IMG/VR virus record: IMGVR_UViG_3300045988_150439
Source of the DNA: a virus
Taxonomy: Duplodnaviria; Heunggongvirae; Uroviricota; Caudoviricetes
Reading direction: 5' to 3' (one strand)
DNA length: 64,000 bases
Shown: piece by piece, positions 1-64,000 of the stretch
How the letters are laid out: the number at the start of each line of letters is the position of its first letter
Position numbering within the stretch: position 1 is the stretch's first letter
Translations under genes and position numbers: made by a program
Notes under the pieces: model-generated
The model's input: only the letters and a program-made list of their open reading frames with translations
The model's database searches: none
What the model was told of the DNA's origin: nothing

Positions 1-760
1 GAGGATCGTCACACATAACGGGACAAAAGGTATCTTTTGGGACTTTAGTGATCTTAACGGAGGAACTTTAATTTTTCCAGGCAGTGGTGGTTATCTTAAG
101 ATGGGGAACTGCCTCATGTCGTATGGTGTGCGGGGAAGTAACGCGCTTATTAAGTTTGATTACACCGACACATTACAGATCAAATATGCTAATCATGGGT
201 CAACCATGACATTAACCACACAGGGATCCGCTCACGCTGGCGTAACAACTAGACTATGGGGTAATTCTAGCCGTCCGGTTGTTTATGAAGTTGGCGTAGA
301 TGAGGCTCTGTATATGTTCTACGCACAGAAAACTACCAGCAATACCTACGAATTAACGGTTAACGGCGCGTGCAATGCAAGTGCATTTAATCAAGGCTCT
401 GACCGGGATCTGAAAGACAATATTCAGGTGATCGATAATGCAACCGACCGCATTCGTAAAATGAACGGCTATACATACACGCTTAAAGAAAACGGTATGC
501 CTTACGCTGGTGTTATTGCACAAGAAGCCCTGGAAGCCATCCCCGAAGTCGTAGGGTCTATGATGAAATATCCAGACGGTGGGAGTGGATTAGATGGAGA
601 AGAAGGTGAACGGTATTACACTGTAGATTATTCTGGTGTTACTGGCTTGCTTGTTCAGGTAGCCAGAGAGTCAGACGACAGGATAACAGCACTGGAAGAA
701 GAAAACGCAGAATTAAGACAAAGATTATCTGCAATTGAGGCGGCGCTTGCGTCTAAATAA
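1..760 (+). CDS. tail fibre/tailspike protein, C-terminal fragment with intramolecular-chaperone (peptidase S74-like) domain; 5' end outside window
   Basis: Frame open from window edge into ORF 101..760 (no stop from nt 2). Last ~120 aa show SDRDLKDNI / GYTYTLKENG / GVIAQE then coiled coil ALEEENAELRQRL, typical of self-cleaving fibre chaperone domains. Confidence 0.7.
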   Translation, partial: RIVTHNGTKGIFWDFSDLNGGTLIFPGSGGYLKMGNCLMSYGVRGSNALIKFDYTDTLQIKYANHGSTMTLTTQGSAHAGVTTRLWGNSSRPVVYEVGVDEALYMFYAQKTTSNTYELTVNGACNASAFNQGSDRDLKDNIQVIDNATDRIRKMNGYTYTLKENGMPYAGVIAQEALEAIPEVVGSMMKYPDGGSGLDGEEGERYYTVDYSGVTGLLVQVARESDDRITALEEENAELRQRLSAIEAALASK

Positions 761-766
761 TATTAA

Positions 767-789
767 GGGGCCGAGCGCCCCGTTTTATT
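767..789 (+). terminator. rho-independent terminator
   Basis: Hairpin ggggc-cgagc-gcccc followed by gtttta, directly after the fibre stop codon. Confidence 0.6.
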
Positions 790-802
790 GGGTAGGATGA
801 AA

Positions 803-1087
803 ATGGATATAACACCTTTCCTTCATGCGCTTTGTGCTGTGGCTGCGCAGCTACTGATTGGTCTTTTTACCGGGAACTGGGCTTACGGGGCGATAGCCGG
901 TTGTACGTTCTTCATTGCGCGTGAACACACCCAGGCAGAATATCGCTGGATTGAAATGTTCGGGCATGGCAAGCGTATGAATATGCCGTGGTGGGGCGGT
1001 TTTGATCCGCGCGCTTGGGATGTGGCAAGTCTGATGGATTTTGCGATTCCACTTTTAGCGTGCACATTATTATATATTTTTATTTAA
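803..1087 (+). CDS. small hydrophobic membrane protein (holin/antiholin candidate)
   Basis: ORF 788..1087; ATG at 803 follows AGGA. Product is largely hydrophobic with 2-3 likely TM segments. Confidence 0.45.
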   Translation: MDITPFLHALCAVAAQLLIGLFTGNWAYGAIAGCTFFIAREHTQAEYRWIEMFGHGKRMNMPWWGGFDPRAWDVASLMDFAIPLLACTLLYIFI

Positions 1088-1268
1088 TATAAGATTAACT
1101 GAGATATAGCTTACGCAAAGAAGGTAATAAATATAAAGAGAGATGTTCTGAGGTAATTTATTGTTGGTATTTAAGGTTATTTACAGATAGGTAAGTGCAT
1201 ACCTATATAAAAAAGATAAAATGTGATATAAATCCGCCATCCCGATTTGACTTTTCATGGAGGAAAAT

Positions 1269-1592
1269 ATGTCGAACGAGATGGCGGGCGTAACAACAGA
1301 GCAAGTTGAGCGCATTGCCGCGATCGTTGCTCGGGAGGTTGTCGGCAAATTAGGTAAAGAGCTACGTGAAGAAATTGGCCAGGAGGTCAACGATCAGCTG
1401 AAAACCTACTTTGGTGATATGACCCCGGCGCAACATAGTATTCAACACTCCAACCTGGACAAACTCCTTAACCGGTTAGATTCCATCTCCAGTGGGTTCT
1501 TTGGCGGCATTGTTTCTAAAATAACGTCGTTCATTATTACCGCACTGCTTTTGGGGTTAGCCGCGTATGGCGTGAAAAATGGACTGCAATAA
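1269..1592 (+). CDS. hypothetical protein with C-terminal transmembrane anchor
   Basis: ORF 1257..1592; ATG 1269 lies 5 nt after GGAGG. C-terminal ITSFIITALLLGLAAYGV is a TM helix. Confidence 0.45.
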   Translation: MSNEMAGVTTEQVERIAAIVAREVVGKLGKELREEIGQEVNDQLKTYFGDMTPAQHSIQHSNLDKLLNRLDSISSGFFGGIVSKITSFIITALLLGLAAYGVKNGLQ

Positions 1593-1605
1593 CAGGAGAT
1601 CAAGG

Positions 1606-2298
1606 ATGCAGACTCCGAGAGGCATTCGTAATAATAACCCCGGTAATCTGGATAAAGGATCACCGTGGCAAGGTCTGGTTGCGAATCCAGACGAACCGCG
1701 CTTTTGCACGTTTAAAGACCCTGTTTGGGGGATTCGTGCGCTGGCGGTGACTCTAATTACCTACCACGATAAACGTCGCGCAAAAGACGGCTCAAGTATC
1801 GATACCATTCGTGAAGTTATTGAACGCTGGGCACCGCCGAATGAAAACAATACTGACGCCTACATTAATGAGGTGTCTAAAGCCGTTGGTGTAACCGCAG
1901 ACATGATCATCGATCTGCATGATTACGACATCCTTCGACCTTTAGTTGAGGCAATCATTCGCCACGAGAATGGCCGAGGCCCGCTAAAAACGCTGAACAC
2001 CTGGTATGCGGCAGAAGTTATTGAGGAAGGTCTGCGTCGAGCTGGCGTTGTTAAGCCGGTGAAAACCGTGAAGGCTGTTCCTGTAACTAAAGAAACCGCA
2101 GGCGCAACTGTTACAGCAGGTATTGGTCTGGCGCAGCTGGCCGATGTTATGCCGCAGGTTTCCGCTGCTATGGATAAAGCACAAGGTCATATCTCTAGCG
2201 GGGATACAGTACGCATCATCTTCGGTATTGCCACTATTGTTGTGGCAGGATTCATTGCCTGGTCGCAGGTAAGAAAACACCAGAAAGGGATGGTCTAA
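1606..2298 (+). CDS. membrane-anchored protein of unknown function in endolysin position of a lysis-like cluster
   Basis: ORF 1579..2298; probable ATG 1606 after AGGAG. N-terminal RNNNPGN motif, C-terminal TM helix; no catalytic motif recognised. Confidence 0.4.
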   Translation: MQTPRGIRNNNPGNLDKGSPWQGLVANPDEPRFCTFKDPVWGIRALAVTLITYHDKRRAKDGSSIDTIREVIERWAPPNENNTDAYINEVSKAVGVTADMIIDLHDYDILRPLVEAIIRHENGRGPLKTLNTWYAAEVIEEGLRRAGVVKPVKTVKAVPVTKETAGATVTAGIGLAQLADVMPQVSAAMDKAQGHISSGDTVRIIFGIATIVVAGFIAWSQVRKHQKGMV

Positions 2299-2299
2299 T

Positions 2300-2551
2300 A
2301 TGCTAGGCAGCCTGATGACAAAGCTAAAAGTTGCTTTGATTACGCTGGCTGCCGTTCTTTTCGTTCTTGTCGGCGCTTACACGATGGGCGGGAATGCGGC
2401 GCGACGAGCAATGGAAGAGAAGGCAAAACAGGAAGACAGAAAACGACTTCAAAACACAGTGAAAGTGGTGAATGAGACGAGCAGTAAAATACGTCAGAAA
2501 GATGCTTCTGCCGTTCATCGTGAGTTGTATGATAAGTGGGTGCGTCATTAA
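2300..2551 (+). CDS. i-spanin-like (Rz-like) membrane protein
   Basis: N-terminal TM helix then charged region; 3' end overlapped out of frame by a lipoprotein gene. Confidence 0.45.
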   Translation: MLGSLMTKLKVALITLAAVLFVLVGAYTMGGNAARRAMEEKAKQEDRKRLQNTVKVVNETSSKIRQKDASAVHRELYDKWVRH

Positions 2552-2687
2552 ACCACAAACAGCCAGCGTGTTGTTCTGCGATGGGGCTGAGCCTATCTAT
2601 ATCAGCAATAATGATGTAATGACTGAAGAAACCGAACGCCAAATCCTTTTTCACAATACGATGGGAGAGAGGGTTTGTGGTTGGTGA
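2472..2687 (+). CDS. o-spanin-like (Rz1-like) lipoprotein
   Basis: Signal peptide with lipobox ISGC; overlaps the 3' end of the upstream gene in another frame (Rz/Rz1 arrangement). Confidence 0.45.
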   Translation: MRRAVKYVRKMLLPFIVSCMISGCVIKPQTASVLFCDGAEPIYISNNDVMTEETERQILFHNTMGERVCGW

Positions 2688-2719
2688 TGTCGAAGTTCCC
2701 CTCAAATGAGGGGAACACA

Positions 2720-3241
2720 TTATTCTTCGAACAATTTTTCGATAGATTTTGTAGGATAGAACAAAGAACGCTCGTTGTTACCAACCAGCTGGATAAAGCC
2801 TAAACTTTTATAAAACGCCTTGGCTTTGTCATTTAACGCCTCAACGAAAAGTCCATGAATGCCTACAGCAAGAGATGCATTGTACACAACGCGCATTGCA
2901 TGTGTTACAAGCATTGAGCCAAATCCTTGACCTTGAAGGGACTTGTCCAAAGCCAGCCTACCCAAAGTAACACTTGGAACATTCCGATAAGGAACCTTCT
3001 TTTGTTTGCTTCTTGAAGGTAAGGACTCCTTTTCAAAACAACTACCTGACAAAGTGTAATATCCTAACACTTTTGGCCTTTCTTCTTGAGTGCAAAGCAC
3101 ATAAGCACGAAGAATTTTTCCCTCATGCTGCCTTTTTAAGTGGTTGGCTAAAAAGGCGTTTAGTGACTCTTCGCCGCAATCAAAACCGTTTAGATCATAA
3201 TCTTTCTCTCCAGAGAAAATCTCTATCGTTGTATTGCTCAC
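2720..3241 (-). CDS. GNAT-family acetyltransferase toxin (TacT/AtaT-like)
   Basis: 173 aa, GNAT motif QGQGFGSMLV; GTG start 8 nt after the stop of a DUF1778-type gene on the same strand. Confidence 0.7.
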   Translation of the reverse strand: MSNTTIEIFSGEKDYDLNGFDCGEESLNAFLANHLKRQHEGKILRAYVLCTQEERPKVLGYYTLSGSCFEKESLPSRSKQKKVPYRNVPSVTLGRLALDKSLQGQGFGSMLVTHAMRVVYNASLAVGIHGLFVEALNDKAKAFYKSLGFIQLVGNNERSLFYPTKSIEKLFEE

Positions 3242-3248
3242 GAGTAAA

Positions 3249-3518
3249 CTACTCCATGCTTTTCAGACGATCAGCAGCTCGTTTCAGCTTGTCGTTCGGT
3301 GCCGGAGGATTGCTTATAGCGTCCATAACCAGATTCCAGGATTCTTCATTCAGAACTAGTCTACGGTGTTGCTCTATAACTTTCACGGCACGTTCAGATG
3401 CACTGCTAACCATAAACTGAGTAATGCTCTGGTTAGACATTGCGGCAGCTTCCTCGATGATGCTTTTATCGTCATCGGTTAATCTCAAATCGATGCGCTG
3501 CTTTTTTAGTGCTGACAT
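3249..3518 (-). CDS. DUF1778-type ribbon-helix-helix antitoxin (TacA/AtaR-like)
   Basis: ORF 3249..3557; probable ATG 3518 follows GGAGG. About 89 aa with KKQRIDLRL strand then helices and PPAPN tail; precedes the GNAT gene. Confidence 0.65.
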   Translation of the reverse strand: MSALKKQRIDLRLTDDDKSIIEEAAAMSNQSITQFMVSSASERAVKVIEQHRRLVLNEESWNLVMDAISNPPAPNDKLKRAADRLKSME

Positions 3519-3836
3519 GTATTCCTCCTGATGGCCGTGATATAGGAAGGCCATCAATCTCCTCTGTTCAAACTGAGTTTTCGACTCAAAAATTACTTTA
3601 AAAGGCTATAGCCCATTACGTGTGCATTATCAAATTGTGTACGGCATATCACCGTACTTGTAATATAGAGGTCATTGTTACTTTTTTCAACAGGCAAATA
3701 CAAGCAATGATTGCCAATTGTTAACCACAACCTACCATTTTACCTTTACACCGCAGCCGTAGGCATTTAGGCTATATCACATATAAGAAAACAAGTTGTT
3801 TCAGACGATAATTATATACGCAAAGGGAACTCTCCA

Positions 3837-4505
3837 ATGACCAAGATCTTTGTGGTTGGCGGCACAAAGGGCGGGCCTGGCAAATCCACCGTTGCCCAGC
3901 AAATTGCCGTTTGCCTGAAAGTCAAAAAGAAGAAGAAGGTTTATATCACTGATATAGATATTCAGCGCACGACAACAAGCTGGTGTGAAGACCGTCGACA
4001 GAACGAAGATCTTGAGCTGATTCCTTTTGCATACGTTCAGGATGACATCATTAAGCACCTAAAATCGCTTCAGGGTAGAGCTGAGTTTGTAGTGGTAGAT
4101 GCTGGTGGCTTCGACTCCGAAATTCAGCGACAAGCGATGCTGATGGCTGACGTTATCATTATCCCGCTGCGTCCTAAGCGTCGTGATTTGAAATCTTTAC
4201 GTGACATCGATCCTATTATCGACAATGTTCGCAATGTAAACGATAAAGTGAAGGTCCGCGCGGTCATGAACCAGTGCCCGGCTTTGCCATCACAAGTGTC
4301 TCGCATTCTGGCGGCTAAAGAGATTGTTGAGACGTTTGGAATCGAGTCTGCGCCAGTCAATCTATATAACCGCAACGTCTATGATGATGCGGAAGAGTCT
4401 GGTCGTTCTATCTTTGAAATGACCGGTAGCGAGCGCGACAAAAAGGCGGAAGCCGAGTTTGAAGAATTTGTAGATTATCTGTTGAGTCTGGAGGAAGAAG
4501 AATAA
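3837..4505 (+). CDS. parA: ParA/Soj-type partition ATPase
   Basis: Deviant Walker A GGTKGGPGKST at N-terminus; 222 aa; stop overlaps start of downstream gene (TAATG). Confidence 0.8.
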   Translation: MTKIFVVGGTKGGPGKSTVAQQIAVCLKVKKKKKVYITDIDIQRTTTSWCEDRRQNEDLELIPFAYVQDDIIKHLKSLQGRAEFVVVDAGGFDSEIQRQAMLMADVIIIPLRPKRRDLKSLRDIDPIIDNVRNVNDKVKVRAVMNQCPALPSQVSRILAAKEIVETFGIESAPVNLYNRNVYDDAEESGRSIFEMTGSERDKKAEAEFEEFVDYLLSLEEEE

Positions 4506-4864
4506 TGTCCATGAAAATGGGTGACCTAGCAAAGCGCAAAGAGCCTGATGCACCGGCTAAGAACACAACTCCTTTGCGCCAACCAGTCAGACCACAGGGA
4601 CGCCCGACTCGTGGCAAAGAGAAAATTAAAAGCCGCACAATGTCACTGGAAGACGAATACTTCGAACTGCTGGAGATGATGAAGTTCATCCCTCGCTTCG
4701 AGAAGTTCACTCGTTCTGACGTGATTCGAGCAGCCATTTTCCATCTGGCAGAGAAGTCACCGCAGGAAATCGAGGACATCGTGAAGCTTAACGAGGCGAT
4801 CACAGCTGCCGACGTTACGATGCGTACCGATGAAATTAAACGAGAGTTGATGAAGAAAGGTTGA
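4505..4864 (+). CDS. small partition DNA-binding protein (ParG-like ribbon-helix-helix)
   Basis: 119 aa; basic N-terminus then RHH-like segment RTMSLEDEYFELLEMM...RSDVIRAAI; translationally coupled to parA. Confidence 0.5.
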   Translation: MSMKMGDLAKRKEPDAPAKNTTPLRQPVRPQGRPTRGKEKIKSRTMSLEDEYFELLEMMKFIPRFEKFTRSDVIRAAIFHLAEKSPQEIEDIVKLNEAITAADVTMRTDEIKRELMKKG

Positions 4865-4867
4865 TTA

Positions 4868-4890
4868 TATTGGGCGTTTGTTACGCCCAA
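4868..4890. repeat. perfect inverted repeat ttgggcgt / acgcccaa (hairpin or protein-binding site)
   Basis: Read directly; lies between the par operon and the AT-rich KAP gene. Confidence 0.4.
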
Positions 4891-4915
4891 TATATGAATT
4901 AAAGGATTGATACTA

Positions 4916-6610
4916 ATGGAATCGATAGAATCATTTCTAAAAAATTTTCTAGTTTCAGATCATCGGGTTGCCGTCATAAAAGGAGATTGGGGCGTTGGTA
5001 AAACTCATTATTGGAATAGTTTTTATACTAAGCATTCTGAAGGATTAGATTTTAATGCATATTCGTATGTTTCTTTGTTTGGGGTTAACTCTATTGGTGA
5101 TATTAAAAAAACTCTTTATCATTGTGCCACACCAATTAATGAAAAGAAATATAAAGAACTAATTTTATCTGAAACGGATCGAACTATGATTCGTTATAGA
5201 AATGGGTTTTGGGGATGGTTGAAATACAACTCCTTGTCAAAATTTTTAATACATTTCGGAAAGAACGATTTTTTTGGGTTCAAAACAGATAACCTGCTGT
5301 CATCTCTTGAGTATAAATTTGTTAATAATTATTTGGTTTGTATTGATGATGTTGAAAGAAAAGGTAATTCGCTAGAAGTTAAAGAAATTATGGGGGTAAT
5401 TGATGAATTAGCAAGAAGAAAAGGTTGCAAAGTTGTTCTAATTTTAAATGAAGATAATTTACATGATGAAACTGCAAAAAAACAGTTTTTAGAGTACAGA
5501 GAAAAAGTAATTGATGTCGAAATAAAATACGATCCTACGCCTGAGAAGAACTTACGTAAAGTTTTTTATGAAACTGATTCTGATTTTCTTTTGTTAAAAG
5601 TCTTAGCAAATGACTTAGGCATTAAAAATATCCGTATATTAAATAAAATAAAAACATCTCTGGTTAATCTTAGGAATGAGCTAAGCTTGGCAGAGGATAA
5701 GGTTAGAGAAAGTTTTATCAATAGATTGGTTCTGTTTTCAGTGGTTTACTATTCTGGTGTTCCAGGTGTTGATTATGCCTTGTTTAAAGAATCAATTAAA
5801 AACATACATGTATTTGATTACATGTTAGATGATAAAAAGGATGATTCTGTATATTCATTTATTAATAGTCTTGATATTATTTATGAACGAGCGGAAATTG
5901 CTTTCGATGATGACATAGATTTTTATCTCAAGAATGGTTATCTTTCTACTGAAAGCAATATTCGAGGTATAATAGAAGAAAAAAATAAACAATATAAAGA
6001 ACACAAGGCTTTATGTGAGGTTAACAATGTTTGGGATATTTTTAGTGACTCATTCAAGGACAATGAATCTGAGTTTATTTCTAAGATAAAATGTGTAATT
6101 AACGACAATCTTTCACACATACCTGTTGCTCACTTCATAGGCTTGATTGATATCTTAAATAGATTGTTGATTGATTGTGATAGTTATATAGAGGCATATG
6201 CAGATGCCTTTGTTAGCCAAGATGATGCTTATACTGCTTTTCGGAATTTGTATGTAGAGATATTTGGTAACGAAAAGTTAGGTCTGCTAATTCAAAAAAA
6301 ATTGATGGATAAGAAGCCTGAAGAGACTAATTTAGAGAATGTTTTATACAAAATAATTGAAGGCAAATTTAATCATAGTGACATAGCATATCTTAACAGT
6401 TTCTCTGAAGATGATTATTTAAAGTGGATATTATCCCGCAATCAGGATGCTTTGGATTTAGTGAGAAAGGGGTTGCTCAGATTCAAAAGTATGCAAGAAC
6501 TAACAGAAGAACAGCAAAAAATCACGAATAAAGCAATAGGTGCATTAACGAAACTGGCCTCTAGATCAAGTCTTAACAAACTACGTGTGAGCAGATTGCT
6601 TAATAATTAA
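4916..6610 (+). CDS. KAP-family P-loop NTPase
   Basis: ORF 4907..6610; ATG 4916 follows AAAGGA. Walker A GDWGVGKTHYW near N-terminus, DDVER Walker B-like; coding region clearly AT-rich relative to neighbours. Confidence 0.6.
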   Translation: MESIESFLKNFLVSDHRVAVIKGDWGVGKTHYWNSFYTKHSEGLDFNAYSYVSLFGVNSIGDIKKTLYHCATPINEKKYKELILSETDRTMIRYRNGFWGWLKYNSLSKFLIHFGKNDFFGFKTDNLLSSLEYKFVNNYLVCIDDVERKGNSLEVKEIMGVIDELARRKGCKVVLILNEDNLHDETAKKQFLEYREKVIDVEIKYDPTPEKNLRKVFYETDSDFLLLKVLANDLGIKNIRILNKIKTSLVNLRNELSLAEDKVRESFINRLVLFSVVYYSGVPGVDYALFKESIKNIHVFDYMLDDKKDDSVYSFINSLDIIYERAEIAFDDDIDFYLKNGYLSTESNIRGIIEEKNKQYKEHKALCEVNNVWDIFSDSFKDNESEFISKIKCVINDNLSHIPVAHFIGLIDILNRLLIDCDSYIEAYADAFVSQDDAYTAFRNLYVEIFGNEKLGLLIQKKLMDKKPEETNLENVLYKIIEGKFNHSDIAYLNSFSEDDYLKWILSRNQDALDLVRKGLLRFKSMQELTEEQQKITNKAIGALTKLASRSSLNKLRVSRLLNN

Positions 6611-6620
6611 GTATTCATGA

Positions 6621-6671
6621 CCTGTTTCTGTATATAAATAATAAGTAACTTATTAAATATACGGAAGCAGG
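6621..6671 (+). repeat. AT-loop hairpin element copy 1 (probable terminator)
   Basis: 15-bp stem cctgtttctgtatat / atatacggaagcagg with AT-rich loop; near-identical element at 56885..56941. Confidence 0.5.
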
Positions 6672-6788
6672 TCTTTCAAAAGATACCCACCAGAACAACT
6701 CCCTTCCGTTTCCACTTCCAAAAACTGCCACCAATCGCTATCATCAGCTCATTGTGATAAGTAAGTAACTACCTACCAGGTGAGCCAC

Positions 6789-7529
6789 ATGAGCCAAATC
6801 TTTTTCGACACCATCGACAACGACCAGTACGACTTCATGACAGAGTGGAATACCGCTGTTATGGATAAGTGGGTTGCTGAAAACATTGGTTTGTCGCGCT
6901 GCAAAGACGAGGCTGAACTCTTCGATACGAAGTGGTTTGATTACCGCGACATGCATCCTCTTATGGCCACCTGTCTGTTTACGGAGGCATACAAACGTCA
7001 GTACTCAAATATCATGCTGACGCACGGTCGCGAACACTTTGAAACAGCTCCGTTCACCACCGGGTTAAAACGCCTGCCTTATCAGGAGTTGTCGACTGCC
7101 AATAAAACGTCGCTATGGAAAGCACGCCAGTTTGCTGACCGCTATTGCTGCTCATACGACTACTTTATCTCCACCGTTCTTTCCGCAGCTGCACGACGTC
7201 TGTGGGACAAGCTGCCTCGCCCACAGCATTTGTGGCAGCCAGAACTGATTGAGATATTTGAAGAGAAATTAGCCAGACGCGCAACAACCCGTCTGGATGA
7301 CTCTCTGGTTAGCTTTAAGCATATAGGAGACATGCAGTTCAACCCGATCCAGGAAAGCTATTTTGAGTGGATTCTGGAGCGTTTACGCACCATCCCCCGC
7401 AGCAAGCGCATACGCGCAATTTTCTCCGCTATCTGGCTAATGGAAATCGTTCCAGAGCGCCTTATTTCCGCCCACTTTCCAGAAGAACTGGAAGAAGCAC
7501 GGCGGTTTATTGATCCCCTATCCAATTAA
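6789..7529 (+). CDS. hypothetical protein
   Basis: ORF 6780..7529; ATG 6789 follows AGGTGA; no motif recognised. Confidence 0.5.
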   Translation: MSQIFFDTIDNDQYDFMTEWNTAVMDKWVAENIGLSRCKDEAELFDTKWFDYRDMHPLMATCLFTEAYKRQYSNIMLTHGREHFETAPFTTGLKRLPYQELSTANKTSLWKARQFADRYCCSYDYFISTVLSAAARRLWDKLPRPQHLWQPELIEIFEEKLARRATTRLDDSLVSFKHIGDMQFNPIQESYFEWILERLRTIPRSKRIRAIFSAIWLMEIVPERLISAHFPEELEEARRFIDPLSN

Positions 7530-7572
7530 CTAATACTAGAAAACAATTTGTTTAAAAAACAAAGGAAAGCAC

Positions 7573-8913
7573 ATGACCGAACTTTGCCATACAGGACGCG
7601 GGCTGTCCGAAGAGTTTGATGAAGATTTCCAGAACAGACTGACGGCATATTTTTGTCGTGATCACGAGTTTCTTACTCGTGCGGGAGATCTGGTTGTGCC
7701 TAGCCAATTTGCCAATGCGGCCAATGCCATATTGGTTAATATGGTTTCGGGCTATTACCGTATGTACAAGAGCGCGCCCTCTTCATCTGCAATTCTGGAT
7801 ATGCTTAAGCGTGCGAAACGCGATAAGACTATCCGTGAGGAACTATTCGCCGATGTTGTTGCTGCGTTTAAGCGCATCCTTGCAGAAAAATTGTCCGATA
7901 CCTCGTACATGGTTGACCAGGTATCAACCTTCGCAAAAAGCGTAGCGTTTGATGATGCTCTGATTAAGGCTGCTGAACTGAAAGAGAAGGGCGACTTTCA
8001 GGGGGCGATGGCAATCATGGCCAAGGTTCAGCAGATTGGATCGAACGAAGCGACCGGAATCTATGACTACTACACCTCAGCAAGTGAGCGACTGAAAGCG
8101 CGTGAATATGAGGCCTCAGAGGAGTATGTGCCAAACAGTATTACAACTGGACTCCCTCTTCTCGATAGGTTGCTGTACCAAAAAGGCTGGGCAAAGCGCG
8201 AAATGGTGCTCTTCATGGGGTTCGCTAAATCCGGTAAATCGACCGCAATGGGTGAGTTTTCCATAAACGCAACGCTTGCTGGCTACAATGTTCTGTATCT
8301 CTCGCTGGAGGTTCACACCACCATTTTATCCGACCGTTTTGACGCAAGATTGTCGGAGACAGAAATGTCCAAGCTGGTGGAACGGCGCGATGAGGTTCAT
8401 CGTAAGTTGGCAGAGTTGGGAGCCACGAAGGGGATTGGTAGTTTGTGGGTGGTTGAGCGTCCGTCAGGAAGTATATCACCGGCAGATCTGGATCGTATGC
8501 TCAACAGCATGAAAGCCAATGGCATGGTGCCTGACATGGTTGTTGTCGACTACGCAGATTTGATGCGTGCCAGTTATGACCTTCGTGATGATCGCGCCAA
8601 CATTCGTAGTATCTACACCGATTTGCGTGCTCTTTATGACAAGCATAACGTTGCTGGGATCACGGCATCGCAGACAAACCGTGAAGGTGGCGCGTCAGAA
8701 GTTGCCACAATGATGCACGCTGCCGACAACATCGAAAAAGTACGTATTGCTGACCTGGTAATAACGATCAACAAAACCGAAGAAGAAGAAGCGAAAGGAG
8801 AGGCTCGTCTCTACTTTGCTGGTTCACGTAACCAGCAGGGAGGGATCAGCATTCGCGTTAAACAAAACCTCGAACAAATGCGCTTCATTGAGCGAATCTT
8901 AGACGTTACCTAA
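7573..8913 (+). CDS. DnaB-like replicative DNA helicase
   Basis: 446 aa; Walker A GFAKSGKST mid-protein, Walker B-like DMVVVDYADL, ASQTNREG region; primase gene follows. Confidence 0.7.
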   Translation: MTELCHTGRGLSEEFDEDFQNRLTAYFCRDHEFLTRAGDLVVPSQFANAANAILVNMVSGYYRMYKSAPSSSAILDMLKRAKRDKTIREELFADVVAAFKRILAEKLSDTSYMVDQVSTFAKSVAFDDALIKAAELKEKGDFQGAMAIMAKVQQIGSNEATGIYDYYTSASERLKAREYEASEEYVPNSITTGLPLLDRLLYQKGWAKREMVLFMGFAKSGKSTAMGEFSINATLAGYNVLYLSLEVHTTILSDRFDARLSETEMSKLVERRDEVHRKLAELGATKGIGSLWVVERPSGSISPADLDRMLNSMKANGMVPDMVVVDYADLMRASYDLRDDRANIRSIYTDLRALYDKHNVAGITASQTNREGGASEVATMMHAADNIEKVRIADLVITINKTEEEEAKGEARLYFAGSRNQQGGISIRVKQNLEQMRFIERILDVT

Positions 8914-8994
8914 AAAATAAGCGTGGAGAACACCTCCACGCTTGATTCATTTGTGAAACAACTTTTCTTTTGCCAAACCACAAAAGAAAAACAC

Positions 8995-10173
8995 ATGAGC
9001 CTTTATGTTATATCAACATTTAGGTTGGTCACAATATTGCCTATTAAAAGTGGAATTATCGTGAGCGAGCTGAAAGAGCTAATTACCGAATTAGATTTTG
9101 AACAATGGTTGGACACTGAAGGTATCGTTTATCGACGTGGAGGCGTGAGTGCTCGCGGTCGTGAAGTGAATATCAAGGAGTGTCCGGTATGCGGCAGCTC
9201 CAACTGGAAGGTATATTTCAATCTGACCAGTGGTGTGGGTAAATGTTTCGCTGGCGACCATCCTGAAGAAATACAATTTAATAAGCTGGTGTTCCTCAAG
9301 CACTACAGCGGTAAATCACGGCGACAGTTCGAAGAATATGTGCAGAACGCCCTTCTTTCTCAGGGTTGGGCACCAAAGAAAGAAGAGATAGTGCTTGCAA
9401 GCACAGTCGAGTTAGAGGGGCCACTTGCACTCCCTCGTCATTACGAACTTCCTATAGATGGCCGTCTTCCAGACTATCTGGTTGAACGAAACATATCGCC
9501 TGAAATGGCAAAGTATTTTGACCTACGATACTGCGTCGAAGGTAAGCACGCCTATGTAGATCCGTATACAGATCAGGTTAAAGGACAGATATTCGATATG
9601 CGAATACTGATACCGGTTTACGATCTGGATGGGGTAATGAAGACATTTCAGGGACGAGACATTACCGGTACAGCAGAACGCCGCTACCTCTTTCCTATGC
9701 AGCTTCCAGCTTCAGGTAAATTTCTCTACAACGGCCATAATGCAGTCGGCAAACAGACTGTAGTTGTCTGTGAGGGTGCGTTCGATGTTATGGGGGTCAA
9801 ACGAGCTATTTTCGACGAAGAAACATTACGTGATTACGTGGAGCCAATAGGAACGTTCGGGATGCATCTATCTGGCAACACCACTCAGGATGCAGAAGAT
9901 CAGTTGGGCGCGTTCCTGACGCTCAAAGCGCGTGGATTACGTAATGTGATCATGATGTGGGATAGTGAAAAGCAAGCTATACGTAATACGATGGCCGCAG
10001 CCAGGCGACTGACCAGTATTGGTCTTAATGTCAAAGTGGCGTGTTTGGGCGAGGAAGGACTCGACCCGGGCGATGCAACGCCAGAGCAAATCATCAAAGC
10101 CTATTATCGGGCAAAACCGTATACCAAGCAGTTGGAGTTACAAAGCAAGGTTTTGGGCATTAAGGCTCTATGA
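8995..10173 (+). CDS. DNA primase (zinc ribbon + TOPRIM)
   Basis: ORF 8923..10173; probable ATG 8995 in conserved aaaaacacATG context. Zinc ribbon CPVCGSS..GKC, TOPRIM-like VVVCEGAFDVMG. Confidence 0.7.
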   Translation: MSLYVISTFRLVTILPIKSGIIVSELKELITELDFEQWLDTEGIVYRRGGVSARGREVNIKECPVCGSSNWKVYFNLTSGVGKCFAGDHPEEIQFNKLVFLKHYSGKSRRQFEEYVQNALLSQGWAPKKEEIVLASTVELEGPLALPRHYELPIDGRLPDYLVERNISPEMAKYFDLRYCVEGKHAYVDPYTDQVKGQIFDMRILIPVYDLDGVMKTFQGRDITGTAERRYLFPMQLPASGKFLYNGHNAVGKQTVVVCEGAFDVMGVKRAIFDEETLRDYVEPIGTFGMHLSGNTTQDAEDQLGAFLTLKARGLRNVIMMWDSEKQAIRNTMAAARRLTSIGLNVKVACLGEEGLDPGDATPEQIIKAYYRAKPYTKQLELQSKVLGIKAL

Positions 10174-10251
10174 TAACAATCACCTTTAAAATAAGTAGAT
10201 GATTACTTATCTTTCTGTGAGAATACTTTCATCTGTTAGCTAGGAGTTGGT

Positions 10252-11028
10252 ATGAAAGACGAAATTCAGAAATTAGCCTGCGACATCATTGATAAAACTG
10301 GTTTAGAAATCAGCGAGAGCAATCGGCTAGACATCATTGAAAAAGCCGTAAAAACAGCAATGGATCATATCGCCACTCGTTTGGTCGAGATCCCGCTACC
10401 AGGGCTACCTTATCTGAAAGTTGAGTTACACGTATGGGGTGAACCTTCTTGTTCACGGCGTTCTGCATTAGTTGTTTTTATTAGCAAAGAAAACCCGCTC
10501 AGTCTTAAAGTGCAGGTTGGTGCATGGATGGATGGAAAAGTGATCTACACAAATACCGTTTTTTGTCTTTCAAACGACGAAACTATTGAAGCGGCCATTC
10601 AAGAAGCAGTTCTAGCAATGCGCAGCAGCGGTTTGATGAAGAATAACTACGAAGAGTACTTGCGTTCGATAAGTGGTGAAAAGACATTATCTCTGAAAGC
10701 AGATTTCGTTACCCCGAAAAATCTGTTGGAAGTCTTGCTTAATAAAGGGGCTAATGATGCCGTAAATGTAATCAGAGAGAGTGAGTATGCGTCTCTTTGC
10801 GACATGTGCAAAAGCCAGTTGGATCTGGTGCATATCGTTATTGATGCTGGGAAGGCATGTGATGGCGTAATGGCGGAATTTGCTTGGAAGGTGGTCAGGA
10901 TTGCTAACGAATTACCGATGATAGAGCAAGAGGCCAAATCATACGCCACCAATCATGTCACAGAGCTTCTTGTCCCCTATCGCTTAGAAAGCAATCAGCG
11001 CAAGATGGTTAGCTGGGGAAGTTGGTAA
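10252..11028 (+). CDS. hypothetical protein
   Basis: 258 aa ORF with AGGAG upstream; no motif recognised. Confidence 0.5.
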   Translation: MKDEIQKLACDIIDKTGLEISESNRLDIIEKAVKTAMDHIATRLVEIPLPGLPYLKVELHVWGEPSCSRRSALVVFISKENPLSLKVQVGAWMDGKVIYTNTVFCLSNDETIEAAIQEAVLAMRSSGLMKNNYEEYLRSISGEKTLSLKADFVTPKNLLEVLLNKGANDAVNVIRESEYASLCDMCKSQLDLVHIVIDAGKACDGVMAEFAWKVVRIANELPMIEQEAKSYATNHVTELLVPYRLESNQRKMVSWGSW

Positions 11029-11083
11029 TCTCTCCGCGCGTCGTTTTTTACGCAAATAACGATAGGTAAGTACAAGATTATTT

Positions 11084-11566
11084 ATGGCGGTAGTTGTGAA
11101 AGCTGATTTGTCAAAAATCCCTTCTATTTCAGGAAATAACGGTTATTCACTTCGTTGTGAGGAAGTAAAGATAAACGGTGAGTCGGCATATTGCAGCTAT
11201 TCCGTTTGCCAGCACACCATTCTTGCCTTCAAAGAAAACCGTCTTCCTCGAACTTCTTTCCAGTCGTGCGCAACCGCTATTAAAGCAGGCAAATGCAAGG
11301 CGTTAAAAATGATGGTTGAAGAGATTCGTAAAGGAGAATCTCTGTATTTCGAAGATATGACCGCGCTCATTAAGGAGGTTGAAGAACGGAATAAACAAGC
11401 CAGAACTATAAAACGAAAACGTGACAGTGTAACGATTAATAGCATGGTTAAGAAGAGCACCACATCACAAACAGCGATCACTGACGTGTATGCGGCGTTG
11501 CTTGAAGAAACAACAAAAGAAACACATGAGCAAATCGATCAACATATGGAGGCAAAACAACAATGA
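11084..11566 (+). CDS. hypothetical protein
   Basis: 160 aa ORF, Cys-containing N-terminus, basic C-terminus; stop overlaps ligase start. Confidence 0.45.
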   Translation: MAVVVKADLSKIPSISGNNGYSLRCEEVKINGESAYCSYSVCQHTILAFKENRLPRTSFQSCATAIKAGKCKALKMMVEEIRKGESLYFEDMTALIKEVEERNKQARTIKRKRDSVTINSMVKKSTTSQTAITDVYAALLEETTKETHEQIDQHMEAKQQ

Positions 11567-12885
11567 AAAAGTTGATCGCACTTAAGCATAAGCTGGACGA
11601 AATGAAAGCTATGGGAACCAATGCAAAAAAAGAGGCATTGGCCAACATGGATGACTTCGAGCAAAGCATGGTTTCATTGATGCTCAACCCTTTCATCCGT
11701 TTTGGGGTAAAGAAATACAAAGTGGCAGAGCCGCTTAGTGAGTCCATCCCAAGTGACGAAAAAGCCATTGATGTACTGAATAAGCTGGCCTCTCGCGAGC
11801 TAACGGGGAACGCAGCAATAGCTGCTGTTGAGTCTATCGTGGCGTCAATGTGCGCCGATGGGCAGGACGTGTTCCGTCGTTTCCTCTTAAAAGACCCGAA
11901 AGCAGGTGTTGGGATTAGCCTATGCAACAAGGTTTTTGAAAATCCCATTCCGAAATTCGAGGTGCAGCTGGCGTCACCGTATAAAGAAAAAGGCGACAAA
12001 TACCCCTTCAAGCCAAATCCTAAAGCAAAATGGCCGATGATTGGCAGTCTTAAGCTCGATGGTTTGCGAGTAATTTGTGAGGTTATTGTTGACGAGGAAG
12101 AGGTGAACTTCCTTTCTCGTACTGGTAATCCAATCACGTCTCTCGATCACCTAAAGCCAGCCATGCTCGAATTAGGCAAACTTTCAGGCCACAAACACAT
12201 CTTCTTCGATGGTGAAGGAACAGCCGGTTCATTTAACCAGTCCGTATCTGCATTGCGCAAAAAGAACGTGCAGGCAATTGGCGCTATTTATCATGTTTTC
12301 GACTTCTTCCTACCGGAATGGCGGGCACAGGCTAAATCCAAAGAGTATGCAAAGACAGGTATGAAGCTGAAAGAGCGCCTGGCTATTCTCGTGGCGTTGT
12401 TCAAAAACGATCGCAGTGAAGGCTACGCACAAGACATTCACCTGCATCCGTTCTATATCATCCATAGCCACGAAGATTTCATCGAACGCTTCATGAAACG
12501 CCTGGACGATAACGAAGAAGGGGAGATGGGCAAAGATCCGAACTCTGTTTACGAGTTTAAACGTACCCGCAGCTGGTGGAAGTTAAAAGACGAAGATTCA
12601 GAAGATGGTGAAATTATCGACTTTGAGCCGGGCGACCCGGACTCTGGTTTTGCCAACACGCTTGGAAAAATTGTTATTCGCCTTGAAAACGGTGTGATTG
12701 TTCGTGCGAGCGGCATTAAGCATAAATATCTGGACGAGATCTGGAACAACAAAGAGAAGTACCGTGGTCGTATTGTCGAGGTTCATTGTCACGAGAAAAC
12801 GCCGGATGGCAGCTTACGCCACCCACGACTGAAATGGCCGCGTTGCTTACGCGATACAGAAGATCGAATCGGAGATAAAGAATGA
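11563..12885 (+). CDS. ATP-dependent DNA ligase
   Basis: 440 aa; adenylation motif KxDG (GSLKLDGLRV), FFDGEG motif, C-terminal OB-like region. Confidence 0.75.
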   Translation: MKKLIALKHKLDEMKAMGTNAKKEALANMDDFEQSMVSLMLNPFIRFGVKKYKVAEPLSESIPSDEKAIDVLNKLASRELTGNAAIAAVESIVASMCADGQDVFRRFLLKDPKAGVGISLCNKVFENPIPKFEVQLASPYKEKGDKYPFKPNPKAKWPMIGSLKLDGLRVICEVIVDEEEVNFLSRTGNPITSLDHLKPAMLELGKLSGHKHIFFDGEGTAGSFNQSVSALRKKNVQAIGAIYHVFDFFLPEWRAQAKSKEYAKTGMKLKERLAILVALFKNDRSEGYAQDIHLHPFYIIHSHEDFIERFMKRLDDNEEGEMGKDPNSVYEFKRTRSWWKLKDEDSEDGEIIDFEPGDPDSGFANTLGKIVIRLENGVIVRASGIKHKYLDEIWNNKEKYRGRIVEVHCHEKTPDGSLRHPRLKWPRCLRDTEDRIGDKE

Positions 12886-13061
12886 TGCTCGGCTGGATGA
12901 TTGCATTTTTAGCAGTTGGTTTTTTCATCGGTATTGTGGTGATGTCCAGTTGCATTAATGACTACATTAAAAACGGTGTTATAGAAAGACGCGGTCGCAT
13001 TTATCGCATTGTAGAAATAACCAACACCGTGAAGGAGATTAAGGATGATCGTATTAAGTAA
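12882..13061 (+). CDS. small membrane protein (59 aa), paralog A
   Basis: Below ORF-track cutoff; ATG overlaps ligase stop (ATGA). One TM helix then GRRGRIYRIVEITNT tail. Confidence 0.4.
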   Translation: MMLGWMIAFLAVGFFIGIVVMSSCINDYIKNGVIERRGRIYRIVEITNTVKEIKDDRIK

Positions 13062-13260
13062 ACGGGAGAAGGAAACGCTTCATGAAATCAGTAAGTGGCC
13101 GGAGTTCCCTGAGTACTGGAAGCCTAAAACGCGAGCTAAGTTAGAGCGTTTAGGGTTGGTTGCAAACGTTTCTGAAACGTGGTGTTCGGCCAACTACCAG
13201 TTAACTGATAAAGGGAAAGTATTGCTACAGCAATTAGTAGAATCAGGAGCGTTAAAATGA
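13045..13260 (+). CDS. hypothetical protein (71 aa)
   Basis: ORF in track; part of a translationally coupled gene chain. Confidence 0.45.
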   Translation: MIVLSKREKETLHEISKWPEFPEYWKPKTRAKLERLGLVANVSETWCSANYQLTDKGKVLLQQLVESGALK

Positions 13261-13409
13261 TTCCATACATCTCATTAGCTTTTATGGGTGGCTTCCTTAT
13301 CGGCTTCGGCATCTGTCGTGATTTAATTAAGCAGGAACTTAAAACCAAAACACTGTGCATCGGAAAGCGTGTGTATCGGGTAGTTCATGAAACAAAGGTG
13401 AAAAAATGA
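13257..13409 (+). CDS. small membrane protein (50 aa), paralog B
   Basis: Below cutoff; ATGA overlap with upstream stop. TM helix then GKRVYRVVHETKV tail resembling the 12882..13061 product. Confidence 0.4.
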   Translation: MIPYISLAFMGGFLIGFGICRDLIKQELKTKTLCIGKRVYRVVHETKVKK

Positions 13410-13696
13410 GCAATTTAACTTCTTGGGAATGGTGGTTGGCCACCTATTTCTTAGCGACCGGAGTCGCATTCGCCTTTTACGTAGGTCAGTTAGTCGTAAA
13501 ACTGTTGCTTATTAAATTTGCTAGTCATAAACGTATCGATGATGGTCTGTGGCGTCTTGGTACCCTGGTGGAAACTCGCTACGGGCAACTTAAGGAGAAC
13601 GAAACCATTACTATCCAAGCGAAACGATTCACTGCCACCATCACAAGAACACCTGATCGTAGAGTGGCCTTGATCAAAAAAGTCACAACCGAATAA
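13406..13696 (+). CDS. membrane protein (96 aa)
   Basis: ATGA overlap with upstream gene; N-terminal TM helix WWLATYFLATGVAFAFYVG. Confidence 0.45.
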   Translation: MSNLTSWEWWLATYFLATGVAFAFYVGQLVVKLLLIKFASHKRIDDGLWRLGTLVETRYGQLKENETITIQAKRFTATITRTPDRRVALIKKVTTE

Positions 13697-14086
13697 AAAC
13701 ATGGTGATAAGTATTTACTTACTTATCTTTTATGTATAAGATGACTTTGTTTTCGTTGAGACGCGACTGTTTGAACTTAAATACAAGTGCAAACGAAGAA
13801 GTCTATCTGGCAGTAGCCTAATAAGCCAAACACCAGCGAGGTCAGTTTCCAGCCTCGTTACCGAAATGGGACACACTGAGCGAGTGTGATTGCAGAACGC
13901 AGGAGGGAACATTCATGTTCCCTCCGATGAAGTAACAGAATGGGCGGTTGGTATATTTTCAACTCCATATGACTCCCGGATTCTTAGCCACTGACCGCCC
14001 ATCCTGTTACGTCATTTTGTTCAATTATGTCGTTTATACTGGGTTAAAAAGCGGCGACGTAGCCCGGCTGGTATGGTTAGCCAGCA

Positions 14087-14208
14087 CACAACGTTGAGGC
14101 CATTACATTTTTATCAATTCTAAGGTTCTATTCACAGAGATACCGGCGAGCGTTGATATGTAACATGTTGGGCAAACATTCAATCGGAGTAGTGGCCTCA
14201 ACGTTGTG
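14087..14208 (+). ncRNA. long hairpin unit 0 (possible small stable RNA)
   Basis: Perfect 16-bp inverted repeat cacaacgttgaggcca / tggcctcaacgttgtg enclosing ~90 nt; ORF-free region upstream of tRNAs. Confidence 0.3.
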
Positions 14209-14474
14209 AAGACGGGATTGTTGTGTAGGTTTAACCACTGTTGCCATTGGTGCCTGTTTTCACAACAAATGATTCCATACATCACATTGTATAAATTACA
14301 AAGTAGGTGCTGTCCTCAGAAACATCATCTACTTAAAGATTTTGCCTTCTACTATTGAGCGAAGTCGAAAGCGTCTGGCACTAACGAAAAGTGCAAGTAG
14401 CGGTGCGTTTCCTGGCAGAAACTAAACCGTCGCGATTGGCACTGTTGAGTAATAAATACTGGCAGTGCTGAATT

Positions 14475-14549
14475 GATGGTGTAGCTCAGCGGTAGAGCAG
14501 TTGGCTGTTAACCAACTGGTCGGTGGTTCGAATCCACCCACCATCGCCA
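14475..14549 (+). tRNA. tRNA-Asn (anticodon GTT)
   Basis: Cloverleaf by eye: acceptor gatggtg/caccatc, D-arm gctc..gagc, anticodon stem gttgg/ccaac loop ctGTTaa, T-arm ggtgg-ttcgaat-ccacc, encoded CCA. Confidence 0.85.
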
Positions 14550-14551
14550 AT

Positions 14552-14627
14552 GCCGGTTTAGCTCAGTTGGTAGAGCACCTGCCTTGTAAGCAGGATGTCA
14601 GCGGTTCGATCCCGTTAACCGGCACCA
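14552..14627 (+). tRNA. tRNA-Thr (anticodon TGT)
   Basis: Acceptor gccggtt/aaccggc, anticodon stem cctgc/gcagg loop ctTGTaa, T-loop ttcgatc, encoded CCA. Confidence 0.85.
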
Positions 14628-14720
14628 ACACAACAGGTAAGAGCATTGGGCGAATCGGCGATACTGACCCACAAGCCCGTAAATCGATAGAGTCAGACCA
14701 GTGCTCTTACCGTTGTGAGG
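14626..14720 (+). ncRNA. long hairpin unit 1 (possible small stable RNA)
   Basis: 15-bp stem acaacaggtaagagca / tgctcttaccgttgt (one mismatch) enclosing ~55 nt; shares stem-base cacaac/gttgtg with units 0 and 2. Confidence 0.3.
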
Positions 14721-14764
14721 AAGTGCAGCTCTTTGAAGCAACCAGAAGATAAGCATCTGGCTTC

Positions 14765-14850
14765 ACAACACAACGATAAGATCATTACGGTTAATCGTCG
14801 TTCATGTGCACAATGACTGGTCGAAAGGTAGTGATCTTACCGTTGTGATG
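14765..14850 (+). ncRNA. long hairpin unit 2 (possible small stable RNA)
   Basis: 16-bp stem cacaacgataagatca / tgatcttaccgttgtg (one mismatch); 3' flank cttaccgttgtga[g/t]gaa shared with unit 1. Confidence 0.3.
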
Positions 14851-14947
14851 AATGCACAGGCTGATGTGCCGCAACTACAGTAGTGCGCGCTTTGCGGGGC
14901 TTGCTACAACCCTGTGTCGGAGTTCAGCACCGACCATCACAATAGCT

Positions 14948-15034
14948 GGAGAGTAGGGAGCATGGTGCTCAAGCGGTCTTGAAAACCGTCCCATTGCGCA
15001 AGCGATGATGGTTCGATTCCATTACTCTCCGCCA
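14948..15034 (+). tRNA. tRNA-Ser (anticodon TGA), type II
   Basis: Acceptor ggagagt/actctcc, anticodon stem gcggt/accgt loop ctTGAaa, long variable arm, T-loop ttcgatt, encoded CCA; about 87 nt. Confidence 0.75.
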
Positions 15035-15148
15035 GACACAGCGTTGAGCGGTTTGGCCTTTTAATCACCCAGATTAAGACTCCGCTAACATAAACCAGAC
15101 CGCTCAACGCTGTGATAGACAATTACGGCAGACGTTCTTAACCATAGC

Positions 15149-15177
15149 TTGCTAACATCCTAGCAACACTTTTTTTC
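15149..15177 (+). terminator. rho-independent terminator after tRNA cluster
   Basis: Hairpin ttgcta-acatcc-tagcaa followed by cacttttttt. Confidence 0.55.
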
Positions 15178-15189
15178 AGCGCAAAATTC

Positions 15190-15210
15190 AAAGGGGCTTC
15201 GGCCCCTTTT
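15190..15210. terminator. bidirectional terminator hairpin
   Basis: aaaggggc-ttcg-gcccctttt, flanked by A/T runs on both strands, between plus-strand tRNAs and the minus-strand cassette. Confidence 0.55.
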
Positions 15211-15212
15211 CT

Positions 15213-16424
15213 TCAAAAAAGTTTTATAAATTCATAATTCTGGTCAATTAAGGATTCAATACACACCATGCAAAAATCTACATCGTTAAAATCAGGTGTG
15301 TAATATTCATCCTCATAACATTCATTTAGACCTTCAATCAATTTTTCTTTAAAAACTCCCCACGTTTCAATATGAACCATTTCCATATAAGGCGCATGTG
15401 TATGTACTTGCAATACATCCCAGGTGTCTATAACCTCGATCCGCGGCTTGCAATTAATTTTTTCTAAATATGCCCTCCCAGAATTGTAAATTTTCGACAT
15501 TGATGCCCCAAAACCTGATGGTTGGTAATGAGTGTAAATGTCATAAATTTTTTGTCCTATTCTAGGGAGTTGAGAAGCATTGGATATTTGTGGCGAATGA
15601 AAGTATCGCTCTATGGAAGAAAACGCAGAAACATTAACTAGAGTAATCGTATATGGTGCTAAAGTTCTCTCGTTCAAATTTCTACATAAAATAGCAAACC
15701 CATGGCTATTAGTCTTTTCACCGTCTGAGGACATTTTTGCCATGCTGGCTTTAATAACATTCAATTTCGAATGTAAACGAGAAGTGGAAGTCGGTTGATT
15801 ATACATTTCATCATCATACAAACATATATGAAACCCGCCAAGATGACGAAATGAGAACTTGAGTGCTTCTTCCGCAATAACTAATTTATTAATATCTAAA
15901 GGAGTAAGTGATACGTTACCTTGTAAATCATAGCAAGGTTCTAAACATAGAAAGTTTTTCTTCTGCCACACAATCATATTAAAAATAAAGTGTCTAACCA
16001 AAGGTGGCCAGTCAGGTGATATAAGTACATTGGTAATATCTCCATCAGACAAGTATGACAAGTAACTTTTTAGTTCCGCAGCATATGCCACTAGCTCAGT
16101 TCCAGCTTCCCTTGTTGGTGTTGAAAAATTTTTTAACTCAATAAGAACTAAGGATTCATTCTCTGTTGAATAAGCAACGACATCAGGTCTTAATATCTCA
16201 GATTTTGTTGCTGAGATATTTTCATCATCTGTCATTAAATGTAACAATGTTATATTCTTTAAACAAAACTGATAACTCTCCTTAATTTTTTTCTCTTCGG
16301 GTCTTTTCGGATTAAATTCATTTAATTTATCAATATTGATGATTGAATTATATAATCCATCTTGATCAGATAATTTGTCAATTATCCAATTTTGCATTTC
16401 CTTTTCGCTTAAAAATATTGACAC
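15213..16424 (-). CDS. 403-aa protein with PD-(D/E)xK-like nuclease motif; distal gene of AT-rich two-gene cassette (AbiGii position)
   Basis: GTG start; PDVVAY...SLVLIELK resembles a D..ExK restriction-endonuclease-fold motif; very AT-rich; 26 nt from upstream gene. Confidence 0.45.
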   Translation of the reverse strand: MSIFLSEKEMQNWIIDKLSDQDGLYNSIINIDKLNEFNPKRPEEKKIKESYQFCLKNITLLHLMTDDENISATKSEILRPDVVAYSTENESLVLIELKNFSTPTREAGTELVAYAAELKSYLSYLSDGDITNVLISPDWPPLVRHFIFNMIVWQKKNFLCLEPCYDLQGNVSLTPLDINKLVIAEEALKFSFRHLGGFHICLYDDEMYNQPTSTSRLHSKLNVIKASMAKMSSDGEKTNSHGFAILCRNLNERTLAPYTITLVNVSAFSSIERYFHSPQISNASQLPRIGQKIYDIYTHYQPSGFGASMSKIYNSGRAYLEKINCKPRIEVIDTWDVLQVHTHAPYMEMVHIETWGVFKEKLIEGLNECYEDEYYTPDFNDVDFCMVCIESLIDQNYEFIKLF

Positions 16425-16450
16425 TAATTAGGCTCCCGTTAAACCAAAAA

Positions 16451-17272
16451 TTAAAAATCTTGCTTTACTTTATCCATAGTCAGAATTTTGCTAATAATTG
16501 AAGATTCAAATCCATCTAAACCTGAGAGAAAGTTAATTAGCTTTTGGATATGTTGTTCTTTAGGTATAAGTATATATTTTATATCATTGAACTCAAAATC
16601 AATGCCAAACTTTGAAAATTTTGAGCTAATTTTTGCTTTGTCATCAGAAGTGATAACACGCTCCAAACTCAGACTAGGCCATAAATCACCAATAAAAGGA
16701 GCTGGCACATAACGCCACTCTTTCTCGTCTGCATATATATAATTCTCTATTGTTTTATTATCTTTTCGCTCTAGCTTGCCTCTGTAATTTTTCATATAAC
16801 GCAGTAAATTATATAGATCAGAATATTCTGCTTTCAATTTCTCAAACTCTATTCTGTTTTTGGTATCTAAATTTCCTCTAGCCTTCCAAAGCGGCACCAA
16901 CTTTTTTTTAATAAGTCGAATTCTGGCATTGTATTTAGAAAATATTTCACTGCTCTTATTCATATATAGAACTGGGTGTAGACCTTTCTTTTCCGCCCAA
17001 GACTTAGTTAGCCCAAGACCGAATTCCCCATATTTTCCGCTATGATCTCTGATTTGTGATAGTTTTATGTCACAAAACGATACCATTGGTACTGCAAACC
17101 TCCTGCGTCCCCCGACTCCTCTTATTTCCTCGCGAGCAAGAAATGGTTTAAAATATTTCTCAGCCAATATGCTATAGAAAGCATCTTCGTTTTTTGTAAA
17201 ATGAAACAACGTGGTTGGATGAAGACTATAAACAGATTCAACATTCGCATCAGGATTTTCAAGGATAGTCAT
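16451..17272 (-). CDS. AbiGi-like protein (candidate abortive-infection component)
   Basis: ORF 16451..17317; probable ATG 17272 follows AAGGTG. N-terminal LFHFTKNEDAFYSIL...PMVSFCDIKL...YGEFGLGL pattern resembles what I recall of AbiGi proteins; AT-rich. Confidence 0.4.
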   Translation of the reverse strand: MTILENPDANVESVYSLHPTTLFHFTKNEDAFYSILAEKYFKPFLAREEIRGVGGRRRFAVPMVSFCDIKLSQIRDHSGKYGEFGLGLTKSWAEKKGLHPVLYMNKSSEIFSKYNARIRLIKKKLVPLWKARGNLDTKNRIEFEKLKAEYSDLYNLLRYMKNYRGKLERKDNKTIENYIYADEKEWRYVPAPFIGDLWPSLSLERVITSDDKAKISSKFSKFGIDFEFNDIKYILIPKEQHIQKLINFLSGLDGFESSIISKILTMDKVKQDF

Positions 17273-17561
17273 TTTACACCTTGTGGAAAGCCAGTTTAGT
17301 TCTGTAAATAGTATCACACGACAGGCGGCTATTCTTCTATCAATAAAGGATAGGTAAGCACTTACTTTTTACGCGCGTTAATTGTATAGTTCTTTCGGAT
17401 ACTCACTTGAAAGGACTCAATATGGGAAATAAATGTAAACATGCGCGTCGCGCATCTCGTCAGGTGCAGAAGTCAAATCCATACATTCACGAGCACTACC
17501 ACCTCAGCTCTTTCACTAACCGCTACACGTTCCCCAGCGAAGCGCATAACGAGGCAAGGCA

Positions 17562-17807
17562 ATGACGATCACTATCTACGGACGAGATAACTGCTCATAC
17601 TGCAAACGTGCGGTCGAGCTGGCGAAGCAACTAAAGGGACATGGCTACGGTGATTATGAGTACATCGACATCACCACTGCCGGTATCGACAAGAAAAAAC
17701 TAAGTGAAATTGTTGGTAAACCGGTAGAGACTATCCCCCAGGTACTGATCGATGGCCAACCGATTGGCGGATACACAGAATTTGCTGCTTTTGCGAGCAC
17801 TCTGTAA
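17562..17807 (+). CDS. glutaredoxin-like redoxin
   Basis: 81 aa; CSYC active site near N-terminus; thioredoxin-fold size. Confidence 0.7.
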   Translation: MTITIYGRDNCSYCKRAVELAKQLKGHGYGDYEYIDITTAGIDKKKLSEIVGKPVETIPQVLIDGQPIGGYTEFAAFASTL

Positions 17808-17815
17808 TACAATAC

Positions 17816-17842
17816 GGCTCCTTTTGGGGCCATTTATTATTT
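17816..17842 (+). terminator. rho-independent terminator
   Basis: ggctcc-tttt-ggggcc hairpin followed by atttattatttg. Confidence 0.5.
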
Positions 17843-17902
17843 GTAGCTTTCATCAGCACAGCGTACACTTAGTTACGAGCCATTGAGTAGTTAAGAGGTT
17901 TT

Positions 17903-18511
17903 ATGCGTTTAGAAAATTGCCTAGAAGATATGAGTGTCATTAGCAATGCCCTTGCTACTGTGACCTCTAACGCTTCACGCTTTTCAAACGCAAAGCCTAC
18001 AGCTAAATCTGGGCGTGATTTTATTGAACCGCGTGGATATCGACGCTTCCGTGGCACGATGAAGCCCTCTGCGAAATTCACAGGATTCAAAACACAAACC
18101 TATGTGAGCACTGCGGCTATTCCTGTTCAAGAGAACCGCGATGCGGCACAGCTGGCAAAGATTGAAAGCAAGCTCGCAAAATTGACGGCGAAACACGTTC
18201 GCTTAGCCCATGCCATCTCTGGATGGAAAGCGGAAAAGATTCGCAGCAACTTCGGTGAAAGTCGTTACGAAGAACTGAAGAACGTTGACCTGACCATTCG
18301 TGGTTTGGAGGGATTCGTTAACAAGTTGATTCGCGACTCTGAGCAACCTCATCCATATTTGAAACGCTTGAGCGATTCTGTAACTGAGTATCGTTTAGCT
18401 ATCTCTGATCTGCTATTGATTTTAAATCAGTGTTTTAACGACGTAAACGTCATCGAATCGCAGACTGGCCTCATTGATGAGGACGTCTTCGCCAACTTCT
18501 CATTCCATTGA
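17903..18511 (+). CDS. hypothetical protein (possible antitoxin partner of downstream YafO-like gene)
   Basis: 202 aa ORF, Ala/Lys-rich central helix; ends 10 nt before the downstream gene. Confidence 0.4.
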   Translation: MRLENCLEDMSVISNALATVTSNASRFSNAKPTAKSGRDFIEPRGYRRFRGTMKPSAKFTGFKTQTYVSTAAIPVQENRDAAQLAKIESKLAKLTAKHVRLAHAISGWKAEKIRSNFGESRYEELKNVDLTIRGLEGFVNKLIRDSEQPHPYLKRLSDSVTEYRLAISDLLLILNQCFNDVNVIESQTGLIDEDVFANFSFH

Positions 18512-18520
18512 GGTTGAACG

Positions 18521-18931
18521 ATGAAGATCACATGGAACAGTGATAGTTACGCCCAATTTTTAAAGCCGACCTTCGATATAAAGCCTGACTTAGAGATTAC
18601 GTTACTCAACGATTTCAAGTCGTTTAAACAAGGCATGTACCCAGCCCTATTCGGCAAAGATGGCCCGTATACGGCTCCTGGTGCTATCGTGTCCTCCCGC
18701 GTTTATCACGTTCATCTCTTGTTCACGAAGCAAGAACGAACCAGCAGCCGCAGCAGATTCAATTGCACAAGCGACCGTGCACTCGTTTACAGTCAACATG
18801 CACATTTCCAAGATGTGTATAGCCTATTGGCAATCTTCCCTAACAACGCACATCAGTACGCGAAAGATCCAAAAATTATGGTCGATATCGCTGCCTACGC
18901 GGCCGCATTTCAAGCTCTCACTAACCCTTAA
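18521..18931 (+). CDS. YafO-like toxin candidate
   Basis: 136 aa; FKSFKQGMYPALFGKDG, VYHVHLLF, ALVYSQHAHF, LLAIFPNNAH blocks resemble my recollection of E. coli YafO. Confidence 0.4.
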   Translation: MKITWNSDSYAQFLKPTFDIKPDLEITLLNDFKSFKQGMYPALFGKDGPYTAPGAIVSSRVYHVHLLFTKQERTSSRSRFNCTSDRALVYSQHAHFQDVYSLLAIFPNNAHQYAKDPKIMVDIAAYAAAFQALTNP

Positions 18932-19104
18932 CAATCATATTAATAACGCCTCAGAATTTAAATTCCTCCCTTAAATGATTCCATACCTACTATGTATGGA
19001 ATCATTACTAAAAATGAGTTACTTTGACTCTTGATCCTATAAGAATCTATGCCTAATATACTGTTTACTTATACAGTGTATCGGCGTAACTCGGTGATTG
19101 TCAT

Positions 19105-20208
19105 ATGAAAAATAGCTTTGACAGAGCACGCGCAGCGGAGAACACCTCAAAAGAGGCGATTGAGTATCTCGAAAGAGCATCTCAAATGCAGGCCGTTATG
19201 ATCTCGCAGGTTAGCAATGACATGAGATTCTCAGACGCATTCATGTTATTCACTCGCTTATCTCTGCTAATAACAAGACGTCGGCCAGAGATCGCTGTTC
19301 ACTGTATTTTGATACATGTTTTGCCGCACATTGCTGATGTAAAAGTAAGTGACATTAATAGGTTCATGGTGAACCAACTGGTCAACCCACTAATACTGGA
19401 TGGCAAAATTGTTATGGGCCGCCGCGTTTTCTCTCTGATGAAGCAGTTCCTTAGCTGGTGCGCCTTCCAGGGGATGATAGACGTGTCACCGTTAAACGAT
19501 ATGTCACTTAACAAAGTTGCCGGTGGCGCAAAGCCCACACCTCGCGAGCGGAAGCTGACCGACGCAGAGGTATGGGTGTTCTGGAATATATGGGACTACT
19601 TCAATGTGTGTGCTGGTACAAAATGGGCGGCAAGGCTATGTCTTGTATCCGCAAGACGACCTGATGAAGTACTGCGGGCTAAAAAAAGTGAGTTCAATCT
19701 TAAGCGTGGGGTTTGGAATCAAGGCAAAAGAAACAAGTCAGCACGTGAGCATTCGCTGCCTTTAAGCACATTAATGCGCACATGCATTGAAGAGTTGTTC
19801 GAATACGGTAAAGATAGCCAGTGGCTCGTTCCTTCGAATAAAAAAATCGGGAAAGACCTTCCTATGTCTAAAGTGGCAATAGCCCAGGCATTACGTCGTA
19901 TTCTGGAACGACCAGAACTGATGGAGCTTGAGCCATTTACACCCCGAGATTTGCGCCGTACTGCGCGTAGTTACTTCCCAGCATTAGGCATAAGCCAGGA
20001 GGTATCACGTAAAATCATGAACCACAGTCTTGAGGGGATAGATCGGGTCTACGACCGGCACGATTATATGGACGAGATGCGAGACGCCTTAGAAAGTTTC
20101 TCGACGTACATCGCATCAATCGTAGAGCAACCGGATTTAGACGAAATTGACCACAAATTTAAGGGAGATCGTCTATCAACAGAGCTTATTCGTGTAAATT
20201 TTTCATAG
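19105..20208 (+). CDS. tyrosine site-specific recombinase
   Basis: 367 aa; C-terminal catalytic region with RDLRRTARS, HSLEG, and Tyr motif VYDRHDY. Confidence 0.7.
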   Translation: MKNSFDRARAAENTSKEAIEYLERASQMQAVMISQVSNDMRFSDAFMLFTRLSLLITRRRPEIAVHCILIHVLPHIADVKVSDINRFMVNQLVNPLILDGKIVMGRRVFSLMKQFLSWCAFQGMIDVSPLNDMSLNKVAGGAKPTPRERKLTDAEVWVFWNIWDYFNVCAGTKWAARLCLVSARRPDEVLRAKKSEFNLKRGVWNQGKRNKSAREHSLPLSTLMRTCIEELFEYGKDSQWLVPSNKKIGKDLPMSKVAIAQALRRILERPELMELEPFTPRDLRRTARSYFPALGISQEVSRKIMNHSLEGIDRVYDRHDYMDEMRDALESFSTYIASIVEQPDLDEIDHKFKGDRLSTELIRVNFS

Positions 20209-20589
20209 AGACTTTATGGCCTCAACAACCTTTTGTGATGCGCCTTTCTCTTTACCGAATCGCTCGTTATATGCAGCAAGAACCTGTTTTTCGTCCTCGT
20301 TAAGAGGAGCAGTGCCTTCTTTGTATAAAAATGCTGCGAGTTCGGGTTGACGTTCTTCCAGCACCATCATCATAAGACGACTTGGCTCAATACCCAGTGC
20401 CAGCGCCAGCGGACGAACCTTATCGATAGGCAAAGGAATTTTGCCGCTTTTAATTAAAGAAAGGTTGTTGGCGTTTTTATACCCAATTGTTTTGGCTATC
20501 TGGGCCTGGCTCATAGGTGAGGATTCAATCAACCCTGCGATAAAAGCAGCGTAGCGACTTTCTATAAATTCAATCTTGTTATCAGACAT
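20203..20589 (-). CDS. helix-turn-helix DNA-binding regulator (XRE-like)
   Basis: 128 aa; HTH segment MSQAQIAKTIGYKNANNLSLIKSG; convergent with recombinase gene. Confidence 0.6.
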   Translation of the reverse strand: MSDNKIEFIESRYAAFIAGLIESSPMSQAQIAKTIGYKNANNLSLIKSGKIPLPIDKVRPLALALGIEPSRLMMMVLEERQPELAAFLYKEGTAPLNEDEKQVLAAYNERFGKEKGASQKVVEAIKSL

Positions 20590-20840
20590 GGTTACAACCT
20601 TTGCGCGTTCAATTCTCTCTGGTAAGTGCTTACCGATATTACATCAAAGGTTAGGGTTGTAAAGCTATTATCATTTTTTTCGATAGGCACTTAAAATACC
20701 GGTTAAAGGCCATTGCACGGAGAAAAATTAGCCCAAAATAGGTAAGAAAATCAACTTTCATATGATATGAATGTATTCAGTATTGATACAAATTTTAGTA
20801 GTATTCCTTACCATAGTATAAGTTAGAATGGATTGATTGA

Positions 20841-21053
20841 ATGAAAACCACTATTTCCAGCCTAATCGCTCTTGAGATGGGACACGTACAGAAATTAGCT
20901 GATGAGTGTGTAGCTGACATCCTCACCGATCTGCCGAATGAGCAGATTCAGGTTGGTGTGAATGACACAACTGGCTTTATATTCGAACTTAACAACAAAC
21001 GCTTCACGCTTCTCAATACCGGCTCCTGGTCTTTAGCCGTCAGAATCTGTTAA
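20841..21053 (+). CDS. hypothetical protein (70 aa)
   Basis: ORF only; followed by inverted repeat ctgcgcgaa / ttcgcgcag. Confidence 0.35.
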   Translation: MKTTISSLIALEMGHVQKLADECVADILTDLPNEQIQVGVNDTTGFIFELNNKRFTLLNTGSWSLAVRIC

Positions 21054-21151
21054 CCCCTCTTCTCCCTGCGCGAATGGCTTAGTTCCCTGTTCGCGCAGTG
21101 CTACATTAAACAAACTAGTAAATAATTTGTTTTCATAACAAAGGATTAGCC

Positions 21152-23260
21152 ATGTCTAAAAAACGTTCCATCAAAGAGGTTCAGGACTTCCGTGACAGTG
21201 TAAAACGAGTAGTCGCTCTCCTTTCAGGCAAAAACATCCCTGTTGCAGAACGAGGGGACGACGCTTATGTACGCTATAACGATGATGGAGAGCCAATTCT
21301 CGTAAACATCCCATCAATCCCGGATAACGCAACACCGGCATTGATGAATGCTGTGCGCGGATTTCTCGATCATGAGGTTGCTCACATTTTGTTTACCGAT
21401 ATTCGTGTGTCCAACAAAATGAGAGAAAAAGGACGCGTTCCTTCCTGGTCGCTATGGAATGCCTTAGAAGACGTGTTCATCGAGCGAAAAATGGGTCAGG
21501 TCTTTAACGGAACAAGACGTAATCTGATGGCAACTCAGCGCCTTATAATCGAAAAAGTCTTTAAACCAAAGGCTTCAGAGGCTATTGCTTATTGTGGCAA
21601 AGATCAGCGCGCGCTTTTTCTAAACTTCTTTCTCTGTCCGGTTGTAAGAGCCTGGGATGGCCAAGCACCGTTCGTAGATTTCATGGATGAATATTGGCCT
21701 GTCATTGAGAAACCAATTTCATTATTAAAAGAACATGGTATCGATGTGGCCATGCGTAACATGTCTTGCACCGAGGATTGTGTAAAGGTGGCTGCGACCA
21801 TAGCTAAGATCCTCAAAGACACTGAAAGTGAAAGCAAAGGTAAGGAGTCAGCTCCGGGAAAAACTTCCGATCCTTCAGACGCTGACCAGACGGATGCCTC
21901 TGGAGAAAATAATGAAGATAACGAAGATCATGAGACACCCTCAGCGTTAGATAATCACAAATCTATCAAATCAGAATCACACAGTAAGCACAAACATGAT
22001 AATAACGACAGTGATGATTCAGATAATTCTGAATCATCAGAAACAATATTCAATGATACAGAAAATGATAAAGAGGTATCAGATTCTGATGCTTCTGATA
22101 ACGCGGCGTCAGAATCATTAACCGCTGACCACGAAAAAAGAAAAACGACAGAAGACGGCTCTTCAGATATTCCAACTCCGTCAAAAATGAGTCTGGAAGA
22201 GGCTTTAGAGGTGCTGGATAGCATAGAAGATGAAGTCGGAGGCATGACAGAAGATGCTCTATCCGAAACGATTAAAAGCGAGTTAACAGAAAGCTCGAAA
22301 AGCGAATACAGGCCATACAATCGCTCATACGACTTCATCGGCTCGATTGATCAGGCAGAAGCCCATATCAAACGGCTTATTAAAACATTCTCCGATATTG
22401 ATTTAGGTGGATATCCAATCAGCCGTTATCGCATCGTTCCTGAAGGCAACCAACTCTTCGACAAATATATTGAAAAGCACCTTTCGTCAGGTGTTTCGTC
22501 GACGCTGGCAAAAGACCTGGAACGTGCAATAGCAAGCAGAAACAGAGTTCAGTTTATACCTGGCCAGCGTCGGGGGCGCATTCATGGTTCAAGTATCTAC
22601 AGATTAACAATGAATGATGATCGCGTGTTTCGTAAAAAAGAAGAATCTAAAGCCGTTAACGCCTGTGTTCAACAAGTGATTGATTTATCGGGTTCAATGA
22701 GTGGCGAAACGATAAAACTAGCTCTTGCAAGTGCATATACCATCGCCGATGCACTTGATCGAATAAATGTTCCCAACATTATCACCGGCTTCACTACATT
22801 TGGCAATCATATGGCAGCAGGAGAACTTAAGGCTATCAAATATGAGTTCTCTCGCTTTGAATCTTTAATGCTACCTATCATCAAAAATTGGAATGAAAAA
22901 GCAAATTCTCGCGAAGTTCGCTCACGTATGGGGTGCGTAGGCTACACATTCCCACTTCTTAATAACGTGGATGGTGAAAGCATAGCCAGCCTTGCATCGT
23001 TATTTTCCGGTCGCTTGGAGGACAGGAAGATCATGCTTGTTCTGAGCGATGGCGAGCCGTGGGCTGTTGGGAGAGGTTTTGACGCTCATTTGCGTTCGGT
23101 TGCGAAGCAAATTGAAACGCAGACTGACATTGATTTGATGGCAATTGGCATCATGACTGACGCACCGGAGAGATTTTACTCAAATCATGCCCTGGTAACG
23201 AGCGTTGATAGTCTTGGTTCATCTGTAGTTACTGAACTATCTCGTATCATTTTGAAGTAA
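21152..23260 (+). CDS. CobT-like VWA-domain protein
   Basis: 702 aa; long Ser/Asp/Glu-rich acidic linker; C-terminal VWA with MIDAS motif DLSGSMSG; AAA+ partner follows. Confidence 0.6.
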   Translation: MSKKRSIKEVQDFRDSVKRVVALLSGKNIPVAERGDDAYVRYNDDGEPILVNIPSIPDNATPALMNAVRGFLDHEVAHILFTDIRVSNKMREKGRVPSWSLWNALEDVFIERKMGQVFNGTRRNLMATQRLIIEKVFKPKASEAIAYCGKDQRALFLNFFLCPVVRAWDGQAPFVDFMDEYWPVIEKPISLLKEHGIDVAMRNMSCTEDCVKVAATIAKILKDTESESKGKESAPGKTSDPSDADQTDASGENNEDNEDHETPSALDNHKSIKSESHSKHKHDNNDSDDSDNSESSETIFNDTENDKEVSDSDASDNAASESLTADHEKRKTTEDGSSDIPTPSKMSLEEALEVLDSIEDEVGGMTEDALSETIKSELTESSKSEYRPYNRSYDFIGSIDQAEAHIKRLIKTFSDIDLGGYPISRYRIVPEGNQLFDKYIEKHLSSGVSSTLAKDLERAIASRNRVQFIPGQRRGRIHGSSIYRLTMNDDRVFRKKEESKAVNACVQQVIDLSGSMSGETIKLALASAYTIADALDRINVPNIITGFTTFGNHMAAGELKAIKYEFSRFESLMLPIIKNWNEKANSREVRSRMGCVGYTFPLLNNVDGESIASLASLFSGRLEDRKIMLVLSDGEPWAVGRGFDAHLRSVAKQIETQTDIDLMAIGIMTDAPERFYSNHALVTSVDSLGSSVVTELSRIILK

Positions 23261-23355
23261 TTAAAACAGCCTTAAAGATAAGTAACTACTTACCATAGTT
23301 AATGGTATATTTATATAAGAACTTGAACGCTCATTAGAGAACAAAGGAAAAGCGC

Positions 23356-24591
23356 ATGACTACTACTGCACTGCAAAATGAAAAAAATCATTCTGATTAC
23401 CTTGTTTGCAAGTGGTGCGGCAAATCATTTCACTATTTTAAGTCCCATGTAGCCAATGGTAATTGCGAGGGCATTCCTGAGTCAGTAAAAGATGCCGATC
23501 CTGACACCGTACTGAAAATGTACACAACGCAGTTTCCAGATGAACCAACGCTATCGAAAAAGGCACTTGATGCAATTCAAGCTAAACGTGCCGAGCAAAA
23601 AAGCGAAATGGCGAAATCTTCTGGCTTGACCAGTAGCCCAGGCTACACAGGCACAGTTGAGTACAAGACAGATCTGGTCGCAGCTCACGAACTGCTAAAC
23701 GTAACGGTGGAAGAACTCGGAACAAAACGTGGGACGCCGCTCATGGTTAGCGTCAACGTCAATACGCCGTATCCAGAGTTCGTTCCAGAAGTGAAGAAGG
23801 GCTACGTATATGGCGACTTCGAACTGATCAAAGATATTTTCATGATGCTTGAACTTGGCATACCTGGCTATTTGTGGGGTCATGCAGGAACAGGCAAATC
23901 GTCATTGCCTACACAGCTATGTGCTTTGCTCAATCGTCCGTTGATCCGTGCCCAACATACAGCATCAATGGAAGAGGCACATGTTACGGGGCAAATTCTG
24001 GCGCGTGATGGCTCTACGTATTTCGAACCTGGCTTGCTTGCGCTCGCAATGAAGCATGGCTGGGTTTACCTCGCGGATGAATACGACTTTGCGTTTCCAC
24101 AAATTCTTGGCGTGTATCAGCCAGTGCTGGAAGGTGAGGCGTTGGTCATCAAAGAGGCAACTCCAGAATGGCGTCGCATTACTCCGCATGAACGGTTTGC
24201 TTTCATTGGCACTGGCAACACAAACGGTTCTGGTGATGAAACCGGCTTGTACCAGGGTACAAACATCCAGAACGCCGCGAACTTTTCGCGTTTTGGCATC
24301 GTTTCGAATGTGAAATACATGAGCAAAGACGCAGAGATCAACATGTTGATAAATGCCGGTATCGTGGATGAATACGCTGAAAAGATGGTTAAGTTTGCCG
24401 GTATCGTTCGCGATGGATACGAAGAACACCTTATCAGTCAGCCAATTGGCCCTCGTGAACTTTTGTTGTCGGCCAAGATTGGAATGATGCGAGGCGACTT
24501 TGTGACAGGTATTGAGCGTTCTTTCATTAACAAACTCCCTTCAGCTTCTGCACAAGCGGCTCGTGAAGTTGTTCAAAAAATATTTGGTTAA
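23356..24591 (+). CDS. MoxR/CobS-like AAA+ ATPase
   Basis: Walker A GHAGTGKSS, Walker B VYLADEYD; N-terminal Cys cluster CKWCGKSF. Confidence 0.65.
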   Translation: MTTTALQNEKNHSDYLVCKWCGKSFHYFKSHVANGNCEGIPESVKDADPDTVLKMYTTQFPDEPTLSKKALDAIQAKRAEQKSEMAKSSGLTSSPGYTGTVEYKTDLVAAHELLNVTVEELGTKRGTPLMVSVNVNTPYPEFVPEVKKGYVYGDFELIKDIFMMLELGIPGYLWGHAGTGKSSLPTQLCALLNRPLIRAQHTASMEEAHVTGQILARDGSTYFEPGLLALAMKHGWVYLADEYDFAFPQILGVYQPVLEGEALVIKEATPEWRRITPHERFAFIGTGNTNGSGDETGLYQGTNIQNAANFSRFGIVSNVKYMSKDAEINMLINAGIVDEYAEKMVKFAGIVRDGYEEHLISQPIGPRELLLSAKIGMMRGDFVTGIERSFINKLPSASAQAAREVVQKIFG

Positions 24592-24771
24592 TCGTGCGTA
24601 AAGGATGTTTCGGCTCTCTTATCGCTGCTTCTGAAACTGGCAAGGCTTGTCTGGGGTGTCCAGACAAGCCCGATTGTCACCAATCAGCAAAAGAAGTTGC
24701 GATTTCGATGTATGGGAAGTTCGTAGGCTTCCCCAATGACAAAATCAAAAAAACCAGAAAGGTAAAAACAC

Positions 24772-27700
24772 ATGAAGGCACTGATGGTTCGAACTGACTT
24801 CTCACTTGGGGAGTCGGCTCTAAAAGCAGAAAACGCGGTGAAGATTGCCAGAGAAGCTGGCTACACCGCTGTAATTTCAGCAGATAGCATGAATATTGCA
24901 AGTGTTATTCCACTACAACGTGCCGCTGGTGACGACATGGCGGTTATTTGTGGTGTGAAACTAAACATTGTTGATGATCCCACATACGAGCACCGGGCTA
25001 AACTTGCTAAAGAATCTATGAGATGTATGGAATCATTAGAGCGGGGACGCAACTACTCGTTTACCGCTCTAATTAAAAATGAGCAAGGATATCGCGACAT
25101 CTGCGAACTAATGACGGCGGCCAACACACGAGAACAGTTCTACTTTGTACCGCGTCTCTCGCTCGAACAGTTGGTTTCTACATATGCCAAAGGCAACATC
25201 ATCCTGCTTACTTCCGACATCGGTAGCGTGTTCCAACGCAACGATTTTGCAAAAATCATAAGCACACTGATTACAGCGGGTGGAAAAGACAACTTCTATA
25301 GTGTGGTTTATCCGCACCCTACCCCATTCTACGACCAGATTAACGTCCGGGCGATGAAAGTCGCCAGCGCACTGAAAATAGAGCCAGTAGCGTTTTATCC
25401 CGCTTATTACGAATCGATCGACGATGCAGACATTAAAGACATTGCGCACATGGTTACGAACAACATCAAAATCGACCAGCCGCATCGTCTGCGTATCCCC
25501 CACCAGCGAGATAACGCCATCAATGGTCGTCGCCATCTCCTTGAGGCGCTTAAAGCCTTCTCCGTTCGCATGGATGTGCCGGTAACAGCTGCAATGGCCT
25601 CAACAACGCAGGACTCCATTATCGATGCCTGCACATGGCGCTGGCATGAATTGCCACCAGCACTGCCCAAGATGGCAGACGACGAACCTGCAACGCTGAT
25701 GAAACTGGCTGTTGAAGGGCTGCGTAAACGTCTTACCACAAAAGAGTTTGGATACACACCACCTGCTTCTGAGAACAGGGTTTATGTTGAGCGGCTAAAG
25801 TACGAAATGGACACGCTGACTCGCCTGGGATTCTGTGGTTACTTCCTGATGGTACGCGATCTGATGAATCATAGTCGTGAAACTGGCATTCCCGTTGGGC
25901 CTGGTCGTGGTTCCTCTGCCGGTTCTCTGGTGGCGTGGTGCATAGGCATAACCAACGTCGACCCAATCCGTCACGGTCTTCTGTTTGAGCGTTTCATCAA
26001 CCCTGAGCGTCTCGACTTGCCGGATGCGGACTTGGACTTCAGCCAGGCACGTCGCCATGAGGTGATCGAGTATCTGAATGAACGCTACGGCGAAGATTAC
26101 GTTGCAGGCATTCCGAACTTCACCTATCTGGGCGCGGCATCTGCGCTGCGTGACACTGCACGTATTTACGGTGTCGATGCTGCGGATATGGCGGTATCCA
26201 AAGAGTTCAAGAATATGGAGGACGACAGCCTGTCTCTGGAAGAGCTGCGCGAGCAACTGGCCAGCCTGGACAAATACGCCACGAAAAACCCGGAAGCGTT
26301 CAAAGCGGCGTGTAAGCTGCAAAGCCTGATGCGTGGTTTTGGTCGTCACGCTGCGGGGATGATCGTCGCTGGCGTTCCATTAGTAGAGCGCACGCCCGTC
26401 GAGCTGCGTGGCAATGCTCGATGTATTGCGTTCGATAAACGTTACTGCGAGGCGATGGGGCTGATTAAGTTGGACGTTCTCGGTCTGGCAACACTCGATC
26501 TTCTGGATAGCGCGAAACGCTACATCAAAGAGAGCACCGGTGAAGACATCAATCTCGACGCTATCCCACTGGACGATCGCAAGGTTCTGGATGGGTTCGC
26601 TGCAGGGTACACGCAGGGCGTATTCCAGCTGGAGTCCGGCCCCATGCGTAAGCTGCTTAAAGATCTGGGCGGTGGCATCGAGCCAATGAGTTTCAAAACC
26701 GTTGTCGCAACTACCGCCCTCTTCCGACCGGGACCGATTCAATCCGGCATGTTGGATGACTATGTTTCCGTTGCGAAAGGATTTATGACGCCTACATCAC
26801 TACATCCTGTCTTGGATGAACTGACCTCTGAAACAAATGGAGTGATTCTCTATCAGGAACAAACGATGAACGCAACAAGGCTTCTTGCTGGTTTCACAAT
26901 GGCTGAGGCGGATGGTGTGCGTTCAGCAATCGGTAAGAAGAACATGGAAAAGATGAGGAGCATGGGTGAGAAATTTGTCATTCAGGCTCAAGCTGGGTGG
27001 ATCGACGTAGAGCTTGAAAATGGCGCAATACAACGGATTCATCGCGCAGAACATTTTAAATGCGAGGACGGTACTCTGAGGACAGTTGAAGAGGCGTTGG
27101 AGCATGGAGTGAAGCTGCCAATGCCAGTTGTGCGCGTTACAACGTCACATCCGGGTCTGTCTGAGACGAAGGCAAAAGAGATATGGACTGCATTTGAGAA
27201 AAACGGAGCCTATCAGTTCAATAAATCACACTCCGTTGCTTATTCTTTAATCAGTTATCAGTCTATGTGGCTAAAGACGCACTACCCTGCTGAGTTCTTC
27301 GCAGCTGCGCTCACCATTCTGGGCGAGGATAAGCATCAGGGGCTGGTGAAGGATGCGCTGACCTATGGCATTCGCGTATTGCCACCAGACGTTAATGTGT
27401 CATCTAACCGAATTGAGATCCGCACACTCGAAGACGGCAGTCAGGCACTGTATGCGCCATTCTCTGCTGTGAAAGGCTGTTCTGAAAATGGTTGTCAGGC
27501 AATTATGCGTGCGCGTGAGAAAGTTGGTGGCAAATTCGAGTCAGTGGCACAATTCGATGAAGCGGTCGAGAAGCGTGCATGTAACAGTCGTGTACGCGAG
27601 TCGCTTCATAAAGTAGGGGCTTTTGCGTCAATTGAGCCAGGCAGTCTGCCAGCAACTGATCCTGAACGACTGCGCGACCAGGCTGAGCTGATGGGCAATC

Positions 27701-28290
27701 TCATCATTGACGCTGTTAAAGCATCACGTCCGTTCGAAATGAATCCTAAGCGTTCTGCCGAAATCAACGTACTCATGACACGTATGGCGGTTGAAATGGG
27801 CTTGGGTGAGGAGTTGATACGCCCGACTATTGGTATTAAACCCAAAATCATGATCATTCTGGACAATGCGAACGGCAATGACGCTCGTACCGGCTACTTC
27901 ATGGAGAACGGATACGACGACTTTAAGGCAAAACTACTGACAGTTGGAGATCTGCGCATGGGCGATCTTTATGTCACGGGTGTTTGTAAGAAGGTTAAGG
28001 ACAAAGAGAAAGACTATACCAAAGACGAGATAGGCCAGTTCACAGACTTTATGCGGGAAGAAATTAATCTTGTACGACCAACCTACATTTTGACGTGTGG
28101 TAGTCGTTCAACCGCACTATTTAACAATAAGAGTAAACCATCAGATCTGATTGGTCGTAAGGAGTACTTCCCAGAGCTTGATGCAACCGTCTTCTACGGA
28201 TTTAACCCGAATATCCTGTACTTCCGACCGGAAGAAGGAGAGCGACTGGAGGCCATTCTGGCTGATATCGCGGAGACAATAAATAAGTAA
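24772..28290 (+). CDS. dnaE: DNA polymerase III alpha-like (family C) replicative polymerase
   Basis: 1172 aa; N-terminal PHP-like region; core motif GFCGYFLMVRDLMNHSRETGIPVGPGRGSSAGSLVAWCIGITNVDP and LDLPDADLDF. Confidence 0.85.
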   Translation: MKALMVRTDFSLGESALKAENAVKIAREAGYTAVISADSMNIASVIPLQRAAGDDMAVICGVKLNIVDDPTYEHRAKLAKESMRCMESLERGRNYSFTALIKNEQGYRDICELMTAANTREQFYFVPRLSLEQLVSTYAKGNIILLTSDIGSVFQRNDFAKIISTLITAGGKDNFYSVVYPHPTPFYDQINVRAMKVASALKIEPVAFYPAYYESIDDADIKDIAHMVTNNIKIDQPHRLRIPHQRDNAINGRRHLLEALKAFSVRMDVPVTAAMASTTQDSIIDACTWRWHELPPALPKMADDEPATLMKLAVEGLRKRLTTKEFGYTPPASENRVYVERLKYEMDTLTRLGFCGYFLMVRDLMNHSRETGIPVGPGRGSSAGSLVAWCIGITNVDPIRHGLLFERFINPERLDLPDADLDFSQARRHEVIEYLNERYGEDYVAGIPNFTYLGAASALRDTARIYGVDAADMAVSKEFKNMEDDSLSLEELREQLASLDKYATKNPEAFKAACKLQSLMRGFGRHAAGMIVAGVPLVERTPVELRGNARCIAFDKRYCEAMGLIKLDVLGLATLDLLDSAKRYIKESTGEDINLDAIPLDDRKVLDGFAAGYTQGVFQLESGPMRKLLKDLGGGIEPMSFKTVVATTALFRPGPIQSGMLDDYVSVAKGFMTPTSLHPVLDELTSETNGVILYQEQTMNATRLLAGFTMAEADGVRSAIGKKNMEKMRSMGEKFVIQAQAGWIDVELENGAIQRIHRAEHFKCEDGTLRTVEEALEHGVKLPMPVVRVTTSHPGLSETKAKEIWTAFEKNGAYQFNKSHSVAYSLISYQSMWLKTHYPAEFFAAALTILGEDKHQGLVKDALTYGIRVLPPDVNVSSNRIEIRTLEDGSQALYAPFSAVKGCSENGCQAIMRAREKVGGKFESVAQFDEAVEKRACNSRVRESLHKVGAFASIEPGSLPATDPERLRDQAELMGNLIIDAVKASRPFEMNPKRSAEINVLMTRMAVEMGLGEELIRPTIGIKPKIMIILDNANGNDARTGYFMENGYDDFKAKLLTVGDLRMGDLYVTGVCKKVKDKEKDYTKDEIGQFTDFMREEINLVRPTYILTCGSRSTALFNNKSKPSDLIGRKEYFPELDATVFYGFNPNILYFRPEEGERLEAILADIAETINK

Positions 28291-28296
28291 TAAAGA

Positions 28297-28322
28297 AAAC
28301 CCGCCTGTTGGCGGGTTTATAA
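28297..28322 (+). terminator. rho-independent terminator
   Basis: aaacccgcc-tgtt-ggcgggttt followed by ataaag. Confidence 0.6.
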
Positions 28323-28593
28323 AGAATTATGGCGCTTGTTGAGGAAGTCACTCCTCTTACGCACTTTGTTTTGCCATGCCGGCAGTTAGCTTCTGCCTTT
28401 GACTATTCATGCGGCAACCCCGCATTTCGCCACAATGGGCAATTCACTTTTATGGAATAAACTGGCCGTTGTGTCGATTTAATTAGCATGGCCTTACCAT
28501 GCTAATTTATTCAACTTGTAAAATCCTACAAATCTATCCACTCAGGCTTACACCGTCTTCGTTATTGTAGAAATGAGGATCATCAGCGTTGAA

Positions 28594-28809
28594 TCAGCTT
28601 AGAGCAACGACATTTGCTGCTGCTGGGCCTTTAGCCCCATTCTCGATAGAGAATTCGACCTGCTGGCCTTCTTCCAAAGTGCGGAAATTATTACTCTGAA
28701 TTGCCGAAAAATGTACAAAAACATCTTTACTGCCATCAGCAGGAGAAATAAAGCCAAAGCCTTTATCAGAGTTAAACCATTTTACTAAACCAGTCATTTT
28801 ATTAGACAT
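28594..28809 (-). CDS. cold-shock protein (CspA family)
   Basis: ORF 28594..28905; probable ATG 28809 follows AAGGTAG. About 71 aa with RNP1 KGFGFI and RNP2-like VFVHF. Confidence 0.8.
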
Positions 28810-29138
28810 AGATACTACCTTCTTAATTTTGTGAGCCACATAGTGCGGCGAGAATTTGATCTGTATAGATTGGGACTTACTTAGGCACTTAAGGAGGAGA
28901 CTCACGAAGAAGGGAAATCAGAAGATAACACTGAACTGAGACTGCTTTACTAAAACTGCTTACATAAGGTCTGTCTTGCAAACCAACGATGCTATTAACG
29001 CATACCCCTTCTTTTCATGCAACCTTTATTTTTCAAAGATAACTAATTTTTGTCACCATTGGTTTAGTAAACGTTAACGAACCAGACGATGCCAGACACC
29101 TTTACAGAGAACAGATGCCCGCCAATTGGCGGGCATCA

Positions 29139-29702
29139 TTATGCGCATTTCGCAATATCTTTGCGGCGTTTAATCAGTTTCTCCGCAATTTGCTCTATTT
29201 CGTTGAAATCTTTCGAGACGCTGTTTCGAAGCGCCAGATTCCATTTACTCAAAGTTCGGGCATTTTGGACAATTTGATCGCCCTCTTTAAGTCGTCCGTT
29301 ATTCATGAGCCATTCAGCCACATCAGCCCAATCCCAGAGAGGAGACTGGCCTTTTATGCGTTGTACAGGGCAAGGGAAGTCGCCGCTTCCGCGCTTACCG
29401 TCTTTGAGCAACGCCACTGCCTGGCGAGACAGGTCTGTCAGTTCCGCGATATCGCTTAAGCCCACAAGAGCCGAGTCGACGGATTCAACAATTGCACCGA
29501 TACCGGCTGATTCAATATTGTCGACCGCAGATGCGATAGCTGCATCAAGTGATTGTGCTTCGCGGTCAAATTCTACATAGACGGAGTTTCCATATGCGCA
29601 AATTAGCGCATCGTCACAGCCGTTTTGGTACAGCGCGTCTTCCAGTCCTTCCGTCTCATACGATACGCCTGAGAGCGTCAGAGTGAAGTTATAAAGCGCC
29701 AT
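29139..29702 (-). CDS. HicB-like antitoxin candidate
   Basis: ORF 29139..29738; probable ATG 29702 follows AAAGGA. N-terminal MALYNFTLTLSG..YETEGLEDALYQNGCDDALICAYGNS resembles HicB; HTH-like segment later. Confidence 0.35.
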   Translation of the reverse strand: MALYNFTLTLSGVSYETEGLEDALYQNGCDDALICAYGNSVYVEFDREAQSLDAAIASAVDNIESAGIGAIVESVDSALVGLSDIAELTDLSRQAVALLKDGKRGSGDFPCPVQRIKGQSPLWDWADVAEWLMNNGRLKEGDQIVQNARTLSKWNLALRNSVSKDFNEIEQIAEKLIKRRKDIAKCA

Positions 29703-29762
29703 AGTTTTCCTTTGAAGATAGTTGGACAGTTTCTGCAAAAGGCGGCTAATGCCGCCTTGAAA

Positions 29763-29987
29763 TCATTTACAACGATCAACCATTCGTTTGATCTGTTTGG
29801 CATGGTTTTCGGGATTACCCGGAGTCGACCATACGCTCATTTGGTGAGTTTTGTGTTCACCTTCTGGATTACCGCATCGCAGTCTGCAAAAACAATGTGC
29901 AGCACCACCAGCTGCTACCCAGATCCAGCCTTTACTTAATGCATAGTCAATGGCTGCTTGAATATGCTTATTCGGATGTTGCTTCAT
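29763..29987 (-). CDS. HicA-like toxin candidate
   Basis: 74 aa; GW..H...PG...H pattern loosely like HicA; lies upstream of the HicB-like gene. Confidence 0.3.
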   Translation of the reverse strand: MKQHPNKHIQAAIDYALSKGWIWVAAGGAAHCFCRLRCGNPEGEHKTHQMSVWSTPGNPENHAKQIKRMVDRCK

Positions 29988-30241
29988 TCGCCTCCGATAA
30001 TAGTATTCTATTCACAGTGTTGACATCTGTCAACGGCGACTGAATTTCATCCGTTCATGCCACACCCCCATCCATCTCATGTATGTGACCTAAAGATGGT
30101 CAGCACAGCTTACCAAAATAAGACAACTAATTATCTTCGGTGATCTCAATATTTTCCCCTGAACAAAGTTGACATGACGCCATAAACCCGTTCTCTGTTT
30201 GATATAATTGATACAGATTTTATAAGTAGGAACCTATTAGA

Positions 30242-30673
30242 GTGAACACTGATATTTTTTCTAAAATCATGGCCGATCTGGAGTTCGACCGCGACAACCT
30301 TGAGGAAGTATGGCGTAAACAGCCACGGCTTTTAATGGAGTATGGGTCAAAACTAGCGCAGGCAGATCGAGATGTCGCAGAGGCAAAACTTAACCTTGAA
30401 GCTGTTGAAGCAAAGCTATACGACACAGAGCGTAAGAACTTGAGTATGAACGGCATTAAGTTCAACGAGTCTGTACTGGACGCTAAGGTTAAAACAAACC
30501 CACAGTATCTGTCTAAACGGCAGAAGTTGGATGAAGCACGGCACATAGCAGACATATACAAACATGCTGTCGCCGCCTTTTCGCATCGCCGAGACATGAT
30601 CGTTCAGGCGTCAAAGATGGCCATCGTTGAATTAGAGCGATTAGGCTCTGAACGCTTTATTACTCCCCGTTGA
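30242..30673 (+). CDS. hypothetical protein
   Basis: 143 aa ORF (alternative ATG 30269); helical, charged. Confidence 0.4.
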   Translation: MNTDIFSKIMADLEFDRDNLEEVWRKQPRLLMEYGSKLAQADRDVAEAKLNLEAVEAKLYDTERKNLSMNGIKFNESVLDAKVKTNPQYLSKRQKLDEARHIADIYKHAVAAFSHRRDMIVQASKMAIVELERLGSERFITPR

Positions 30674-30790
30674 TTTTTGATAGATAATAAGTAAGTACTG
30701 ATCTATCATTTAACAGCTCGAAAGAGCCACGAATGAACGAAAGCCCAACGCGCATAGCGCCATCGGCCAAATCACAACAAGGAGAAACAC

Positions 30791-31819
30791 ATGTCTAAGA
30801 CATTACTTGATTTGCTTAACAAAACTCGTGAAGACATTGCCGCCAAACGTGGCAACAACGTTGATCTGACTCGCTTAAAAGACGGCGTCAACTATATCCG
30901 CATCTTCCCGAATAAAGACGACCCAAACGGTAAGTTCTTCCAGACTTTCGGTATGCACTACGTTAAGTATCAGAACGAGGAAGGTAAAGAAGCAACCAAC
31001 GCTTATATTTGTGAGCAACATACTCACGGTCGCGCTTGTCAGCTATGCGAAATGGTTATGGAAGGTCGCGCTCGTCACAAGGGTAACAAAGCAATGGAAG
31101 AACGCATCGGTCAAATGCGTGCCACTCCTCGCTACCTGGTCAACGGCATTCTTTCTGCTCGTGAGGATTTCGCAGATGCTGAGAAATGCCAGTTAATCGA
31201 GCTGCCGTCTACTGTATTCGATGATATCTGCAAAGCAATCACCGAAGACATCGCTGATGATATCGGCAATCCACTGAGCAAAGAGGAAGGCTACGCATTC
31301 CTGATTAAACGTACTGGCTCTGGTCGCGATACCAAATATGACGTCTCGCCTAAGCGTAAAGTCTACAAAGGCGATATCGAAGATAAATTCTGGAACACCC
31401 AGCATGATCTGATCGCATACGCAAATCAGGCTGATGAAACTCGTCTTCTGTCGACAGTTCGCACTATGGGTCGTCTGATTGGTATCGCTGCACCAACTGC
31501 CGCAGCATCTGCACCAGCAATTTCCTCAACCGCGAAAACATCGGCTGCGGCACTACCTGGATTTGGCTCTGTCACTGGTCATACAGAAGGAGCGACGGCT
31601 GTAGCAACCGCGCACACACCGGCTTCTGAACCAACCAGTCTGGTTGATGAAGAAATCCTCCGTGCCGTTGAAACTGAATTTAAACCAGAAGCAAGTTCCG
31701 CTGCCGTTGCCGTATCAGTCAAAGAGTCTGAAGCAGTCGCAGCGACATCTGTAGCAACCGCATCTGCGACGGAAGATGAAGGTCTGGATGACCTACTGAG
31801 AGAGCTGGACTCTCTGTAA
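30791..31819 (+). CDS. single-stranded DNA-binding protein (gp32-like)
   Basis: 342 aa; Cys/His cluster CEQHTHGRACQLC, Ala/Ser-rich linker, acidic tail DEGLDDLLRELDSL; conserved acaaggagaaacacATG start context. Confidence 0.55.
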   Translation: MSKTLLDLLNKTREDIAAKRGNNVDLTRLKDGVNYIRIFPNKDDPNGKFFQTFGMHYVKYQNEEGKEATNAYICEQHTHGRACQLCEMVMEGRARHKGNKAMEERIGQMRATPRYLVNGILSAREDFADAEKCQLIELPSTVFDDICKAITEDIADDIGNPLSKEEGYAFLIKRTGSGRDTKYDVSPKRKVYKGDIEDKFWNTQHDLIAYANQADETRLLSTVRTMGRLIGIAAPTAAASAPAISSTAKTSAAALPGFGSVTGHTEGATAVATAHTPASEPTSLVDEEILRAVETEFKPEASSAAVAVSVKESEAVAATSVATASATEDEGLDDLLRELDSL

Positions 31820-31835
31820 TCCCATTACGTGACCA

Positions 31836-31864
31836 GTAAGGCGTCTACGGACGCCTTACTTTTT
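31836..31864 (+). terminator. rho-independent terminator
   Basis: gtaaggcgtc-tacg-gacgccttac followed by ttttt, just after the SSB stop. Confidence 0.6.
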
Positions 31865-31879
31865 GGAAGGAATGTACCG

Positions 31880-32824
31880 GTGAATTATCTCTTCGTAGAT
31901 GGCAATAGCCTGGGTTATTACCACCAACAATCTGACAAATTGCACAACGGCGAAATGGAAGTTCAGGCTGCTTTCGGCTTTGTTAAGAACGTCCGTCGTT
32001 ATGCCTCCATCCTCCATGCCCGACCTATGATTCTTTGGGATGGATTTAGTGACAAGCGTCGCGACTTTTACCCGGACTACAAAGCAAATCGCGACGACGA
32101 TCCTGATATGAAAAAGATGAAGGAAGGCTTTGCTGTCCAGAAGCCATACATCCTCAAAATGATGACCGCGCTTGGTGTTAACCAAATCATTGCAAAAGAT
32201 GCAGAAGCGGATGATCTGGCCGGACTGCTGGTATCCCGCATGGCACCGCAGCCAACCGTTGAACACATCTATCTATTAACAGGCGATAGCGACTGGCTTC
32301 AGTTAGTTCGCGAAAACGTAAGCTGGGTAAGCCTGCGTGAAGACGCCAAAAACAAGCAGGTTAATTTTGAGCAATTTGCGGAGCTGACAGGATTCGCCAC
32401 GCCTCGCGCATTTTTGGAAGCAAAAGCATTACAAGGCGATAACTCGGACAACATTAGCGGTGTTGGTGGCATTGGTGCTGGCGGTGCGAAAGAGCTGCTG
32501 CATGAATGGGGAAGTGTCGCAACGATGGTACGCGGCATCAACGACGGCTCAATCGTGGTTAATAAAGGGCGTCATAAGACCGCCTTCAACAAACTAGCGA
32601 AGAATGCCTTCAACGAGAAAACAGGCTGTCGAATGCTCGAAGCGTTCAAGAGAAACATCACGCTAATGAACCTGATTGAGACGAAGTTTCCGCCTACCGA
32701 AATCGAAACAATCAAAGGCAATCGTGACGTGAAAGCATTCGAGCAACTGTGCTACGAGCTGAATTTCCGTTCGTTCCTTGAAGACCTTGAAGTGTTTGTT
32801 CTTCCATTCGAAAGGTATTGCTAA
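31880..32824 (+). CDS. 5'-3' exonuclease / flap endonuclease
   Basis: ORF 31829..32824 overlaps the terminator hairpin; probable GTG 31880 follows GGAAGGA. Motifs FVDGNSLGYY, DSDNISGVGGIG. Confidence 0.75.
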   Translation: MNYLFVDGNSLGYYHQQSDKLHNGEMEVQAAFGFVKNVRRYASILHARPMILWDGFSDKRRDFYPDYKANRDDDPDMKKMKEGFAVQKPYILKMMTALGVNQIIAKDAEADDLAGLLVSRMAPQPTVEHIYLLTGDSDWLQLVRENVSWVSLREDAKNKQVNFEQFAELTGFATPRAFLEAKALQGDNSDNISGVGGIGAGGAKELLHEWGSVATMVRGINDGSIVVNKGRHKTAFNKLAKNAFNEKTGCRMLEAFKRNITLMNLIETKFPPTEIETIKGNRDVKAFEQLCYELNFRSFLEDLEVFVLPFERYC

Positions 32825-33090
32825 TGCTTAAATCGATTATTAATGGCGCTACAACCACCCCTACCCAACTGGCAAAAGAGATTGTCTTTTATCACGGTGA
32901 ATACGCTGTCATCGCACTGCCGTCAATTCTGGGCGCTGCCGGAATGAAAGCGACAGATCGCGAGTTTGGATTAGTCAGCGAGCAGGTCGTAAAAATCCTC
33001 GCTCGTGTATCCAGACTCCTTAATCACGATGCGATTGTATTCGACGAATCCGCCGCTTTAAAACGAATCAACGAAACAAAAGGAGCCTGA
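32818..33090 (+). CDS. hypothetical protein (90 aa)
   Basis: ORF only; overlaps FEN stop, ends just before recA. Confidence 0.4.
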   Translation: MLMLKSIINGATTTPTQLAKEIVFYHGEYAVIALPSILGAAGMKATDREFGLVSEQVVKILARVSRLLNHDAIVFDESAALKRINETKGA

Positions 33091-33092
33091 TC

Positions 33093-35432
33093 ATGGCAAA
33101 AGGAAAATCCGCACTGGCACTTGCTCTGAAAAAGAAAATCGGTAGCAACGACGAAATTCAGAAAGTAACTCATTGGATTGACACAGGCTTTCCTCCGTTA
33201 AACAAAGCTATTTCCGGTCGTTACGATGGCGGTTTCCCATGTGGTCGTATCGTAGAAGTATTCGGGCCACCAAGCGCGGGGAAATGTGTTACCGCAGACA
33301 CCATGCTGCTGACGGAGCGTGGAATGGTAACAGTGAAAGAGTTGTTTGAGATTGAAGGGTACAAAGCGACATGCACTACTCGCGATGTAGAGCATAACGT
33401 TGGACTCATCAATGAAAATGGCGTGATAGAGAAGACCTCACACCTGACATGGAACAACCGTCGCAAATTCAAGCGTATTAAGCTGGCATCAGGCGGTTAT
33501 ATCGAGGCTACGTTCCGTCACCCAATCCGTGTGGTTGACGACTTAGGTAATGTCGTCTGGCGACATGCTGAAAAAATCAGTGTAGGCGACACGATTCCTT
33601 CAATGGTTGGCACACATCAATTCGGCGATCAGCACCTGGATGCCAATATCGCAAAACTGATGGGCTATTTAATTGCTGACGGATACGTGGCCTCTGAAAA
33701 TTCAGTGAATTTTTCTAACACAGATCCTTTCATCAAGGATGAGTACTACCGCCTCATTTCGCTGGTATCAGACAAGATGCCAGTTACGAGAAAACATAAC
33801 GGCTCGGAAGACCATGTGCTGTTTAGCAAAGAGGTGCGTTCGCTGCTTTTTAAAGAATATGGTCTGGAGTATGAGAAAGCTGCTGGCAAGCAGGTTCCGT
33901 TGAGTGTGCGTCGCGCCAATAGCGAGGCTCAAATTGCATTCCTTCGCGGCTACTTTGAGCTGGAATGCCACGTCAATGATGGTCGCTGCATTGAGGTTGT
34001 GAGCGCGAGTGGGCTGCTGCTACAGCAAATTCGCCTCATGCTCCTGAATCTGGGGATTACGTCAACTATCTCTGAAAAACACGTCGCGGGTTATGAAAAT
34101 ACATATTACCGGCTGTCATTCAGTGGCTCTAATTACGACCTTTTTCTGTCAACGATTGGTTTCGAATCTCCGGCACGTTTATCAGTGGCAACCAAACGGG
34201 ACATTGGTTTTGACCGCACTTACTCAGGCTATGTTCCGCACATCAGCGGCTTAGTGAAATCACTCTACGAGTCGCTCACCAAGACCACCCGTGAAGACTA
34301 CGCTCTGGTAGACCACGTTATTGGCCGCGGCGATCGTGTCGGAATAGACAAACTGCGAGAAATCTATGTCTCCTTCATTGGCAGAAAGAATCGTTTTAAC
34401 GAGCATCTGTTTGCACAACTGGCAGCGGTAATTGGCTCTAACTTGTTCTACGACGAAGTCGTGGCTATTGAGGAAGGTGAAGCACCAACGTTCGACGTAG
34501 CGATGCCGGAAACACACTCTTTCTGGTCTAACGGGATTATCAGCCACAACACATTCCTTGCAACAGCAGCGATGATCTCCGCACAGAAACAAGATGGTCT
34601 GGCGGTATTCCTCGATCATGAGAACAGTTTTGACGTTGGCCTGGCTGTAGCCAATGGCCTGAACGCAGATGAGGATGACGGTCAGTGGGTATACAAGCAG
34701 CCAGATACCTTCGAAGACTCTGTAGAGTTGATCGGCACAATACTTAAATTGGTTCGTGATGAAGAGCTTATCCCCGAATCAGCACCTATCTGTATCGTGG
34801 CTGACTCTCTTGCGTCTATGGTTCCGAACTCCAAAGCCGAGAAGTTCGAAAAGATGGCTGAAGGCACTGCCAAAGACAAAGATCAGCTAAACATGAACGA
34901 CAATACGGCACTGGCTCGTGCGACGAGTGCGAACTTCCCTACTCTGGCTTTGTGGGCACGCAAATACAACGCCTGCATCATCTTCTTGAATCAGGTTCGC
35001 ACAAAAATCGGTGTAATGTTTGGCGACCCTACTACGTCGCCAGGTGGAGATTCACCGAAGTTCTACGCTTCTGTACGTATCCGTCTTGGTGCATCGGTGA
35101 TGAAGGATGGTAAAGAGAAGATCGGCCAGGACGTAGGCGCAGAATGCATCAAAAACAAAGTTGCACCACCGTATGGCAAATGCACCTGGAAATTCTACTT
35201 CGATCCTACTCGTGGCCTCGACGTTATCGAATCGCTCGTCGAGTACATGCTGGAAGAAGGATACCTGCCAAAGAACGCCAGCGGGCGAGTTGAAATTGGT
35301 GACAAGAAATACACCAAATCGCAGATCGTCGAGATGTATCGGGAGAAGCCATTAGCAGAAATCATTGCTGCGTTACAGACGATAGATGACCGACGAGAGA
35401 AGACATCACCAACAGAAGAACTAGAAGATTAA
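33093..35432 (+). CDS. recA: RecA-family recombinase interrupted by an intein
   Basis: 779 aa; exteins (64 + 293 aa) match RecA: P-loop GPPSAGK|T, IIFLNQVRTKIGVMFGDPTTSPGGDSPKFYASVRIRLG. Confidence 0.8.
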   Translation: MAKGKSALALALKKKIGSNDEIQKVTHWIDTGFPPLNKAISGRYDGGFPCGRIVEVFGPPSAGKCVTADTMLLTERGMVTVKELFEIEGYKATCTTRDVEHNVGLINENGVIEKTSHLTWNNRRKFKRIKLASGGYIEATFRHPIRVVDDLGNVVWRHAEKISVGDTIPSMVGTHQFGDQHLDANIAKLMGYLIADGYVASENSVNFSNTDPFIKDEYYRLISLVSDKMPVTRKHNGSEDHVLFSKEVRSLLFKEYGLEYEKAAGKQVPLSVRRANSEAQIAFLRGYFELECHVNDGRCIEVVSASGLLLQQIRLMLLNLGITSTISEKHVAGYENTYYRLSFSGSNYDLFLSTIGFESPARLSVATKRDIGFDRTYSGYVPHISGLVKSLYESLTKTTREDYALVDHVIGRGDRVGIDKLREIYVSFIGRKNRFNEHLFAQLAAVIGSNLFYDEVVAIEEGEAPTFDVAMPETHSFWSNGIISHNTFLATAAMISAQKQDGLAVFLDHENSFDVGLAVANGLNADEDDGQWVYKQPDTFEDSVELIGTILKLVRDEELIPESAPICIVADSLASMVPNSKAEKFEKMAEGTAKDKDQLNMNDNTALARATSANFPTLALWARKYNACIIFLNQVRTKIGVMFGDPTTSPGGDSPKFYASVRIRLGASVMKDGKEKIGQDVGAECIKNKVAPPYGKCTWKFYFDPTRGLDVIESLVEYMLEEGYLPKNASGRVEIGDKKYTKSQIVEMYREKPLAEIIAALQTIDDRREKTSPTEELED
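33285..34550 (+). mobile_element. intein with LAGLIDADG homing-endonuclease domain (422 aa) inside recA
   Basis: Starts with Cys (CVTADTM), ends His-Asn before Thr +1; dodecapeptide motifs LMGYLIADGYV and FLRGYFELECHV. Confidence 0.75.
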
Positions 35433-35437
35433 TTATC

Positions 35438-35464
35438 AGGCGTCCAAACGGACGCCTTTTTTGT
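35438..35464 (+). terminator. rho-independent terminator
   Basis: aggcgtcc-aaac-ggacgcct followed by tttttg. Confidence 0.65.
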
Positions 35465-35525
35465 ATGTTGAAAATGTATAAGCACTTACTTATCATTAGC
35501 ACACAATAACCACATAGGAAAACAC

Positions 35526-35726
35526 ATGATCAAACTCTATCTTATGGCAGTAGTTACAGGTCTATCTGTAGTTTTCATCTACTGTTTGCTGGTTCCGTCG
35601 CTGATCTCTACTAAAAGCGACATTGCCGTAATGCTTGGAATCATCGTTGCTTTTGGCGCTCCTGTGATCGGGTTTATTGCAGGTCGTAAGTTTCTAAAGT
35701 CACTCATCAATTCGAAGGAGAAGTAA
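35526..35726 (+). CDS. small membrane protein (66 aa)
   Basis: Two hydrophobic segments; conserved ggaaaacacATG start context. Confidence 0.45.
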   Translation: MIKLYLMAVVTGLSVVFIYCLLVPSLISTKSDIAVMLGIIVAFGAPVIGFIAGRKFLKSLINSKEK

Positions 35727-35729
35727 GTA

Positions 35730-36560
35730 ATGAAGAAAGGTTTACTGGCAGTGATCGTGGCCGCTGTTTGCACAATGGGTCTTACTGGCTGTGATCGCGT
35801 GGAGCCTGGATACGTTGGCATCAAAGTAAACAAATTAGGTGAAGACAAAGGGATTGGTGAAGTGGTTGGCGTTGGTCGCCAATGGACAGGTCTTAACACC
35901 GAACTTTACGTATTCCCGACCTTCAAACAAATGAAGACCTACGACGAGCCGTTCACATTCCAGATGAGTGACGGTACTGCTATTGGTCACAAAATTGGCG
36001 TTGCGTATCTGGTTAATCGTGACAAGGTAACGACGGTGTTCCAGACCTATCGCAAAGGCGTAGACGATATCACCGAATCAGATCTGCGTCAGAAAATTGC
36101 CGACTCTCTAAACCGTTTGGCAAGCCGTATGACCACTGACTCATTTATCGACGGTGGTAAGGCACAATTGCTGGACAACGCACTGAAAGATATTCAGAAA
36201 GAGATGTCTCCGGTTGGTATTGAGGTACTGAGCTTGTCATGGGTTGGAAAGCCTGATTACCCAAAAACCGTCATTGAGTCTATTAACGCCAAAGTAACGG
36301 CTAACCAGCGTACTCTGCAACGTCAGCAGGAAGTTGAACAACGTAAAGCTGAGGCGAATATGCTACGTGAACAGGCTAATGGTGAAGCTGATGCTATCCG
36401 TGCTCGTGCGCAAGCAGAAGCAGACGCCATTCGTCTGCGCGGTGAAGCTCTGCGTCAAAACCCGAACGTTATGGAGCTGGAAGCCATCAATAAATGGAAT
36501 GGCCAGTTACCGCAGTACATGACTCAAGGGGCTAACACTCCTTTCATTACAGTGAAATAA
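35730..36560 (+). CDS. SPFH/band-7-like lipoprotein
   Basis: Signal peptide with lipobox LTGC; SPFH-like core; C-terminal Ala/Glu/Arg-rich coiled coil. Confidence 0.5.
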   Translation: MKKGLLAVIVAAVCTMGLTGCDRVEPGYVGIKVNKLGEDKGIGEVVGVGRQWTGLNTELYVFPTFKQMKTYDEPFTFQMSDGTAIGHKIGVAYLVNRDKVTTVFQTYRKGVDDITESDLRQKIADSLNRLASRMTTDSFIDGGKAQLLDNALKDIQKEMSPVGIEVLSLSWVGKPDYPKTVIESINAKVTANQRTLQRQQEVEQRKAEANMLREQANGEADAIRARAQAEADAIRLRGEALRQNPNVMELEAINKWNGQLPQYMTQGANTPFITVK

Positions 36561-36576
36561 CTCCCCTTAAAAGTTC

Positions 36577-36603
36577 AGGCGTCCAGTTGGACGCCTTTTT
36601 TAT
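36577..36603 (+). terminator. rho-independent terminator
   Basis: aggcgtcc-agtt-ggacgcct followed by ttttttat; same stem as 35438 terminator. Confidence 0.65.
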
Positions 36604-36651
36604 CGCAATTATCTTATTAAGAAAATAATTTGTTTAAAAGGATAAGAAAAC

Positions 36652-37077
36652 ATGACTGCTATTAAGAAACTCTACGATGCCGCAAACGTGGCTCTGGATG
36701 TTATTGATGATGAAGTAGCAAAAGGCTTTCCTGAACCTGATTGGGCGCATCAGCTACGAAACGCTATCGCAGAAATGACCCCACCAGATCCAACCCCCGA
36801 CGAGACAGACTGGCAGCGATTCATCCGTATGTACGCTCAGGAAATAGGCCCAACGCCAACGGCAGAGCAGGCAATGCTGCTGAAATACTTCAAAGAGGCG
36901 GGAGAGGATTTACCAATTGATGACTCAGCATATTGGTTCCACTGCGCATGGCGTAAGTATGACGTGATATTCACGCAAGGTATGGGAAGCAAAGATATGG
37001 TTGTGTGGCATCTACTCCATATAGACACAGCCGTTGACAGAGTTATTGAACAGTTTTTCCCTAAACAAGAAGATTGA
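36652..37077 (+). CDS. hypothetical protein
   Basis: 141 aa ORF; conserved aaaacATG context. Confidence 0.45.
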   Translation: MTAIKKLYDAANVALDVIDDEVAKGFPEPDWAHQLRNAIAEMTPPDPTPDETDWQRFIRMYAQEIGPTPTAEQAMLLKYFKEAGEDLPIDDSAYWFHCAWRKYDVIFTQGMGSKDMVVWHLLHIDTAVDRVIEQFFPKQED

Positions 37078-37132
37078 TCGCCTATTCGTAACTAACAAAA
37101 TAAGTAAACACTAACCACAAAAGGAAAAACAC

Positions 37133-37408
37133 ATGAGAGTTTTAGTTCGAATCGTTACCAGCACTGTCTATGACGTGTTTCCGCTTTTTATGGTCAAAGC
37201 CGATGGCCTTAACGACGAAGAAACTGACGCGCTTATCCAGCGTATTCTCGTTGAATATACAGGTCATGACGCTGATTCAGTGATGGTTGATGATGATGGT
37301 GTTTGTTGGCATAACGGCAACTGTTGGTACGTAGAAGAGACTCAACAAATCAGTGATGAAGATGCCGCACATCTTGAGCGTATTTTAAGCATCAGCACTT
37401 TTGAGTGA
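37133..37408 (+). CDS. hypothetical protein
   Basis: 91 aa acidic ORF; conserved aaaaggaaaaacacATG context. Confidence 0.45.
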   Translation: MRVLVRIVTSTVYDVFPLFMVKADGLNDEETDALIQRILVEYTGHDADSVMVDDDGVCWHNGNCWYVEETQQISDEDAAHLERILSISTFE

Positions 37409-37447
37409 GTTTACAGTAAAATTTATATAAGTTAGTATCTACCTATC

Positions 37448-37627
37448 ATGAAGATTTTTATTGAATACTTGTTACTCATCGTGTCAATAGCTTTTGTCAT
37501 CGACTGCATTTTCACTGGTGTCATTCGTAAAGTCTTTTCCCCGGTGAACGACGTAGTCATAAACGCTTTGGCTATCGTGCTCGTATTTAATTCAGCATTT
37601 GATGTAATCAAAGAGGTGGCAGCATGA
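37448..37627 (+). CDS. small membrane protein (59 aa)
   Basis: Below track cutoff; two hydrophobic helices; stop overlaps next start (ATGA). Confidence 0.35.
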   Translation: MKIFIEYLLLIVSIAFVIDCIFTGVIRKVFSPVNDVVINALAIVLVFNSAFDVIKEVAA

Positions 37628-37959
37628 AGGCCATCCCATTCGCGCTGTTGTTCCTTTCTTCGATCGTTGTGGCCGACACCACTGTTTATCAGTGTGAAAT
37701 GTCTGTAGCCGACGTTAAGAATGGCTCTCTTACCGACGTCATAAAAGCACCATATGGAGCGATGGTCGTAGACAGCGGCGACCAGTTCTATGTTGTGCGT
37801 GACGATCGAGTATTGTCATCCCCATATCTCACAAACCGTAATGGCAAATTAACCGGCGTCGGAGAAGACCACTTCGTATACAACAAATACAAGGGCTTCT
37901 ATGGCGTTCACGCTTCTCAGCAAAGCTACCTTTTCGATGACTGCAAGGAGGTTGGATAA
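37624..37959 (+). CDS. secreted protein with signal peptide
   Basis: N-terminal MKAIPFALLFLSSIVVA signal-like sequence; 111 aa. Confidence 0.45.
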   Translation: MKAIPFALLFLSSIVVADTTVYQCEMSVADVKNGSLTDVIKAPYGAMVVDSGDQFYVVRDDRVLSSPYLTNRNGKLTGVGEDHFVYNKYKGFYGVHASQQSYLFDDCKEVG

Positions 37960-38171
37960 TGGCATTAACACTGGCAGGTCTGGAAATCGAGAAAACAAGC
38001 GGATACTGGCGTGCTAAGGGTTTCAAGCAGCCTGGCGTTCTTGAGCGTCTGGAACGTGAAGATGGGTATATCGTCCACCAGCGGCGTGAATGGCGTATGT
38101 ACGATCCAGAAACAGGAAAACTGACTACAAAAGCCGGAACACTTTGGGGCCTGTTGAAGAAAATACACTAA
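37959..38171 (+). CDS. hypothetical protein (70 aa)
   Basis: ORF only; translationally coupled to upstream gene. Confidence 0.4.
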   Translation: MALTLAGLEIEKTSGYWRAKGFKQPGVLERLEREDGYIVHQRREWRMYDPETGKLTTKAGTLWGLLKKIH

Positions 38172-38660
38172 TAGCACCAACCACTGCGGTGAGTAGCCAG
38201 CTCACCGCATTCGTATCAGCTCATTATCCACTGTGGTCTGCAGTCCTCTCTTCCTACATATCTGCTAACCACTGTAGCGAGTAGACAACCTTTCATTCGT
38301 ATCAAACAACCACTATGGTGAGTATTGGAGTGAGATGTCCAGCGAGTATCCACTATGGTGAGTAAGCCTTTGCTGTTTTCAGTGGATATCCACTCGCCAC
38401 AGTGGATACGCTCAAAGATGAGGGCGACAACAACCACTATAGACAGTAAATTTTCCAAGATACCCAGTGACCACTAACCTCGCAGCCCTTGTTTCATCAG
38501 TGTTAGTGATCACTAACATTTAATTCAGTATTTGCATTCTACTGCCTACAGTGGTTATCAACAGATAACGATACTCACTATAGTGGATAGCGAATTACAG
38601 ATATAAGTAAGGCTCACTACAGTGGATAGTGAGCCTTACTACTAACTACAGTGGTTGGGC
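38170..38660. repeat. iteron array downstream of repA (incA-like)
   Basis: About 10 copies of core CCACT(A/G)T(A/G)G in both orientations, e.g. aaccactatggtgagta, atccactatggtgagta, cactatagtggatag, cactacagtggatagtgag. Confidence 0.7.
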
Positions 38661-39715
38661 TATTTGCGAGTCTTTGCCTTGCGCAACTCTTCGAGAAGCG
38701 CCAGTTCTTCTTTACTCAACATGACCATTTTGCCTTCTTTTTCGTCAGGCACAACGTCGATAATGTCATCTTGATTCTCATCTGGGAGGCTATATTCCGT
38801 CTCATCATTATCGATTTTTGTTGATATTTGTGCCTGGCGTAACTTTGGCCGCCTATAGTGGATGACGAAGTAGACCGAGTTTCCGCGCTTAACTTCCGTG
38901 TAATCGAGATATCCTATCTCTCGCAGCTGTTCCATAGCCTTTCTTACCGTCGCATTCTGAGTAATAGTGCGACTTGTCAGATTAAGTCTGGCGCGTAAAC
39001 GGGCTAGTGATATTGGTGCCGGATCAGGCGGCAAACTTTCAATAAAAGTATAAAGCGCCTGAGCGGATTCTTTTCTTGAGAGTTCGTTTATAGCCCGGAG
39101 TTGCAGAAGAACCTTTTTGTCGAACTGGTAGAGTTCGAAAATCTTGGGATCTGCTTTCAGTTCGACCGTATCGTGCTTGACACTATATTTTGCCGTTTGC
39201 ACAAGATGCGTTACGTAAAACTCATCAGAGCCTTTGCTACGGAACGAGATGGTATTTGTGGCAATACGGCTTAGCGAACTGTCCAGGCGTTTGCGTAACT
39301 TCGCTGATGACCTGGCGGTCGGAATGCCACACAGCCTTACAAACTCAACGAACGGCAGCGTGACAGTATCGCCAACGACCTTGTGTTTGGCAAACGCGTG
39401 GATTATTCCCACCCACGTTTTAAAGTCGTTATCCATATCAAGCCGAAGGCCAGAGATCCTTATGTCTTCGTACCCTTCGGCTTTTGCCAGAGACAGCTGT
39501 TTGAGTTCAGCAGAGGCATCCATAGAGACCATTTGCCCCTTTCTTCCTCTGGATGTCGATTTCAGCGTCGGAACGAAGAGGCCCAGACGCATCAAAGCAA
39601 CAGGCTGAACAGTGTTATTAGTGTTAGGAACCAACGTAACAACTTCGCCTGTCTTTTTATCTGTTTCTGAAAATGCTTCAACGATCGCTATGTTTTTATT
39701 GCCGTTTTCGCTCAT
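38660..39715 (-). CDS. repA: iteron-binding plasmid replication initiator (RepA-like)
   Basis: 351 aa minus-strand gene flanked on both sides by iteron arrays; start faces the origin-like region. Confidence 0.6.
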
Positions 39716-39759
39716 TCCAAATGTCTCTTGTTATTCGACGGCTTTGGTGGCCTTTGCTG

Positions 39760-40380
39760 ATTACAGTGGATAGTAGCACTCATCACAGCGGTTATCCTAC
39801 CGTCTATAGTGGTTTTTCTCCTCTCTATAGTGGTTGCTTTGCTCCCTATAGTGGATTATTCGCTCTCTATAGTGGATATCGATCATGTCTGAAGGCAGAT
39901 GGCACAACGGTTTGAGGTGGGCGGGGATCTTATTGGGTCTTTATGGGTCTCTTTGGTTCTCTTTGTGATCTGAATTACTGGATCGGGCCTGTGGATAAAA
40001 ATCAGAGGATTTCAAGAACAGGTAACTCTACTCTTCTGTGGATATTTAAGGACATAAGAATCATGACTAAGAGTAGAGTTTAAAATATATCTATGTATAT
40101 CAGTATGTTAATGAAGAATTAAGTCATTAAGTTATCCATAAAAGACAATGTGCTCTACTCTCTACAGTGGATATATACAGCTCTCCAGAGTGGTTGTTTT
40201 ACTCTTCATAGCGGTTATTCAGCTCTCTACAGAGGTTTCTTTGCTCTCCATAGTGGATGGCAACACCCTTTCAGACCAGTAACCGCAACGGCTAGAGGCG
40301 ATCGGGGATCTCTTTGGATCTTCTATTTGATCTTACTTGGGATCTCTTATTTGGATCTATCCAGTGGATAACTGGGATAA
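39760..40380. promoter_or_regulatory. plasmid-type replication origin
   Basis: Four 21-bp iterons CTCTCTATAGTGG (39801-39884) and five more (40157-40262); perfect DnaA box tgtggataa near 39990 plus two 1-mismatch boxes; AT-rich stretch 40060-40140; GATC clusters at 39915-39985 and 40300-40357. Confidence 0.7.
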
Positions 40381-40458
40381 GTAAAACAGGCAAATGCAGA
40401 TTAAGGTATGCCTAATGAGTTATCGTAGCATCGGCCAATAACTACTGAAAAAACGATT

Positions 40459-41103
40459 ATGGATCTAAAACGCACGCGCTGGGTTCGTCGTCTTGAGGAC
40501 GGCTCCTACACTATCGAATCAAATTCCAACCTGAATAAGCAGAAGTTACTTTGTGATATCTGCGGTATAGCGGCGAAGTGCCCGATCTACGAAACCAGAA
40601 TTAAACTTGATAAGGCTGGTGTGAACTTTCATTTGAATAGTTGTATCAGGTACGTTCCATTGCTCGCATTTCGTAAACCGATCATCGGATTGGATGCGCC
40701 CTACTTCAACACACTCCGTTCAGGAGTAACGTGGCGAGATCGTTTATCACCAGACAAGCTGATTTGCCTCGTATCCGCAGACACAGGGAAAATCATCCGT
40801 TTTGGGAAAGTAGACAAGGTTTACTCAGGCCCAGTTGACGAGATGTTGCGGAAACACAGCCGGTTTAATCACCTCTGCATGGGTGGTGAGAAAATCGAGA
40901 AGGTTGAAGAAGTGATCCGCAAATCCTACGGACACTTCCTGACCAAAGATAGCCTGCTCACTGCAATCTACATCAGACATGTAAAACGTGAGTTCGACCT
41001 TGAATACCATAGCGAAGAAGAACTGAACCTTGTCGATCCACGTCCTAAAGCTGGCGTCATAAGCATAAATGCAGCGCGTAAAAAGCCCACTGACGCGCTG
41101 TAA
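40459..41103 (+). CDS. hypothetical protein
   Basis: 214 aa ORF next to origin; Cys pairs near N-terminus. Confidence 0.45.
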   Translation: MDLKRTRWVRRLEDGSYTIESNSNLNKQKLLCDICGIAAKCPIYETRIKLDKAGVNFHLNSCIRYVPLLAFRKPIIGLDAPYFNTLRSGVTWRDRLSPDKLICLVSADTGKIIRFGKVDKVYSGPVDEMLRKHSRFNHLCMGGEKIEKVEEVIRKSYGHFLTKDSLLTAIYIRHVKREFDLEYHSEEELNLVDPRPKAGVISINAARKKPTDAL

Positions 41104-41357
41104 CCCTCCAGATCGTATATTGGCGTAGATAGAATCTACGCCCCCTCAAAATAGCTCTCATAGCGTTCTACAGTGATCCTGTCTTATTTTTAGTCATACA
41201 GACAAGCAAAGTTGCGCCACGATAAATAGGTATATACTTACTTATAAATTTTGTATATTAAGGCGCTCGTTTCATTCCTAACATACCGTTATGCATAGTT
41301 GTTTACCTTCTCATTGCTCTTAAAATTTGTATCAAAATAACCACAAAGGAAAAACAC

Positions 41358-42443
41358 ATGACTTTGCCATACGGCGTCATTTCTGACTGCCACTACCACA
41401 AATGGGATGCGTTCTCCACGACGAACGCTGAGGGGCTTAACTCCAGACTTGAAATACAGTTGGAAGCAACGAAAGAAGCAGCCATCGCCATGAAGAAGGC
41501 CGGTTGTAAGTACATGTTGGTTGCCGGTGATACATTTCACGTCCGAGGAACTGTGTCCCCTTCTGTTTTGCATTACGTAACTGAAACGTACAAGTGGATT
41601 ATCAACGAGCTTGATCTGACAGTAGTAATGCTGGCCGGTAATCACGATCTTGAAACCAACGATTCAGTATATAGCGCCAACGCAGCAGCATCGCTGAGTT
41701 CTATCGGCGTGGTAATCGTATGTGGCAAGCGCCCACACTCAATAAAAATTGGTGATGTGACTGTCCACCTGATTAGCTGGCGTAACAATCATGCGGAGCT
41801 TATCAGCGATCTGAAAGCATTACGTAAGAGCGTAGAAGGTGATAATCATGACGTTGTTATCCATACATCCATTAACAAAGCCATTCCAACAATGCCTGAC
41901 GTCGGTATCGATGCGCAGGAGTTAAAGGATATCGGCTTTCGTCTCGTGCTTAGTGGGCATTACCACAACCACAAAGAGGTCATTCCTGGAGTTATCAGTG
42001 TCGGTGCACTGACTCATCAAAATTGGGGAGATGTTGGATCTCTGGCTGGCTACATGATCGTAAACCCGGACGGCAGTTTCAGTCACTACGAAACCAGTGC
42101 GCCTAAATTCATTAACCTGGAAGATGATGTTGCTGATGACCAAATTCGCGGCAACTACGTGCGTTTCCGCGCCGTAATTGAGAACGATGAAGAAGGCATT
42201 AAGTACCAGAACATCCTCAAAACAATGGGTGCAAAAGGTGTCGTGTGCAACTTCATCCGTAAGTCATCAATGATGGAAGGGACAGCCAGCACAACAGAAA
42301 CCAGCAAAATCGATAGCCTGGGAGAGTCGGTATCTGCTTATTGCAAGATTGTCCACGATACTGACGGCGGATTTGATCTGAGCAAGTTGGATATTTTGTG
42401 TCAGGAAATCCTCACCGAAGCGGAGAGTTCGGAGGCTGTGTGA
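41358..42443 (+). CDS. sbcD: SbcD/Mre11-like nuclease
   Basis: Calcineurin-like phosphoesterase motifs DCHYH, GDTFH, GNHDLE, GHYHN. Confidence 0.75.
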   Translation: MTLPYGVISDCHYHKWDAFSTTNAEGLNSRLEIQLEATKEAAIAMKKAGCKYMLVAGDTFHVRGTVSPSVLHYVTETYKWIINELDLTVVMLAGNHDLETNDSVYSANAAASLSSIGVVIVCGKRPHSIKIGDVTVHLISWRNNHAELISDLKALRKSVEGDNHDVVIHTSINKAIPTMPDVGIDAQELKDIGFRLVLSGHYHNHKEVIPGVISVGALTHQNWGDVGSLAGYMIVNPDGSFSHYETSAPKFINLEDDVADDQIRGNYVRFRAVIENDEEGIKYQNILKTMGAKGVVCNFIRKSSMMEGTASTTETSKIDSLGESVSAYCKIVHDTDGGFDLSKLDILCQEILTEAESSEAV

Positions 42444-42672
42444 AGCAAAGTCGTTATGGGAGCTTTCGAGACTTTGCCATCACGATGAAAAGACTTGAAC
42501 GAGGCCAGACGGTGATGTTTCACAAGCCCTACCCGCCACAAGGAAATCCCGTAGCGTTTTATCTTGGAAGGTTAACAAGAAAAGGCGTATTGAGGCGCAG
42601 ATCCTTCCCGGCGCATACGGAGTTCAGATTGAAAGAAGGTCAAAAGCTAACACACGGTATCAAAGGTGTTAT

Positions 42673-44589
42673 ATGAAGTTTTTAAAGCTCCAGGTTGAGA
42701 ATTTTATGGCTATCGCCAGCGCGGAGGTCGAGTTAGATCAGCGTGGTTTAGTGCTCATTCAGGGTGTGAATAGTGATGATAGTTCCGCATCAAGTAATGG
42801 CTCTGGAAAGTCAACTCTAATGAATAGCCTGATGTGGTGTCTTTATGGCGAAACAGCTCATGGTGTGAAGGGGGACGATGTGTTGTCTACCGACCATGAA
42901 AAGAACTGTCGTGTTGCAGTAACCATCGAGGATGAAGGCAAGAGATACGCAATCATTCGTCACCGTAAACACAAAGAGTTCAAAAATCGTCTTATCGTTC
43001 GTGGTGAAGATGGCGATATGACGAAAGGCAAAGATGCGCTGACGCAGGAGTTCGTCGAGCGTCTGATCGGTGCATCTAAAGAGGTTTTCATGGCTTCCAT
43101 CTATGCGAGCCAAGAAGCTATGCCAGATCTACCTGGAATGTCCGACAAAAACCTCAAAACCATCGTAGAAGAAGCCGCTGGCGTTGACAGACTGACACGT
43201 GCCTACGCTATTGCTCGTGAACGAGCTAACGCAGCTGCCGCACGCATGGACGTGGTTAAAACCAAATTGGAGTCGACAATCTCGACCATTGAGGCAACAC
43301 AGTCAGAAATTGAGTCCGCGAAAGCTTCCTCTGAATCATGGGAACAAGAGCGTTCTAAACGTTATGACGATGCCCTGGCTGGGCTGGCAAGTGCCGAAGT
43401 TGAGTTAACGGAAGTTGAACTTGAGATCCGCACTCTTCCCGAACAGATCCGTGATACCGAGAAGGCAATCGAAAGTGAGCGCAAAAAGTTAGCCTCAAAA
43501 GAAGAACATGATGCCAAATTGCTCAAAGTGCGTGGTGCGATAACTGATATTCGGGCAAGCATCAAAGCTACAGAAAATAGTCAGGCTGATGCAATGAGCC
43601 GCGCGCGCAATTTTAAGACCAAAGCAGAAGAGGTTGGTACTAAAGTAGGATCACCATGCCCTACTTGTGGCAAAGCCTACTGCGAAGAAGATCTATCAAC
43701 GGTGAAGGAGAATTTCATTGAACAAGCACGTCAGGAAATTGGTCAGGCGAAGACACTTGCAGAGGCAATGGCTAAACACAAAACGAATCTTGAGAAGGCG
43801 TTAAGCATTGAGTCTGCCCTTGTTAAAACGACACCTGATGTAACGGCTATCATTGCCCGGATTGAAGAGCTTACTAAACAACTTTCATCTTTGCGTCATC
43901 GTGAGAAGGAGGTTGTTGCTATTGAGTCTCTTGTGACTCGTGCTCGTACTGAGGTCGATCGTATATCAAAAGAGATTAATCCGTTTACTGCTCTTATCGC
44001 CAGACACGAAGATAACCTGGTATCCAGTAAGTCTACCTTCAAGTCCTTAAAAGATGAGTTGAAGGCTATTCAGGAACAAACGTTGCTATTGGAAAAAGCT
44101 CGTCAGGTCTACTCTCCTGCCGGGGTGCGTTCTCATATTTTGACGTCTGTTACGCCTTTCCTGAATACACGCACAGCCGAATATCTCAATACGTTGTCTG
44201 ACGGGAACATTACTGCTGAGTGGTCGACGATGGATGTCACTAAAAAAGGTGAGTATCGCGACAAATTCAACATTAGTGTGCAGAAGAAAGGTTCAAGTAA
44301 GTCGTTCCAAACCCTCTCTGGTGGTGAGAAGCGGAAGGTTCGCATTGCGTGTTCTTTGGCATTGCAGGATCTGGTTAGTAACCGGGCGAGTAAAAACATC
44401 GATTTGTTTATCGGCGACGAAATTGACGATGCACTCGATACAGCCGGTCTTGAACGCCTCATGGGTATTCTGGAGTCCAAAGCTCGCGAGCGAGGTACTG
44501 TGCTGATTATCTCCCATAAAGAGATGAAGTCATGGTTCAGGGAAACTATTACGCTGGAAGTTAAAGAGGGGCGCAGCTATGTCGTTTAA
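42673..44589 (+). CDS. sbcC: SbcC/Rad50-like ATPase
   Basis: Walker A NGSGKSTLMNS, long coiled coil with CPTCGK hook, signature LSGGEKRKV, Walker B LFIGDEIDDALD. Confidence 0.8.
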   Translation: MKFLKLQVENFMAIASAEVELDQRGLVLIQGVNSDDSSASSNGSGKSTLMNSLMWCLYGETAHGVKGDDVLSTDHEKNCRVAVTIEDEGKRYAIIRHRKHKEFKNRLIVRGEDGDMTKGKDALTQEFVERLIGASKEVFMASIYASQEAMPDLPGMSDKNLKTIVEEAAGVDRLTRAYAIARERANAAAARMDVVKTKLESTISTIEATQSEIESAKASSESWEQERSKRYDDALAGLASAEVELTEVELEIRTLPEQIRDTEKAIESERKKLASKEEHDAKLLKVRGAITDIRASIKATENSQADAMSRARNFKTKAEEVGTKVGSPCPTCGKAYCEEDLSTVKENFIEQARQEIGQAKTLAEAMAKHKTNLEKALSIESALVKTTPDVTAIIARIEELTKQLSSLRHREKEVVAIESLVTRARTEVDRISKEINPFTALIARHEDNLVSSKSTFKSLKDELKAIQEQTLLLEKARQVYSPAGVRSHILTSVTPFLNTRTAEYLNTLSDGNITAEWSTMDVTKKGEYRDKFNISVQKKGSSKSFQTLSGGEKRKVRIACSLALQDLVSNRASKNIDLFIGDEIDDALDTAGLERLMGILESKARERGTVLIISHKEMKSWFRETITLEVKEGRSYVV

Positions 44590-45322
44590 ATTAAGCCGCT
44601 CGCAGTTTTTGCAGGTATTTGCAGTGATGCAGTCGATAAAACTGATCAATGGGCATACTTCCAATGGTGCGGCTCCACGTATTCTGTGGGGCAGCAACAA
44701 TATTGACGGAGTACAATTCGCCGCGTTGCTTGGTCTAATATCCGAGACGCCATTGATGCAAAGTTTGAAATCACTACCACCTGGATGTATTGCGCCGATC
44801 CTGATTAATCCTTTTGTTGAGGGGGGATATCTTCCCAACGTCGGGCCTGGGTTTATTGCATCCCATGAAACTGAAGATCTTAACATTAATAGCGAAGGGT
44901 TCTTTGGGGGAATGGGTGCGCATCACTGTATGGCTTTCACGAACCTTATTCGACTTGCCAATAAGCGGGTTGATAGTTTGGCATCGCCAGGTGATGCTTT
45001 TACTGGTTTCCTTATCCAAAGGAGGGATAAAAAGTACAGTGCGGACAAACTACAGTTTGTTGGTAAGTATGGGGAAATGGTGGAAATCGAACTTCAGCTC
45101 CCTCATGTTTTAGCAAACGATAGTGCAGACAGTCGGAGGCTGTTGGGCATCATGCGTCATTTCATAGCAAGTGGCGTTAAACATGCCGTAGATAAACGTG
45201 TCACGCAGGAAAATGAGTATTCAGACTTTGCAAACTATCCCCAACCAACGTTGCAAACGGCAGTAGTAACCAATTCGTTGGAGGCGAGATTATTGGAAAA
45301 CCCTATATGGGGAACATGGTAA
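44579..45322 (+). CDS. hypothetical protein
   Basis: 247 aa ORF overlapping sbcC stop. Confidence 0.45.
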   Translation: MSFKLSRSQFLQVFAVMQSIKLINGHTSNGAAPRILWGSNNIDGVQFAALLGLISETPLMQSLKSLPPGCIAPILINPFVEGGYLPNVGPGFIASHETEDLNINSEGFFGGMGAHHCMAFTNLIRLANKRVDSLASPGDAFTGFLIQRRDKKYSADKLQFVGKYGEMVEIELQLPHVLANDSADSRRLLGIMRHFIASGVKHAVDKRVTQENEYSDFANYPQPTLQTAVVTNSLEARLLENPIWGTW

Positions 45323-45331
45323 GGAGACTAT

Positions 45332-45901
45332 ATGAGTAAAAAAATCAGCGTAGTTGGTGTTGATCCCTCAATGAGCAACTTTGGGCTTGCTGTGGGCACT
45401 TTAGACCTTGAAACGGACGAACTTGAGATTCACGGCCTTACTCTTGTTGAGACTAAAGCGGGGAGTAACAAAAAGACCGTTCGTGTGAACAGTGACGATC
45501 TGCGCCGTGCCAGTGAAATATGGCGTGTTGCGAAGCCAATCATTGATAAGGCAAATATGGTTTTTTGTGAGCTACCGGTTGGGAGCCAAAACTCTCGTTC
45601 GCAGACGTCTTACGGTATTTGCATCGGTGTACTTGCGTGCGTAGATAAGCCATTGATCCAGGTTACTCCAAACGAAATTAAACATTTTATCGGCAATAAA
45701 CTTACAACATCGAAAGAAGAGATTATCCAGTGGGCTACGAAAAAACACCCTAAAGCACCGTGGCTGCGTCGTAAGCAATCTGGACAGGATGTTCTCGTGA
45801 ACAAAAACGAACATTTGGCTGATGCGGTGGCTGCCATCCATACCGGTATGCAAACAGATCAGTTTCGCCAGGTGCGCGATGTTCTCAAGTCTCTCATTTG
45901 A
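45332..45901 (+). CDS. RuvC-like Holliday junction resolvase candidate
   Basis: 189 aa; N-terminal VVGVDPS, central CELPVGSQN, C-terminal ADAVAAIHTG loosely matching RuvC catalytic blocks. Confidence 0.45.
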   Translation: MSKKISVVGVDPSMSNFGLAVGTLDLETDELEIHGLTLVETKAGSNKKTVRVNSDDLRRASEIWRVAKPIIDKANMVFCELPVGSQNSRSQTSYGICIGVLACVDKPLIQVTPNEIKHFIGNKLTTSKEEIIQWATKKHPKAPWLRRKQSGQDVLVNKNEHLADAVAAIHTGMQTDQFRQVRDVLKSLI

Positions 45902-45935
45902 TCTCATTGATAGGTAAGTGCTTATCTATTAATAT

Positions 45936-45966
45936 GGGCCACTAAATATAGTGGCCCTCTTTATTT
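45936..45966 (+). terminator. rho-independent terminator
   Basis: gggccacta-aata-tagtggccc followed by tctttatttgg. Confidence 0.6.
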
Positions 45967-45974
45967 GGTGATAC

Positions 45975-48290
45975 ATGATAAGCATCGTAAAACGTAACGG
46001 CCAAACAGAGCCGTTATCCGAAGATAAATACAACCGCGTCGTAATGTATGGCGTAGAAGACATTCGTGGCGTAAGCGCATCCGCTGTAGCAATGGGAGCT
46101 GCGGCCAGCATTTTTGATGGGATTACCACCAGCCAGTTGCATGAGGCTTTGGTTAAATCTGCCGCTGATTTGATCTCACCAGAAGCACCAAATTACTCAC
46201 AGGTGGCTGCCCGCCTGAACATTTTTAAAATCCGCAAAGATGCCTTCGGTCGTTACGACTATCCGAACTTCTACCAACACATTGTCAAGAACGTTAACAA
46301 GGGCGTTTATGACAAGGATTTGCTGACACATTATTCATTTGAAGAGATCGAAGAACTCGGCAATTACATTAAGCCTAAACGTGACGATCTTTTTGGCTAT
46401 GCAGCTACGGTGCAATTGCAAAGCAAATACCTCGTTCAAAACCGCGTTACTGGTGAGATTCATGAGGGGCCGCAACATATCTATATGCTGGTAGGCATGT
46501 GTCTGTTCCAGAATTGGGAAGACGACTGCGCTGGCAAAACACGTATGGAGATGGTCAAAGGTTTCTATGACGTTACAAGTACGTTCAAACTGTCTCTGCC
46601 CACACCAATCATGGCCGGCGTCCGTACTCCAACCCGTCAGTTCTCCAGTTGTGTGCTGATTGAGTCTGGCGATAGTCTGAAAGGGATTAGTGCAGCTTCA
46701 GCCGCAATTATCGACTACGTTTCACGTCGTGCTGGAATTGGTATTGGTTTTGGCCGTATCCGTGCGCTGGGCAGCGAGATCCGCAATGGTGAAGCCACCC
46801 ATACCGGAGTTATTCCATTCCTGAAGCATTTCCAGACGGCTGTTAAATCTTGTTCGCAAGGTGGTGTTCGTGGTGGCGCAGCAACAGCGTTTTACCCGAT
46901 CTGGCATCTTGAAGTTGAAAGTCTGCTGGTGGTGAAAAATAACCGTGGTATTGATGAAAACCGCGTTCGCCATCTTGATTACGGCGTCATGAGTAACCGT
47001 CTAATGTACCGTCGACTCGTCAGAAGCGAGAACATCACTCTGTTCAGCCCGCATGATGTGCCTGATATGTACGAAGCCTTCTTCACAGACCAGGATCTGT
47101 TTGAAAAGCTGTACCATAAATACGAAGCCGATGATTCAATTCGCAAGAAGTCAGTACCTGCCATTGAGCTGTTCTCATCTCTGATGCAGGAACGAGCGTC
47201 CACGGGCCGAATTTATATTGCGAACGTCGATCATATTAACGAGCATGGCGCTTTCATTCCTGCTCTTGCACCTGTTCGCCAGTCAAACCTGTGCATGGAG
47301 ATCACTCTACCCACTCGTCCACTGGCATTTACCGACGACCCGAACGGTGAGATCGCGCTTTGCACTTTATCCGCTTTTAACCTCGGAGCCATCCGTTCAC
47401 TGGAGTCTCTTAAAGAGGTGGCGTTCTATGCCGTTGCTGCACTGGATTCGTTACTGGATTATCAAGACTATCCGATGGAGGCAGCCGAAGTGCCAGCCAA
47501 AGCTCGCCGTAGCCTGGGAATCGGTGTAACCAACTTTGCTTATTACCTGGCAAAGAATGGCGTTCGTTATTCTGATACCGCTGGCAATAAACTGGTGCAT
47601 GAAACGTTCGAAGCTATCCAGTATTACCTTCTTGATGCCAGCTGCCGACTTGCTGAAGCAAAAGGTGAGTGTGACTGGTTTGAGCAGACCAAGTACGCAA
47701 TTGGTCAGTTGCCGATCGACCATTATCGTTCTTCATTAGACGAAAGTGGCGAAACCAACTTTGAGTTAAAGATGCCGTGGGAAGAACTGCGTGAACGTAT
47801 TGCAAAATACGGTCTTCGCAACTCCACACTGACGGCACAAATGCCATGCGAGACTTCCAGCCAGATCACTAATTCCACCAACGGCATCGAACCGCCTCGT
47901 GGCCCTGTGTCGGTGAAATCTTCTAAGGACGGCATCGTTAAGATGGTCGTGCCTGAGTTTGAAAAACTGAAGGAACAGTATGAATACCTGTGGGATATGC
48001 CGGACAACCGCGGCTATCTGACAAAGGTGGCGATCATCCAGAAGTTCTTTGACCAGGCTATTTCAGCCAATACCAACTATGACCCTTCTCGCTTTGAAGG
48101 CGATAAAGTCCCAATGATGACGCTACTGTCAGATTTGCTTCTCGCCTACAAGATGGGAGTTAAAACGCTTTACTACCACAACACCAGAGATGGTGCAGGA
48201 AAGCGTGATGACGACGAAGCGCAGAATCCACTTACGCAAGCTGTAGCCGTCGAGCCAGAAGATGAGTGCGACGGAGCCTGCAAAATCTGA
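45975..48290 (+). CDS. nrdA: ribonucleoside-diphosphate reductase alpha subunit (class I)
   Basis: 771 aa; active-site NLCMEITLP, radical-transfer STLTAQMPCETSS, C-terminal cysteines CDGACKI. Confidence 0.9.
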   Translation: MISIVKRNGQTEPLSEDKYNRVVMYGVEDIRGVSASAVAMGAAASIFDGITTSQLHEALVKSAADLISPEAPNYSQVAARLNIFKIRKDAFGRYDYPNFYQHIVKNVNKGVYDKDLLTHYSFEEIEELGNYIKPKRDDLFGYAATVQLQSKYLVQNRVTGEIHEGPQHIYMLVGMCLFQNWEDDCAGKTRMEMVKGFYDVTSTFKLSLPTPIMAGVRTPTRQFSSCVLIESGDSLKGISAASAAIIDYVSRRAGIGIGFGRIRALGSEIRNGEATHTGVIPFLKHFQTAVKSCSQGGVRGGAATAFYPIWHLEVESLLVVKNNRGIDENRVRHLDYGVMSNRLMYRRLVRSENITLFSPHDVPDMYEAFFTDQDLFEKLYHKYEADDSIRKKSVPAIELFSSLMQERASTGRIYIANVDHINEHGAFIPALAPVRQSNLCMEITLPTRPLAFTDDPNGEIALCTLSAFNLGAIRSLESLKEVAFYAVAALDSLLDYQDYPMEAAEVPAKARRSLGIGVTNFAYYLAKNGVRYSDTAGNKLVHETFEAIQYYLLDASCRLAEAKGECDWFEQTKYAIGQLPIDHYRSSLDESGETNFELKMPWEELRERIAKYGLRNSTLTAQMPCETSSQITNSTNGIEPPRGPVSVKSSKDGIVKMVVPEFEKLKEQYEYLWDMPDNRGYLTKVAIIQKFFDQAISANTNYDPSRFEGDKVPMMTLLSDLLLAYKMGVKTLYYHNTRDGAGKRDDDEAQNPLTQAVAVEPEDECDGACKI

Positions 48291-48390
48291 CATATGGTGG
48301 GGTATATCCCCACCTTATCTTTGATTTGTAAGCCTTGTTTAAACACATAAGATAACAACTTGTTTAAACACATCAAAAAAGGAAAAACAC

Positions 48391-49533
48391 ATGTCATATT
48401 CAACGTTCCGTTTGGGTGCTAATGATGCAACCAAAGAGCCTATGTTCCTCGGACAATCTGTCAACGTGGCACGTTACGATCAGCAAAAATACCGTGATTT
48501 TGAAAAGTTGATTGAACGTCAATTGTCTTTCTTCTGGCGGCCGGAAGAAGTTGATATTTCGAGCGATCGTATCGACTTCAACACGAAGCTGCGAGACCAC
48601 GAACGTCACATTTTTCTGAGCAATCTCCGTTATCAAACGTTACTCGATTCAGTTCAGGGACGTAGCCCAAATGCAACGCTGCTGCCGCTTATCTCTATTC
48701 CTGAACTGGAAACGTGGGTTGAAACATGGTCTTTCTCTGAGACTATCCATAGCCGCAGCTACACCCACATTATTCGTGGCATGGTGGACGATCCGAGTAT
48801 TGTTTTTGACGGTATTGTTACGGATGAAGAAATCATCAACCGAGCGATCAGTATCTCTGCTGAATATGACAGGCTTTATGGGATGACCTGCGAGCGCCAG
48901 TCGTTAGGTGAGAAAGAGTTTGAACGTCTGTACGTAAATGAATATGGCTGGGAGCCATACCCTTTGCACCGTCAGCTTTTCCGCACGTTGGTGTCCATTA
49001 ATGCGCTTGAGGCGATCCGTTTCTATGTAAGTTTTGCATGTACGTTTGCCTTTGGCGAACGGAAGTTGCTTGAGGGTAACACCAAAATTATGCGCTTTAT
49101 TGCCCGTGATGAAGCTCTGCATTGCGAAGGAACTGAACGCATGATCCGCTTCATGCGTACCGGTCGCGAAGGTTTATTGTGGAAAGAGATTGCTGCTGAT
49201 GAAGAAAACGTCATTTACGACACCATGAAATCAGTAGCCGAACAAGAAATGAACTGGGCAGACTATCTCTTCAAAGACGGTTCGATGATTGGTTTAAACG
49301 CGGATATTCTGAAGACCTATGTAAAATACCGCACCAATCTGGCTATGAATCGTCTTGGCCTGAAGGCTTTATTTCCAGAAGTTACCACAGATCCGCTGGT
49401 CTGGATGAACAAGTGGTTGTTAACCGACACACTGCAAATTGCACCACAAGAGGCAGAGCAAAGCACATATCTGGTAGGTCAGATCGATTCTACCGTGGAC
49501 AAGGCTTCTCTAAGCCAGTTTGCAGACCTGTAA
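48391..49533 (+). CDS. nrdB: ribonucleoside-diphosphate reductase beta subunit
   Basis: 380 aa; iron-ligand region SYTHIIR and [11 protein letters not shown]...RDEALH. Confidence 0.9.
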
Positions 49534-49610
49534 ACCGATACAAAGCATTATGTGGCCTGGCAACGCTGGGCCACAATGGATCACAAGAATTAAGAAGGAA
49601 CAAAACTAGC

Positions 49611-50480
49611 ATGAACTTTACCAAACTGACTGACCACCTGAAACTTGCCACCGATCGACTCATTGGATTTAAGCCAGAACCATATGAGTTGCATGAAGGC
49701 CATGGTGTAGCCACTGAAAGTATTTACAAGATGGTCGATCAGTTTCATGAACTCTTCCAGCATCCGAGACGCGTTATGCCGACACCAGAGCTGCTTCGTC
49801 TCCGTGCAAGCCTGATTCATGAAGAAGCTGTAGTGGAAGGTATTCCAGCCGCAATGAATGGGGATATTGAGCAACTGCTGGATGCAATGGCCGACTTTTT
49901 ATACGTTGGTGTTGGTACGATGGTCTCCATCAAAGGTGGTATTTCTACCGGCATGACCTATTACACGCAGGAACAGAGCATTGATCGCTTTATGCAGACA
50001 ATTTTTGTGCCCGGTAACACTGTTTTCGATGATATGGCAATGCCATTTCAGGAAGCTCGTGAGGCGTCATGTATGCTCGAAGAGCTGGCAGATAAACTTG
50101 AGAAGAAGACTGTTAAGGATTCTGAGCTGATTCAGGAACTGCGCCGTGTAATGAACAAAATCTATGTGGCGTGCATGATGACTTATCGACTGGCTGATTT
50201 CCTCGGTATCAATGTCGTCGAGCTGGTTGGCGAAATTCATCGGTCTAACATGACAAAATTATGGCCTGCTGATGTTGAGGAACGTCGCCAGGCTGTGGCC
50301 AACTGCAAATACGACTCTTCAGATCTGGGATTCCGCCATGCTGATGGCACCGATAAGATGATCGGTTTTCGAATTTCCGATGGAAAGATTCTGAAGTCTC
50401 CAACCTATAGTGATGTCGATTTATCCTCCTTTGTTGAGCAAGCTAAAGCCTCAGCAATGTATGGAATGATCAAAAAATAA
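49611..50480 (+). CDS. MazG-like NTP pyrophosphohydrolase candidate
   Basis: ORF 49413..50480 overlaps nrdB; probable ATG 49611 follows AAGAAGGA. Acidic helix pattern EEAVVEG...DIEQLLDAMADF. Confidence 0.35.
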   Translation: MNFTKLTDHLKLATDRLIGFKPEPYELHEGHGVATESIYKMVDQFHELFQHPRRVMPTPELLRLRASLIHEEAVVEGIPAAMNGDIEQLLDAMADFLYVGVGTMVSIKGGISTGMTYYTQEQSIDRFMQTIFVPGNTVFDDMAMPFQEAREASCMLEELADKLEKKTVKDSELIQELRRVMNKIYVACMMTYRLADFLGINVVELVGEIHRSNMTKLWPADVEERRQAVANCKYDSSDLGFRHADGTDKMIGFRISDGKILKSPTYSDVDLSSFVEQAKASAMYGMIKK

Positions 50481-50548
50481 TTGTAGGTAGTTATCTATCT
50501 GTGTATATTTAACATGCGTAATAAAACTCTGGAATGACTATTCGTTTT

Positions 50549-50575
50549 GGTGGCCTATGGCCACCATTTTTTTAT
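50549..50575 (+). terminator. rho-independent terminator
   Basis: tggtggcc-tat-ggccacca followed by ttttttta. Confidence 0.65.
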
Positions 50576-50650
50576 CTGTCTGGTCTTGTTCTCTCAATGA
50601 ATGTAAACTCACATGATGAATAAGTAATTACTTATCTTTGTGAGGTTTTT

Positions 50651-51754
50651 GTGTCACTCCTTTTGAATCGTGAGCATACGAACGGTCAGGTAACAAACGC
50701 ATCGTATGCAAAAGTTATTGAGACGGTGCTTAAAAGCGGCGTGCAGGCTGATGATCGCACAGGCACTGGTACTTTAAGCACCTGCTACGTTCCCTCTTAT
50801 TACATGCTTACTGGTGGGACTGTGCCGCTTATTTCTGGAAAGGCGGTAAATCTTAAGCCACTGCTTGTCGAACTTGAGTGGTATCTGAAAGGCACGGGCA
50901 ACATCCAATTTCTCAAGGATAACGGCGTTAAGATTTGGGATGCATGGGCCGATGAGAATGGCGATTTGGGGCCGGTTTACGGTAAGCAGTGGCGTCGATG
51001 GGAAGATACCCGCATCGTGAGCCATAGTGAATATCTGAGCAAGATCGATACTTTCCGTGAACGCGGGTACAAAGTCGAGGGATACCTGGGTATCAGTGAA
51101 GATCGCGTAGTGCTATCCCGTGAAATCGATCAGCTACAGCGTATTGTCGATACACTGCGCACGAACCCTACCGATCGTCGCATCATGCTTAACGCATGGA
51201 ACGTAGGCGAGCTTGAGGATATGAAACTGCCACCTTGCCACTTTGTCTTCTCTTTGTGGAGTCGTGAGCTGGATTTTGAAACCCGTTTAACGATGGCAAC
51301 TGACATTGGTCTTCAACACAGTCGCCTCGGTTACGAGTCTATCTACACCAAGATGCTATACGATCTGGAGATGGACGGCAGTGTTACTGAAGCTGAACTG
51401 GATGAACTTGGAATCCCCAAACGCATCCTCAACTCCTGCCTCGTACAGCGTAGCGTAGACACTTTTGTTGGTATGCCATTCAATATTGCTGGCTATGGCA
51501 TTCTCACTCATTTTCTCGCGAAGATTACGGGTCACATGGCCGGTGCATTTGTGCATTTTGGCTTTGACGTGCATTTGTACAACAACCACATGGAAGGTGT
51601 GTGTGAGCTAATGAAACGACAAGCTCCAGAGCATTCAGATCCGGTCGTTATTTTCCCTCATGAATGGTCAGAGTTGGATGATTTCAAATGGGACGAGGTT
51701 TTAATTCTTGGCTATGACCCTCTACCGTGGATCAAGGTTCCAGTGGCGGTGTGA
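50651..51754 (+). CDS. thyA: thymidylate synthase family protein (long form)
   Basis: Motifs DRTGTGT, ELEWYLKG, DLGPVYGKQWR, catalytic Cys in KLPPCH, RSVDTFVGMPFNIAGY; 367 aa with insertions. Confidence 0.75.
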   Translation: MSLLLNREHTNGQVTNASYAKVIETVLKSGVQADDRTGTGTLSTCYVPSYYMLTGGTVPLISGKAVNLKPLLVELEWYLKGTGNIQFLKDNGVKIWDAWADENGDLGPVYGKQWRRWEDTRIVSHSEYLSKIDTFRERGYKVEGYLGISEDRVVLSREIDQLQRIVDTLRTNPTDRRIMLNAWNVGELEDMKLPPCHFVFSLWSRELDFETRLTMATDIGLQHSRLGYESIYTKMLYDLEMDGSVTEAELDELGIPKRILNSCLVQRSVDTFVGMPFNIAGYGILTHFLAKITGHMAGAFVHFGFDVHLYNNHMEGVCELMKRQAPEHSDPVVIFPHEWSELDDFKWDEVLILGYDPLPWIKVPVAV

Positions 51755-51755
51755 T

Positions 51756-52169
51756 ATGGCAAGAGGTATGTATGTCTTATGCGAAATTGAAGGTGTGCTG
51801 GCAAATACCAGCCATCGTAAATCTGTATCTGACTCGGATGCAGGCCAATTCATTGCCGGTGATGAACTCATTTTCCCCACCAGCCGTATGTTGCGTGGTT
51901 TTGCTCGCTCAGGGGCTGAAGTGGTGCTTATCAGTAGCCGCTCTGAAACTCTTGAAGCGCCCACTAAACGATGGCTGAAAGATTTTGGTGTTGATTACGA
52001 CTGGCTTCATCTCGTACCGAATAGCACCAGTTATGAGAAGCATATTAAGCGCACATTAGCGGAGCATAAAGGCGATCTGCTTATCGCTGCGCTGGTGCAC
52101 GATCCTCGACTCCGTGCCGCTTTAGCTGACTCTCATCATAGACCGGTCATCTATGAGGTGAGCAAATGA
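51756..52169 (+). CDS. hypothetical protein
   Basis: ORF 51708..52169; probable ATG 51756 just after thyA stop; no motif recognised. Confidence 0.4.
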   Translation: MARGMYVLCEIEGVLANTSHRKSVSDSDAGQFIAGDELIFPTSRMLRGFARSGAEVVLISSRSETLEAPTKRWLKDFGVDYDWLHLVPNSTSYEKHIKRTLAEHKGDLLIAALVHDPRLRAALADSHHRPVIYEVSK

Positions 52170-52642
52170 AGATGATAGCTGCTGTTGGCCGTAACTATGA
52201 GATCGGCATAGCGAACGAACTGCCCTGGCGTTGTTCTACCGATCTGAAGCTATTTAAGAGACTCACCAAAAACGCCACTGTCGTTATGGGGCGTAAAACG
52301 ATGGAAAGTCTCAAACGCCCTCTTCCAGAGCGTCATAACCTCGTTTTGACGCGCTCTCATGGCTTTGTACCAAATGGATTCTACCCTGCTGGTGTGGATG
52401 ATGTGTTGCGATTACCAGAGCCTGTGTGGGTGATTGGCGGGGAACAAATTTACTCGCTATTCATGCCGCATGTTGAAGAGATTTGGCTCTCCCACATCGG
52501 CGTTGATGTGCCAAACGCCGATGCATTCTTCCCGGCAAGCATGATGCGTAATTTAGGCTTTGTGCCTGTTGAAACAGTTTTTACCCAACGAGCCAGCGAG
52601 GAAGAGCCTGGCTTTTCGCAGATCGTATACAGAAGGTCGTAA
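52166..52642 (+). CDS. folA: dihydrofolate reductase
   Basis: 158 aa; MIAAVGRNYEIG..ELPW, GRKTMESL, WVIGG. Confidence 0.85.
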   Translation: MKMIAAVGRNYEIGIANELPWRCSTDLKLFKRLTKNATVVMGRKTMESLKRPLPERHNLVLTRSHGFVPNGFYPAGVDDVLRLPEPVWVIGGEQIYSLFMPHVEEIWLSHIGVDVPNADAFFPASMMRNLGFVPVETVFTQRASEEEPGFSQIVYRRS

Positions 52643-53286
52643 TGGATTACCGGATTGGGATCACTGGTGCTCAGGGCAGTGGGAAAACAACCCTGGCTAA
52701 ATATATCGACAAACATTACGGAATCCCTTACGTGGATGCTGGTGTCGGAAGTTTGATGAGCCGCCTCGGTGTTCGAGTAGGTGATTCTATGCCTCTATAT
52801 GAGCGGCTTCAGATTCAAATGGAAATAGCAAAGCATATAGAGCTACTTACGCGTGGTGTTGAAGGCTTTGTTATCGATCGCACACCTGCTGATGTTATGG
52901 CCTACACGTTGGATTTGGTCGGCCATACAAATGAAGATCGGTGTATTGAGTTAGCCCTCGATATCGAAAAGTTTTGCCACAAAACTGCTATTTCAAACTT
53001 TAACGCCATTGCTGGCCTACGCCCGGGGGTCGCTCTCTCAGAGCGAGATTACTTGCGGTCACAACGAGCATCATTAGACCGTCTGTATGTCGCTCGTATT
53101 GATGCGTTGATGTGCGGGGAACTGACAAAAATTCACCTGCATCCGCAAAGGGGAGATCTGCAAACCTTCGTCGTTTCCAACCGGTATCGCACAGTTGAAG
53201 CAAGAGCCAGATCAGTGATGAGAATGCTAGATAACGCTGTAGAAAAGATAGAAAACCGGTTCTGTGGCCGAGTGACCGTTCATTAG
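52642..53286 (+). CDS. P-loop nucleotide kinase candidate
   Basis: N-terminal Walker A GAQGSGKTT; 214 aa; sits in nucleotide-metabolism operon. Confidence 0.5.
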   Translation: MDYRIGITGAQGSGKTTLAKYIDKHYGIPYVDAGVGSLMSRLGVRVGDSMPLYERLQIQMEIAKHIELLTRGVEGFVIDRTPADVMAYTLDLVGHTNEDRCIELALDIEKFCHKTAISNFNAIAGLRPGVALSERDYLRSQRASLDRLYVARIDALMCGELTKIHLHPQRGDLQTFVVSNRYRTVEARARSVMRMLDNAVEKIENRFCGRVTVH

Positions 53287-53347
53287 AAATTGTTCGCCTC
53301 TTCGACATTGCGACAATAAAACTCTCAAAATGGGTTAAGGATAAAAA

Positions 53348-53767
53348 ATGTTTAGTGAAATGTTGCTTGAAGATGAACTGGATCGGAAAACAACAGAGGC
53401 TTTGATTCGTGTAGCGGACGAACATTCCCGGTCGCTTATGAGCGATCGAGAGGCTCGTCTGGCTATTCGTGCCATATTCGAAACTGCGCAGGGGCTTGTT
53501 GGTACACAAGTGGGTGAAGCCATTAACATCGCCATGTCTCAGTTCAGTGAAGGCAGTAAAAAGCCTCTGTTTCCTATGCATTTGATGCTGGCTGGTGGCA
53601 CGGTGCTTTATATCTCTGTTTGTCTGGATAGCAACCAAATCAATATTCTCAACACTGTGTCAGGTAAGTGGAAAGATCCGATTGTCTGTGAAACCAGTGA
53701 AGAAACTTTGAAAAAAGCGGCTCAATTTGTACGTAGCGCACTACTTAAGGGCGCTAAGAAGTTGTAA
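53348..53767 (+). CDS. hypothetical protein
   Basis: 139 aa ORF; no motif recognised. Confidence 0.4.
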   Translation: MFSEMLLEDELDRKTTEALIRVADEHSRSLMSDREARLAIRAIFETAQGLVGTQVGEAINIAMSQFSEGSKKPLFPMHLMLAGGTVLYISVCLDSNQINILNTVSGKWKDPIVCETSEETLKKAAQFVRSALLKGAKKL

Positions 53768-53776
53768 GGAGTAGTA

Positions 53777-54571
53777 ATGGGACAACCGGTAGACATAACA
53801 GGTAAACGTTTTGGAAAGTTGGTTGCACTTAAATATTCCGGTATTTCAAACAAACAAGGGCGACTTTGGGATTGCATCTGCGATTGCGGCAACACCTGCC
53901 TGGTTAGTTACGGGAAGCTAAATCACGGGGCGACAATATCGTGTGGCTGTGTCTACAACGCACATCGCCGTAGCGTAAAGCCTCATGGTATGAGTAAAAC
54001 GCCAATTTATCGTATATGGCTGGGTATGCGGGAACGATGTGAAAAACCAACCCATCACGCCTATAAGTGGTATGGCGGCCGAGGTATCAAAGTCTGCGAG
54101 CGGTGGCAAATATTTGAAAACTTTTATGCTGACATGGGAGAGCGACCAGAGGGGATGTCTCTTGATCGCAAAGATGTGAATGGTGACTACGAACCTGAAA
54201 ATTGCAGATGGGCGACTTTTGAAGAACAGGCCAATAACACGCGTTCAAACTTAATTTTGGAGCATAAGGGGGAAAAGCTGACTCTCTCACAATGGGCTAA
54301 AAGAGCCGGGATTCAGACATCAACTCTTCACTATCGAATCAAGAAAGGGTGGCCATTAGATCGCGCGCTTAACGCCAGCGTCGACACGTATGCCAACCGA
54401 GATAGTAAGCGTCTGATCGAGTGTCGCGGCAGAACTCAGCGAATTACCGAATGGGCTAGAGAGGTTGGCTTGACTGCGACCATTATATCGCAGCGAATCT
54501 TGAGGGGGTGGGATGTTGAAGCTGCCATCTTCACACCGTCCAAACGACCAGTAAAAGGAGATAAAAAGTGA
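53777..54571 (+). CDS. free-standing HNH-type homing endonuclease
   Basis: Cys-rich N-terminal module, LDRKDVNGDYEPENCRWAT..EQANNTR motif, two C-terminal HTH-like repeats (SQWAKRAGI / TEWAREVGL). Confidence 0.6.
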   Translation: MGQPVDITGKRFGKLVALKYSGISNKQGRLWDCICDCGNTCLVSYGKLNHGATISCGCVYNAHRRSVKPHGMSKTPIYRIWLGMRERCEKPTHHAYKWYGGRGIKVCERWQIFENFYADMGERPEGMSLDRKDVNGDYEPENCRWATFEEQANNTRSNLILEHKGEKLTLSQWAKRAGIQTSTLHYRIKKGWPLDRALNASVDTYANRDSKRLIECRGRTQRITEWAREVGLTATIISQRILRGWDVEAAIFTPSKRPVKGDKK

Positions 54572-55116
54572 TTGCTACAGGGGTGGACATCGAATCAACA
54601 GGTCTTGATTTCCTCTCAGGCCATAAAATCATTGAAATCGCAATGGTGAAGTACGAAATTGAGACACAGACAATGGTTGATAGTTTTGTAATGCGGTTCA
54701 ACCCGCGTCGCAGTATCGATCCGAAAGCGCAAGCGGTACACGGCATCAGTCTTGAAGATTTAGCCGCCGAGCCGTTACTAGCCGATCACGCTTCATCTGT
54801 CGCTTCGTATCTCTCTTCTTCCGATATTTGGATAGCCCACAACGGCGAAGCGTTCGATATTCCGTTTATTAGGCATGAGCTGAAAAGTTACGGTTTTTCG
54901 CTTCCAGACATCCCATTGATTGACACTCTATTTTCCCTGTGGGCCACAGAAGACGGTAAACGTCCACGCCTTGAAGAGTTGGCCTTCTCTCTTGGCTTTA
55001 TATACGATCATGCCAAAGCACATAGTGCCTTATATGACACAAACTTAATGATGCAATGCTTCTTTAAGGCACGTAATAAGTACGGATTTTTTAAATTACC
55101 CTCTGAAATTGTGTAA
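54568..55116 (+). CDS. DnaQ-like 3'-5' exonuclease
   Basis: Exo I GVDIESTG, Exo II WIAHNGEAFD, Exo III YDHAKAHSALYD. Confidence 0.75.
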   Translation: MIATGVDIESTGLDFLSGHKIIEIAMVKYEIETQTMVDSFVMRFNPRRSIDPKAQAVHGISLEDLAAEPLLADHASSVASYLSSSDIWIAHNGEAFDIPFIRHELKSYGFSLPDIPLIDTLFSLWATEDGKRPRLEELAFSLGFIYDHAKAHSALYDTNLMMQCFFKARNKYGFFKLPSEIV

Positions 55117-55120
55117 AACA

Positions 55121-55159
55121 AAAGCCTACTTTAAAAAGTTTAAAGTAGGCTTTCTTTTA
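55121..55159 (+). terminator. rho-independent terminator
   Basis: aaagcctacttt...aaagtaggcttt hairpin followed by cttttaa. Confidence 0.6.
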
Positions 55160-55274
55160 AAGAACAGTCGCCTTTCAATCATTTCCTGCCTGTATTTAAT
55201 ACTTTTCCGCCTGATAGGTTTAGTCAAAATGTAGCCATCGAAACGCAAATGTAACCAAACAGAAGGAGACTTAC

Positions 55275-56084
55275 ATGAGTTCGGTTGAAAATGTAATGAC
55301 AAATTATGATCTGGACGAACTGACAGCCATGTTGCAATCACTTGATGAACCGGTAAAAAAAGCTGCACAGGTTGAAAATACTGATGATATTGACGATCTG
55401 CTGCTCGGCCTAGATGCTGGCGTAGCCATGAGTTCTGATGATGTTGCCGAAGAACTGTTCAATGAAGAAAAAGCAGGTGATTTCAGCTCTGCTTTAAATG
55501 AGTTGGAGTTAGCGCATGAGCCTATAAACGTAATTAACGCTGAAAGTGTTGAAGCTGCCGAAAACGAGCCAGAACAATTGGGATTTATTGAGGTTGAAGA
55601 GTGTGTTGAGGTTAATGATGAATTAAAAGTTCAACAGTCAAATGATAGCAACACAAATAAAAAAGCGCGTACTGCAAGAGGTCCTCGTTTTACTCTAAGT
55701 GATAAAGATGATGCGTTTTTCAATAAAGCGGGTTTAGAGAAAGATATTTTTTTAGATGCTTATGAGAACGCGCCTGTCAAAGCAAAGGATAAGATATTAA
55801 ACCTTCTTAATTGGTTTAGCGGAGGTCCAGATATTAGTGTTTACACGGTAATTTCCATGAGACACCTTCTCACAGAAAAGAAGGCTACAAGTAATAGTAT
55901 TAAGATTGCTTTAATGAGCAATCCAGAAAAACCGTATCCGCTTAACACTGCGTCAACTCAGGCTGGGCAAATGATGGCTGTATTTCCAGCTACAGGAATT
56001 GCTGTTAGAGACGGTGGAAATCTAACATTGAACGAAGAATCACCGATCGTTAATAAGTTTGTCGCGGAGTACACTATTGGATGA
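55275..56084 (+). CDS. acidic hypothetical protein
   Basis: 269 aa, Asp/Glu-rich N-terminal half. Confidence 0.45.
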   Translation: MSSVENVMTNYDLDELTAMLQSLDEPVKKAAQVENTDDIDDLLLGLDAGVAMSSDDVAEELFNEEKAGDFSSALNELELAHEPINVINAESVEAAENEPEQLGFIEVEECVEVNDELKVQQSNDSNTNKKARTARGPRFTLSDKDDAFFNKAGLEKDIFLDAYENAPVKAKDKILNLLNWFSGGPDISVYTVISMRHLLTEKKATSNSIKIALMSNPEKPYPLNTASTQAGQMMAVFPATGIAVRDGGNLTLNEESPIVNKFVAEYTIG

Positions 56085-56162
56085 CGTTCCCCTACTGAAA
56101 ATAAAGCCCATAGAGAGCTTTATAGTGCTGGGTAAGCCAATCACATACCCAGCACCACAAAA

Positions 56163-56208
56163 ACGCGCCAGAGAGCTTCTCGTTTGCATTTCTGGCGCGT
56201 TTTATTTG
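56163..56208 (+). terminator. rho-independent terminator
   Basis: acgcgccaga...tctggcgcgt stem followed by tttatttg. Confidence 0.55.
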
Positions 56209-56267
56209 ATTGCCAGACATAAAATCAAATGCAAAAATAGGTAATCACTTACCTATCGAGAAAGAAG

Positions 56268-56861
56268 ATGATTGCAGCCGAAAAAATCAAACAGCGAAAG
56301 CGCGACAACTCTCTTCGTGACCTCTGGAGAACACCTGATTGGCTGTTTTCTGCCATTCAACGTTATCTTGGAGTGACATTTGATGTTGACGTTGCCTGCA
56401 ACAAGGACAACGCAAAGCTGCCTAATTTCATAGGCATTGAGCGTGATGCTTTGAAATCTGAATGGGGACAGCCAGGTACAATTGCCTTCCTCAATCCACC
56501 CTACTCCAAAATCTCCCCCTGGATTGATGCTGCTATACGTGAGCAGGCTCGCGGAGTTACAACAGTGATGCTAATTCCTCAATCCCTCGATACAAAGTGG
56601 TATGAGCGTGCAACAGAGTATGCGAATGAGACGATTATTCTGTCTGGTGGCCGCGTAGCGTTTGTCGAGCCTGACGTCAATTTGGGTCAGGTAGAAGTAA
56701 ACATCAACCCCGGTGGCAGTATGCTCGTTGTTTTTCGAGGATTCTGTCAGGACGCTGGGCACTCTATAAGCAAGATCCCTTTGGACGTCATGAAAAGTCT
56801 GGGAGGGTATAATCCTGCGAATGTGATCAGGAAAAAAAGACCATCAAAGAAGGCTGCTTAG
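56268..56861 (+). CDS. DNA N6-adenine methyltransferase (phage Dam-like)
   Basis: 197 aa; FLNPPYSKI catalytic motif. Confidence 0.65.
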   Translation: MIAAEKIKQRKRDNSLRDLWRTPDWLFSAIQRYLGVTFDVDVACNKDNAKLPNFIGIERDALKSEWGQPGTIAFLNPPYSKISPWIDAAIREQARGVTTVMLIPQSLDTKWYERATEYANETIILSGGRVAFVEPDVNLGQVEVNINPGGSMLVVFRGFCQDAGHSISKIPLDVMKSLGGYNPANVIRKKRPSKKAA

Positions 56862-56884
56862 TTTGCTCTGGCGTCTGTAATTAG

Positions 56885-56941
56885 CCTGCTTCTGTATATA
56901 TATAAATAACTACATATTAATTATTAATATACGGAAGCAGG
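56885..56941 (+). repeat. AT-loop hairpin element copy 2
   Basis: Stem cctgcttctgtatat / atatacggaagcagg; matches element at 6621..6671. Confidence 0.5.
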
Positions 56942-57024
56942 CTGTTTTGTATCAGAGACTCCAGACCTGAACATCACTACAGAATCCACTAGAACCCCTT
57001 CCCAGACGCTTTAAAATCGATTTT

Positions 57025-57279
57025 ATGAACCACTTTAAGGAAACCAACATGTCATACCCGACTAATGTCGTTGCGCTCGTAGAGAGCGATTTTCTGGCTA
57101 AGGCTCGTGAAATGATGAAAGATCGCGAGCAGGCTTTCAACTTGTACGAATGGGCAATTAAGTGCTTGCATCTTGGGGAGCATCGCGAACTTGTTGAACA
57201 GCTTTTAGGTGAGTTGATCAACGAGGTGTTTGCCTTGAATGTTCAACTACATGGTCGAGAAAATAATCAATCGAAATGA
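57025..57279 (+). CDS. hypothetical protein (84 aa)
   Basis: ORF only; helical. Confidence 0.35.
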   Translation: MNHFKETNMSYPTNVVALVESDFLAKAREMMKDREQAFNLYEWAIKCLHLGEHRELVEQLLGELINEVFALNVQLHGRENNQSK

Positions 57280-57299
57280 TAGATAAGTACAAACTATTC

Positions 57300-57810
57300 A
57301 TAAAATGAATTGTAAGTGCTAAGATCTGATAGTTTCCAGTCGTAGACTGGAGACTCGACCTGATGGGTGGGGGTAAGCGTCACTGGCGTCAGGTTTAAAA
57401 AAGCTCACTACCAGCGTAGAACCGGTGCCGTTTAGGTGTCGGGGAAGGGGGAACCAAAGTGAGCGGAGACAAGGGTCACTTTATGATTGTCGAGTCTGGG
57501 GTGTTTCGAGAGGTTGAATCCAGTACTCCCCTTCATAAAGTGTGGGAAGATCTCGGTTCTGGGGTGCTGTCATCCATAACTTCCCAAGTCTAAGCTGGCA
57601 GTAGACTTAGACCATAGCTTTTCAGGTTATGAAACGACCAGGTTGGTGAGGAATTTTATACTCACCTCCCTGGGAGAGTATTACCTGAAAAGACAACCTC
57701 TCACTTCGTTCGAGGTGAACTTCACTCACTTCGTTCGTTCAGTTCAGGTTTATAAAAACCTGTTCTGGGAAGTAATTTGTTTATTTTAATAATTATTAAC
57801 ACGCACGCGT
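57300..57810. other. ORF-free structured region upstream of rnhA (candidate ncRNA or origin)
   Basis: About 510 bp with no ORF of 60 aa or more on the plus strand; several stem-forming segments and a GC palindrome acgcacgcgtgtgcgcacgcgcg near 57800. Confidence 0.3.
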
Positions 57811-57861
57811 GTGCGCACGCGCGAGGAAAAAATCGGCGCGGCGCTTGATTCAGGAGTTTAT

Positions 57862-58455
57862 ATGACGACGAAGACACCAGCCCGATCGCAAGAAAAAACT
57901 CGCAAAAAAGCCAAAAACAAAAATTCTCCCCGCGCCAATTCCACAACGCCTGTCGTAGAGTTCAATCCCCAGCTTAAAACCGTGAAAATCTTCAGTGATG
58001 GCTCTTGCCTTAAAAATCCGGGTGGCCCGGGCGGTTACGGTATAGTTCTCCAGTATCGTGGTGAGGAACGCGAGTTCTCAGATGGTTTTCATAGCACCAC
58101 CAATAACCGCATGGAGATGATGGGGGCACTTATTGGGCTGGAGCGTTTGAAATATCCATGCAACGTTATTTTGCACTCTGATAGCCAGTATCTGAAAAAC
58201 GGCATGACACAGTGGATGAAATGGTGGAAACGCAATGGATGGGTGACTTCTGACAAAAAACCGGTAAAGAATGTTGATCTGTGGAAGCGTCTGGATGAGG
58301 CCGCAAGTCGACATAATGTTCGCTGGAAGTGGGTTAAAGGTCACGCCGGGCATCGTGAAAATGAAATATGTGATCGACTCGCGAAGATCGCAGCTTTTTC
58401 CGCAGCAGATATGCCTCACAAGAAAGATATTGGTTTTGTTTACAACAAGCAGTAA
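57862..58455 (+). CDS. rnhA: ribonuclease HI
   Basis: ORF 57811..58455; probable ATG 57862 follows AGGAG. Motifs [34 protein letters not shown]; basic N-terminal extension. Confidence 0.85.
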
Positions 58456-58600
58456 GTAAGTGTTTACCTATCATTTTAAATCATGTATCTTATCAGCGTC
58501 AGGATGACAATGTGTCGGTAAGACACAGTTCCAGGATGGAACGAGAAAGGCGGCTGGCAATCGCCAGCCGCAACTCTTTCTGACACTGGATGGAGTCCAC

Positions 58601-59095
58601 ATGGCACGTCAAACCTATTTCACTTCTGCAACTAAACGTCCTCGTTCACTACGTCAAATTTTGGCCGAATTATTTAGCGGTCGTGTTCTGTCACGTCTTG
58701 ATGAACTAGAGACTGCCGTTCGGTTGCTGAATGAACGTTTAGATAAGCAAGCGTCAGTTGTTGCGAACGTGGGGGCGATTGTTACCTCTGGTTCTTCACG
58801 CGAAGCGAAAAGTACACGGCCTTTAGTGAAGGAGAAAAACAACAAGGACAGTTCGAATGGAAAATTTTCAAAGAAAGAGGCTGAAACCAATGGCCTACGT
58901 TCTCATTATAGTTTCACTGGCGACGATAGCCGTTCCAGCCGGCCAGAGCCTTTTGATGCCGGGTTCATCCATCACCACACCTCCGTCGACGACAATTACC
59001 ACCACTCCAGTAGAGCGTCCTGTCACTCTGGATGGGATGACGGTGGATGCGATACCTCAAGTTCATCCAGTTACTCAGGATCATGCTGTGACTAA
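58601..59095 (+). CDS. hypothetical protein
   Basis: 164 aa ORF; helical N-terminus, low-complexity Ser/Asp/His-rich C-terminus; an overlapping frame (58857..59108) encodes a membrane-like peptide, so the true gene structure is unclear. Confidence 0.3.
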   Translation: MARQTYFTSATKRPRSLRQILAELFSGRVLSRLDELETAVRLLNERLDKQASVVANVGAIVTSGSSREAKSTRPLVKEKNNKDSSNGKFSKKEAETNGLRSHYSFTGDDSRSSRPEPFDAGFIHHHTSVDDNYHHSSRASCHSGWDDGGCDTSSSSSYSGSCCD

Positions 59096-59104
59096 GGCGG
59101 TTGT

Positions 59105-59302
59105 ATGAACTGGTTTTCAAATCACTTTGGAAAAACTTGGCTGGCGATTCTGGCTTTCATAGCTCTCATGGCCGCCGGTTGGGTATCGAACATTGTAAAA
59201 CTCGTTTGCTCTGGTGATCTCCAGTTTCAGGCTGGTATGACCTTGGCTCGTGTTGTTGGGATTTTTGTTTTTCCAGTCGGTTCGGTACTTGGTTATTTCT
59301 GA
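59105..59302 (+). CDS. small membrane protein (65 aa)
   Basis: Two hydrophobic helices. Confidence 0.4.
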   Translation: MNWFSNHFGKTWLAILAFIALMAAGWVSNIVKLVCSGDLQFQAGMTLARVVGIFVFPVGSVLGYF

Positions 59303-59395
59303 CGGTTGTTAGTGCATATGCATTGACCGTCTTTTCGTAAGCAATTCATGTAACTAGAAAACAACTTGTTTTAACAAATAATAAAAGGAAAGCAC

Positions 59396-59821
59396 ATGTT
59401 AGGTTTATTCAAAAAGAAAACTCGTAAAGCTGTTATCGAGGTCAAAAAAATGGAGAACCGAGATGCGGTTGAAGCCACCGTGTGGGGCGCGTACATGATC
59501 TCCTATGCCGATGGCACATGCGACGCAAAGGAAATTTCCATTCTTGAGAAAACAATTGCAGCTCTGCCTGCGTTTTCTCCGTTTGCTGGTGAGATTGCCC
59601 AAATGAGCGCCAATATCCGTGCTCAATACGAAGCCTCACCGCGCCGCGCTAATGCCCAGGCTTTACGTGAGCTGGCTGATGTGGCCGGGACTAATGATGC
59701 AGTAGATGTACTGTGTCTGTGCCTTGATATTGCCGACCAAGACGGTATTGGCGAACAAGAAGAGCTGGCCCTGAAAAAGATCGCACAGGCGCTTCAGTTG
59801 TCACTGGATGCTTATCTCTAA
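59396..59821 (+). CDS. hypothetical protein (TerB-like?)
   Basis: 141 aa; helical with YADGTCDAKEISILE and DIADQDGIGEQEELALKKI segments reminiscent of TerB-type domains; conserved aaaggaaagcacATG context. Confidence 0.35.
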   Translation: MLGLFKKKTRKAVIEVKKMENRDAVEATVWGAYMISYADGTCDAKEISILEKTIAALPAFSPFAGEIAQMSANIRAQYEASPRRANAQALRELADVAGTNDAVDVLCLCLDIADQDGIGEQEELALKKIAQALQLSLDAYL

Positions 59822-59979
59822 TGCTTGAGAGATTCCGGCTTGTGACCGTCATTGCTCTTCTGGTGATGGCGGTGTTGGTGGATTTTACGGGAAAGATGAT
59901 GTCTGTCATTTCTGATGGCGTCCTCATTGGTCTGGCGATCTACTTCGCTTATCCGCTAGTCCGTAAAGCAACGTGTTAA
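59821..59979 (+). CDS. small membrane protein (52 aa)
   Basis: Below track cutoff; TAATG overlap with upstream stop; two hydrophobic segments. Confidence 0.35.
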   Translation: MLERFRLVTVIALLVMAVLVDFTGKMMSVISDGVLIGLAIYFAYPLVRKATC

Positions 59980-59981
59980 TG

Positions 59982-60010
59982 ACAAGGGCCAAATGGCCCT
60001 TGTGTTTCGT
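59982..60010 (+). terminator. rho-independent terminator
   Basis: acaagggcc-aaat-ggcccttgt followed by gtttcgtt. Confidence 0.6.
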
Positions 60011-60118
60011 TGACCGAAATAGAGAGTTTGCACCTTTACGTTTAGCTTGCTCCCCTTTTATGCCACATCACAATAAAGCCAATAAGAAAACAACTTGTTT
60101 AAGCATTAGGAAAAACAC

Positions 60119-60688
60119 ATGTGCAAGAAATGCAAAGCGATAGCTGATGAACAAAACGCCTTATTCGAAGAAATGGATGCTAATGAACTGGTCAAAATGT
60201 TAGCCATTCTTCGAGGAATAGAAGACGTTTCCATATTTGAGAGAGTGGTTACAGCACTTAATTTTGAGTCCACCTTTGAAGAGCCAACTCAGGTTGTAGC
60301 TTTAGCACATCATTTCGGTGTTCATTATCTTGCTGAAAAAGAGCGCGCTGATAAGTTGCAGGCGGCTTTGGATATGGTGAGCGAGACTCAACGAACTGAT
60401 GACACTAACAAGAGTGAGGCGATTATTGCCAGCAAAGATCGTGAAATTGCTGGGCTTAAATCCTCTCTAACGATGTTGATGTCTGCGTTCAATCTTATGT
60501 CTTCTCAGGCGGGTTATAAAATGCCATCACTAAACAGTGATGATCCGATGGCCGTTCGTCAGCTTTTGGGAGCAATGGCCGACCAACTCGACGACACAAA
60601 GAGTCGGCTTGAAGACATGATGCGTGAGTTAAGCCATCGACATAACCTCGCAACACAGCCACACAAAGCCTTTCAAAGCTCTAATTGA
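60119..60688 (+). CDS. hypothetical protein
   Basis: 189 aa; N-terminal CKKC; helical; conserved aaaaacacATG context. Confidence 0.45.
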   Translation: MCKKCKAIADEQNALFEEMDANELVKMLAILRGIEDVSIFERVVTALNFESTFEEPTQVVALAHHFGVHYLAEKERADKLQAALDMVSETQRTDDTNKSEAIIASKDREIAGLKSSLTMLMSAFNLMSSQAGYKMPSLNSDDPMAVRQLLGAMADQLDDTKSRLEDMMRELSHRHNLATQPHKAFQSSN

Positions 60689-60743
60689 TCTGATATGGCC
60701 GCATGATCGGCCATATTGTGTTGATAAAAAACAAGGATGAAAA

Positions 60744-61025
60744 ATGGCATACGGTACAGGGATTTACAACAATAAAGGAATTAACGTTACTGGCTTCCTT
60801 ACTCCTATTTTTTTTCTTGATCGATTTACTGCGTCATCAGGCTCTAAGACGTACTCCAATCCGCCACCGGGTAAATCGCTACATGCCGTGTGGTCATTGA
60901 TGCCTCTTAACAACGACAACTACATTAATTTACCTGTTCCAACAGTTACTATTAATGGAAATACGGTTAGTTGGTCAAATTTATATACGGGGCTTGGTTC
61001 TTACATATACACATACTGGGGATAA
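60744..61025 (+). CDS. hypothetical protein (93 aa, Gly/Asn/Tyr/Thr-rich)
   Basis: ATG follows AGGA; beta-rich composition. Confidence 0.4.
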   Translation: MAYGTGIYNNKGINVTGFLTPIFFLDRFTASSGSKTYSNPPPGKSLHAVWSLMPLNNDNYINLPVPTVTINGNTVSWSNLYTGLGSYIYTYWG

Positions 61026-61027
61026 TT

Positions 61028-61642
61028 ATGTTCGGGATGTCAATTACACAATCAGATGGAAGTTTGTGGATGAGTCCAGAATTTACTCCGCAAAATCTGA
61101 TTAATAAAGGGACAATGTCTACATCTAAAGGTTCTGTTTTTCAAACATCAATCCCATCAAACAAATCATGCTTTTTCTTCATAAAAAGCAGTAATAAGGC
61201 GAACATGATGTTTATTCATGAGCATAGTAACGGATACAATGCTCTCAGATTGCATCAGGTAAATGGTAGCCCCGGAACAATAACAGTTTATGCTTTTTCT
61301 GATATGGTGTTACCACATTCTGGCTATGGCATTGCCATGTATAACAGCGCAGGCGCAATGGTGTATCACGGTGAGATGATGCCCCTTGATGCGAAACTTA
61401 TCACTATTTCTGACCCTCAATTTACAATAGATATGGGGTATCCATGTGCGGTAATGCCTGCTATGGTTGGGGTATATAACTATAGACGAACCGATTACGA
61501 CAGACCTGTCTATGTAACAATGACAGGTGCAACTGGAAACCAAGTATATAACGGTCAATGGTATTCCGGTAATGTCACATGGGATATTAAGAAGATTTAT
61601 ACAAACAAAATTCTGGTGATAAATACCTCCAAGTATGATTAG
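61028..61642 (+). CDS. hypothetical protein (204 aa)
   Basis: ORF 60971..61642; probable ATG 61028 after GGGGA and upstream stop; Tyr/Asn/Gly-rich. Confidence 0.4.
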   Translation: MFGMSITQSDGSLWMSPEFTPQNLINKGTMSTSKGSVFQTSIPSNKSCFFFIKSSNKANMMFIHEHSNGYNALRLHQVNGSPGTITVYAFSDMVLPHSGYGIAMYNSAGAMVYHGEMMPLDAKLITISDPQFTIDMGYPCAVMPAMVGVYNYRRTDYDRPVYVTMTGATGNQVYNGQWYSGNVTWDIKKIYTNKILVINTSKYD

Positions 61643-61745
61643 CCAATGCCTTTATTTGAAGGATTGCCTGTTTATTTCTATTTAGTACCTTTTCATTTTT
61701 GAAATAATTGCACCATTAAACAAATCACTTCTTAATGGTGCAATT

Positions 61746-63431
61746 ATGAATACAGCCCTTTCCATCATCGACGATGCCAACTCAAACACTGCTATCGACT
61801 ATCGGCAGGAAATGAACGTCATCCACGAAATTGTGGCCGAGTGCGAGAAAGAGATCGCCTTCATGTATCAGGTACACGACTTCGTTTATGGCGACGAACG
61901 CCACAACATGATTAATCGCCTGCTGAGACTAAACCATCGACCAGATGAAGATCGCTCGCGTTTAAATCGAGGTTGGTTGGATAAAGTCGATCTGGAATGG
62001 GTGAAACAGAATATTTGGGCCGAGTACTGGAGGAAGGTCACGGACATGACTAACGTTTTGCTGATCATGCCAGCTTCCCGTCGAGATGAGTGGCGCGAGC
62101 AGTTTATAGAGGGCAAACAGGAAGTCATCAAAACTGACAGAACCGGCTACCAGATGAAGGTTAAAGAGTTCGTTGGTGTACCGGAGTTCAAAGCAGAAAC
62201 GGTCATACCCACGATGCTTAATTTGCTGAATGACAGGCACAAATATCTCTCTGAGCGCGTGTATGGCTTGTTTAAGGCGCTGAGTCCTGCGCACAAGACA
62301 AATAAGACAAACGGTTTCAGCGAGCGTCTGATAATCGCTGACTGCATTTCTGATTTCTGGCGGGACAGCGTTAGCGTGAACTATCGCAAAGAGGACTACA
62401 TCGACGATCTGCGTGTCTTGCTTCATTTCTTCGCGCACAAAGAATTTATTACCATCAACCGCACTGCTGAGGTGCTATCAGCTGCGTATCGAGCAAACGA
62501 CTGCCAGACCGGTGACTGGATTAACGTCGATGGAAATCTGATGCGCGTGAAGATGTTCAAGAACGGCAACGTTCACTTTGAAATACATCCTGACGTGGCC
62601 TGGAAGTTGAATGAGGTGCTGGCTTACAGTATGCCTGCTGCAATCCCCGCGCCATGCCGAACTGCGCCAAAAACACGGGCACCAAAGCAGTTCGGTTTAA
62701 TCCAGAAGACGATCTCCGTGCAGGTTCGCACTGCGCTTCGTGACGGGCGATTGAGCAAAGACAAAGGCGTATGGTACTTCTCTGATTCAGCTCTCCAGAA
62801 GTCGCAGGTGGAAGAGCTTGAGCGCACACTGAGCTTCATTGGCGGCGTGCAGGAGAAAAAGCACTGGCAGTTCCCGTATGACATCGGCCATACGCTAAAT
62901 ACGATTGTGGCTACCGGTTTAATACCGGATACAAAATCACACCAGTTCTACCCTACCCCACGCTTGATTGCTGAGTACGTTGCCAGAGCCACTGAATTGA
63001 AGCCTGGTGAGAAGCTGTTGGAGCCTCAAGCCGGACGTGGGGATCTTCTGGCCTATATTAACGCCGATCTGGAAGATGTTACCTGCATAGAAATCGCACC
63101 TCTCTTCGCTGATATCCTGCGTGGAAAAGGGTATACGAACACGATTTGCTGCGACTTCATAAAGTGGTCTGAGGACAACGCAGGTTATCAGTTCGACAAA
63201 ATCGTTATGAACCCGCCGTACTCGCTTGGTCGTCATAGAGAGCACACGCTGGCTGCGCTGGGGCATCTGAAAGTCGGCGGGCGTCTTGTAGCAGTATTGC
63301 CGGGCACTGCGCCAATACTGGACTGGATGACGATGGATAATTACGTTTATGCCAGAGGGAAGTCGTTTACCAACGAGTTTGAAGACACAGGGATCACAGT
63401 CAGCGTATACGTTTTCAAACGCGTTAAATGA
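61746..63431 (+). CDS. DNA methyltransferase with large N-terminal domain
   Basis: 561 aa; C-terminal FYPTPR, SAM-binding LEPQAGRGDLL, catalytic VMNPPYS (motif I before IV); N-terminal ~390 aa unassigned. Confidence 0.55.
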   Translation: MNTALSIIDDANSNTAIDYRQEMNVIHEIVAECEKEIAFMYQVHDFVYGDERHNMINRLLRLNHRPDEDRSRLNRGWLDKVDLEWVKQNIWAEYWRKVTDMTNVLLIMPASRRDEWREQFIEGKQEVIKTDRTGYQMKVKEFVGVPEFKAETVIPTMLNLLNDRHKYLSERVYGLFKALSPAHKTNKTNGFSERLIIADCISDFWRDSVSVNYRKEDYIDDLRVLLHFFAHKEFITINRTAEVLSAAYRANDCQTGDWINVDGNLMRVKMFKNGNVHFEIHPDVAWKLNEVLAYSMPAAIPAPCRTAPKTRAPKQFGLIQKTISVQVRTALRDGRLSKDKGVWYFSDSALQKSQVEELERTLSFIGGVQEKKHWQFPYDIGHTLNTIVATGLIPDTKSHQFYPTPRLIAEYVARATELKPGEKLLEPQAGRGDLLAYINADLEDVTCIEIAPLFADILRGKGYTNTICCDFIKWSEDNAGYQFDKIVMNPPYSLGRHREHTLAALGHLKVGGRLVAVLPGTAPILDWMTMDNYVYARGKSFTNEFEDTGITVSVYVFKRVK

Positions 63432-63492
63432 TAGGTAAATACTTACTTAATTTGTGTAAGAATGTAGTTACTAAACGATAAGAGAAAAACAC

Positions 63493-64000
63493 ATGAACAA
63501 CCTCCAGTTAGAGCATTTTAACGTCACAGGCCATTCTGATTTTCCTTTCAAGTTTACATTGAAAGGTTATGCAGAGGATGCGGTAGGCCAGATCATTATT
63601 GATAAAGGCATCGTTAAGTTTGAGGGGAATTTTGATGAATCCGCGAAAACATTCATAGACTTCGTTGCCAAACGTTGGAGCGAGCAATGGAAAGACCTGG
63701 AAAAGCGCGCTAGTGAGTTTGATCGGTTCATGGATGCAATGGATACAGCAAAAGAGGCTCTGGCTGCCGGGACTCCGTTAGATCTGGAGTCACTTTTCAA
63801 CGGCGAAGTGGCATCTGCGATGTTCGCTACCATGTTCGCGGGTGAGTTCGTCCGCAGCGGTGCCAAAAATTACCTTGAGCTGGATTACAACGTCCCTGCA
63901 ATTGGCGATTTCGTCGTTACCATCCAACGCAAAGAAGGTAAGACGCCAGGTGAACGCGTCGCAGAACTTGAGGCTGTTGTGGATCAGCGTAACGGAGAGT
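63493..64000 (+). CDS. hypothetical protein, 3' end outside window
   Basis: Not in ORF track because it has no stop before the window edge; ATG in conserved agagaaaaacacATG context; frame open for ~169 codons. Confidence 0.5.
   Translation, partial: MNNLQLEHFNVTGHSDFPFKFTLKGYAEDAVGQIIIDKGIVKFEGNFDESAKTFIDFVAKRWSEQWKDLEKRASEFDRFMDAMDTAKEALAAGTPLDLESLFNGEVASAMFATMFAGEFVRSGAKNYLELDYNVPAIGDFVVTIQRKEGKTPGERVAELEAVVDQRNGE

Follow-up and report, generated by a model that had tools for sequence, protein, structure and literature searches.

Repeats on both sides of a minus-strand repA-like gene in a 64,000-nt stretch of phage DNA (the whole stretch is referred to here as the window) raise the question of whether this phage carries a plasmid replicon and, if so, which part of it serves as the origin. 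The first-pass annotation had described a P1-style iteron replicon at this locus, with about 10 iteron-like repeats downstream of repA and two sets of 21-bp-spaced iterons (4 + 5) upstream. We analyzed positions 38177–40371 for sequence features, their statistics, homology, and conservation (Table 1). Iterons were searched throughout the 64-kb window with a weight matrix of 19 nt, derived from the 11 units upstream of repA in 21-bp phase, at a threshold of at least 15 bits. All 23 iterons obtained were within 38177–40260, the best score outside this interval was 12.2 bits, and 100 first-order Markov simulations gave a mean of 0.2 and a maximum of 2 iterons by chance. The downstream array and the two upstream sets were therefore present as described, and their counts were revised to 12 and 6 + 5, respectively. 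The upstream iterons were in 21–23-bp phase and all on the plus strand, and the downstream array was mixed, with six iterons per strand, an arrangement typical of the P1 RepA/RepFIB family. The downstream iterons, none of which was in the training set of the matrix, scored 15.5–25 bits.

Table 1 Features of the replicon region and the methyltransferase gene in the window.
Feature	Position	Strand	Description
Downstream iteron array	38177–38658	both	12 iterons; corresponds to P1 incA, the locus of copy control and incompatibility
Downstream inverted iterons	38177, 38224, 38265, 38306, 38346, 38430	−	ca. 41 bp spacing
Downstream iterons oriented like the origin iterons	38371, 38391, 38540, 38572, 38611, 38640	+	
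Hairpin	38599–38647	−	11 nt past the repA stop; iteron 38611–38629 makes the loop and stem
repA	38660–39715	−	351-aa predicted iteron-binding initiator, Rep_3 family (WH1 + WH2), P1 RepA/RepFIB subfamily
Weak iteron-like site	38847–38865	+	inside the repA coding sequence; 13 bits; also in SSU5
Proximal iteron array	39755–39879	+	6 iterons; spacings 22, 21, 21, 21, 21
Proximal GATC/heptamer region	39881–39984		4 GATC: 39881, 39926, 39967, 39981
Perfect DnaA box TTATCCACA	39990–39998	−	proximal module end; sole perfect box in 64 kb
Inter-module spacer	40000–40155		AT-rich in this lineage only
One-mismatch DnaA boxes in spacer	40037–40045, 40132–40140		
Promoter-like site toward repA	40111 to 40084	repA strand	TTAACA-16-TATATT; not conserved
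Distal iteron array	40156–40260	+	5 iterons; spacings 23, 21, 21, 21
Distal GATC cluster	40300–40357		6 GATC in (G/T)GGATCT heptamers; spacing 7, 10, 12, 12, 13 bp
DnaA box TTATCCACT	40363–40371	−	one mismatch; distal module end
Dam-family N6-adenine methyltransferase gene	56268–56861	+	intact 197-aa ORF

The repA product matched Rep3_N (E 1.3e-10, 42.2 bits; Pfam cut-off 22.4) and Rep3_C (E 1.3e-4, 22.6 bits; Pfam cut-off 21.1). Both winged-helix domains were thus above the curated thresholds of the Rep_3 family (PF01051 and PF21205), confirming the repA-like gene suggested at 38660–39715. The closest characterized RepA was that of RepFIB of F (60% identity, E 5e-143), and P1 RepA shared 49% identity over 267 residues (E 5e-93); the homology to initiators of the P1 RepA/RepFIB family extended over the full core. 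The homologous gene is annotated as "replication protein RepA" in RefSeq plasmids, and searches of the RepA sequence against PDB chains and NCBIfam models gave no match. With this identity to P1 RepA and an order of parts like that annotated in P1, the P1-style nature of the replicon is supported by homology, beyond mere resemblance.

Among relatives, the number of downstream iterons shifted by whole-unit indels (12 in the window and 15 in SSU5). The hairpin immediately past repA has a perfect 15-bp stem (−28.1 kcal/mol, z = −6.0 versus shuffles) and recurs, followed by a T-run, in the relatives compared (SSU5, pMT1, E. coli AH04, and a plasmid of Enterobacter). A simple terminator scan did not call this hairpin, whose T-run is poor in the window, and it is probably the repA terminator. 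The weak site at 38847 was rejected as a functional iteron: it sits on conserved IHYRRP codons, of which it is probably a by-product, and the homologous sequence of F is similar via the protein motif, though the F iterons differ. The palindrome GTTAGTGATCACTAAC (38502–38517) was likewise considered as a separate protein-binding site but not adopted as such; relatives show two imperfect direct copies of ACCACTAAC that resemble half-iterons. Rfam in E-value mode gave no match for 37500–41200, and control by an antisense RNA was therefore not indicated.

The replicon region showed 99.2% nucleotide identity over 2,361 bp to Escherichia phage Cyrano (pLF82), with the same neighboring genes, and 83% to phage SSU5. 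Because of these identities, the element carrying 38177–40371 is classed here as a phage-plasmid. Cyrano/pLF82 is a virion-producing plasmid present at ca. 5.5 copies per cell (PMC9928086). At 99.2–99.8% identity, the region matched Cyrano/pLF82 and dozens of E. coli plasmids typed as IncFIB, the value for the latter being 99.7%. MOB-suite typed the replicon as IncFIB, and PlasmidFinder has a type for it, IncFIB(pLF82-PhagePlasmid), a name in published use. Near-identity of repA and its flanks, together with SSU5-like phage genes, places the window in the IncFIB(pLF82/pHCM2) type, whose reference plasmids are ca. 100–120 kb. The region occurred in 129 of 5,426 complete E. coli genomes, on plasmids every time and never on the chromosome, and in 461 plasmids of PLSDB, 437 of which were non-mobilizable. 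IncFIB was the sole replicon type in the plasmid records examined individually, and Pantoea, Rahnella, Erwinia, and other genera carry this replicon type on plasmids that are not phages. Our literature search found neither experimental work on this replicon nor a description of its iterons; a 2026 heteroresistance preprint was rejected as a source, its subject being a different, CopA/IncFII-type phage-plasmid. Judged from its sequence, the replicon is real but ordinary and already catalogued, and it is built like the replicons of phage P1 and of RepFIB of the F plasmid.

The little-noticed twist of this otherwise known replicon is that its origin module is doubled in tandem. The upstream region consists of two origin-like modules. 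In each, the iterons are followed by a G+C-rich spacer, by GATC heptamers, and finally by a DnaA box, and both were placed in a four-way alignment with the origins of P1 (oriR) and F RepFIB. The textbook layout of an iteron origin with a copy-control array, as initially proposed, was thus retained, but the single origin was replaced by two tandem P1-oriR-like modules.

In the distal module (40156–40371), the GATC cluster is the densest of the window (6 in 58 bp; the second densest, 3 in 70 bp) and aligns with the annotated Dam sites of P1, i.e., the five heptamers of P1 oriR. All six GATC were invariant in six relatives. As in the P1 RepA/RepFIB family, the heptamers are followed by a DnaA box, here AGTGGATAA, which also occurs as one of the two DnaA boxes annotated in P1 oriR. 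With four more GATC in the proximal module, the dense GATC clusters reported earlier were evident. The adjacent 9-mer at 40372–40380 (TTATCCCAG) was rejected as a DnaA box since it has three mismatches. The distal array was also present in SSU5, pMT1, pHCM2, an Enterobacter plasmid, and ca. 35 further replicons and would represent the origin iterons proper. By analogy with P1, 40300–40357 would be the site of Dam/SeqA control and strand opening.

The proximal array lies 40–164 nt 5′ of the repA start codon and is the positional counterpart of P1 incC. Its register to the start codon was constant across many genera (58, 80, 101, 122, 143, and 164 nt), which is what an operator would show. The hexamer ATCCTA at 39794–39799 (TAGGAT on the repA strand) is the annotated −10 of P1 PrepA and was invariant in six relatives. 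No repA-strand promoter with at least 8/12 matches was conserved among these six relatives, and the candidates toward repA (40111 to 40084 and 39882 to 39855) were confined to the window; therefore, no repA promoter was assigned. Since no sigma-70 promoter conserved among relatives was located there, the operator role rests on position and analogy, by which the proximal array would act as the repA promoter/operator; it is possibly also part of a second origin. The four proximal GATC precede the box TGTGGATAA, again in the order of the family, and the middle heptamers have degenerated to GGGTCT/GGTTCT; such GATC-less middle heptamers were found in the proximal modules of all seven genera inspected. 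The perfect DnaA box pointed out previously is indeed the only one in the window. Its context ctGGATCGGGCCTGTGGATAAA resembles the origin end of F RepFIB, and in the relatives compared, SSU5, pMT1, and pHCM2 among them, the corresponding box is TTATACACA, with one mismatch.

Between the modules, G+C content falls to ca. 24% at 40040–40160. The spacer as a whole has 29% G+C, versus 42–45% in SSU5, pMT1, pHCM2, and two other relatives, and its identity to relatives is 63–65%, versus 82–90% for both iteron arrays. The AT-rich stretch that had been counted as part of the origin layout is thus present but lineage-specific, and because its AT-richness is not conserved in relatives, it is unlikely to be an obligatory unwinding element. 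The part of P1-type origins that opens is the GATC heptamer region. One-mismatch DnaA boxes were found as claimed, although three rather than two are located upstream of repA (the two in the spacer and that at 40363–40371). A search with the IHF consensus WATCAANNNNTTR found no site in the replicon region and only the number expected by chance in the whole window.

The double module was conserved beyond this lineage, in pMT1, pHCM2, SSU5, and ca. 35 more replicons of Enterobacterales. Plasmid records covering the 743-bp upstream region in full numbered 335, those of pMT1 and pHCM2 among them. A pair of distinct arrays with 21/22-bp periodicity was detected in 39 replicons, which are not phylogenetically independent, and in none of 59 control 1-kb chunks. 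In contrast, P1, Klebsiella pF132, and 30 GTDB loci had a single iteron array and a single GATC cluster. A single origin module directly 5′ of repA, as defined for the P1 RepA/RepFIB family, was thus absent from the window and 38 other replicons; this is a structural difference and no ground to exclude the window from the family. Each of the 39 replicons had 5–7 GATC in its distal module, together with a DnaA box mismatched at one position or none; the proximal module had 3–5 GATC and weaker boxes. The GATC count was higher in the distal than in the proximal module in 35 of the 39 and lower in none. In four Pantoea replicons, the proximal module was down to 1–3 iterons while the distal module was complete; that of Pantoea L044 also kept a relic box and two GATC. 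Pairwise identities of spacers, GATC regions, and boxes were 75–79% in every class and hence uninformative on the duplication history (one ancient event or repeated homogenization). GATC loss in the middle proximal heptamers of all genera inspected was the only hint of common descent.

The conservation pattern suggests that the distal copy is the origin core, and that the proximal copy (39755–39998) may serve chiefly as the repA operator and as an extra RepA-binding/handcuffing array that is losing its GATC heptamers. From the P1 mechanism summarized in PMC10999674, we infer the binding of RepA and DnaA, origin firing, and the control steps at 38177–40371 as follows. RepA monomers would bind the 19–21-bp iterons and, with host DnaA at the flanking box, would open the GATC heptamers next to the iterons so that the host replisome is loaded. 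Dam methylation of these heptamers and their sequestration by SeqA would restrict re-initiation, and repA would be repressed by RepA on the iterons beside its own gene. The 12-iteron downstream array would titrate RepA and pair ("handcuff") with the origin iterons, resulting in low copy number. Under this scheme, the distal copy would fire as the origin core and the proximal copy would be the repA operator and handcuffing array. With such a presumed split of work between the modules, 38177–40371 very probably serves to maintain the plasmid prophage of an SSU5/pLF82-type phage-plasmid, as a theta-type, iteron-controlled replicon of the P1 RepA/RepFIB family.

We tentatively extend this proposal, with low confidence, to a large clade of RepFIB/P1-type replicons with a conserved tandem origin duplication, in which the distal module is the methylation-controlled origin and the proximal module, on shedding its middle GATC heptamers, escapes sequestration by SeqA and is the repA operator and handcuffing partner. 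The clade would comprise the phage-plasmids SSU5, pHCM2, pMT1, and pLF82 and many plasmids of Pantoea, Rahnella, Erwinia, Kluyvera, and Xenorhabdus. It is conceivable, though far from assured, that the two copies split the two jobs of the single array of P1 incC. If true and absent from the older pMT1/RepFIB literature, the divided double module would add a new type of regulation to those of the iteron replicons.

Two observations run counter to a distal origin. The only perfect DnaA box of the window is in the proximal module, which abuts the AT-rich stretch, so that a naive reading favors a proximal origin, and the sole origin of single-module relatives stands at the position of the proximal module. 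On an alternative reading, replication starts in the proximal module, as in P1 and RepFIB, and the distal module is an auxiliary copy-control/incompatibility array like the extra iteron clusters of RK2 oriV, or a second incA. However, an array for control only needs no complete, invariant GATC heptamers and DnaA box, both of which the distal module keeps in 39 of 39 replicons and the proximal module loses. Furthermore, the proximal origin features are nearly gone in the four Pantoea replicons, and the perfect box and AT-richness are specific to this lineage. We therefore regard a proximal origin as rather doubtful. Alternatively, both modules could be RepA-dependent origins that fire alternatively or cooperatively, an arrangement loosely comparable to the α, β, and γ origins of R6K. 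In most relatives, both modules do retain 21-bp-phased iterons and GATC sites along with a DnaA box mismatched at no more than one position, and both modules of 17 replicons have at least four clustered GATC. The GATC heptamers are, however, critical for origin function in P1, and the middle proximal heptamers without GATC in all seven genera, as well as the natural variants with a degenerate proximal module, make two origins unlikely. That the repeats are a purely transcriptional operator array or a phage lytic origin, with plasmid maintenance by other means, is very hard to credit: the window does encode phage-type replication proteins as a complete set (DnaB-like helicase, primase, ligase, Pol III-alpha-like polymerase, and gp32-like single-strand-binding protein), and therefore a separate replication mode exists, but both the protein and the origin DNA are directly homologous to the experimentally defined P1 plasmid replicon, the same replicon type is carried by the non-phage plasmids mentioned above, and no replicon type other than IncFIB was seen in the individual plasmid records.

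The Dam-like gene noted at 56268–56861, whose product had been suggested as a possible methylase of the GATC sites, is present: its product matched Pfam Dam (PF05869, E 5e-38) and TIGR01712 (113.6 bits; cut-off 97). Specificity for GATC is predicted for the enzyme on the basis of its family and of 39% identity to genes of Stx phages that are annotated "dam". It could plausibly modify the GATC sites of the origin, but would not be required for this: all known hosts of the element have Dam, so its own methylase is unnecessary.

SSU5-type phage-plasmids are frequent in E. coli, Salmonella Typhi (pHCM2), Yersinia pestis (pMT1), Enterobacter, and Citrobacter. The replicon would keep them as low-copy plasmids and set their incompatibility, and it already serves as a typing marker in genomic surveillance. 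The base-level map (23 iterons, two origin modules, GATC heptamers, and DnaA boxes) helps annotation, mini-replicon building, and the prediction of incompatibility between phage-plasmids and ordinary plasmids with the common iteron CTCTATAGTGGWT. The conserved double origin module poses a modest, testable question in iteron-plasmid control and does not overturn current understanding.

Among named replicons, P1, which is likewise the replicon of a phage lysogenizing as a plasmid, has the same part order according to its curated annotation: the incA control array, repA, five 21-bp-phased iterons of incC, a G+C-rich spacer, GATC heptamers, and a DnaA box. The P1 oriR end ttGGATCTATCCAGTGGATAA is nearly base-for-base equal to the GATC/DnaA-box end of the distal module, and the origin end GGATCTATCCAGTGGATAA is nearly identical to that of the window. 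Iteron orientation in P1 incA is mixed as in the window, the repA-proximal copies being oriented like the origin iterons. On the other hand, the P1 iteron GATGTGTGCTGGAGGGAAA is unrelated to that of the window, and therefore a different incompatibility specificity is expected. P1 has one origin module and 9 control iterons, whereas the window has two tandem modules and 12 control iterons; P1 RepA lacks the acidic C-terminal tail (ca. 58 aa) of the RepA of the window. Unlike in P1, no par operon abuts the control array in the window, where a small ORF labeled "P1 Cra protein" in the Cyrano record is located. P1 is a myovirus, whereas the phage of the window is an SSU5-type siphovirus.

RepFIB of F/P307 (IncFIB) has repeats on both sides of repA as in the window, a related iteron core (TACAGCTTAT versus TACAGTGGAT), and in F an origin end that matches the proximal end CTGGATCGGGCCT(G/C)TGGATA. 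F has one upstream GATC cluster with a DnaA box and no second module. Cross-recognition between the iterons of F RepFIB and those of the window appears unlikely because the iterons differ enough. pMT1 (Y. pestis) and pHCM2 (S. Typhi) share ca. 81% identity with the window across the whole upstream region. Together with SSU5 and pLF82/Cyrano, they have the same replicon as the window, with 6 + 5 upstream iterons and six distal GATC common to all. The differences are confined to details: the E. coli lineage of the window has better DnaA boxes in both modules, the AT-rich spacer, and 12 downstream iterons against 15 in SSU5. In the SSU5-like phage-plasmids of Klebsiella (pF132_1 and the pKPHS1-like group), the genome position and neighboring genes are as in the window, and the GATC/DnaA end, which lies beside the 645-bp ORF, shares 79% identity with that of the window. 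Their RepA shared 46% identity in the alignment (ca. 51% by tblastn to RepA of related Klebsiella phage-plasmids), and these elements have a single origin module with a different iteron, ACCGCTGACAGCATAC, whereas the window has two modules.

A 19-nt weight matrix was trained on the 11 upstream iteron units, and both strands of the 64 kb were scanned with it. Sites scoring at least 15 bits numbered 23, all within 38177-40260, against a mean of 0.2 expected from simulated sequences of matched dinucleotide composition; the best score elsewhere was 12.2 bits. The sites fall into one array downstream of repA and two upstream arrays, proximal and distal to the gene. The first-pass annotation had recognized the downstream array and the two upstream sets, but its counts (about 10, and 4 + 5) were too low by the matrix scan, which gave 12, and 6 + 5. 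The perfect DnaA box and the dense GATC clusters that it had listed were borne out: this box is the sole perfect one in the window, and the GATC density at 40300-40357 is twice that of any other site in the window. In the polymerase gene, two weak iteron-like matches adjoin a one-mismatch DnaA box; these matches were rejected as within chance (mean of 1.27 sites of at least 12 bits per simulated window).

Coordinates of the replicon features and of other genes and sites in the window.
Feature	Coordinates	Strand	Remarks
KAP-family P-loop NTPase gene	4907-6610	+	
Two adjacent genes	15213-17317	-	288-aa and 403-aa products
Weak iteron-like matches and adjoining DnaA box in polymerase gene	25265-25316	opposite strands	12.2 and 8.4 bits
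One-mismatch DnaA box in polymerase gene	25308		TTATCCGCA
recA-like gene	33093-35432	+	779 aa, with intein
Downstream array	38177-38658	six per strand	12 iterons, 0 in training set
Partial copy of palindrome	38467-38478		GTGACCACTAAC, direct
Palindrome	38502-38517		GTTAGTGATCACTAAC, perfect, 16 bp
repA	38660-39715	-	351 aa, Rep3_N and Rep3_C domains
Acidic C-terminal extension of RepA	38660-38833	-	residues 294-351, ca. 58 aa
Proximal upstream array	39755-39879	+	6 iterons; spacings 22, 21, 21, 21, 21
GATC sites, proximal	39881-39984		four
Perfect DnaA box	39990-39998		
One-mismatch DnaA boxes	40037, 40132, 40363		
AT-rich stretch	40040-40160		G+C ca. 24%
Distal upstream array	40156-40260	+	5 iterons; spacings 23, 21, 21, 21
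GATC cluster, distal	40300-40357		six in 58 bp
Dam-family methyltransferase gene	56268-56861		197 aa
DNA methyltransferase-like gene	61746-63431	+	561 aa, DUF4942, phrog_6263

The region upstream of repA consists of two tandem P1-type modules with ca. 155 bp between them, an arrangement that the first-pass annotation had not recognized. Each module contains iterons, a G+C-rich spacer (CAACGG..GAGG), GGATCT-type heptamers, and a DnaA box. This doubling is not peculiar to the window. The 743-bp upstream region was covered to at least 80% in 335 plasmid records, including pMT1 of Yersinia pestis and pHCM2 of Salmonella Typhi (ca. 81% identity), and the upstream iterons of phage SSU5 are likewise arranged as 6 + 5. 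We surveyed 80 loci with the RepA profile in contigs from one genome per species. In 33 of them, as in the window, repA was preceded by two distinct arrays with 21/22-bp periodicity; in 28, as in P1 and the Klebsiella SSU5-like phage-plasmid pF132, a single array lay beside a GATC cluster. The detector found nothing in 59 control chunks. The iteron matrix of the window detected both arrays in nearly all loci with RepA identity of at least 62%, which span Kluyvera, Buttiauxella, Yersinia, Rahnella, Phytobacter, Erwinia, Pantoea, Franconibacter, Cedecea, and Xenorhabdus. When the window was compared with SSU5, pMT1, or E. coli AH04, the arrays and GATC regions showed 77-90% identity and the inter-module spacer only 63-65%, with a spacer G+C content of 0.29 in the window versus 0.42-0.45 in the relatives. 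Therefore, the AT-rich stretch noted in the first-pass annotation is present but does not count among the conserved origin features, since only in the window is this spacer AT-rich. Among 25 loci of large Pantoea plasmids with a single-module replicon (L066-L090), 22 had no matrix site of at least 13 bits upstream of repA and the other three had few, but the loci had 1-15 such sites downstream; the arrays on the two sides of repA may have drifted apart in sequence, or another type of array may lie downstream.

We compared the two modules in 39 double-module replicons. Each distal module contained 5-7 GATC sites and the proximal modules 3-5, the distal number being higher in 35 replicons and lower in none. 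The distal DnaA box had at most one mismatch in all 39 (perfect in 17), whereas the proximal box was perfect in 2, had one mismatch in 32, and more in 5. The middle heptamers of the proximal module in seven genera read GAACC, GACCC, GTTCC, or GGTC instead of GATCC. Of the proximal module, four Pantoea replicons retain just 1-3 iterons near repA (L044 also a relic box and two GATC sites), and all four have a complete distal module. The proximal iterons keep a fixed register from the repA start (58, 80, 101, 122, 143, and 164 nt) and occupy the position of P1 incC, the site of the P1 repA promoter; TAGGAT, annotated as the -10 element of P1 PrepA, is found 79-84 nt before the ATG, unchanged in six relatives. 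From these features, we infer that the distal module would be the origin core and that the proximal module would act mainly as the repA operator and as an extra RepA-binding or handcuffing array. Against this assignment, no conserved sigma-70 promoter was found for repA. It also has to face the facts that the perfect DnaA box of the window sits in the proximal module and that single-module relatives carry their origin at the proximal position. Both points favor the proximal module as the origin, which we nevertheless consider unlikely in view of the more complete distal GATC sites and boxes and the Pantoea reductions. That both modules, which share the same set of parts, serve as origins is quite improbable.

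A hairpin with a 15-bp perfect stem (-28 kcal/mol, z = -6) and an iteron inside lies 11 nt past the repA stop and is probably a terminator. The downstream array, the counterpart of P1 incA, differs in length between relatives through indels of whole units, each of ca. 41 bp (12 iterons in the window and 15 in SSU5; by alignment, fewer in pMT1 and more in AH04), as we would expect of a control array built of repeats. Neither an Rfam family nor an IHF consensus site was found in the region. A gap in the array holds a palindrome with GATC at its center and a partial copy of it; the relatives keep two ACCACTAAC copies and lack the palindrome. The repeats at 38467-38517 could be degenerate half-iterons or the site of another protein. 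At the opposite flank, 40359-40458, running from the distal DnaA box as far as the following gene, showed only 68-71% identity to SSU5, pMT1, and AH04, and the overlapping stretch 40289-40450 showed ca. 79% identity to Klebsiella SSU5-like plasmids with a different RepA and iteron. These identities suggest that replicon modules have been exchanged by recombination inside the conserved GATC/DnaA-box end.

The region 38100-40460 matched Escherichia phage Cyrano (phage-plasmid pLF82 of E. coli LF82) over its full length with 99.2% identity and Salmonella phage SSU5 with 83% identity. Dozens of 100-125 kb plasmids of E. coli, Shigella, E. albertii, and E. marmotae matched at 99.0-99.7%, and 437 of the 461 matching plasmids in PLSDB were non-mobilizable. 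The fetched plasmid records were typed as IncFIB by MOB-suite, with the minus-strand gene labelled 'replication protein RepA'. The region was present in 129 of 5,426 complete E. coli genomes, plasmid-borne in every case and chromosomal in none. Cyrano makes siphovirus particles and has ca. 5.5 copies per cell (PMC9928086), SSU5-like elements form the largest known phage-plasmid supergroup (PMC7969092), and IncFIB(pLF82-PhagePlasmid) is a replicon-type name in routine use in the literature. Judged by sequence, the window replicon is the same one as in pLF82/Cyrano, SSU5, pHCM2, and pMT1. As a whole, it is already known and catalogued, an ordinary finding, of which only the conserved doubling of the origin merits experiments.

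The remainder of the window is the phage half for replication and nucleotide metabolism, encoding a DnaB-like helicase, primase, ligase, a 1,172-aa polymerase, a gp32-like protein, a 5'-3' exonuclease, an intein-bearing RecA, SbcCD, ribonucleotide reductase, thymidylate synthase, and two methyltransferases. The Dam-like methylase gene proposed earlier was confirmed as an ORF of the phage Dam family, whose nearest gene-named relatives are Stx-phage genes annotated 'dam' (39% identity). Methylation of the origin GATC sites by this enzyme is a reasonable suggestion, though unproven; to our knowledge, all known hosts of the element have Dam, so the origin would not need the element's own methylase. 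The second methyltransferase-like gene is large. The recA-like product (Pfam RecA, Intein_splicing, and LAGLIDADG_3) is split by an intein with a homing-endonuclease domain and is labelled in RefSeq only as 'LAGLIDADG family homing endonuclease'. Since the SSU5 RecA-like gene at the same position is only ca. 1.08 kb, the intein appears to be specific to the window lineage. Of the adjacent gene pair at 15213-17317, the 288-aa product matched Pfam AbiGi (E 5e-25) and its neighbor had no Pfam match and was assigned to a PHROG of unknown function; they may be a phage-plasmid AbiG-type abortive-infection or toxin-antitoxin pair.

The window RepA shared 60% identity with its F-plasmid RepFIB counterpart and 49% with P1 RepA, and homology of both protein and origin places the window replicon in the P1 RepA/RepFIB family. 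The curated P1 record lists incA (nine RepA-binding iterons), repA, incC (five iterons, 21 bp apart, overlapping the repA promoter), five Dam sites, and DnaA boxes, and the window parts have the identical order and orientation. In both, the control-array iterons nearest repA share the orientation of the origin iterons, and those farther away are inverted. At the DNA level, the distal module end (40350-40385, ttGGATCTATCCAGTGGATAActgGGATAAGTaAAA) resembles P1 oriR (ttGGATCTATCCAGTGGATAAtgtGGATAAGTgAAA), and the proximal module end (CTGGATCGGGCCTGTGGATAAA) resembles F RepFIB (CTGGATCGGGCCTCTGGATATGTGGATAAA); when the two window modules, P1 oriR, and the F RepFIB origin were aligned together, all four were in register at the iterons, spacer, GGATCT heptamers, and box. 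The RepA homology, shared part order, and DNA-level likeness support the initial reading of a P1-style iteron replicon in a phage genome, which is predicted to work like P1 oriR/incA. The acidic C-terminal extension of RepA, whose sole Pfam match (T4_y05I_C) was sub-threshold, is absent from P1 RepA and partly common to the F RepFIB and Klebsiella initiators. Unlike that of P1, the control array has no adjoining par operon; its neighbor is a 70-aa ORF named 'P1 Cra protein' in the Cyrano record. Compared with P1 and F, the window replicon has its own iteron sequence, a longer control array, an acidic RepA tail, and a doubled origin module, where F has a single GATC cluster and a single DnaA box.

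Follow-up and report, generated by a model that had tools for sequence, protein, structure and literature searches.

A dispersed 22-bp palindrome is the probable operator of a lysogeny repressor in SSU5-type phage-plasmids

A repeated palindrome in a phage-plasmid of the SSU5 type

The window, the 64,000-nucleotide stretch of viral DNA analysed here, is 85% coding and 15% non-coding. Its genes, nearly all on the plus strand, serve lysis, partition, replication, recombination and nucleotide metabolism, and it also encodes a RepA replicon and an integrase/HTH module. Upstream of nrdA, a 22-bp palindrome (45909..45930; 3 mismatches to the consensus, 28 bits) forms the spacer of a promoter-like pair, TTGATA-17-TAATAT, and is directly followed by a terminator-like hairpin (45936-45957). 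Both the palindrome and the promoter hexamers are conserved in Salmonella phage SSU5 and in Klebsiella phage pJN2-26.

Bases 40000-52000 of the window are 99% identical to E. coli plasmids of ~110 kb, including pLF82, which is deposited as phage Cyrano (OV696614), and 77% identical to SSU5. The gene order of the window matches Cyrano from ~22 to 86 kb, with a few cargo segments swapped. The 99% match to pLF82/Cyrano and this collinearity therefore identify the window as part of an SSU5-type phage-plasmid. The group includes pHCM2 of S. Typhi, pMT1 of Y. pestis, the Klebsiella pKpn types and the CTX-M-15 carrier pECOH89. SSU5-type phage-plasmids are common in clinical Enterobacteriaceae.

The palindrome, termed motif-1, consists of the half-sites GATARGTAAGT and ACTTACYTATC, which abut without a spacer. 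A preliminary description of this DNA had listed related palindromes at 16 positions with a central 'n' between the half-sites; that nucleotide is absent, while the motif was confirmed at all 16 positions, shifted by a few bases at most. The true 22-mers start at 1186, 6756, 10190, 11061, 13706, 17349, 23277, 30686, 35473, 37426, 41225, 45909, 50615, 56236, 58451 and 63430. The enrichment over background is pronounced: at up to 6 mismatches there are 16 sites against 0.12 expected (shuffle maximum 1), and at up to 5 mismatches there are 12 against 0.007, where expected counts derive from 300 dinucleotide-preserving shuffles of the window. A half-site weight matrix returned 23 hits of at least 10 bits, compared with 1.7 in the shuffles, and the 11-mer alone is weakly enriched (26 versus 11.8 expected). 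In all 16 strong sites, at least 17 of the 22 bases are non-coding. The shorter partial copies noted earlier are also present, at 6640 (AATAAGTAACTTATT) and 50478-50499, and three weaker copies can be added to the list, at 20617-20638, at 57278-57299 and, within a gene, at 21946-21967.

The complete Cyrano genome contains 32 matrix sites, compared with ~20 in the window, a genome-wide dispersal of the kind seen for the P1 C1 operators. Cyrano sites occupy the terL-portal, MCP-next gene, M-L and J-fibre gaps of the head and tail operons, a conserved copy lies inside the 3' end of the portal gene, and the region from 84.6 to 108.4 kb holds two sites only. We found no description of this motif, or of lysogeny control in the SSU5 family, in the searchable literature.

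The same motif occurs at the same gene junctions in SSU5 and pJN2-26, at ~25 orthologous positions. Across 17 junctions compared between genera, the 22-mer is 85% identical and its 30-nt flanks 68%, the pairs being non-independent. Within a site, the left half and the reverse-complemented right half have 6.63 of 11 positions in common, whereas halves taken across different sites agree at 7.26 of 11, and no site matches an Rfam family. This independent variation of the halves and the lack of an Rfam match fit a dimeric DNA binder and not an RNA structure. The exact 16-mer core occurs in 36 viral contig stretches, 32 of them SSU5-like. A scan of 5,426 complete E. coli genomes located near-consensus copies at 640 positions. 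All of them lie on plasmids, in 197 genomes, and the chromosomes have none, which argues against the regulon of a host factor.

The palindromes coincide with gene-strand promoters in variable registers

A consensus scan identified gene-strand sigma-70-like pairs at 30681, 35468, 37410/37422, 45907 and 56210, all of which overlap sites; the pair at 45907-45935 recovers the example that the preliminary description had given. Across three genomes, the highest sigma-70-type scores near sites were 7.6-8.3 bits for the strand that carries the genes and 5.1-5.4 bits for its complement, compared with 2.8-3.5 bits for random windows. Of 61 sites, 48 scored higher on the gene strand; the single site in front of a minus-strand gene, that of the HTH gene in Klebsiella, scored higher on the minus strand. 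No strand bias in promoter scores was visible in a related Acinetobacter element, which is AT-rich and for which scoring is noisy.

The centre of the palindrome lies near -20, -22, -30, -42 or +6 relative to the promoter. In the first register, the palindrome is in the spacer and its right edge forms the -10 element, as in the TTGAAA-17-TATCAT pairs that are conserved in three genera at the junction of RecA and CYRAN_56 (35473..35494; 13.1 bits), just behind a terminator at 35438-35457, and inside the portal gene. The second, in which the left edge forms the -35 element, is that of the nrdA site and is likewise found in three genera. The site at 37426..37447, which adjoins an ATG at 37448, covers the -10 to ~+10 region of TTTACA-17-TAGTAT (37410; three genera). 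The fourth register is centred at the predicted transcription start, where the site at 56236..56257 (3 mismatches, 28 bits), upstream of a Dam-like methylase gene, spans ~-5 to +17 of a TTGCCA-17-(TG)AAAAAT promoter (56210) conserved in three genera. A further site, at 30686..30707 between the UvsY and gp32-like SSB genes, falls inside TAGATA-17-TATCAT.

In the fifth register, the palindrome lies upstream of an extended -10 element, TGTAAGAAT after the sites at 10190 and 63430 and TGATATAAA 20 nt after the site at 1186. The last of these sites (GATAGGTAAGTGCATACCTATA, 1186..1207; 3 mismatches, 27 bits) is 61 nt upstream of the holin gene and has orthologues at 27473 in SSU5 and 69441 in pJN2-26. 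The site between the primase and CYRAN_34 genes (10190..10211; 7 mismatches, 22 bits) is conserved in position, as is the extended -10 downstream of it, TGTGAGAAT (TGTrAGAAT), and the site over the stop codon of the DUF4942 gene (63430..63451) is next to a conserved element of this type. A conserved extended -10 (TGyCATAAT in relatives) also follows the site upstream of the SbcD-like gene (41225..41246). Past CYRAN_39 and upstream of the tRNA cluster, a site with 4 mismatches that is present in three genera (13706..13727) is followed by a -10-like TAAGAT hexamer, where TTTACT-17-TAAGAT scores 8.9 bits.

No plausible promoter was detected by promoter scoring at the terL-portal gap, at 6756..6777 (4 mismatches), which is 11 nt upstream of the CYRAN_31 homologue and conserved in SSU5 and Klebsiella, or at 50615..50636, which is 14 nt upstream of thyX and immediately 5' of its ribosome-binding site. 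Such sites may be roadblocks or auxiliary sites. The remaining copies occupy similar boundaries: 11061..11082 (6 mismatches, only the left half being good) adjoins a start codon at 11084 and has a Klebsiella orthologue at 80737; 23277..23298 (6 mismatches) is intergenic, between CobT-like and CobS-like genes; and 58451..58472 covers the RNase H stop codon upstream of CYRAN_83. Two weaker copies also cover stop codons, at 50478..50499 in a MazG-like gene (7 mismatches; SSU5 72356, Klebsiella 9621) and at 57278..57299 in CYRAN_80 (6 mismatches, 18.9 bits; SSU5 78708). The site at 17349..17370 (4 mismatches; Klebsiella counterpart at 85596) sits in the cargo region, in the divergent gap between a minus-strand ORF (16451-17317) and a plus-strand glutaredoxin-like gene (17562). 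The stretch of the window around it is missing from Cyrano.

Flank logos revealed no fixed-phase element outside the 22-mer, all information being contained in the 22 bases and weak AT-rich flanks. A register that varies in this way is typical of operators and hard to reconcile with activator sites. At the level of sequence, putative palindromic operators lie over predicted lytic-gene promoters, several of them conserved in three genera, and the sites are very probably protein-binding DNA sites that control the transcription of lytic genes. The preliminary proposal of a regulon under one factor, or of early promoters with a built-in operator, is supported by the conserved, protein-type palindromes on gene-strand sigma-70-like promoters. 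The regulon would, however, reach beyond early genes, as the complete element also has sites in its lysis and head/tail operons, and the built-in operator applies to many sites but not to the several that have no credible promoter.

A candidate repressor with the motif on its own promoter

The integrase/HTH module encodes a 128-aa XRE-type HTH protein, the homologue of CYRAN_45, on the minus strand at 20203..20589. It matches phrog_8, 'transcriptional regulator' (E=1e-11), and has a weak Pfam HTH_19 match below the cut-off, while its sequence matched no solved structure. Its AlphaFold model has a mean pLDDT of 72 (82-88 over residues 11-80), and Foldseek matched this model to the XRE HTH dimers C.BclI, C.AhdI, HigA, SinR and a Salmonella phage repressor; these matches are generic for XRE proteins and carry weak E-values with a reported probability of 1.00. 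A homologue is present in 865 plasmid records, which come from Klebsiella, Escherichia, Enterobacter, Yersinia, Salmonella and Acinetobacter. Homologues are almost confined to contigs of 100-116 kb and are named XRE-family regulators. Among phage records, none outside the SSU5-like family, P1 included, has a homologue (E<=1e-3).

The HTH gene has a predicted promoter, TTTACA-16-TAATAT (20663-20636, minus strand), and a copy of the motif, CTCTGGTAAGTGCTTACCGATA with the core GGTAAGTGCTTACC (20617..20638), covers its -10 element and start. E. coli, Klebsiella, pHCM2 and pMT1 all have this conserved promoter and an overlapping core, GGTAAGYACTTACC, so that in four enteric lineages the gene carries a putative operator on its own promoter. 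This site is weaker evidence than it appears, because almost every operon has one. A single full site lies in the immunity region, and the divergent CYRAN_46 promoter lacks a conserved one.

The predicted recognition helix, GYKNxNNLSLIKSGKIPLP, is near-invariant among the enteric elements that share the motif, whose HTH proteins are 56-66% identical overall. A phage-plasmid of Acinetobacter baumannii belongs to the AB group, which is related to the SSU5 group (PMC7969092). Its HTH homologue is 48% identical and has a recognition helix changed to GFKRPNVLSMIKSGETRLP, and the element contains 32 copies of a variant palindrome, ATCAGTCAGTACTGACTGAT, which has the AGTACT centre and 7 of 10 half-site positions in common with the enteric motif. 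One of these copies adjoins the promoter of the HTH homologue on its downstream side. The motif is not the only difference, as the host and all other proteins of the element have changed too. A half-site conserved along all of its 11 bp is, moreover, long for a single HTH.

Expression in lysogens and a natural deletion in SSU5

Expression in lysogens was taken from RNA-seq of E. coli LF82 (PMC9928086, S1 Table), with the columns read as LB, DMEM and macrophage from the legend of the supplement. CYRAN_45 is among the genes that the same paper (PMC9928086) lists as expressed in LB lysogens, and its 96 normalised counts are ~10x the background median of 9.8. An XRE-fold protein encoded by the element is therefore made in the lysogen, and among the DNA-binding candidates only this gene is clearly expressed. 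For the genes that come first after a site, the median log2 is 3.04, which is background level, but CYRAN_34 is fairly well expressed in lysogens although a site lies upstream of it.

The change in expression from DMEM to macrophages, both at 6 h, steps up across gene junctions that hold a site, by +1.16 log2 against -0.39 across other junctions (Mann-Whitney p=3e-4). In macrophages, expression steps up at the sites at 35473 (CYRAN_55 to CYRAN_56, 4.05 to 7.66 log2) and 37426 (CYRAN_59 to CYRAN_60, 4.96 to 8.61 log2). In DMEM, it drops at 6756 (CYRAN_30 to CYRAN_31, 10.3 to 2.6 log2), where no intrinsic terminator is predicted, at 41225 (CYRAN_64 to CYRAN_65, 7.1 to 3.5 log2), where none is predicted on the plus strand, and at 11061 (CYRAN_34 to CYRAN_35, 8.5 to 4.7 log2), again with none predicted. 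These drops are compatible with a roadblock or with Rho-dependent termination.

SSU5, which has been described as virulent (PMC5427195), lacks homologues of the HTH protein, CYRAN_46 and the integrase and yet retains all sites. In an alignment with the Enterobacter plasmid pECL-90-1, SSU5 has 29 bp in place of a 7.6-kb segment, a clean deletion whose flanks show 94% and 98% identity. On the left side, identity to several Enterobacter plasmids reaches 98-99%, and the deletion junction was found in none of 822 related plasmids. An argument that the HTH protein cannot be the binder because SSU5 kept the sites was rejected on the grounds that these flank identities mark the deletion as recent, which also makes the retained sites uninformative about a function in lytic growth. 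Conversely, the recent deletion of an immunity module would explain both the virulence of SSU5 and its intact operators. The association between loss of the HTH module and virulence has to be read with the other genes in the lost segment in mind, as it takes with it CYRAN_46, the integrase gene, a toxin-antitoxin pair, glutaredoxin, phoH and an IS element in addition to the HTH gene.

Alternative functions for the palindrome

The most serious rival is a phage-encoded activator of middle or late promoters that lack a -35 element, in the style of P1 Lpa, which works through a 9-bp inverted repeat at -22; the copy on the HTH promoter would then serve to turn off repressor expression in the lytic cycle. 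P1 late promoters have the arrangement AAGTGACTT-N4-(-10), with a core, AAGT.ACTT, that is similar to the motif centre, AAGTACTT. The right edge of the palindrome, read together with the next two bases, gives a -10-like TATCAT or TATTAT at many sites, and many sites have no good -35 element. Near-consensus sites are retained in virulent SSU5, and the silence of lysogens fits an absent activator equally well as a present repressor, as does induction by stress. An activator would nevertheless need a fixed register, and the distance from palindrome to -10 ranges from ~-42 to +6, with no fixed-phase information to accompany it. Several sites are enclosed by complete sigma-70 promoters (TTGAAA-17-TATCAT, TTGATA-17-TAATAT and TTTACA-17-TAGTAT), tblastn detected no Lpa homologue (none below E=0.07), and the sites of SSU5 carry no weight here given how recently it lost the HTH module. 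Despite the similar core, we therefore consider an Lpa-type activator improbable.

Another protein of the element could instead silence or organise the plasmid in a KorB-like manner, the candidates being two ParB-like proteins, the FljA-like CYRAN_114 and the small CYRAN_37 and CYRAN_46. RK2 (IncP-1) has 12 KorB sites, and the ~30 dispersed palindromes recall these. All relatives, SSU5 and the Acinetobacter element among them, share the ParB-like genes, and the parB operon is closely preceded by a site in Cyrano (105106), Klebsiella (34774) and Acinetobacter (28811). In lysogens, however, the ParB-like CYRAN_119 and CYRAN_120 are at background (5.0 and 9.5 counts), as is CYRAN_37 (6.4), while CYRAN_46 (20) and CYRAN_114 (18) reach ~2x background, all well below the 96 counts of the HTH gene. 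SSU5 keeps all these genes, the CYRAN_46 homologue apart, and yet is called virulent, and none of the candidate genes has a conserved copy overlapping its promoter as the HTH gene does. With its genes not expressed in lysogens, a ParB/KorB-like binder seems quite unlikely.

Sites that act as RNA hairpins in processing, stability or translational control, or that are bound by a host transcription factor, are highly implausible: a 9-10-bp hairpin is possible, the sites fall in intergenic RNA and in part at ribosome-binding sites or start codons, and the motif is identical across enteric hosts and different in Acinetobacter, but the mismatches in the two halves are independent, with no compensatory changes, the sequence itself is conserved beyond pairing, and the Rfam result, the concentration of viral copies in SSU5-like elements and the lack of near-consensus chromosomal copies in the 5,426 E. 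coli genomes all speak against them.

A model for repression and its implications

The 22-bp palindrome is thus probably the operator of the phage-plasmid's own lysogeny repressor, the XRE-type HTH protein encoded at 20203-20589 on the minus strand. The preliminary description had named this protein as one regulator whose binding might be assayed, and the motif on its own promoter, the recognition helix that tracks the motif and its expression in lysogens make it the best candidate binder. The assignment is circumstantial, and we infer both binding and repression from this combination of features. A repressor dimer would occupy each palindrome, of which there are ~20 in the window and ~30 in the whole element. 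Most palindromes cover the core of a predicted sigma-70 promoter directed at the lytic genes behind it, which serve replication, recombination, nucleotide metabolism, lysis and the building of head and tail, and binding would close that promoter. Sites in short gaps that lack a promoter would probably act as roadblocks or auxiliary sites, and the copy on the repressor's own promoter, in which the outer arms are weaker, would provide negative autoregulation. The virus genes would in this way be kept silent by the repressor during plasmid life, and loss or inactivation of the repressor would free all units together.

Cyrano is induced by genotoxic stress (PMC9928086). As the HTH protein has no S24 peptidase domain, SOS induction of this kind must be indirect. 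One possible route begins at a conserved promoter under LexA control, with a LexA box at 19059-19077. Transcription of the integrase gene from this promoter would run against the repressor gene, which it meets at the overlapping 3' end, and through such convergent transcription SOS would lower repressor synthesis while leaving the repressor uncleaved. The occurrence of the same operator and recognition helix in elements of E. coli, Salmonella, Klebsiella and Yersinia (pHCM2 and pMT1) implies that these would form one immunity group. A broader and more tentative scheme joins these points: ~30 symmetric sites would directly silence an 85-kb lytic genome, by promoter occlusion at some sites and by an elongation roadblock (a palindromic 'stoperator') at others, with cleavage-free induction and a single immunity group across genera. 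We regard it as rather doubtful that all of its parts hold together.

An SSU5-type element with near-consensus sites is carried by 197 of 5,426 complete E. coli genomes. An operator paired with a candidate repressor gives a testable regulon map, predicts immunity relations between elements of different genera and suggests ways to induce or cure the plasmids or to build virulent derivatives for therapy, and loss of the candidate repressor offers an explanation for the virulent behaviour of SSU5.

Comparison with known systems

The closest parallel in layout is the C1 network of P1, which is also a phage-plasmid and whose repressor acts on many operators over ~90 kb, each on a sigma-70 lytic promoter; the P1 record annotates Oref, Omat, Ossb, Oc4, OrepL and Olpa as such operators. 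The P1 operators are asymmetric 17-mers, unlike the 22-bp palindromes described here, and the XRE-type HTH protein has no detectable similarity to anything in P1. Sites are also found here within the operons for head, tail and lysis functions; in P1, control over these operons is indirect and passes through Lpa. The P1 Lpa late promoters themselves share with the present sites an inverted repeat, a core of AAGT.ACTT near the -10 and many copies before late genes, but the 11 P1 late promoters have a 9-bp box, AAGTGACTT, at a fixed N4 from the -10, where the SSU5-type motif is 22 bp long and variable in register.

Mycobacteriophage L5 (Cluster A) has ~30 sites for its repressor gp71, the stoperators, in short intergenic gaps of early and late operons. 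Some of the palindromes described here similarly lack a promoter and coincide with a drop in transcription where no terminator is predicted. The L5 stoperators are asymmetric 13-mers that function in one orientation, whereas the present sites are symmetric, and the block to elongation by which stoperators act is here suggested by the expression drops only, which Rho-dependent termination could also explain. With the repressors of the CI type (lambda CI, 434, P22 C2 and Rep of Salmonella phage SPC32H), the candidate has in common an HTH fold, a palindromic operator, an operator on its own promoter and a small divergent neighbouring gene. Those repressors use one or two clustered operator regions together with antitermination, in contrast to operators spread over ~85 kb, and the HTH protein lacks the S24 peptidase domain of the classical CI type. 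Overall, the layout of the proposed system resembles the P1 C1 network and its chemistry appears to be that of the classical CI type, with a possible stoperator-like component.

The second palindrome and its genes

Besides motif 1, the dispersed 22-bp palindrome proposed as the operator of the element's own repressor, a second dispersed palindrome, AAACAAnTTGTTT, occurs seven times in the window (3789-3801, 7541-7553, 21120-21132, 36623-36635, 48353-48365, 59359-59371 and 60088-60100), against an expectation of 0.6. Start codons lie 19-36 nt downstream of every copy in the window, and the genes behind them encode ParA, a helicase, a CobT-like protein, CYRAN_58, NrdB, a TciA-like protein and CYRAN_87. 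The gaps that hold these copies are free of motif 1, and GATAAT is often found approximately 16 nt upstream of the palindrome. Cyrano, SSU5 and Klebsiella pJN2-26 carry 17-20 copies per genome, with the main cluster in Cyrano at 85-98 kb, a stretch poor in motif 1. In the Acinetobacter relative, exact copies of the palindrome are absent, and just three sites match it with one mismatch. Since the ParA operon, which lies behind one of the copies, is expressed in lysogens, AAACAAnTTGTTT looks like the mark of a regulon separate from that of motif 1.

The candidate repressor and integrase region

The integrase gene (19105-20208, + strand) is convergent with the HTH gene (20203-20589, − strand) that encodes the candidate repressor, and the two overlap by 6 nt. 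A good match to a LexA box, TACTGTTTACTTATACAGT, is located at 19059-19077, immediately 3′ of a TTGATC-17-TAATAT pair, with the integrase gene starting 29 nt further downstream; the box is kept in the Klebsiella element, pHCM2 and pMT1. In macrophages, the level of integrase mRNA climbs from 5.6 to 10.3 (log2). The candidate repressor has no cleavage domain, and the LexA-box promoter of the integrase gene may provide it with an SOS induction route.

Divergent from the repressor gene, a 70-aa homologue of CYRAN_46 is encoded at 20841-21053. CYRAN_46 shows the strongest induction of its region in macrophages (4.3 to 10.8 log2), and its homologue may have a Cro-like or anti-repressor function. 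Comparison of SSU5 (L005 42640-42668) with the Enterobacter plasmid pECL-90-1 (L054 3278-10869) revealed a clean 7.6-kb deletion in SSU5 that removes CYRAN_46, the HTH repressor gene, the integrase gene and cargo genes. This junction was found in none of 822 related plasmids.

Hairpins and other sequences near motif 1

Several motif-1 sites are followed immediately on the 3′ side by a GC-rich hairpin, in some cases with a T-run, as at 45936-45957 in the window and at approximately 5470, 15560 and 22470 in Cyrano. At site 45909, the predicted start of the TTGATA-17-TAATAT promoter is positioned within the hairpin's left arm, so the 45936-45957 structure could stop transcripts arriving from upstream only, as it would be unable to form in those that begin at this promoter. 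After the motif-1 site at 13706, a stretch with no annotated gene (13728-13790, TTGTTTTCGTTGAGACGCGACTGTTTGAAC) is near-identical in E. coli, SSU5 and Klebsiella; the tRNA cluster lies approximately 700 nt further downstream. Elsewhere, the cspA thermoregulator is matched over its full length (184 bits) at 28569-28987 (− strand), which indicates that the element carries a cold-shock protein gene together with its RNA thermometer.

Unusual motif-1 copies and related elements

The sequence at 6640-6654, AATAAGTAACTTATT, resembles motif 1 without its central bases, the outer arms abutting directly, and the 22-mer of this site is seen again at Cyrano 108356, near the end of the record. A weak intragenic copy of motif 1 lies inside the CobT-like gene (21946-21967), and SSU5 and Klebsiella have stronger copies at about the same position. 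Outside the window, a second, well-conserved intragenic copy lies within the 3′ end of the Cyrano portal gene (3526-3547) and forms TTGAAA-17-TATGAT, from which the scaffold and capsid genes may be transcribed as from an internal promoter. In the related A. baumannii phage-plasmid NZ_CP156934.1 (L013-L015), a variant palindrome, (AT)CAGTCAGTACTGACTG(AT), is present 32 times, and its outer bases are more conserved on one side.

Follow-up and report, generated by a model that had tools for sequence, protein, structure and literature searches.

The window analysed here, a 64,000-nt stretch of DNA, takes in the half of an SSU5/pHCM2-type phage-plasmid of E. coli that carries its DNA-metabolism and early genes. 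It shares 97.6% identity with E. coli phage Cyrano (pLF82), with a range of 97.6-97.9% for phages Cyrano and CMS-2020a, 83% with SSU5 and 99.3% with many plasmids of ~110 kb. Two predicted orphan SAM-dependent adenine-N6 DNA methyltransferases are encoded in it, a small Dam-like enzyme and a 561-aa fusion protein (Table 1). A sequence-only reading had proposed such a pair, one Dam-like and one fused to a large N-terminal region, and profile, sequence and fold matches bear this out. Both open reading frames were recovered as first described, and identical CDS boundaries are annotated in Cyrano (CYRAN_79 and CYRAN_90) and SSU5 (SSU5_088 and SSU5_095). Public records already annotate both genes, so the finding is otherwise ordinary; one uncharacterised domain, DUF4942, remains. 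We found no functional study of either methylase in the literature on DUF4942, SSU5/pHCM2 methylation and PF05869, and no methylome or biochemical data on either protein in the searchable literature.

Table 1. Features at the two methyltransferase loci, numbered by position in the window
Feature	Position (nt)	Residues (aa)	Strand	Basis
Sigma-70-like promoter match (TTGCCA, 17-nt spacer, AAAAAT, extended -10 TG)	56210..56238		+	Consensus scan only
Putative small phage Dam-family N6-adenine DNA methyltransferase gene (ATG start)	56268..56861	197 aa	+	PF05869, TIGR01712, phrog_111, PADLOC
Perfect 16-nt inverted repeat, 12-nt loop	61704..61747		+	Repeat search
DUF4942-methyltransferase fusion gene (ATG start)	61746..63431	561 aa	+	ORF; phrog_6263 full length, E 5e-299
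Conserved DUF4942 core	62016..62645	91-300	+	Pfam match covers aa 140-295
Compact class I SAM-dependent amino-methyltransferase domain	62931..63428	396-561	+	Motifs, fold
Motif X, QFYPTP	62943-62960	400-405	+	561-aa catalytic domain
Motif I, EPQAGRG	63021-63041	426-432	+	561-aa catalytic domain
Motif III, DF		470-471	+	561-aa catalytic domain
Motif IV, NPPY	63210-63221	489-492	+	561-aa catalytic domain

Both genes are orphans, with no adjacent endonuclease of the kind that marks Type II restriction-modification among the scanned neighbours (55275-56084, 57025-57279, 57811-58455, 58601-59095, 59396-59821, 60119-60688 and 60971-61642). PADLOC, Pfam, PHROGs and NCBIfam detected no nuclease or defence-system family in this set, and no HsdS-like neighbour of the 561-aa gene was found there; small ORFs at 59105-59302, 59821-59979 and 60744-61025 lay outside the scan. 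No nuclease was found beside homologs of the 561-aa protein in five other contexts, and no Rfam match was found in 55000-64000.

The small Dam-family gene

The 197-aa protein matches PF05869 (E 5e-38, 130.8 bits against a cut-off of 28.1), TIGR01712 phage_N6A_met (113.6 bits, cut-off 97.05), phrog_111 (E 5e-65) and PADLOC orphan MTase models. It has the form of the family, with a (D/N)PPY motif IV, a length of ~170-200 aa and no separate recognition domain. Its NPPY (aa 76-79, nt 56493-56504) lies within FLNPPYS and aligns with the NPPY of VT2-Sakai orf32, a protein of similar size (175 aa) that itself matches PF05869 (E 6e-65) and is 39% identical to the small protein over 145 residues, NPPYS included. 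Unlike orf32, the window's enzyme has an extra basic C-terminal tail of ~25 aa. Because orf32 is the sole methylase-like ORF annotated in VT2-Sakai, it is presumably M.EcoVT2Dam, for which a GATC target has been reported (PMC6602927). Judging from this 39% identity, the small enzyme most likely methylates GATC to give G(m6A)TC. Like M.EcoVT2Dam, it is an orphan in the early/DNA-metabolism region of a temperate phage. The non-specific methylases Hia5/Hin1523 were considered as relatives and dropped, as they carry DPPY and FxGxG motifs and form a different subfamily.

A purine-rich ribosome-binding site (GAGAAAGAAG) precedes the ATG of the small gene, and the sigma-70-like match sits ~30 nt upstream of the gene. 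No dN/dS figure is given for the gene because dS against SSU5 is saturated. Across the whole region, promoter-like matches are fewer than in shuffled sequence.

The DUF4942-methyltransferase fusion

The 561-aa protein shares 99% identity with a database cluster that holds 1,384 sequences under the name 'DUF4942 domain-containing protein', and its gene is under purifying selection (dN/dS of 0.09 against SSU5_095). The architecture of the family is fixed, with a variable helical region (aa 1-90), the DUF4942 core, a variable small domain (aa 301-395) and the catalytic domain.

The motifs first noted in the C-terminal part of this protein are all present (HQFYPTPR at aa 399-406, EPQAGRGD at aa 426-433 and NPPYS at aa 489-493). 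Across 21 homologs, the most distant at 33% identity, motifs X, I, III and IV show little or no variation. Of 134 full-length representatives, 131 retain [N/S]PP[F/Y/W], and the median length that follows it is 71 aa (~70 aa in the 561-aa protein). The motif order X-I-III-IV is that of the gamma class (M.TaqI/HsdM/Eco57I) and, as in gamma-class N6-adenine methylases, the domain adopts the class I SAM-methyltransferase (Rossmann) fold with seven strands. Its best PDB sequence match is M.TaqI, with which TP / EPxxxxG / DF / NPPY align residue for residue. Against Pfam N6_Mtase (PF02384) the domain scores 18.3 bits, just under the cut-off of 20.4, which the homolog P0100 passes with 25.8 bits. 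The giant orf71 of VT2-Sakai, tried as a relative of the catalytic domain, showed no similarity. The substrate of the 561-aa enzyme is presumably DNA.

The N-terminal domain had been described as unassigned, which is not entirely correct. A domain search places aa 140-295 in Pfam DUF4942 (PF13708; E 1.6e-20, 74.1 bits, cut-off 25), which distant homologs match as well; this family is without known function. The DUF4942 core is conserved as strongly as the catalytic domain (H183, D221, R223, D262, H277, H281 and N289 are invariant), has the lowest dN/dS and includes a predicted beta-beta-alpha element (aa 266-295) that bears H277, H281 and N289. Unlike gamma-class enzymes, the 561-aa protein has no C-terminal target-recognition domain, and we therefore propose that the DUF4942 region supplies DNA binding, with the core as a substrate-binding module.

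At the start of the gene, the right arm of the inverted repeat (ATAATTGCACCATTAA / TTAATGGTGCAATTAT) spans a Shine-Dalgarno-like GGTG and reaches two bases into the start codon. The RNA fold of the repeat has an energy of -19.1 kcal/mol (z -5.3; 0 of 200 shuffles fold as well), and the repeat may act as a hairpin that controls translation or as an operator. The hairpin appears to be lineage-specific, because it is present in Cyrano and degenerate in SSU5 and Klebsiella phage GArcari.

The family of the 561-aa protein is found on phages, prophages and plasmids, usually adjoining other orphan methylases, and a DUF4942-methylase occurs in 2,535 of 72,556 PLSDB plasmids (~3.5%) and in many prophages. 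On IncHI2 plasmids a homolog lies 2 kb from a D12-class Dam, and in the early regions of lambdoid prophages homologs lie beside N6_N4 and C5 methylases. These IncHI2 (e.g. pEC-IMP WP_000096325) and lambdoid-prophage proteins have the same architecture, with 31-39% identity over 83-100% of the length, and like the window's gene theirs adjoin another orphan methylase, although the backbones are different and the partners are D12 Dam, N6_N4 and C5 enzymes. Resistance genes in Enterobacterales are often carried by SSU5-type phage-plasmids and IncHI2 plasmids, and the establishment of these elements in new hosts depends partly on escaping restriction. No member of the DUF4942-methylases has a known target, and a defined specificity would close a gap both in methylome annotation and in what is understood of host range.

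Expression in lysogens and the GATC array at the origin

Published transcriptomes of Cyrano lysogens in LB (PMC9928086 S1 Table; log2(5+fpkm), detection floor 2.32) give values of 2.82/2.32 for CYRAN_79, the small Dam-like gene, and 3.11/2.82 for CYRAN_90, the 561-aa gene. RepA (7.39/6.63) and the repressor (6.75/6.39) are clearly expressed in the same lysogens. Both methylase genes are silent in the plasmid (lysogenic) state, as read in the 97.6%-identical Cyrano, and this silence suggests that both may be expressed in the lytic phase. Owing to this silence, the activity of the two enzymes will escape methylomes of plasmid-bearing strains, and an absence of element-specific methylation on lysogen or plasmid DNA would be no clean refutation of self-methylation.

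In the interval that separates repA from the following gene, six GATC sites at 40300-40357 recur about once per helical turn (~10-13 bp), with iterons and DnaA-box-like sites alongside. Salmonella SSU5, Klebsiella, Cronobacter and a second E. coli lineage all keep the GATC cores unchanged while the spacers vary. A Poisson estimate for the array is 3e-7 per 60-bp window, or ~0.02 when corrected for scanning the whole window. The overall GATC count (277 observed, 244-319 expected) indicates neither avoidance nor enrichment and is uninformative. Methylation control of this GATC-rich origin had also been raised as a possibility by the sequence-only reading. The array is real and conserved, but its link to the element's own methylases is unsupported in the plasmid state, where the Cyrano transcripts are at the floor, and origin control by these enzymes in that state is unlikely. 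E. coli has its own Dam (PMC4659465), and origin methylation in plasmid mode would come from the host enzyme, since the small gene is at the transcript floor and repA is expressed.

Proposed self-methylation and its alternatives

Given that transcripts of both genes are at floor level in lysogens, the data are best read as pre-protective self-methylation during lytic growth or entry. We think it probable that the Dam-family and DUF4942 adenine methylases are off in lysogeny and on in the lytic or early phase, pre-protecting DNA against restriction. Both genes would presumably be switched on with the lytic or early programme, replicating element DNA would be methylated before packaging, and the packaged DNA would thereby be pre-protected from restriction on entering the next host. 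An anti-restriction benefit of self-methylation, likewise proposed by the sequence-only reading, is plausible; because E. coli already has Dam, a second GATC enzyme would add protection only if the host Dam is outrun in lytic replication.

The Dam-like enzyme might instead mainly serve the element's own DNA transactions, either by keeping the origin array, packaging signals or promoters fully methylated in fast lytic replication or by blunting the host's mismatch repair and SeqA sequestration. The position of the six-GATC array next to the iterons and DnaA-box-like sites, its invariant cores among variable spacers in diverged relatives and its Poisson estimate are consistent with such a role, as is the precedent of P1, whose oriR and pac depend on GATC methylation by Dam. 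P1 is a temperate phage kept as a plasmid, with its own adenine methylases Dmt (the phage Dam) and DarB (a virion methylase-helicase), TciA/TciB-like genes near the methylase and an iteron origin with a GATC array and DnaA boxes. The window's element is likewise a temperate phage-plasmid with its own adenine methylases, TciA/TciB-like genes near the methylase (Cyrano annotation) and an iteron origin with a GATC array and DnaA-box-like sites; its small Dam presumably belongs to a different family from P1 Dmt. However, in the plasmid state repA is expressed and transcripts of the small gene stay at the floor, the GATC specificity of its product is deduced only from 39% identity, and a role in the element's own transactions is compatible with anti-restriction. 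We consider it somewhat unlikely that such transactions are its main function.

For the 561-aa protein, the closest structural neighbours of the catalytic domain are the rRNA m6A enzymes METTL5, PH1948 and Erm/KsgA, which counts against the DNA-methylase reading. The protein could instead be an RNA or protein amino-methyltransferase for host takeover, such as one that makes m6A or m2G in host rRNA/tRNA or one with protein glutamine as its target. We hold this alternative to be quite improbable. If DUF4942 were a second enzymatic module, such as a nuclease, the protein would be a single-chain enzyme of restriction-modification (Type IIG-like) or exclusion, with the lysogen and not the phage as its beneficiary. 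Such an enzyme would fit a core as conserved as a catalytic domain, with invariant His, Asp, Asn and Arg residues and the predicted beta-beta-alpha element, a weak PADLOC REase_MTase_IIG match (E 0.0012) that covers the methylase part only, and one phage homolog annotated 'RE endonuclease'. Searches of aa 1-395 turned up neither a nuclease family nor a nuclease fold, and the C-terminal recognition domain of Type IIG/IIL enzymes is absent, although DUF4942 might harbour a cryptic active site. We regard a Type IIG-like enzyme as extremely improbable.

The DUF4942 core might also be a conserved, structurally unprecedented module that gives this family of mobile-element methylases a non-canonical choice of substrate, and not an ordinary variable target-recognition domain. 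We think this unlikely, although conservation equal to that of the catalytic domain, the lowest dN/dS and the recurrent sequence-specific orphan methylase neighbours on unrelated elements would fit it. These enzymes might then, for example, methylate adenines with low specificity or couple methylation to the structure or replication of the DNA, and either mode could shield it from many restriction systems simultaneously, in the manner of M.EcoGII and M.EcoGIX. The plasmid methylases M.EcoGIX and M.BceJIII are promiscuous (SAY) and single-strand-specific and protect DNA as it enters (PMC7736820), and M.EcoGIX gives no detectable methylation signal in the whole-genome methylome of its host strain (PMC4659465). 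Their resemblance to the window's enzymes, as adenine-methylating orphans of mobile elements that would counter restriction at entry, is a functional analogy only. Unlike them, the 561-aa protein has the gamma-type motif order, NPPY and DUF4942, with no homology demonstrated beyond the fold; homology to M.EcoGIX was rejected, as that enzyme is of the beta class with DPPY (PMC7736820).

Membership of the MADS defence system was likewise rejected, as the mad2 model matches the catalytic part only (aa 393-523, E 1e-15); the only other mad match is a 28-residue mad1 match in ORF 53777-54571. Nor is the protein a DarB-like virion protein: at 561 aa it lacks the helicase fusion of P1 DarB, and there is no evidence of virion packaging. 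Only its catalytic domain, a relative of the methylase domains of DarB-like and giant virion proteins, resembles stretches of PHROG families of 1,259-3,925 aa and a Serratia phage Parlo protein annotated 'DarB-like antirestriction protein'.

The element and its small methyltransferase

Over the 7.6 kb around both methylase genes, identity is 97.6-97.9% with Escherichia phages CMS-2020a and Cyrano (plasmid pLF82 of strain LF82), 99.3% with many ~110-kb non-mobilizable E. coli plasmids, and 83% with Salmonella phage SSU5 in a match split in two pieces. Elsewhere the window carries a Rep3-type repA, replication and recombination genes (DnaB-like helicase, primase, ligase, Pol III alpha, gp32-like SSB, RecA with an intein, SbcCD) and further genes of DNA metabolism (ribonucleotide reductase, thymidylate synthase, exonuclease, RNase H). 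These matches and this gene set together identify the element, as judged from its sequence, as a phage-plasmid of the SSU5/pHCM2 type. Both methylase genes lie in the DNA-metabolism/early block, where every gene is on the + strand, and no nuclease or defence-system family was matched among their scanned window neighbours.

A sequence-only reading had described two DNA methyltransferases here, one with a large unassigned N-terminal domain. Both ORFs are confirmed, with the same CDS limits annotated in Cyrano (CYRAN_79, CYRAN_90) and SSU5 (SSU5_088, SSU5_095), and the motifs it quoted are found in the proteins. The large N-terminal domain is also real, but it is unassigned only in part, since Pfam DUF4942, a family of uncharacterised function, covers aa 140-295 (E 1.6e-20). 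Both genes belong to known kinds and are annotated in hundreds of public records, the small one as 'phage N-6-adenine-methyltransferase' and the large one as 'DUF4942 domain-containing protein' or 'putative DNA modification methylase'.

Positions of the features discussed in the text
Feature	Position	Strand	Details
CobT-like protein with VWA domain, then AAA_5 (dynein-related) ATPase	21152-24591	+	702 aa; 411 aa
Pol III alpha	24772-28290
RecA-like protein	33093-35432	+	779 aa; Pfam RecA, Intein_splicing, LAGLIDADG_3
repA, Rep3 family	38660-39715	-
Plasmid origin	39716-40458		between repA and next gene; iterons, DnaA box, GATC array, GGATAA boxes
Consensus DnaA box	39990
GATC array	40300-40357		at 40300, 40307, 40317, 40329, 40341, 40354
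Weakly matched ORF	53777-54571	+	264 aa
Dam-like gene	56268-56861	+	197 aa
CYRAN_81 ORF	57459-57593	+	44 aa, GTG start
TerB-family protein, then hydrophobic (by eye) ORF	59396-59979	+	141 aa; 52 aa
Inverted repeat	61704-61747		perfect, 16 nt; 12-nt loop
DUF4942-methylase gene	61746-63431	+	561 aa

The 197-aa protein matches Pfam PF05869 (E 5e-38), NCBIfam TIGR01712 (113.6 bits, cut-off 97.05), phrog_111 and the PADLOC orphan-methylase models. With orf32 of phage VT2-Sakai it shares 39% identity across 145 residues; orf32 also belongs to PF05869 (E 6e-65), and no other ORF of that phage carries a methylase-like annotation. Because of this likeness and the reported GATC specificity of M.EcoVT2Dam from VT2-Sa (PMC6602927), its target is most likely GATC. 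The non-specific enzymes Hia5 and Hin1523 were discarded as relatives, as their DPPY and FxGxG motifs place them in another subfamily (PMC3299994). Orthologs with 58-100% identity reside on contigs of ~105-112 kb from Escherichia, Salmonella, Klebsiella, Cronobacter, Enterobacter, Xenorhabdus and Providencia, and 750 of the 765 PLSDB plasmids encoding the protein are non-mobilizable.

Several other features of the element were recorded. An intein carrying a LAGLIDADG homing-endonuclease domain splits the RecA-like protein. The CobT-like/AAA_5 pair, upstream of the Pol III alpha gene, is an unusual pairing for a phage replication block. The 264-aa ORF has weak matches only (PVL_ORF50, E 9.5e-4, below cut-off; PADLOC mad1 over 28 residues). 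Between the two methylase genes, the TerB-family protein and 52-aa ORF are labelled P1 TciA-like and TciB-like in Cyrano; in SSU5 an antirepressor, SSU5_093, takes their place, flanked by the conserved ORFs SSU5_092 and SSU5_094, which makes the stretch separating the two conserved methylases mosaic.

The DUF4942-methylase family

Along its entire length the 561-aa protein matches phrog_6263 'DNA methyltransferase' (E 5e-299). An alignment of 21 homologs, with identities as low as 33%, shows complete or near-complete conservation of QFYPTP (aa 400-405), EPxAGxG (426-432), DF (470-471), D484 and NPPxS (489-493). The best PDB sequence for the profile from this alignment is M.TaqI (E 4.8e-4), with which motifs X, I, III and IV pair one to one, and residues 396-561 form a complete class I fold with seven strands (AlphaFold2 model, pLDDT 82, pTM 0.62). 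The isolated catalytic domain scores just under the Pfam N6_Mtase cut-off (18.3 versus 20.4 bits), which one homolog (P0100) exceeds; two others (P0116, P0241) exceed that of MTS. Only this part is matched by the PADLOC models for Type II methylases and by mad2, the MADS methylase; it also resembles parts of giant phage proteins (1,259-3,925 aa) and of one protein annotated as DarB-like. The C-terminus lies ~70 residues past motif IV, and the protein is therefore without a C-terminal recognition domain.

Using aa 1-395 as a phmmer query against 1.84 billion representatives, we found 609 clusters, 160 of them at E <=1e-30. Almost all matching proteins are 494-701 aa long (median 536) and match at their N-terminus. 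Among 134 full-length matches, 131 carry a C-terminal [N/S]PP[F/Y/W] motif (NPPF in 109) and 125 have motif I, with a median of 71 residues from motif IV to the protein end. The shared N-terminus and C-terminal methylase motifs thus show that the 'fusion' is no local event: it is the architecture that defines a sizeable family. When the protein is compared with seven distant homologs, identity is 11% over aa 1-90, 45% over 91-122, 39% over 123-300 and 30% over 301-395; in the catalytic domain it is 41%. Against SSU5, dN/dS is 0.09 for the whole gene and lowest, at 0.048, in aa 91-300, the segment under the strongest constraint.

Four papers were found to mention DUF4942, and all of them do so just in gene tables; one entry, orf56/L0010 in the SRL island of Shigella, is listed after KlcA-, RadC- and YeeU/V-like genes. 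At the start of the 561-aa gene, the right arm of the inverted repeat spans a Shine-Dalgarno-like GGTG and the first two start-codon bases. The predicted RNA hairpin has -19.1 kcal/mol (z -5.3); the repeat is kept in Cyrano and degenerate in SSU5 and a Klebsiella relative.

Expression in lysogens and the plasmid origin

Published RNA-seq of Cyrano in LF82 (overnight LB cultures, log2(5+fpkm), floor 2.32; PMC9928086 S1 Table) gives 2.82/2.32 for the Dam-like gene and 3.11/2.82 for the DUF4942 gene, compared with 7.39/6.63 for RepA, 6.75/6.39 for the repressor and 6.82/6.92 for CYRAN_81. Given these near-floor values, both methylase genes are essentially silent in the plasmid state. The DUF4942 gene reaches 5.6-6.0 only after 6 h inside macrophages (PMC9928086), and orphan methylases on prophages of E. 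coli EC958 were likewise reported as transcriptionally inactive (PMC4659465). The CYRAN_81 ORF, which alone occupies the gap separating the Dam-like gene from RNase H, yields a transcript 12-fold over prophage background in lysogens, unlike its neighbours (PMC9928086 Table 1 and S1). Its region has no match in Rfam, and it may encode a small moron protein or act as a non-coding RNA.

The origin contains two sets of CTCTATAGTGG-type iterons and six GATC sites at 7-13 bp spacing, with the GGATAA boxes after them. The Poisson chance of at least six GATC in a given 60-bp stretch is 3e-7, or ~0.02 corrected for scanning the whole window. When the region is aligned with those of SSU5, a Klebsiella phage, a Cronobacter phage and a second E. 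coli lineage, every GATC core and GGATAA box is unchanged, while the spacers differ. The GATC-rich origin noted from sequence is real, with a layout that we take to resemble Dam/SeqA-sensitive origins of the P1 oriR type. The suggestion that the element's own methylase controls this origin fared less well: in plasmid mode such control is unlikely, because the methylases are silent there and the host has Dam. Action at the origin during lytic replication is possible.

Proposed role and genomic contexts

We favour a reading, and think it rather probable as a whole, in which both proteins would be orphan adenine-N6 DNA methyltransferases made with the lytic or early programme and modifying freshly replicated element DNA, so that packaged genomes would reach the next host pre-protected; self-methylation for anti-restriction had been proposed in the sequence-only reading. 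Once host Dam can no longer keep pace, the small enzyme would supplement GATC methylation; the large one would contribute another methylation pattern, its DUF4942 region presumably binding DNA in lieu of a C-terminal recognition domain. Of this reading, the identity of the genes, the fold, the architecture, the orphan status, the selection and the silence in lysogens are established, while DNA as the large enzyme's substrate, both specificities, the timing of expression and the benefit are inferred. That the Dam-like enzyme instead serves replication, packaging or regulation is unlikely, and would be compatible with anti-restriction; the invariant GATC array speaks for it, the silence of the gene in lysogens against it. 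For the DUF4942 region, invariant polar residues are grouped in the core (R164, S180, H183, T185, N186, D221, R223, D262, H277, H281, N289, R305), and comparison of the model with BFVD matched two uncharacterised viral proteins only. A non-canonical, broadly protective mode of methylation conferred by this region is doubtful, and a cryptic second catalytic activity hidden in it is very improbable.

Self-methylation remains our preferred reading, and the family's genomic contexts speak for it. Four of the five independent contexts have a second orphan methylase within ~5 kb of the DUF4942-methylase, and none of the five showed a restriction nuclease nearby, a pattern that fits mobile elements stacking protective methylases. 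The Variovorax homolog sits in the early region of a lambdoid prophage with an N6_N4 methylase gene directly after it, an Enterobacterales homolog is flanked by replication genes, an N6_N4 methylase and a C5 methylase, and another lies between a UvrD-type helicase and a primase. IncHI2-type conjugative plasmids (L018, pEC-IMP, 3560-7844; L011 5655-9638) carry a full-length DUF4942-methylase ~2 kb from a D12-class Dam; on pEC-IMP the homolog has 563 aa, and a 116-kb contig shows this layout too. The IncHI2 pairing mirrors that in the window, although the Dam families are unrelated. In prophages of Variovorax and Enterobacterales, the gene is paired with an N6_N4 or C5 methylase. The family's DUF4942 core is conserved and structurally orphan, and tblastn found the protein in 2,535 PLSDB plasmids (~3.5%), 1,690 of them at <60% identity and 1,360 conjugative.

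Follow-up and report, generated by a model that had tools for sequence, protein, structure and literature searches.

What occupies the roughly 510 bp of DNA ahead of the RNase HI gene in this Caudoviricetes virus is the question raised by this locus. The window, meaning the whole stretch of 64,000 nucleotides that was analysed (IMG/VR record IMGVR_UViG_3300045988_150439), was originally predicted to hold at this place either a structured non-coding RNA or a lytic origin primed through an R-loop that RNase H would process. The structured RNA is borne out by conservation, compensatory base changes, G-U pairs on the plus strand, a broken reading frame, and published RNA-seq values. The RNA represents a new and previously unannotated family in SSU5-type phage-plasmids of E. 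coli, Salmonella, and Klebsiella. Its locus is probably a stand-alone gene for a stable structured non-coding RNA of about 450 nt, lying on the plus strand at about 57332-57790 (predicted ends) and acting as a folded molecule.

The setting of the RNA is that of a phage-plasmid. Across 56900-58500, identity is 98% with Escherichia phages CMS-2020a, PhiR41_1, and Cyrano, 81% with Salmonella phage SSU5, and 78% with Klebsiella phage-plasmids. Owing to these identities, the 64-kb window is regarded as an SSU5-type phage-plasmid. The RNA locus sits inside a nucleotide-metabolism and replication module with all genes on the plus strand, in the order SbcCD-like genes, nrdAB, thyA, dfr, a DnaQ-like exonuclease gene, dam, a 76-aa gene, the gap, rnhA, and TerB-like genes. 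The two genes that border the gap are as follows.

57049 to 57279, plus strand: upstream gene for a 76-aa protein (phrog_5343; PHROG match, E 7e-53)
57862 to 58455, plus strand: rnhA, encoding RNase HI (Pfam RNase_H, E 1.7e-44), with the Shine-Dalgarno sequence CAGGAG at 57851-56

The immediate vicinity of rnhA was thus correctly foreseen, and its ATG at 57862 is conserved. The GTG at 57811 is not the conserved start of rnhA because the intervening tract changes length out of frame among relatives. The 76-aa gene lies upstream of the RNA in SSU5-type, L306-type, L308, and pCAV-type loci, and no other neighbour is constant across all the lineages with an RNA at the locus. Its product has no Pfam family match. 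The AlphaFold2 model of the protein consists of three helices (pLDDT 80.6), and nothing significant was found for it by Foldseek against the PDB. A Rop-like role, which was considered for this protein, is left unsupported by the model and the Pfam result.

The stretch 57300-57810 was said to hold no plus-strand reading frame of 60 aa or more, and in the interval that runs from the stop codon of the 76-aa gene at 57279 to the rnhA ATG at 57862 the longest frames on this strand are indeed of 48 and 44 aa. Minus-strand frames inside the interval are all of 35 aa or less. The reading frames that matter here are the following.

57459 to 57593, plus strand: 44-aa frame with a GTG start, equivalent to CYRAN_81 of phage Cyrano; positions 2680-2814 of L010 map here
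57643 to 57789, plus strand: 48-aa frame with a TTG start
57722 to 57946, minus strand: 74-aa frame overlapping the 3' edge of the interval

On its own, a length of 510 nt without a reading frame is unremarkable. The folding of the interval is more informative. For 57280-57861, compared with 100 shuffles, the plus strand reaches -188.7 kcal/mol (z -4.94), a value that none of the shuffles equals, and the minus strand reaches -157.0 kcal/mol (z -4.78). The coding sequences of dam and rnhA, used as controls of equal length, give z values of -0.49 and +1.30, and the expected richness in stems is thereby confirmed. The GC palindrome that had been noticed is also real, but it is located at or just past the 3' end of the proposed interval, 57300-57810.

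57800 to 57824, no strand assigned: alternating purine-pyrimidine tract of 25 nt that holds the GC palindrome CGCGTGTGCGCACGCGCG at 57806-57823 (inverted repeat I3)

This tract is not part of the conserved RNA core and undergoes deletions and expansions among relatives. The functional unit is slightly wider than first proposed and covers about 57279-57795.

None of the known RNA families accounts for the element. The proposed Rfam scan was carried out on 57280-57860 with the 4227 covariance models of Rfam 15; no match was obtained at gathering thresholds, and at E<=10 only miRNA-type noise far under threshold appeared. ARAGORN found no tRNA or tmRNA within the RNA region, and the only genes that it reported in the window are three tRNAs at 14475-15034. 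The structured core and its elements, derived from identity and covariation, are listed below; all lie on the plus strand.

57356 to 57745, plus strand: conserved structured core of ~390 nt
57357-72 with 57378-95, plus strand: supported helix of the core
57403-09 with 57458-64, plus strand: supported helix of the core
57477-86 with 57533-42, plus strand: supported helix of the core
57543-49 with 57580-86, plus strand: supported helix of the core
57562-66 with 57571-75, plus strand: supported helix of the core
57588-97 with 57602-12, plus strand: supported helix of the core
57613-19 with 57625-31, plus strand: supported helix of the core
57638-50 with 57661-73, plus strand: supported helix of the core
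57410-16, plus strand: conserved unpaired motif ACCAGCG
57549-64, plus strand: conserved unpaired motif GAUCUCGGUUCUGGGG
57694-714, plus strand: conserved unpaired motif CAACCUCUCACUUCGUUCGAG
57700-12 and 57725-37, plus strand: two exact 13-nt direct repeats CTCACTTCGTTCG (family D2), 25 nt apart

The pairing is supported by compensatory changes in two alignments. In alignment A2, which comprises 56 unique sequences and an RNAalifold structure of 122 pairs, 99.8% of the cells are paired and double changes occur at 9 pairs (70 cells). A control with slid partners gave at most 3 pairs (7 cells), and the covariation score was reached by none of 500 shuffles. The part at 57543-57745 is practically invariant across 94 unique sequences of the main clade, an invariance that could also be caused by DNA-level constraint or recent recombinational spread. 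As the main clade is too uniform for testing the 3' half, distant relatives were sought through homologues of the 76-aa protein, and three loci were obtained. Scored with a covariance model built on the 5' half, L308 reaches 175 bits and L306, L307, and L309 reach 93 bits. With the L306- and L308-type relatives added, alignment A6 (13 sequences) has compensatory double changes at 28 of 109 pairs, compared with 3-6 in the slid controls and with none of 500 shuffles as good, in a limited number of lineages. The helices of the 3' half also gain compensatory pairs here, for example UGGGAAG/CUUCCCA becoming AGGAAGG/CCUUCCU. Several unpaired motifs, such as GAUCUCG(G/A)UUCUGGGG and CAACCUCUCACU(U/C)CGUUCGAG, stay constant in A6 while nearby helices change. 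The RNA is placed on the plus strand because of many invariant G-U pairs and a minimum free energy 32 kcal/mol lower than that of the minus strand. Both marks of a structured non-coding RNA, compensatory substitutions and a transcript, are thus present, the former in few independent lineages.

Some further properties of the RNA were recorded. The unpaired motifs of the core are conserved as strongly as its helices. A hairpin formed by CGAGGUGA and UCACUUCG is predicted between the two 13-mers, which occur only twice in the window, with no further copies above chance, and are kept in part in the divergent L306 type. Tandem repeats were not found in the RNA by TRF at a minimum score of 30. Between the RNA and the remaining 63.5 kb of the window, complementary runs extend to 11-12 nt at most, as expected by chance.

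The RNA is conserved beyond its neighbours and widely distributed. In nine relatives from Salmonella, Klebsiella, Enterobacter, and Citrobacter, 60-nt segments across 57386-57744 are 92-100% identical, compared with 65-85% in the flanking genes. Against SSU5, the median identity of 150-nt segments over 28 kb is 77%, and the highest values (96-97%) fall at 57450-57750. Across genera, the core at 57354-57750 is 92-100% identical. By these identities, the RNA locus is more strongly constrained than the protein genes around it. In PLSDB, 687 plasmids carry the element, almost all of them scored as non-mobilizable, and it is also present in 232 of 5,426 complete E. coli genomes (about 4%), where PGAP places no annotation over it. 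It is found in a single copy per genome. Additionally, 74 IMG/VR contigs carry the element (75 pattern matches, one by chance), and 54 metagenome contigs contributed 28 further unique sequences, all at least 85% identical, without adding diversity. Two sequences were rejected as homologues: L045 matches by chance over a 20-mer within GC-rich coding sequence, and L310 corresponds to the E. coli type after bisulfite conversion, every C being read as T.

A transcript from the locus is visible in a lysogen. RNA-seq of E. coli LF82 carrying the near-identical phage Cyrano has been published, and CYRAN_81, which lies within the element, was listed there as an expressed moron and treated as a hypothetical protein (PMC9928086). 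In LB, its normalised counts are 117, compared with 9.5 for the upstream CYRAN_80 and 8.4 for CYRAN_82 (rnhA); over five conditions, the log2 values range over 6.8-10.35, 3.1-5.8, and 2.6-5.0, respectively (PMC9928086 S1 Table). The RNA-seq check proposed at the outset is thus answered by published values (PMC9928086 Table 1 and S1 Table), which place the element segment 12-40x above both flanking genes, as measured over 135 nt in data that may be unstranded. The widest gap, about 39-fold, is seen in the samples labelled MB6, which we take to denote bacteria after 6 h in macrophages. The RNA is abundant in non-induced lysogens. As a separate observation, the levels of CYRAN_81 and rnhA rise together across conditions.

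The ends of the transcript can be predicted from a promoter and two hairpins.

57279 to 57297, no strand assigned: degenerate copy of a dispersed palindrome of ~20 bp, a putative operator (consensus ATAGGTAAGTrCTTACCTAT)
57297 to 57325, plus strand: predicted sigma-70 promoter with -35 TTCATA (57297-57302), a 17-nt spacer, and extended -10 TGcTAAGAT
57320 to 57325, plus strand: predicted -10 hexamer, TAnnAT, invariant in all clades
57331 to 57355, plus strand: 5' terminal stem-loop of 25 nt (inverted repeat I5)
57740 to 57767, plus strand: 3' stem-loop (inverted repeat I6) with compensatory changes
57764 to 57776, plus strand: invariant tail UUCUGGGAAGUAA, then a U/A-rich run to 57790

The spacer and the -35 region vary between clades, whereas TAnnAT preceded by TG does not. 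The promoter is missing from the scan listing because its 8/12 match falls under the threshold of the tool. From its position, the RNA is predicted to start near 57332. The palindrome copy abuts and overlaps the -35 element; it is degenerate here and perfect in other clades. Its core GGTAAGTACTTACC occurs at 15 sites in the window with up to 3 mismatches, compared with 1.55 expected, and none of 100 shuffles reaches 15. The 5' hairpin has at least 8 different sequences, all of which fold, with compensatory changes at four pairs, and the 3' hairpin likewise is free to evolve in sequence while its pairing is kept. Such free drift of both end hairpins is expected of purely structural elements. 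A terminator scan found no canonical intrinsic terminator at the RNA 3' end on the plus strand, and the 3' end probably lies within 57740-57790, as the hairpin and tail suggest. A promoter scan detected no promoter-like site between the RNA and the Shine-Dalgarno sequence of rnhA.

The gene that follows the RNA is variable. The phage RNase HI, whose N-terminus carries a basic extension of about 40 aa, is about 60% identical to host chromosomal rnhA products, and a scan of genome contigs with the RNase HI protein gave only such genes (53-62% identity); by this similarity, it is a host-like enzyme. In other lineages, rnhA is exchanged for different genes.

Main SSU5 type: rnhA after the RNA
L007: betT after the RNA
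L009: gene for a 174-aa hypothetical protein after the RNA
L306 lineage: DUF7557-like gene (a weak match, below the Pfam cut-off), then a Tad2-like gene after the RNA

Thus, the link between the RNA and rnhA is weak, as the downstream gene has been swapped several times with the RNA retained. Moreover, as rnhA is just one of several genes that can fill this slot, the idea of an origin that depends on RNase H and an R-loop loses strength.

The same slot holds an unrelated structured RNA in pCAV1099-type Klebsiella phage-plasmids, in which the 76-aa protein is about 50% identical and a gap of 570-650 bp precedes rnhA. Between the RNAs of the SSU5 and pCAV types, nhmmer gave no hit, and shared k-mers and Smith-Waterman scores stayed at shuffle level. 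The covariance model of the SSU5-type 5' half also gave no hit in pCAV loci with filters off. The two RNAs are therefore treated as unrelated in sequence. The pCAV-type RNA has no Rfam match at E<=5. It folds significantly on the plus strand only (z -4.26, compared with -0.96 on the minus strand) and shows 12 compensatory pairs in nine sequences, with a 5' hairpin and a terminator hairpin that both carry compensatory changes. Its promoter matches at 9/12 (TTTACT-17-TATGAT) and is overlapped by a related palindrome. A strong intrinsic terminator ends the pCAV-type RNA, followed 25 nt later by the Shine-Dalgarno sequence and ATG of rnhA, and no AT-rich or palindromic region was found after this terminator. 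Furthermore, the RNA is kept where a convergent 148-aa gene replaces rnhA (L244 type).

The plasmid origin of the window is located at 38.7-40.1 kb (38660-40100), 17.5 kb from the RNA.

38660 to 39715, minus strand: repA of the plasmid origin
39803 to 39875, no strand assigned: four iterons CTCTATAGTGG of the plasmid origin
About 39991 and 40038, no strand assigned: DnaA boxes TGTGGATAA/TGTGGATAT of the plasmid origin

With repA, iterons, and DnaA boxes placed there, the RNA locus is not an origin of the iteron/RepA kind. A ColE1-type RNA I is likewise not indicated at the RNA locus, where neither an Rfam RNAI hit nor an antisense promoter was found. The only promoter-like site on the minus strand (57338 to 57309) is directed away from the RNA. 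For an oriT at the locus, which was also considered, the published oriT survey consulted is uninformative, as phage-plasmids were excluded from it.

Other explanations of the locus have to be weighed against a stand-alone RNA gene. A cis-acting leader or attenuator, in which RNA folding and the 3' hairpin would control read-through into the downstream gene, agrees with the common strand of the RNA and rnhA and with the promoter-free stretch between them. The strong pCAV-type terminator only 25 nt ahead of the rnhA Shine-Dalgarno sequence and ATG, and a transcript 12-40x the rnhA mRNA that rises together with it across conditions, point in the same direction, as do CUUCCCA and CAACCUCUC, each of which has two alternative partners (I9, I12). 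Such a role is nevertheless unlikely, since structured RNA is kept beside a convergent gene (L244 type) or unrelated genes (betT, DUF7557-like plus Tad2-like), a length of about 450 nt far exceeds known leaders, no Rfam aptamer or leader family matches, and the unpaired motifs are conserved as much as the helices. Without an aptamer family and with an exchangeable downstream gene, the locus does not classify as a riboswitch or attenuator; it may still behave like a leader, given the terminator placed directly ahead of the gene, a feature of the pCAV type alone. A small protein gene, namely the 44-aa CYRAN_81 moron, is hardly credible. This frame is the only one ever annotated at the locus (a CDS in OV696614) and was listed as an expressed moron, but it starts with GTG, indels of 1-2 nt shift its frame or cut it short in 16 of the 56 unique sequences, whole clades included, and conservation runs far beyond it on both sides. 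The 48-aa frame has indels of 1-3 nt in a hairpin loop among homologues, and neither frame is conserved as expected of a small protein. By the alignments, CYRAN_81 is a mis-annotation and not a real gene.

The other two explanations place the function in the DNA or in its replication. An RNA-primed or transcription-activated lytic origin, modelled on ColE1 RNA II or the mitochondrial LSP/CSBII primer, would form an R-loop near the RNA 3' end, from which phage or host RNase HI would make the primer. The position within a replication and nucleotide-metabolism module, the G-rich 5' half (GC skew about +0.3, with an invariant G4A2G5), and rnhA adjacent in two lineages are consistent with it. Two 13-mers, an AT-rich stretch, and the GC palindrome also follow each other at 57700-57824, and this order of repeats, AT-rich DNA, and palindrome resembles ori-lambda. 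Moreover, RNA-based replication of prophages is known from mycobacteriophages (PMC7157519). Even so, this origin is rather improbable: conservation is lowest in the AT-rich stretch and the palindrome, the pCAV-type analogue ends at a strong terminator with no such region behind it, an antisense regulator was looked for and not found, non-induced lysogens contain the RNA in abundance, and the plasmid origin is elsewhere. Additionally, rnhA is dispensable at the locus, though host RNase HI could substitute for it. Of the two original suggestions, the R-loop lytic origin processed by RNase H has thus found no support in anything tested, with the repA/iteron origin elsewhere, no RNA I, and an exchangeable rnhA. 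A site acting at the DNA level (packaging, partition, or protein binding), with incidental transcription, might account for the nearly invariant block of 200 bp and for the direct repeats and palindromes of the region. It is very improbable, as pairing-preserving changes are not expected of DNA, including G-U pairs that are A-C mismatches on the other strand. The significant fold of this interval, which the dam and rnhA controls do not share, the significant folding of the pCAV type on the plus strand only, and the high steady-state RNA level also speak against a DNA site.

For the stand-alone RNA gene, the following course may be proposed. A sigma-70 promoter of its own, touching a copy of the dispersed palindromic operator, would drive the RNA, and the 5' hairpin and the 3' hairpin with its U-rich tail would protect and bound the transcript. 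The core of ~390 nt, with its many unpaired motifs, is constrained in sequence, as would be expected of a folded molecule that touches conserved partners, be they tertiary contacts, a protein, or parts of the host machinery. Whichever gene follows the RNA (rnhA in this case) would be transcribed by read-through, the only evident route; if so, the RNA end would also set the high ratio of RNA to downstream mRNA. Our committed guess is a function in trans, exerted by the folded RNA or an RNP while the element is carried in the plasmid state; the RNA would then be neither a replication origin nor a dedicated rnhA leader.

Among known systems, the nearest by size, ornateness, and phage association are GOLLD and ROOL, and the RNA is a member of neither. 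GOLLD and ROOL are large ornate non-coding RNAs associated with phages and prophages of Firmicutes, and OLE is a further large non-coding RNA. Like GOLLD and ROOL, the SSU5-type RNA has hundreds of nucleotides, helices backed by covariation, conserved unpaired motifs, and phage or prophage genomes as carriers. They were without known function when first found, as the SSU5-type RNA is. Unlike them, it has no Rfam match at E<=10, resides in phage-plasmids of Enterobacterales, and is not beside tRNA genes. With ColE1 RNA II it shares a plasmid-borne structured RNA of ~450-550 nt that runs toward an AT-rich region, G-rich segments, and an adjoining rnhA; it differs in lacking RNA I or an antisense promoter, in having RepA and iterons 17.5 kb off, in the inconstant rnhA, and in the clean termination of its pCAV-type analogue. 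The immunity RNAs of phage-plasmids and satellites, P1 c4, P4 CI, and N15 CA RNA, are lysogen-expressed RNAs of antisense type, 70-100 nt long, with complementary targets nearby. Expression in lysogens and type-specific sequence replacement (SSU5 versus pCAV) are common to both, whereas the RNA described here is about 450 nt long, has no complementary target in 64 kb, and leaves the Rfam c4 models unmatched. Type III toxin-antitoxin systems (ToxIN) are similar in their promoter, abundant RNA, terminator, and nuclease gene, with an RNA to mRNA ratio of tens to one. They are dissimilar in that the locus has no tandem repeat array, an exchangeable downstream gene, and RNase HI rather than a ToxN-type toxin; this assignment was rejected, as TRF finds no tandem repeats and only two 13-nt copies exist. 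Extrachromosomal mycobacterial prophages express a non-coding RNA in lysogeny, beside parABS and with no repA (Wetzel et al. 2020, PMC7157519). The resemblance lies in a non-coding RNA that an extrachromosomal prophage makes during lysogeny, and the difference in the repA and iterons of the SSU5-type element and in the position of its RNA in a nucleotide-metabolism module.

A bolder proposal is that the RNA belongs to a new class of large functional RNA of Proteobacteria, a ribozyme, RNA-only assembly, or RNP scaffold of the rank of GOLLD, ROOL, and OLE, carried by very common enterobacterial phage-plasmids. This is offered tentatively, as a possibility more doubtful than probable. Under this proposal, the RNA would be expressed during carriage in the plasmid state and would be genetically paired with the 76-aa three-helix protein; its levels are higher in the samples read as intramacrophage. 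The non-homologous pCAV RNA in the same slot would further imply a type-specific function of an immunity-, incompatibility-, or defence-like kind. Large and highly conserved structured RNAs are rare, and their follow-up has repeatedly led to new biochemistry; the HEARO RNA, for instance, was later recognised as the omega RNA of IS605-family nucleases. The carrier is one of the commonest phage-plasmid families in clinical Enterobacteriaceae, including pHCM2 of S. Typhi, and the literature on SSU5, pHCM2, and non-coding RNAs of phage-plasmids yielded no description of the RNA. Its function is directly testable, with lysogens and inducible phages available (SSU5, Cyrano). No other segment of the neighbourhood is as conserved as the RNA, which can also be seen in public RNA-seq, yet it appears in annotation as a blank or a hypothetical protein.

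The locus of the SSU5-type RNA is occupied in pCAV1099-type Klebsiella phage-plasmids by a different structured RNA of ~415 nt. Its sequence is unrelated to that of the SSU5-type RNA, and a search of Rfam with it gave no match. Both its promoter and its terminator are clear, and it lies at L087:3262-3705 in one of these relatives and is also present in L088 and L242-L250. Among PLSDB plasmids, it is carried by 30.

In the divergent L306 lineage, the homologue of the SSU5-type RNA is followed (L306:4105-4413) by a DUF7557-like gene and then by a Tad2-like (anti-Thoeris) gene, the latter with a Pfam E value of 2.5e-7. The sequence on the downstream side of the RNA is therefore a possible hotspot for accessory or anti-defence genes. 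In the window, the same slot holds the RNase HI gene rnhA, with 57862 as the equivalent of the conserved start. In some records, including L251:20831-21595 (SSU5_090) and L170:17318-17965, the rnhA start has been called 50-170 nt too early, and the resulting CDS overruns either the 3' region of the RNA or a variable purine-pyrimidine tract.

The unit formed by the RNA and rnhA is bracketed by copies of a ~20-bp palindrome (consensus ATAGGTAAGTrCTTACCTAT) that is dispersed across the window. With up to 3 mismatches allowed, 15 copies were counted against 1.55 expected, and none of 100 shuffles contained as many. The copies lie at the following window positions:

1190, 6760, 13706, 17353, 20621, 23281, 30690, 30929
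41229, 45913, 50623, 56240, 57279, 58455, 63434

Among the copies with flanks examined, the majority are intergenic. The palindrome looks like either a master regulator's operator, dispersed in the manner of the C1 operators of P1, or a phage-specific promoter element.

The plasmid replicon of the window is composed as follows:

38660-40100, whole replicon: repA, iterons and DnaA-box-like sites (TGTGGATAA/TGTGGATAT)
within it, minus strand: repA, 351 aa
39803-39875, after repA: iterons, four copies of CTCTATAGTGG

In comparison with SSU5, this region is one of the most conserved stretches of the window. The SSU5 counterpart of repA is annotated as 'replication helicase'.

Furthermore, the window contains several other RNA features:

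14475-15034: cluster of three tRNA genes (Asn-GTT, Thr-TGT and Ser-TGA)
28569-28987, minus strand: cspA thermoregulator, full-length match to Rfam RF01766 (183.9 bits)
58497-58545: pair of short hairpins (GUCAGGAUGAC and UCCAGGAUGGA), each displaying CAGGAUG, in the leader of a 164-aa ORF at 58601

The full-length RF01766 match means that the phage-plasmid has a cold-shock gene together with the 5' UTR that regulates it. The CAGGAUG hairpins resemble CsrA binding sites; the CsrB model matched weakly, at 16.8 bits, far under threshold.

One contig, L310 (Logan SRR8137545), reads T at all C positions of the element and is evidently an assembly of bisulfite-converted reads. Such contigs in public assemblies can be mistaken for 'divergent homologues'.

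In the published RNA-seq of E. coli LF82 (PMC9928086), by far the strongest signal belongs to CYRAN_43, a further 'hypothetical protein' of the near-identical phage Cyrano, at 723-fold over prophage background. CYRAN_43, which was not located in the window, may represent another abundant RNA.
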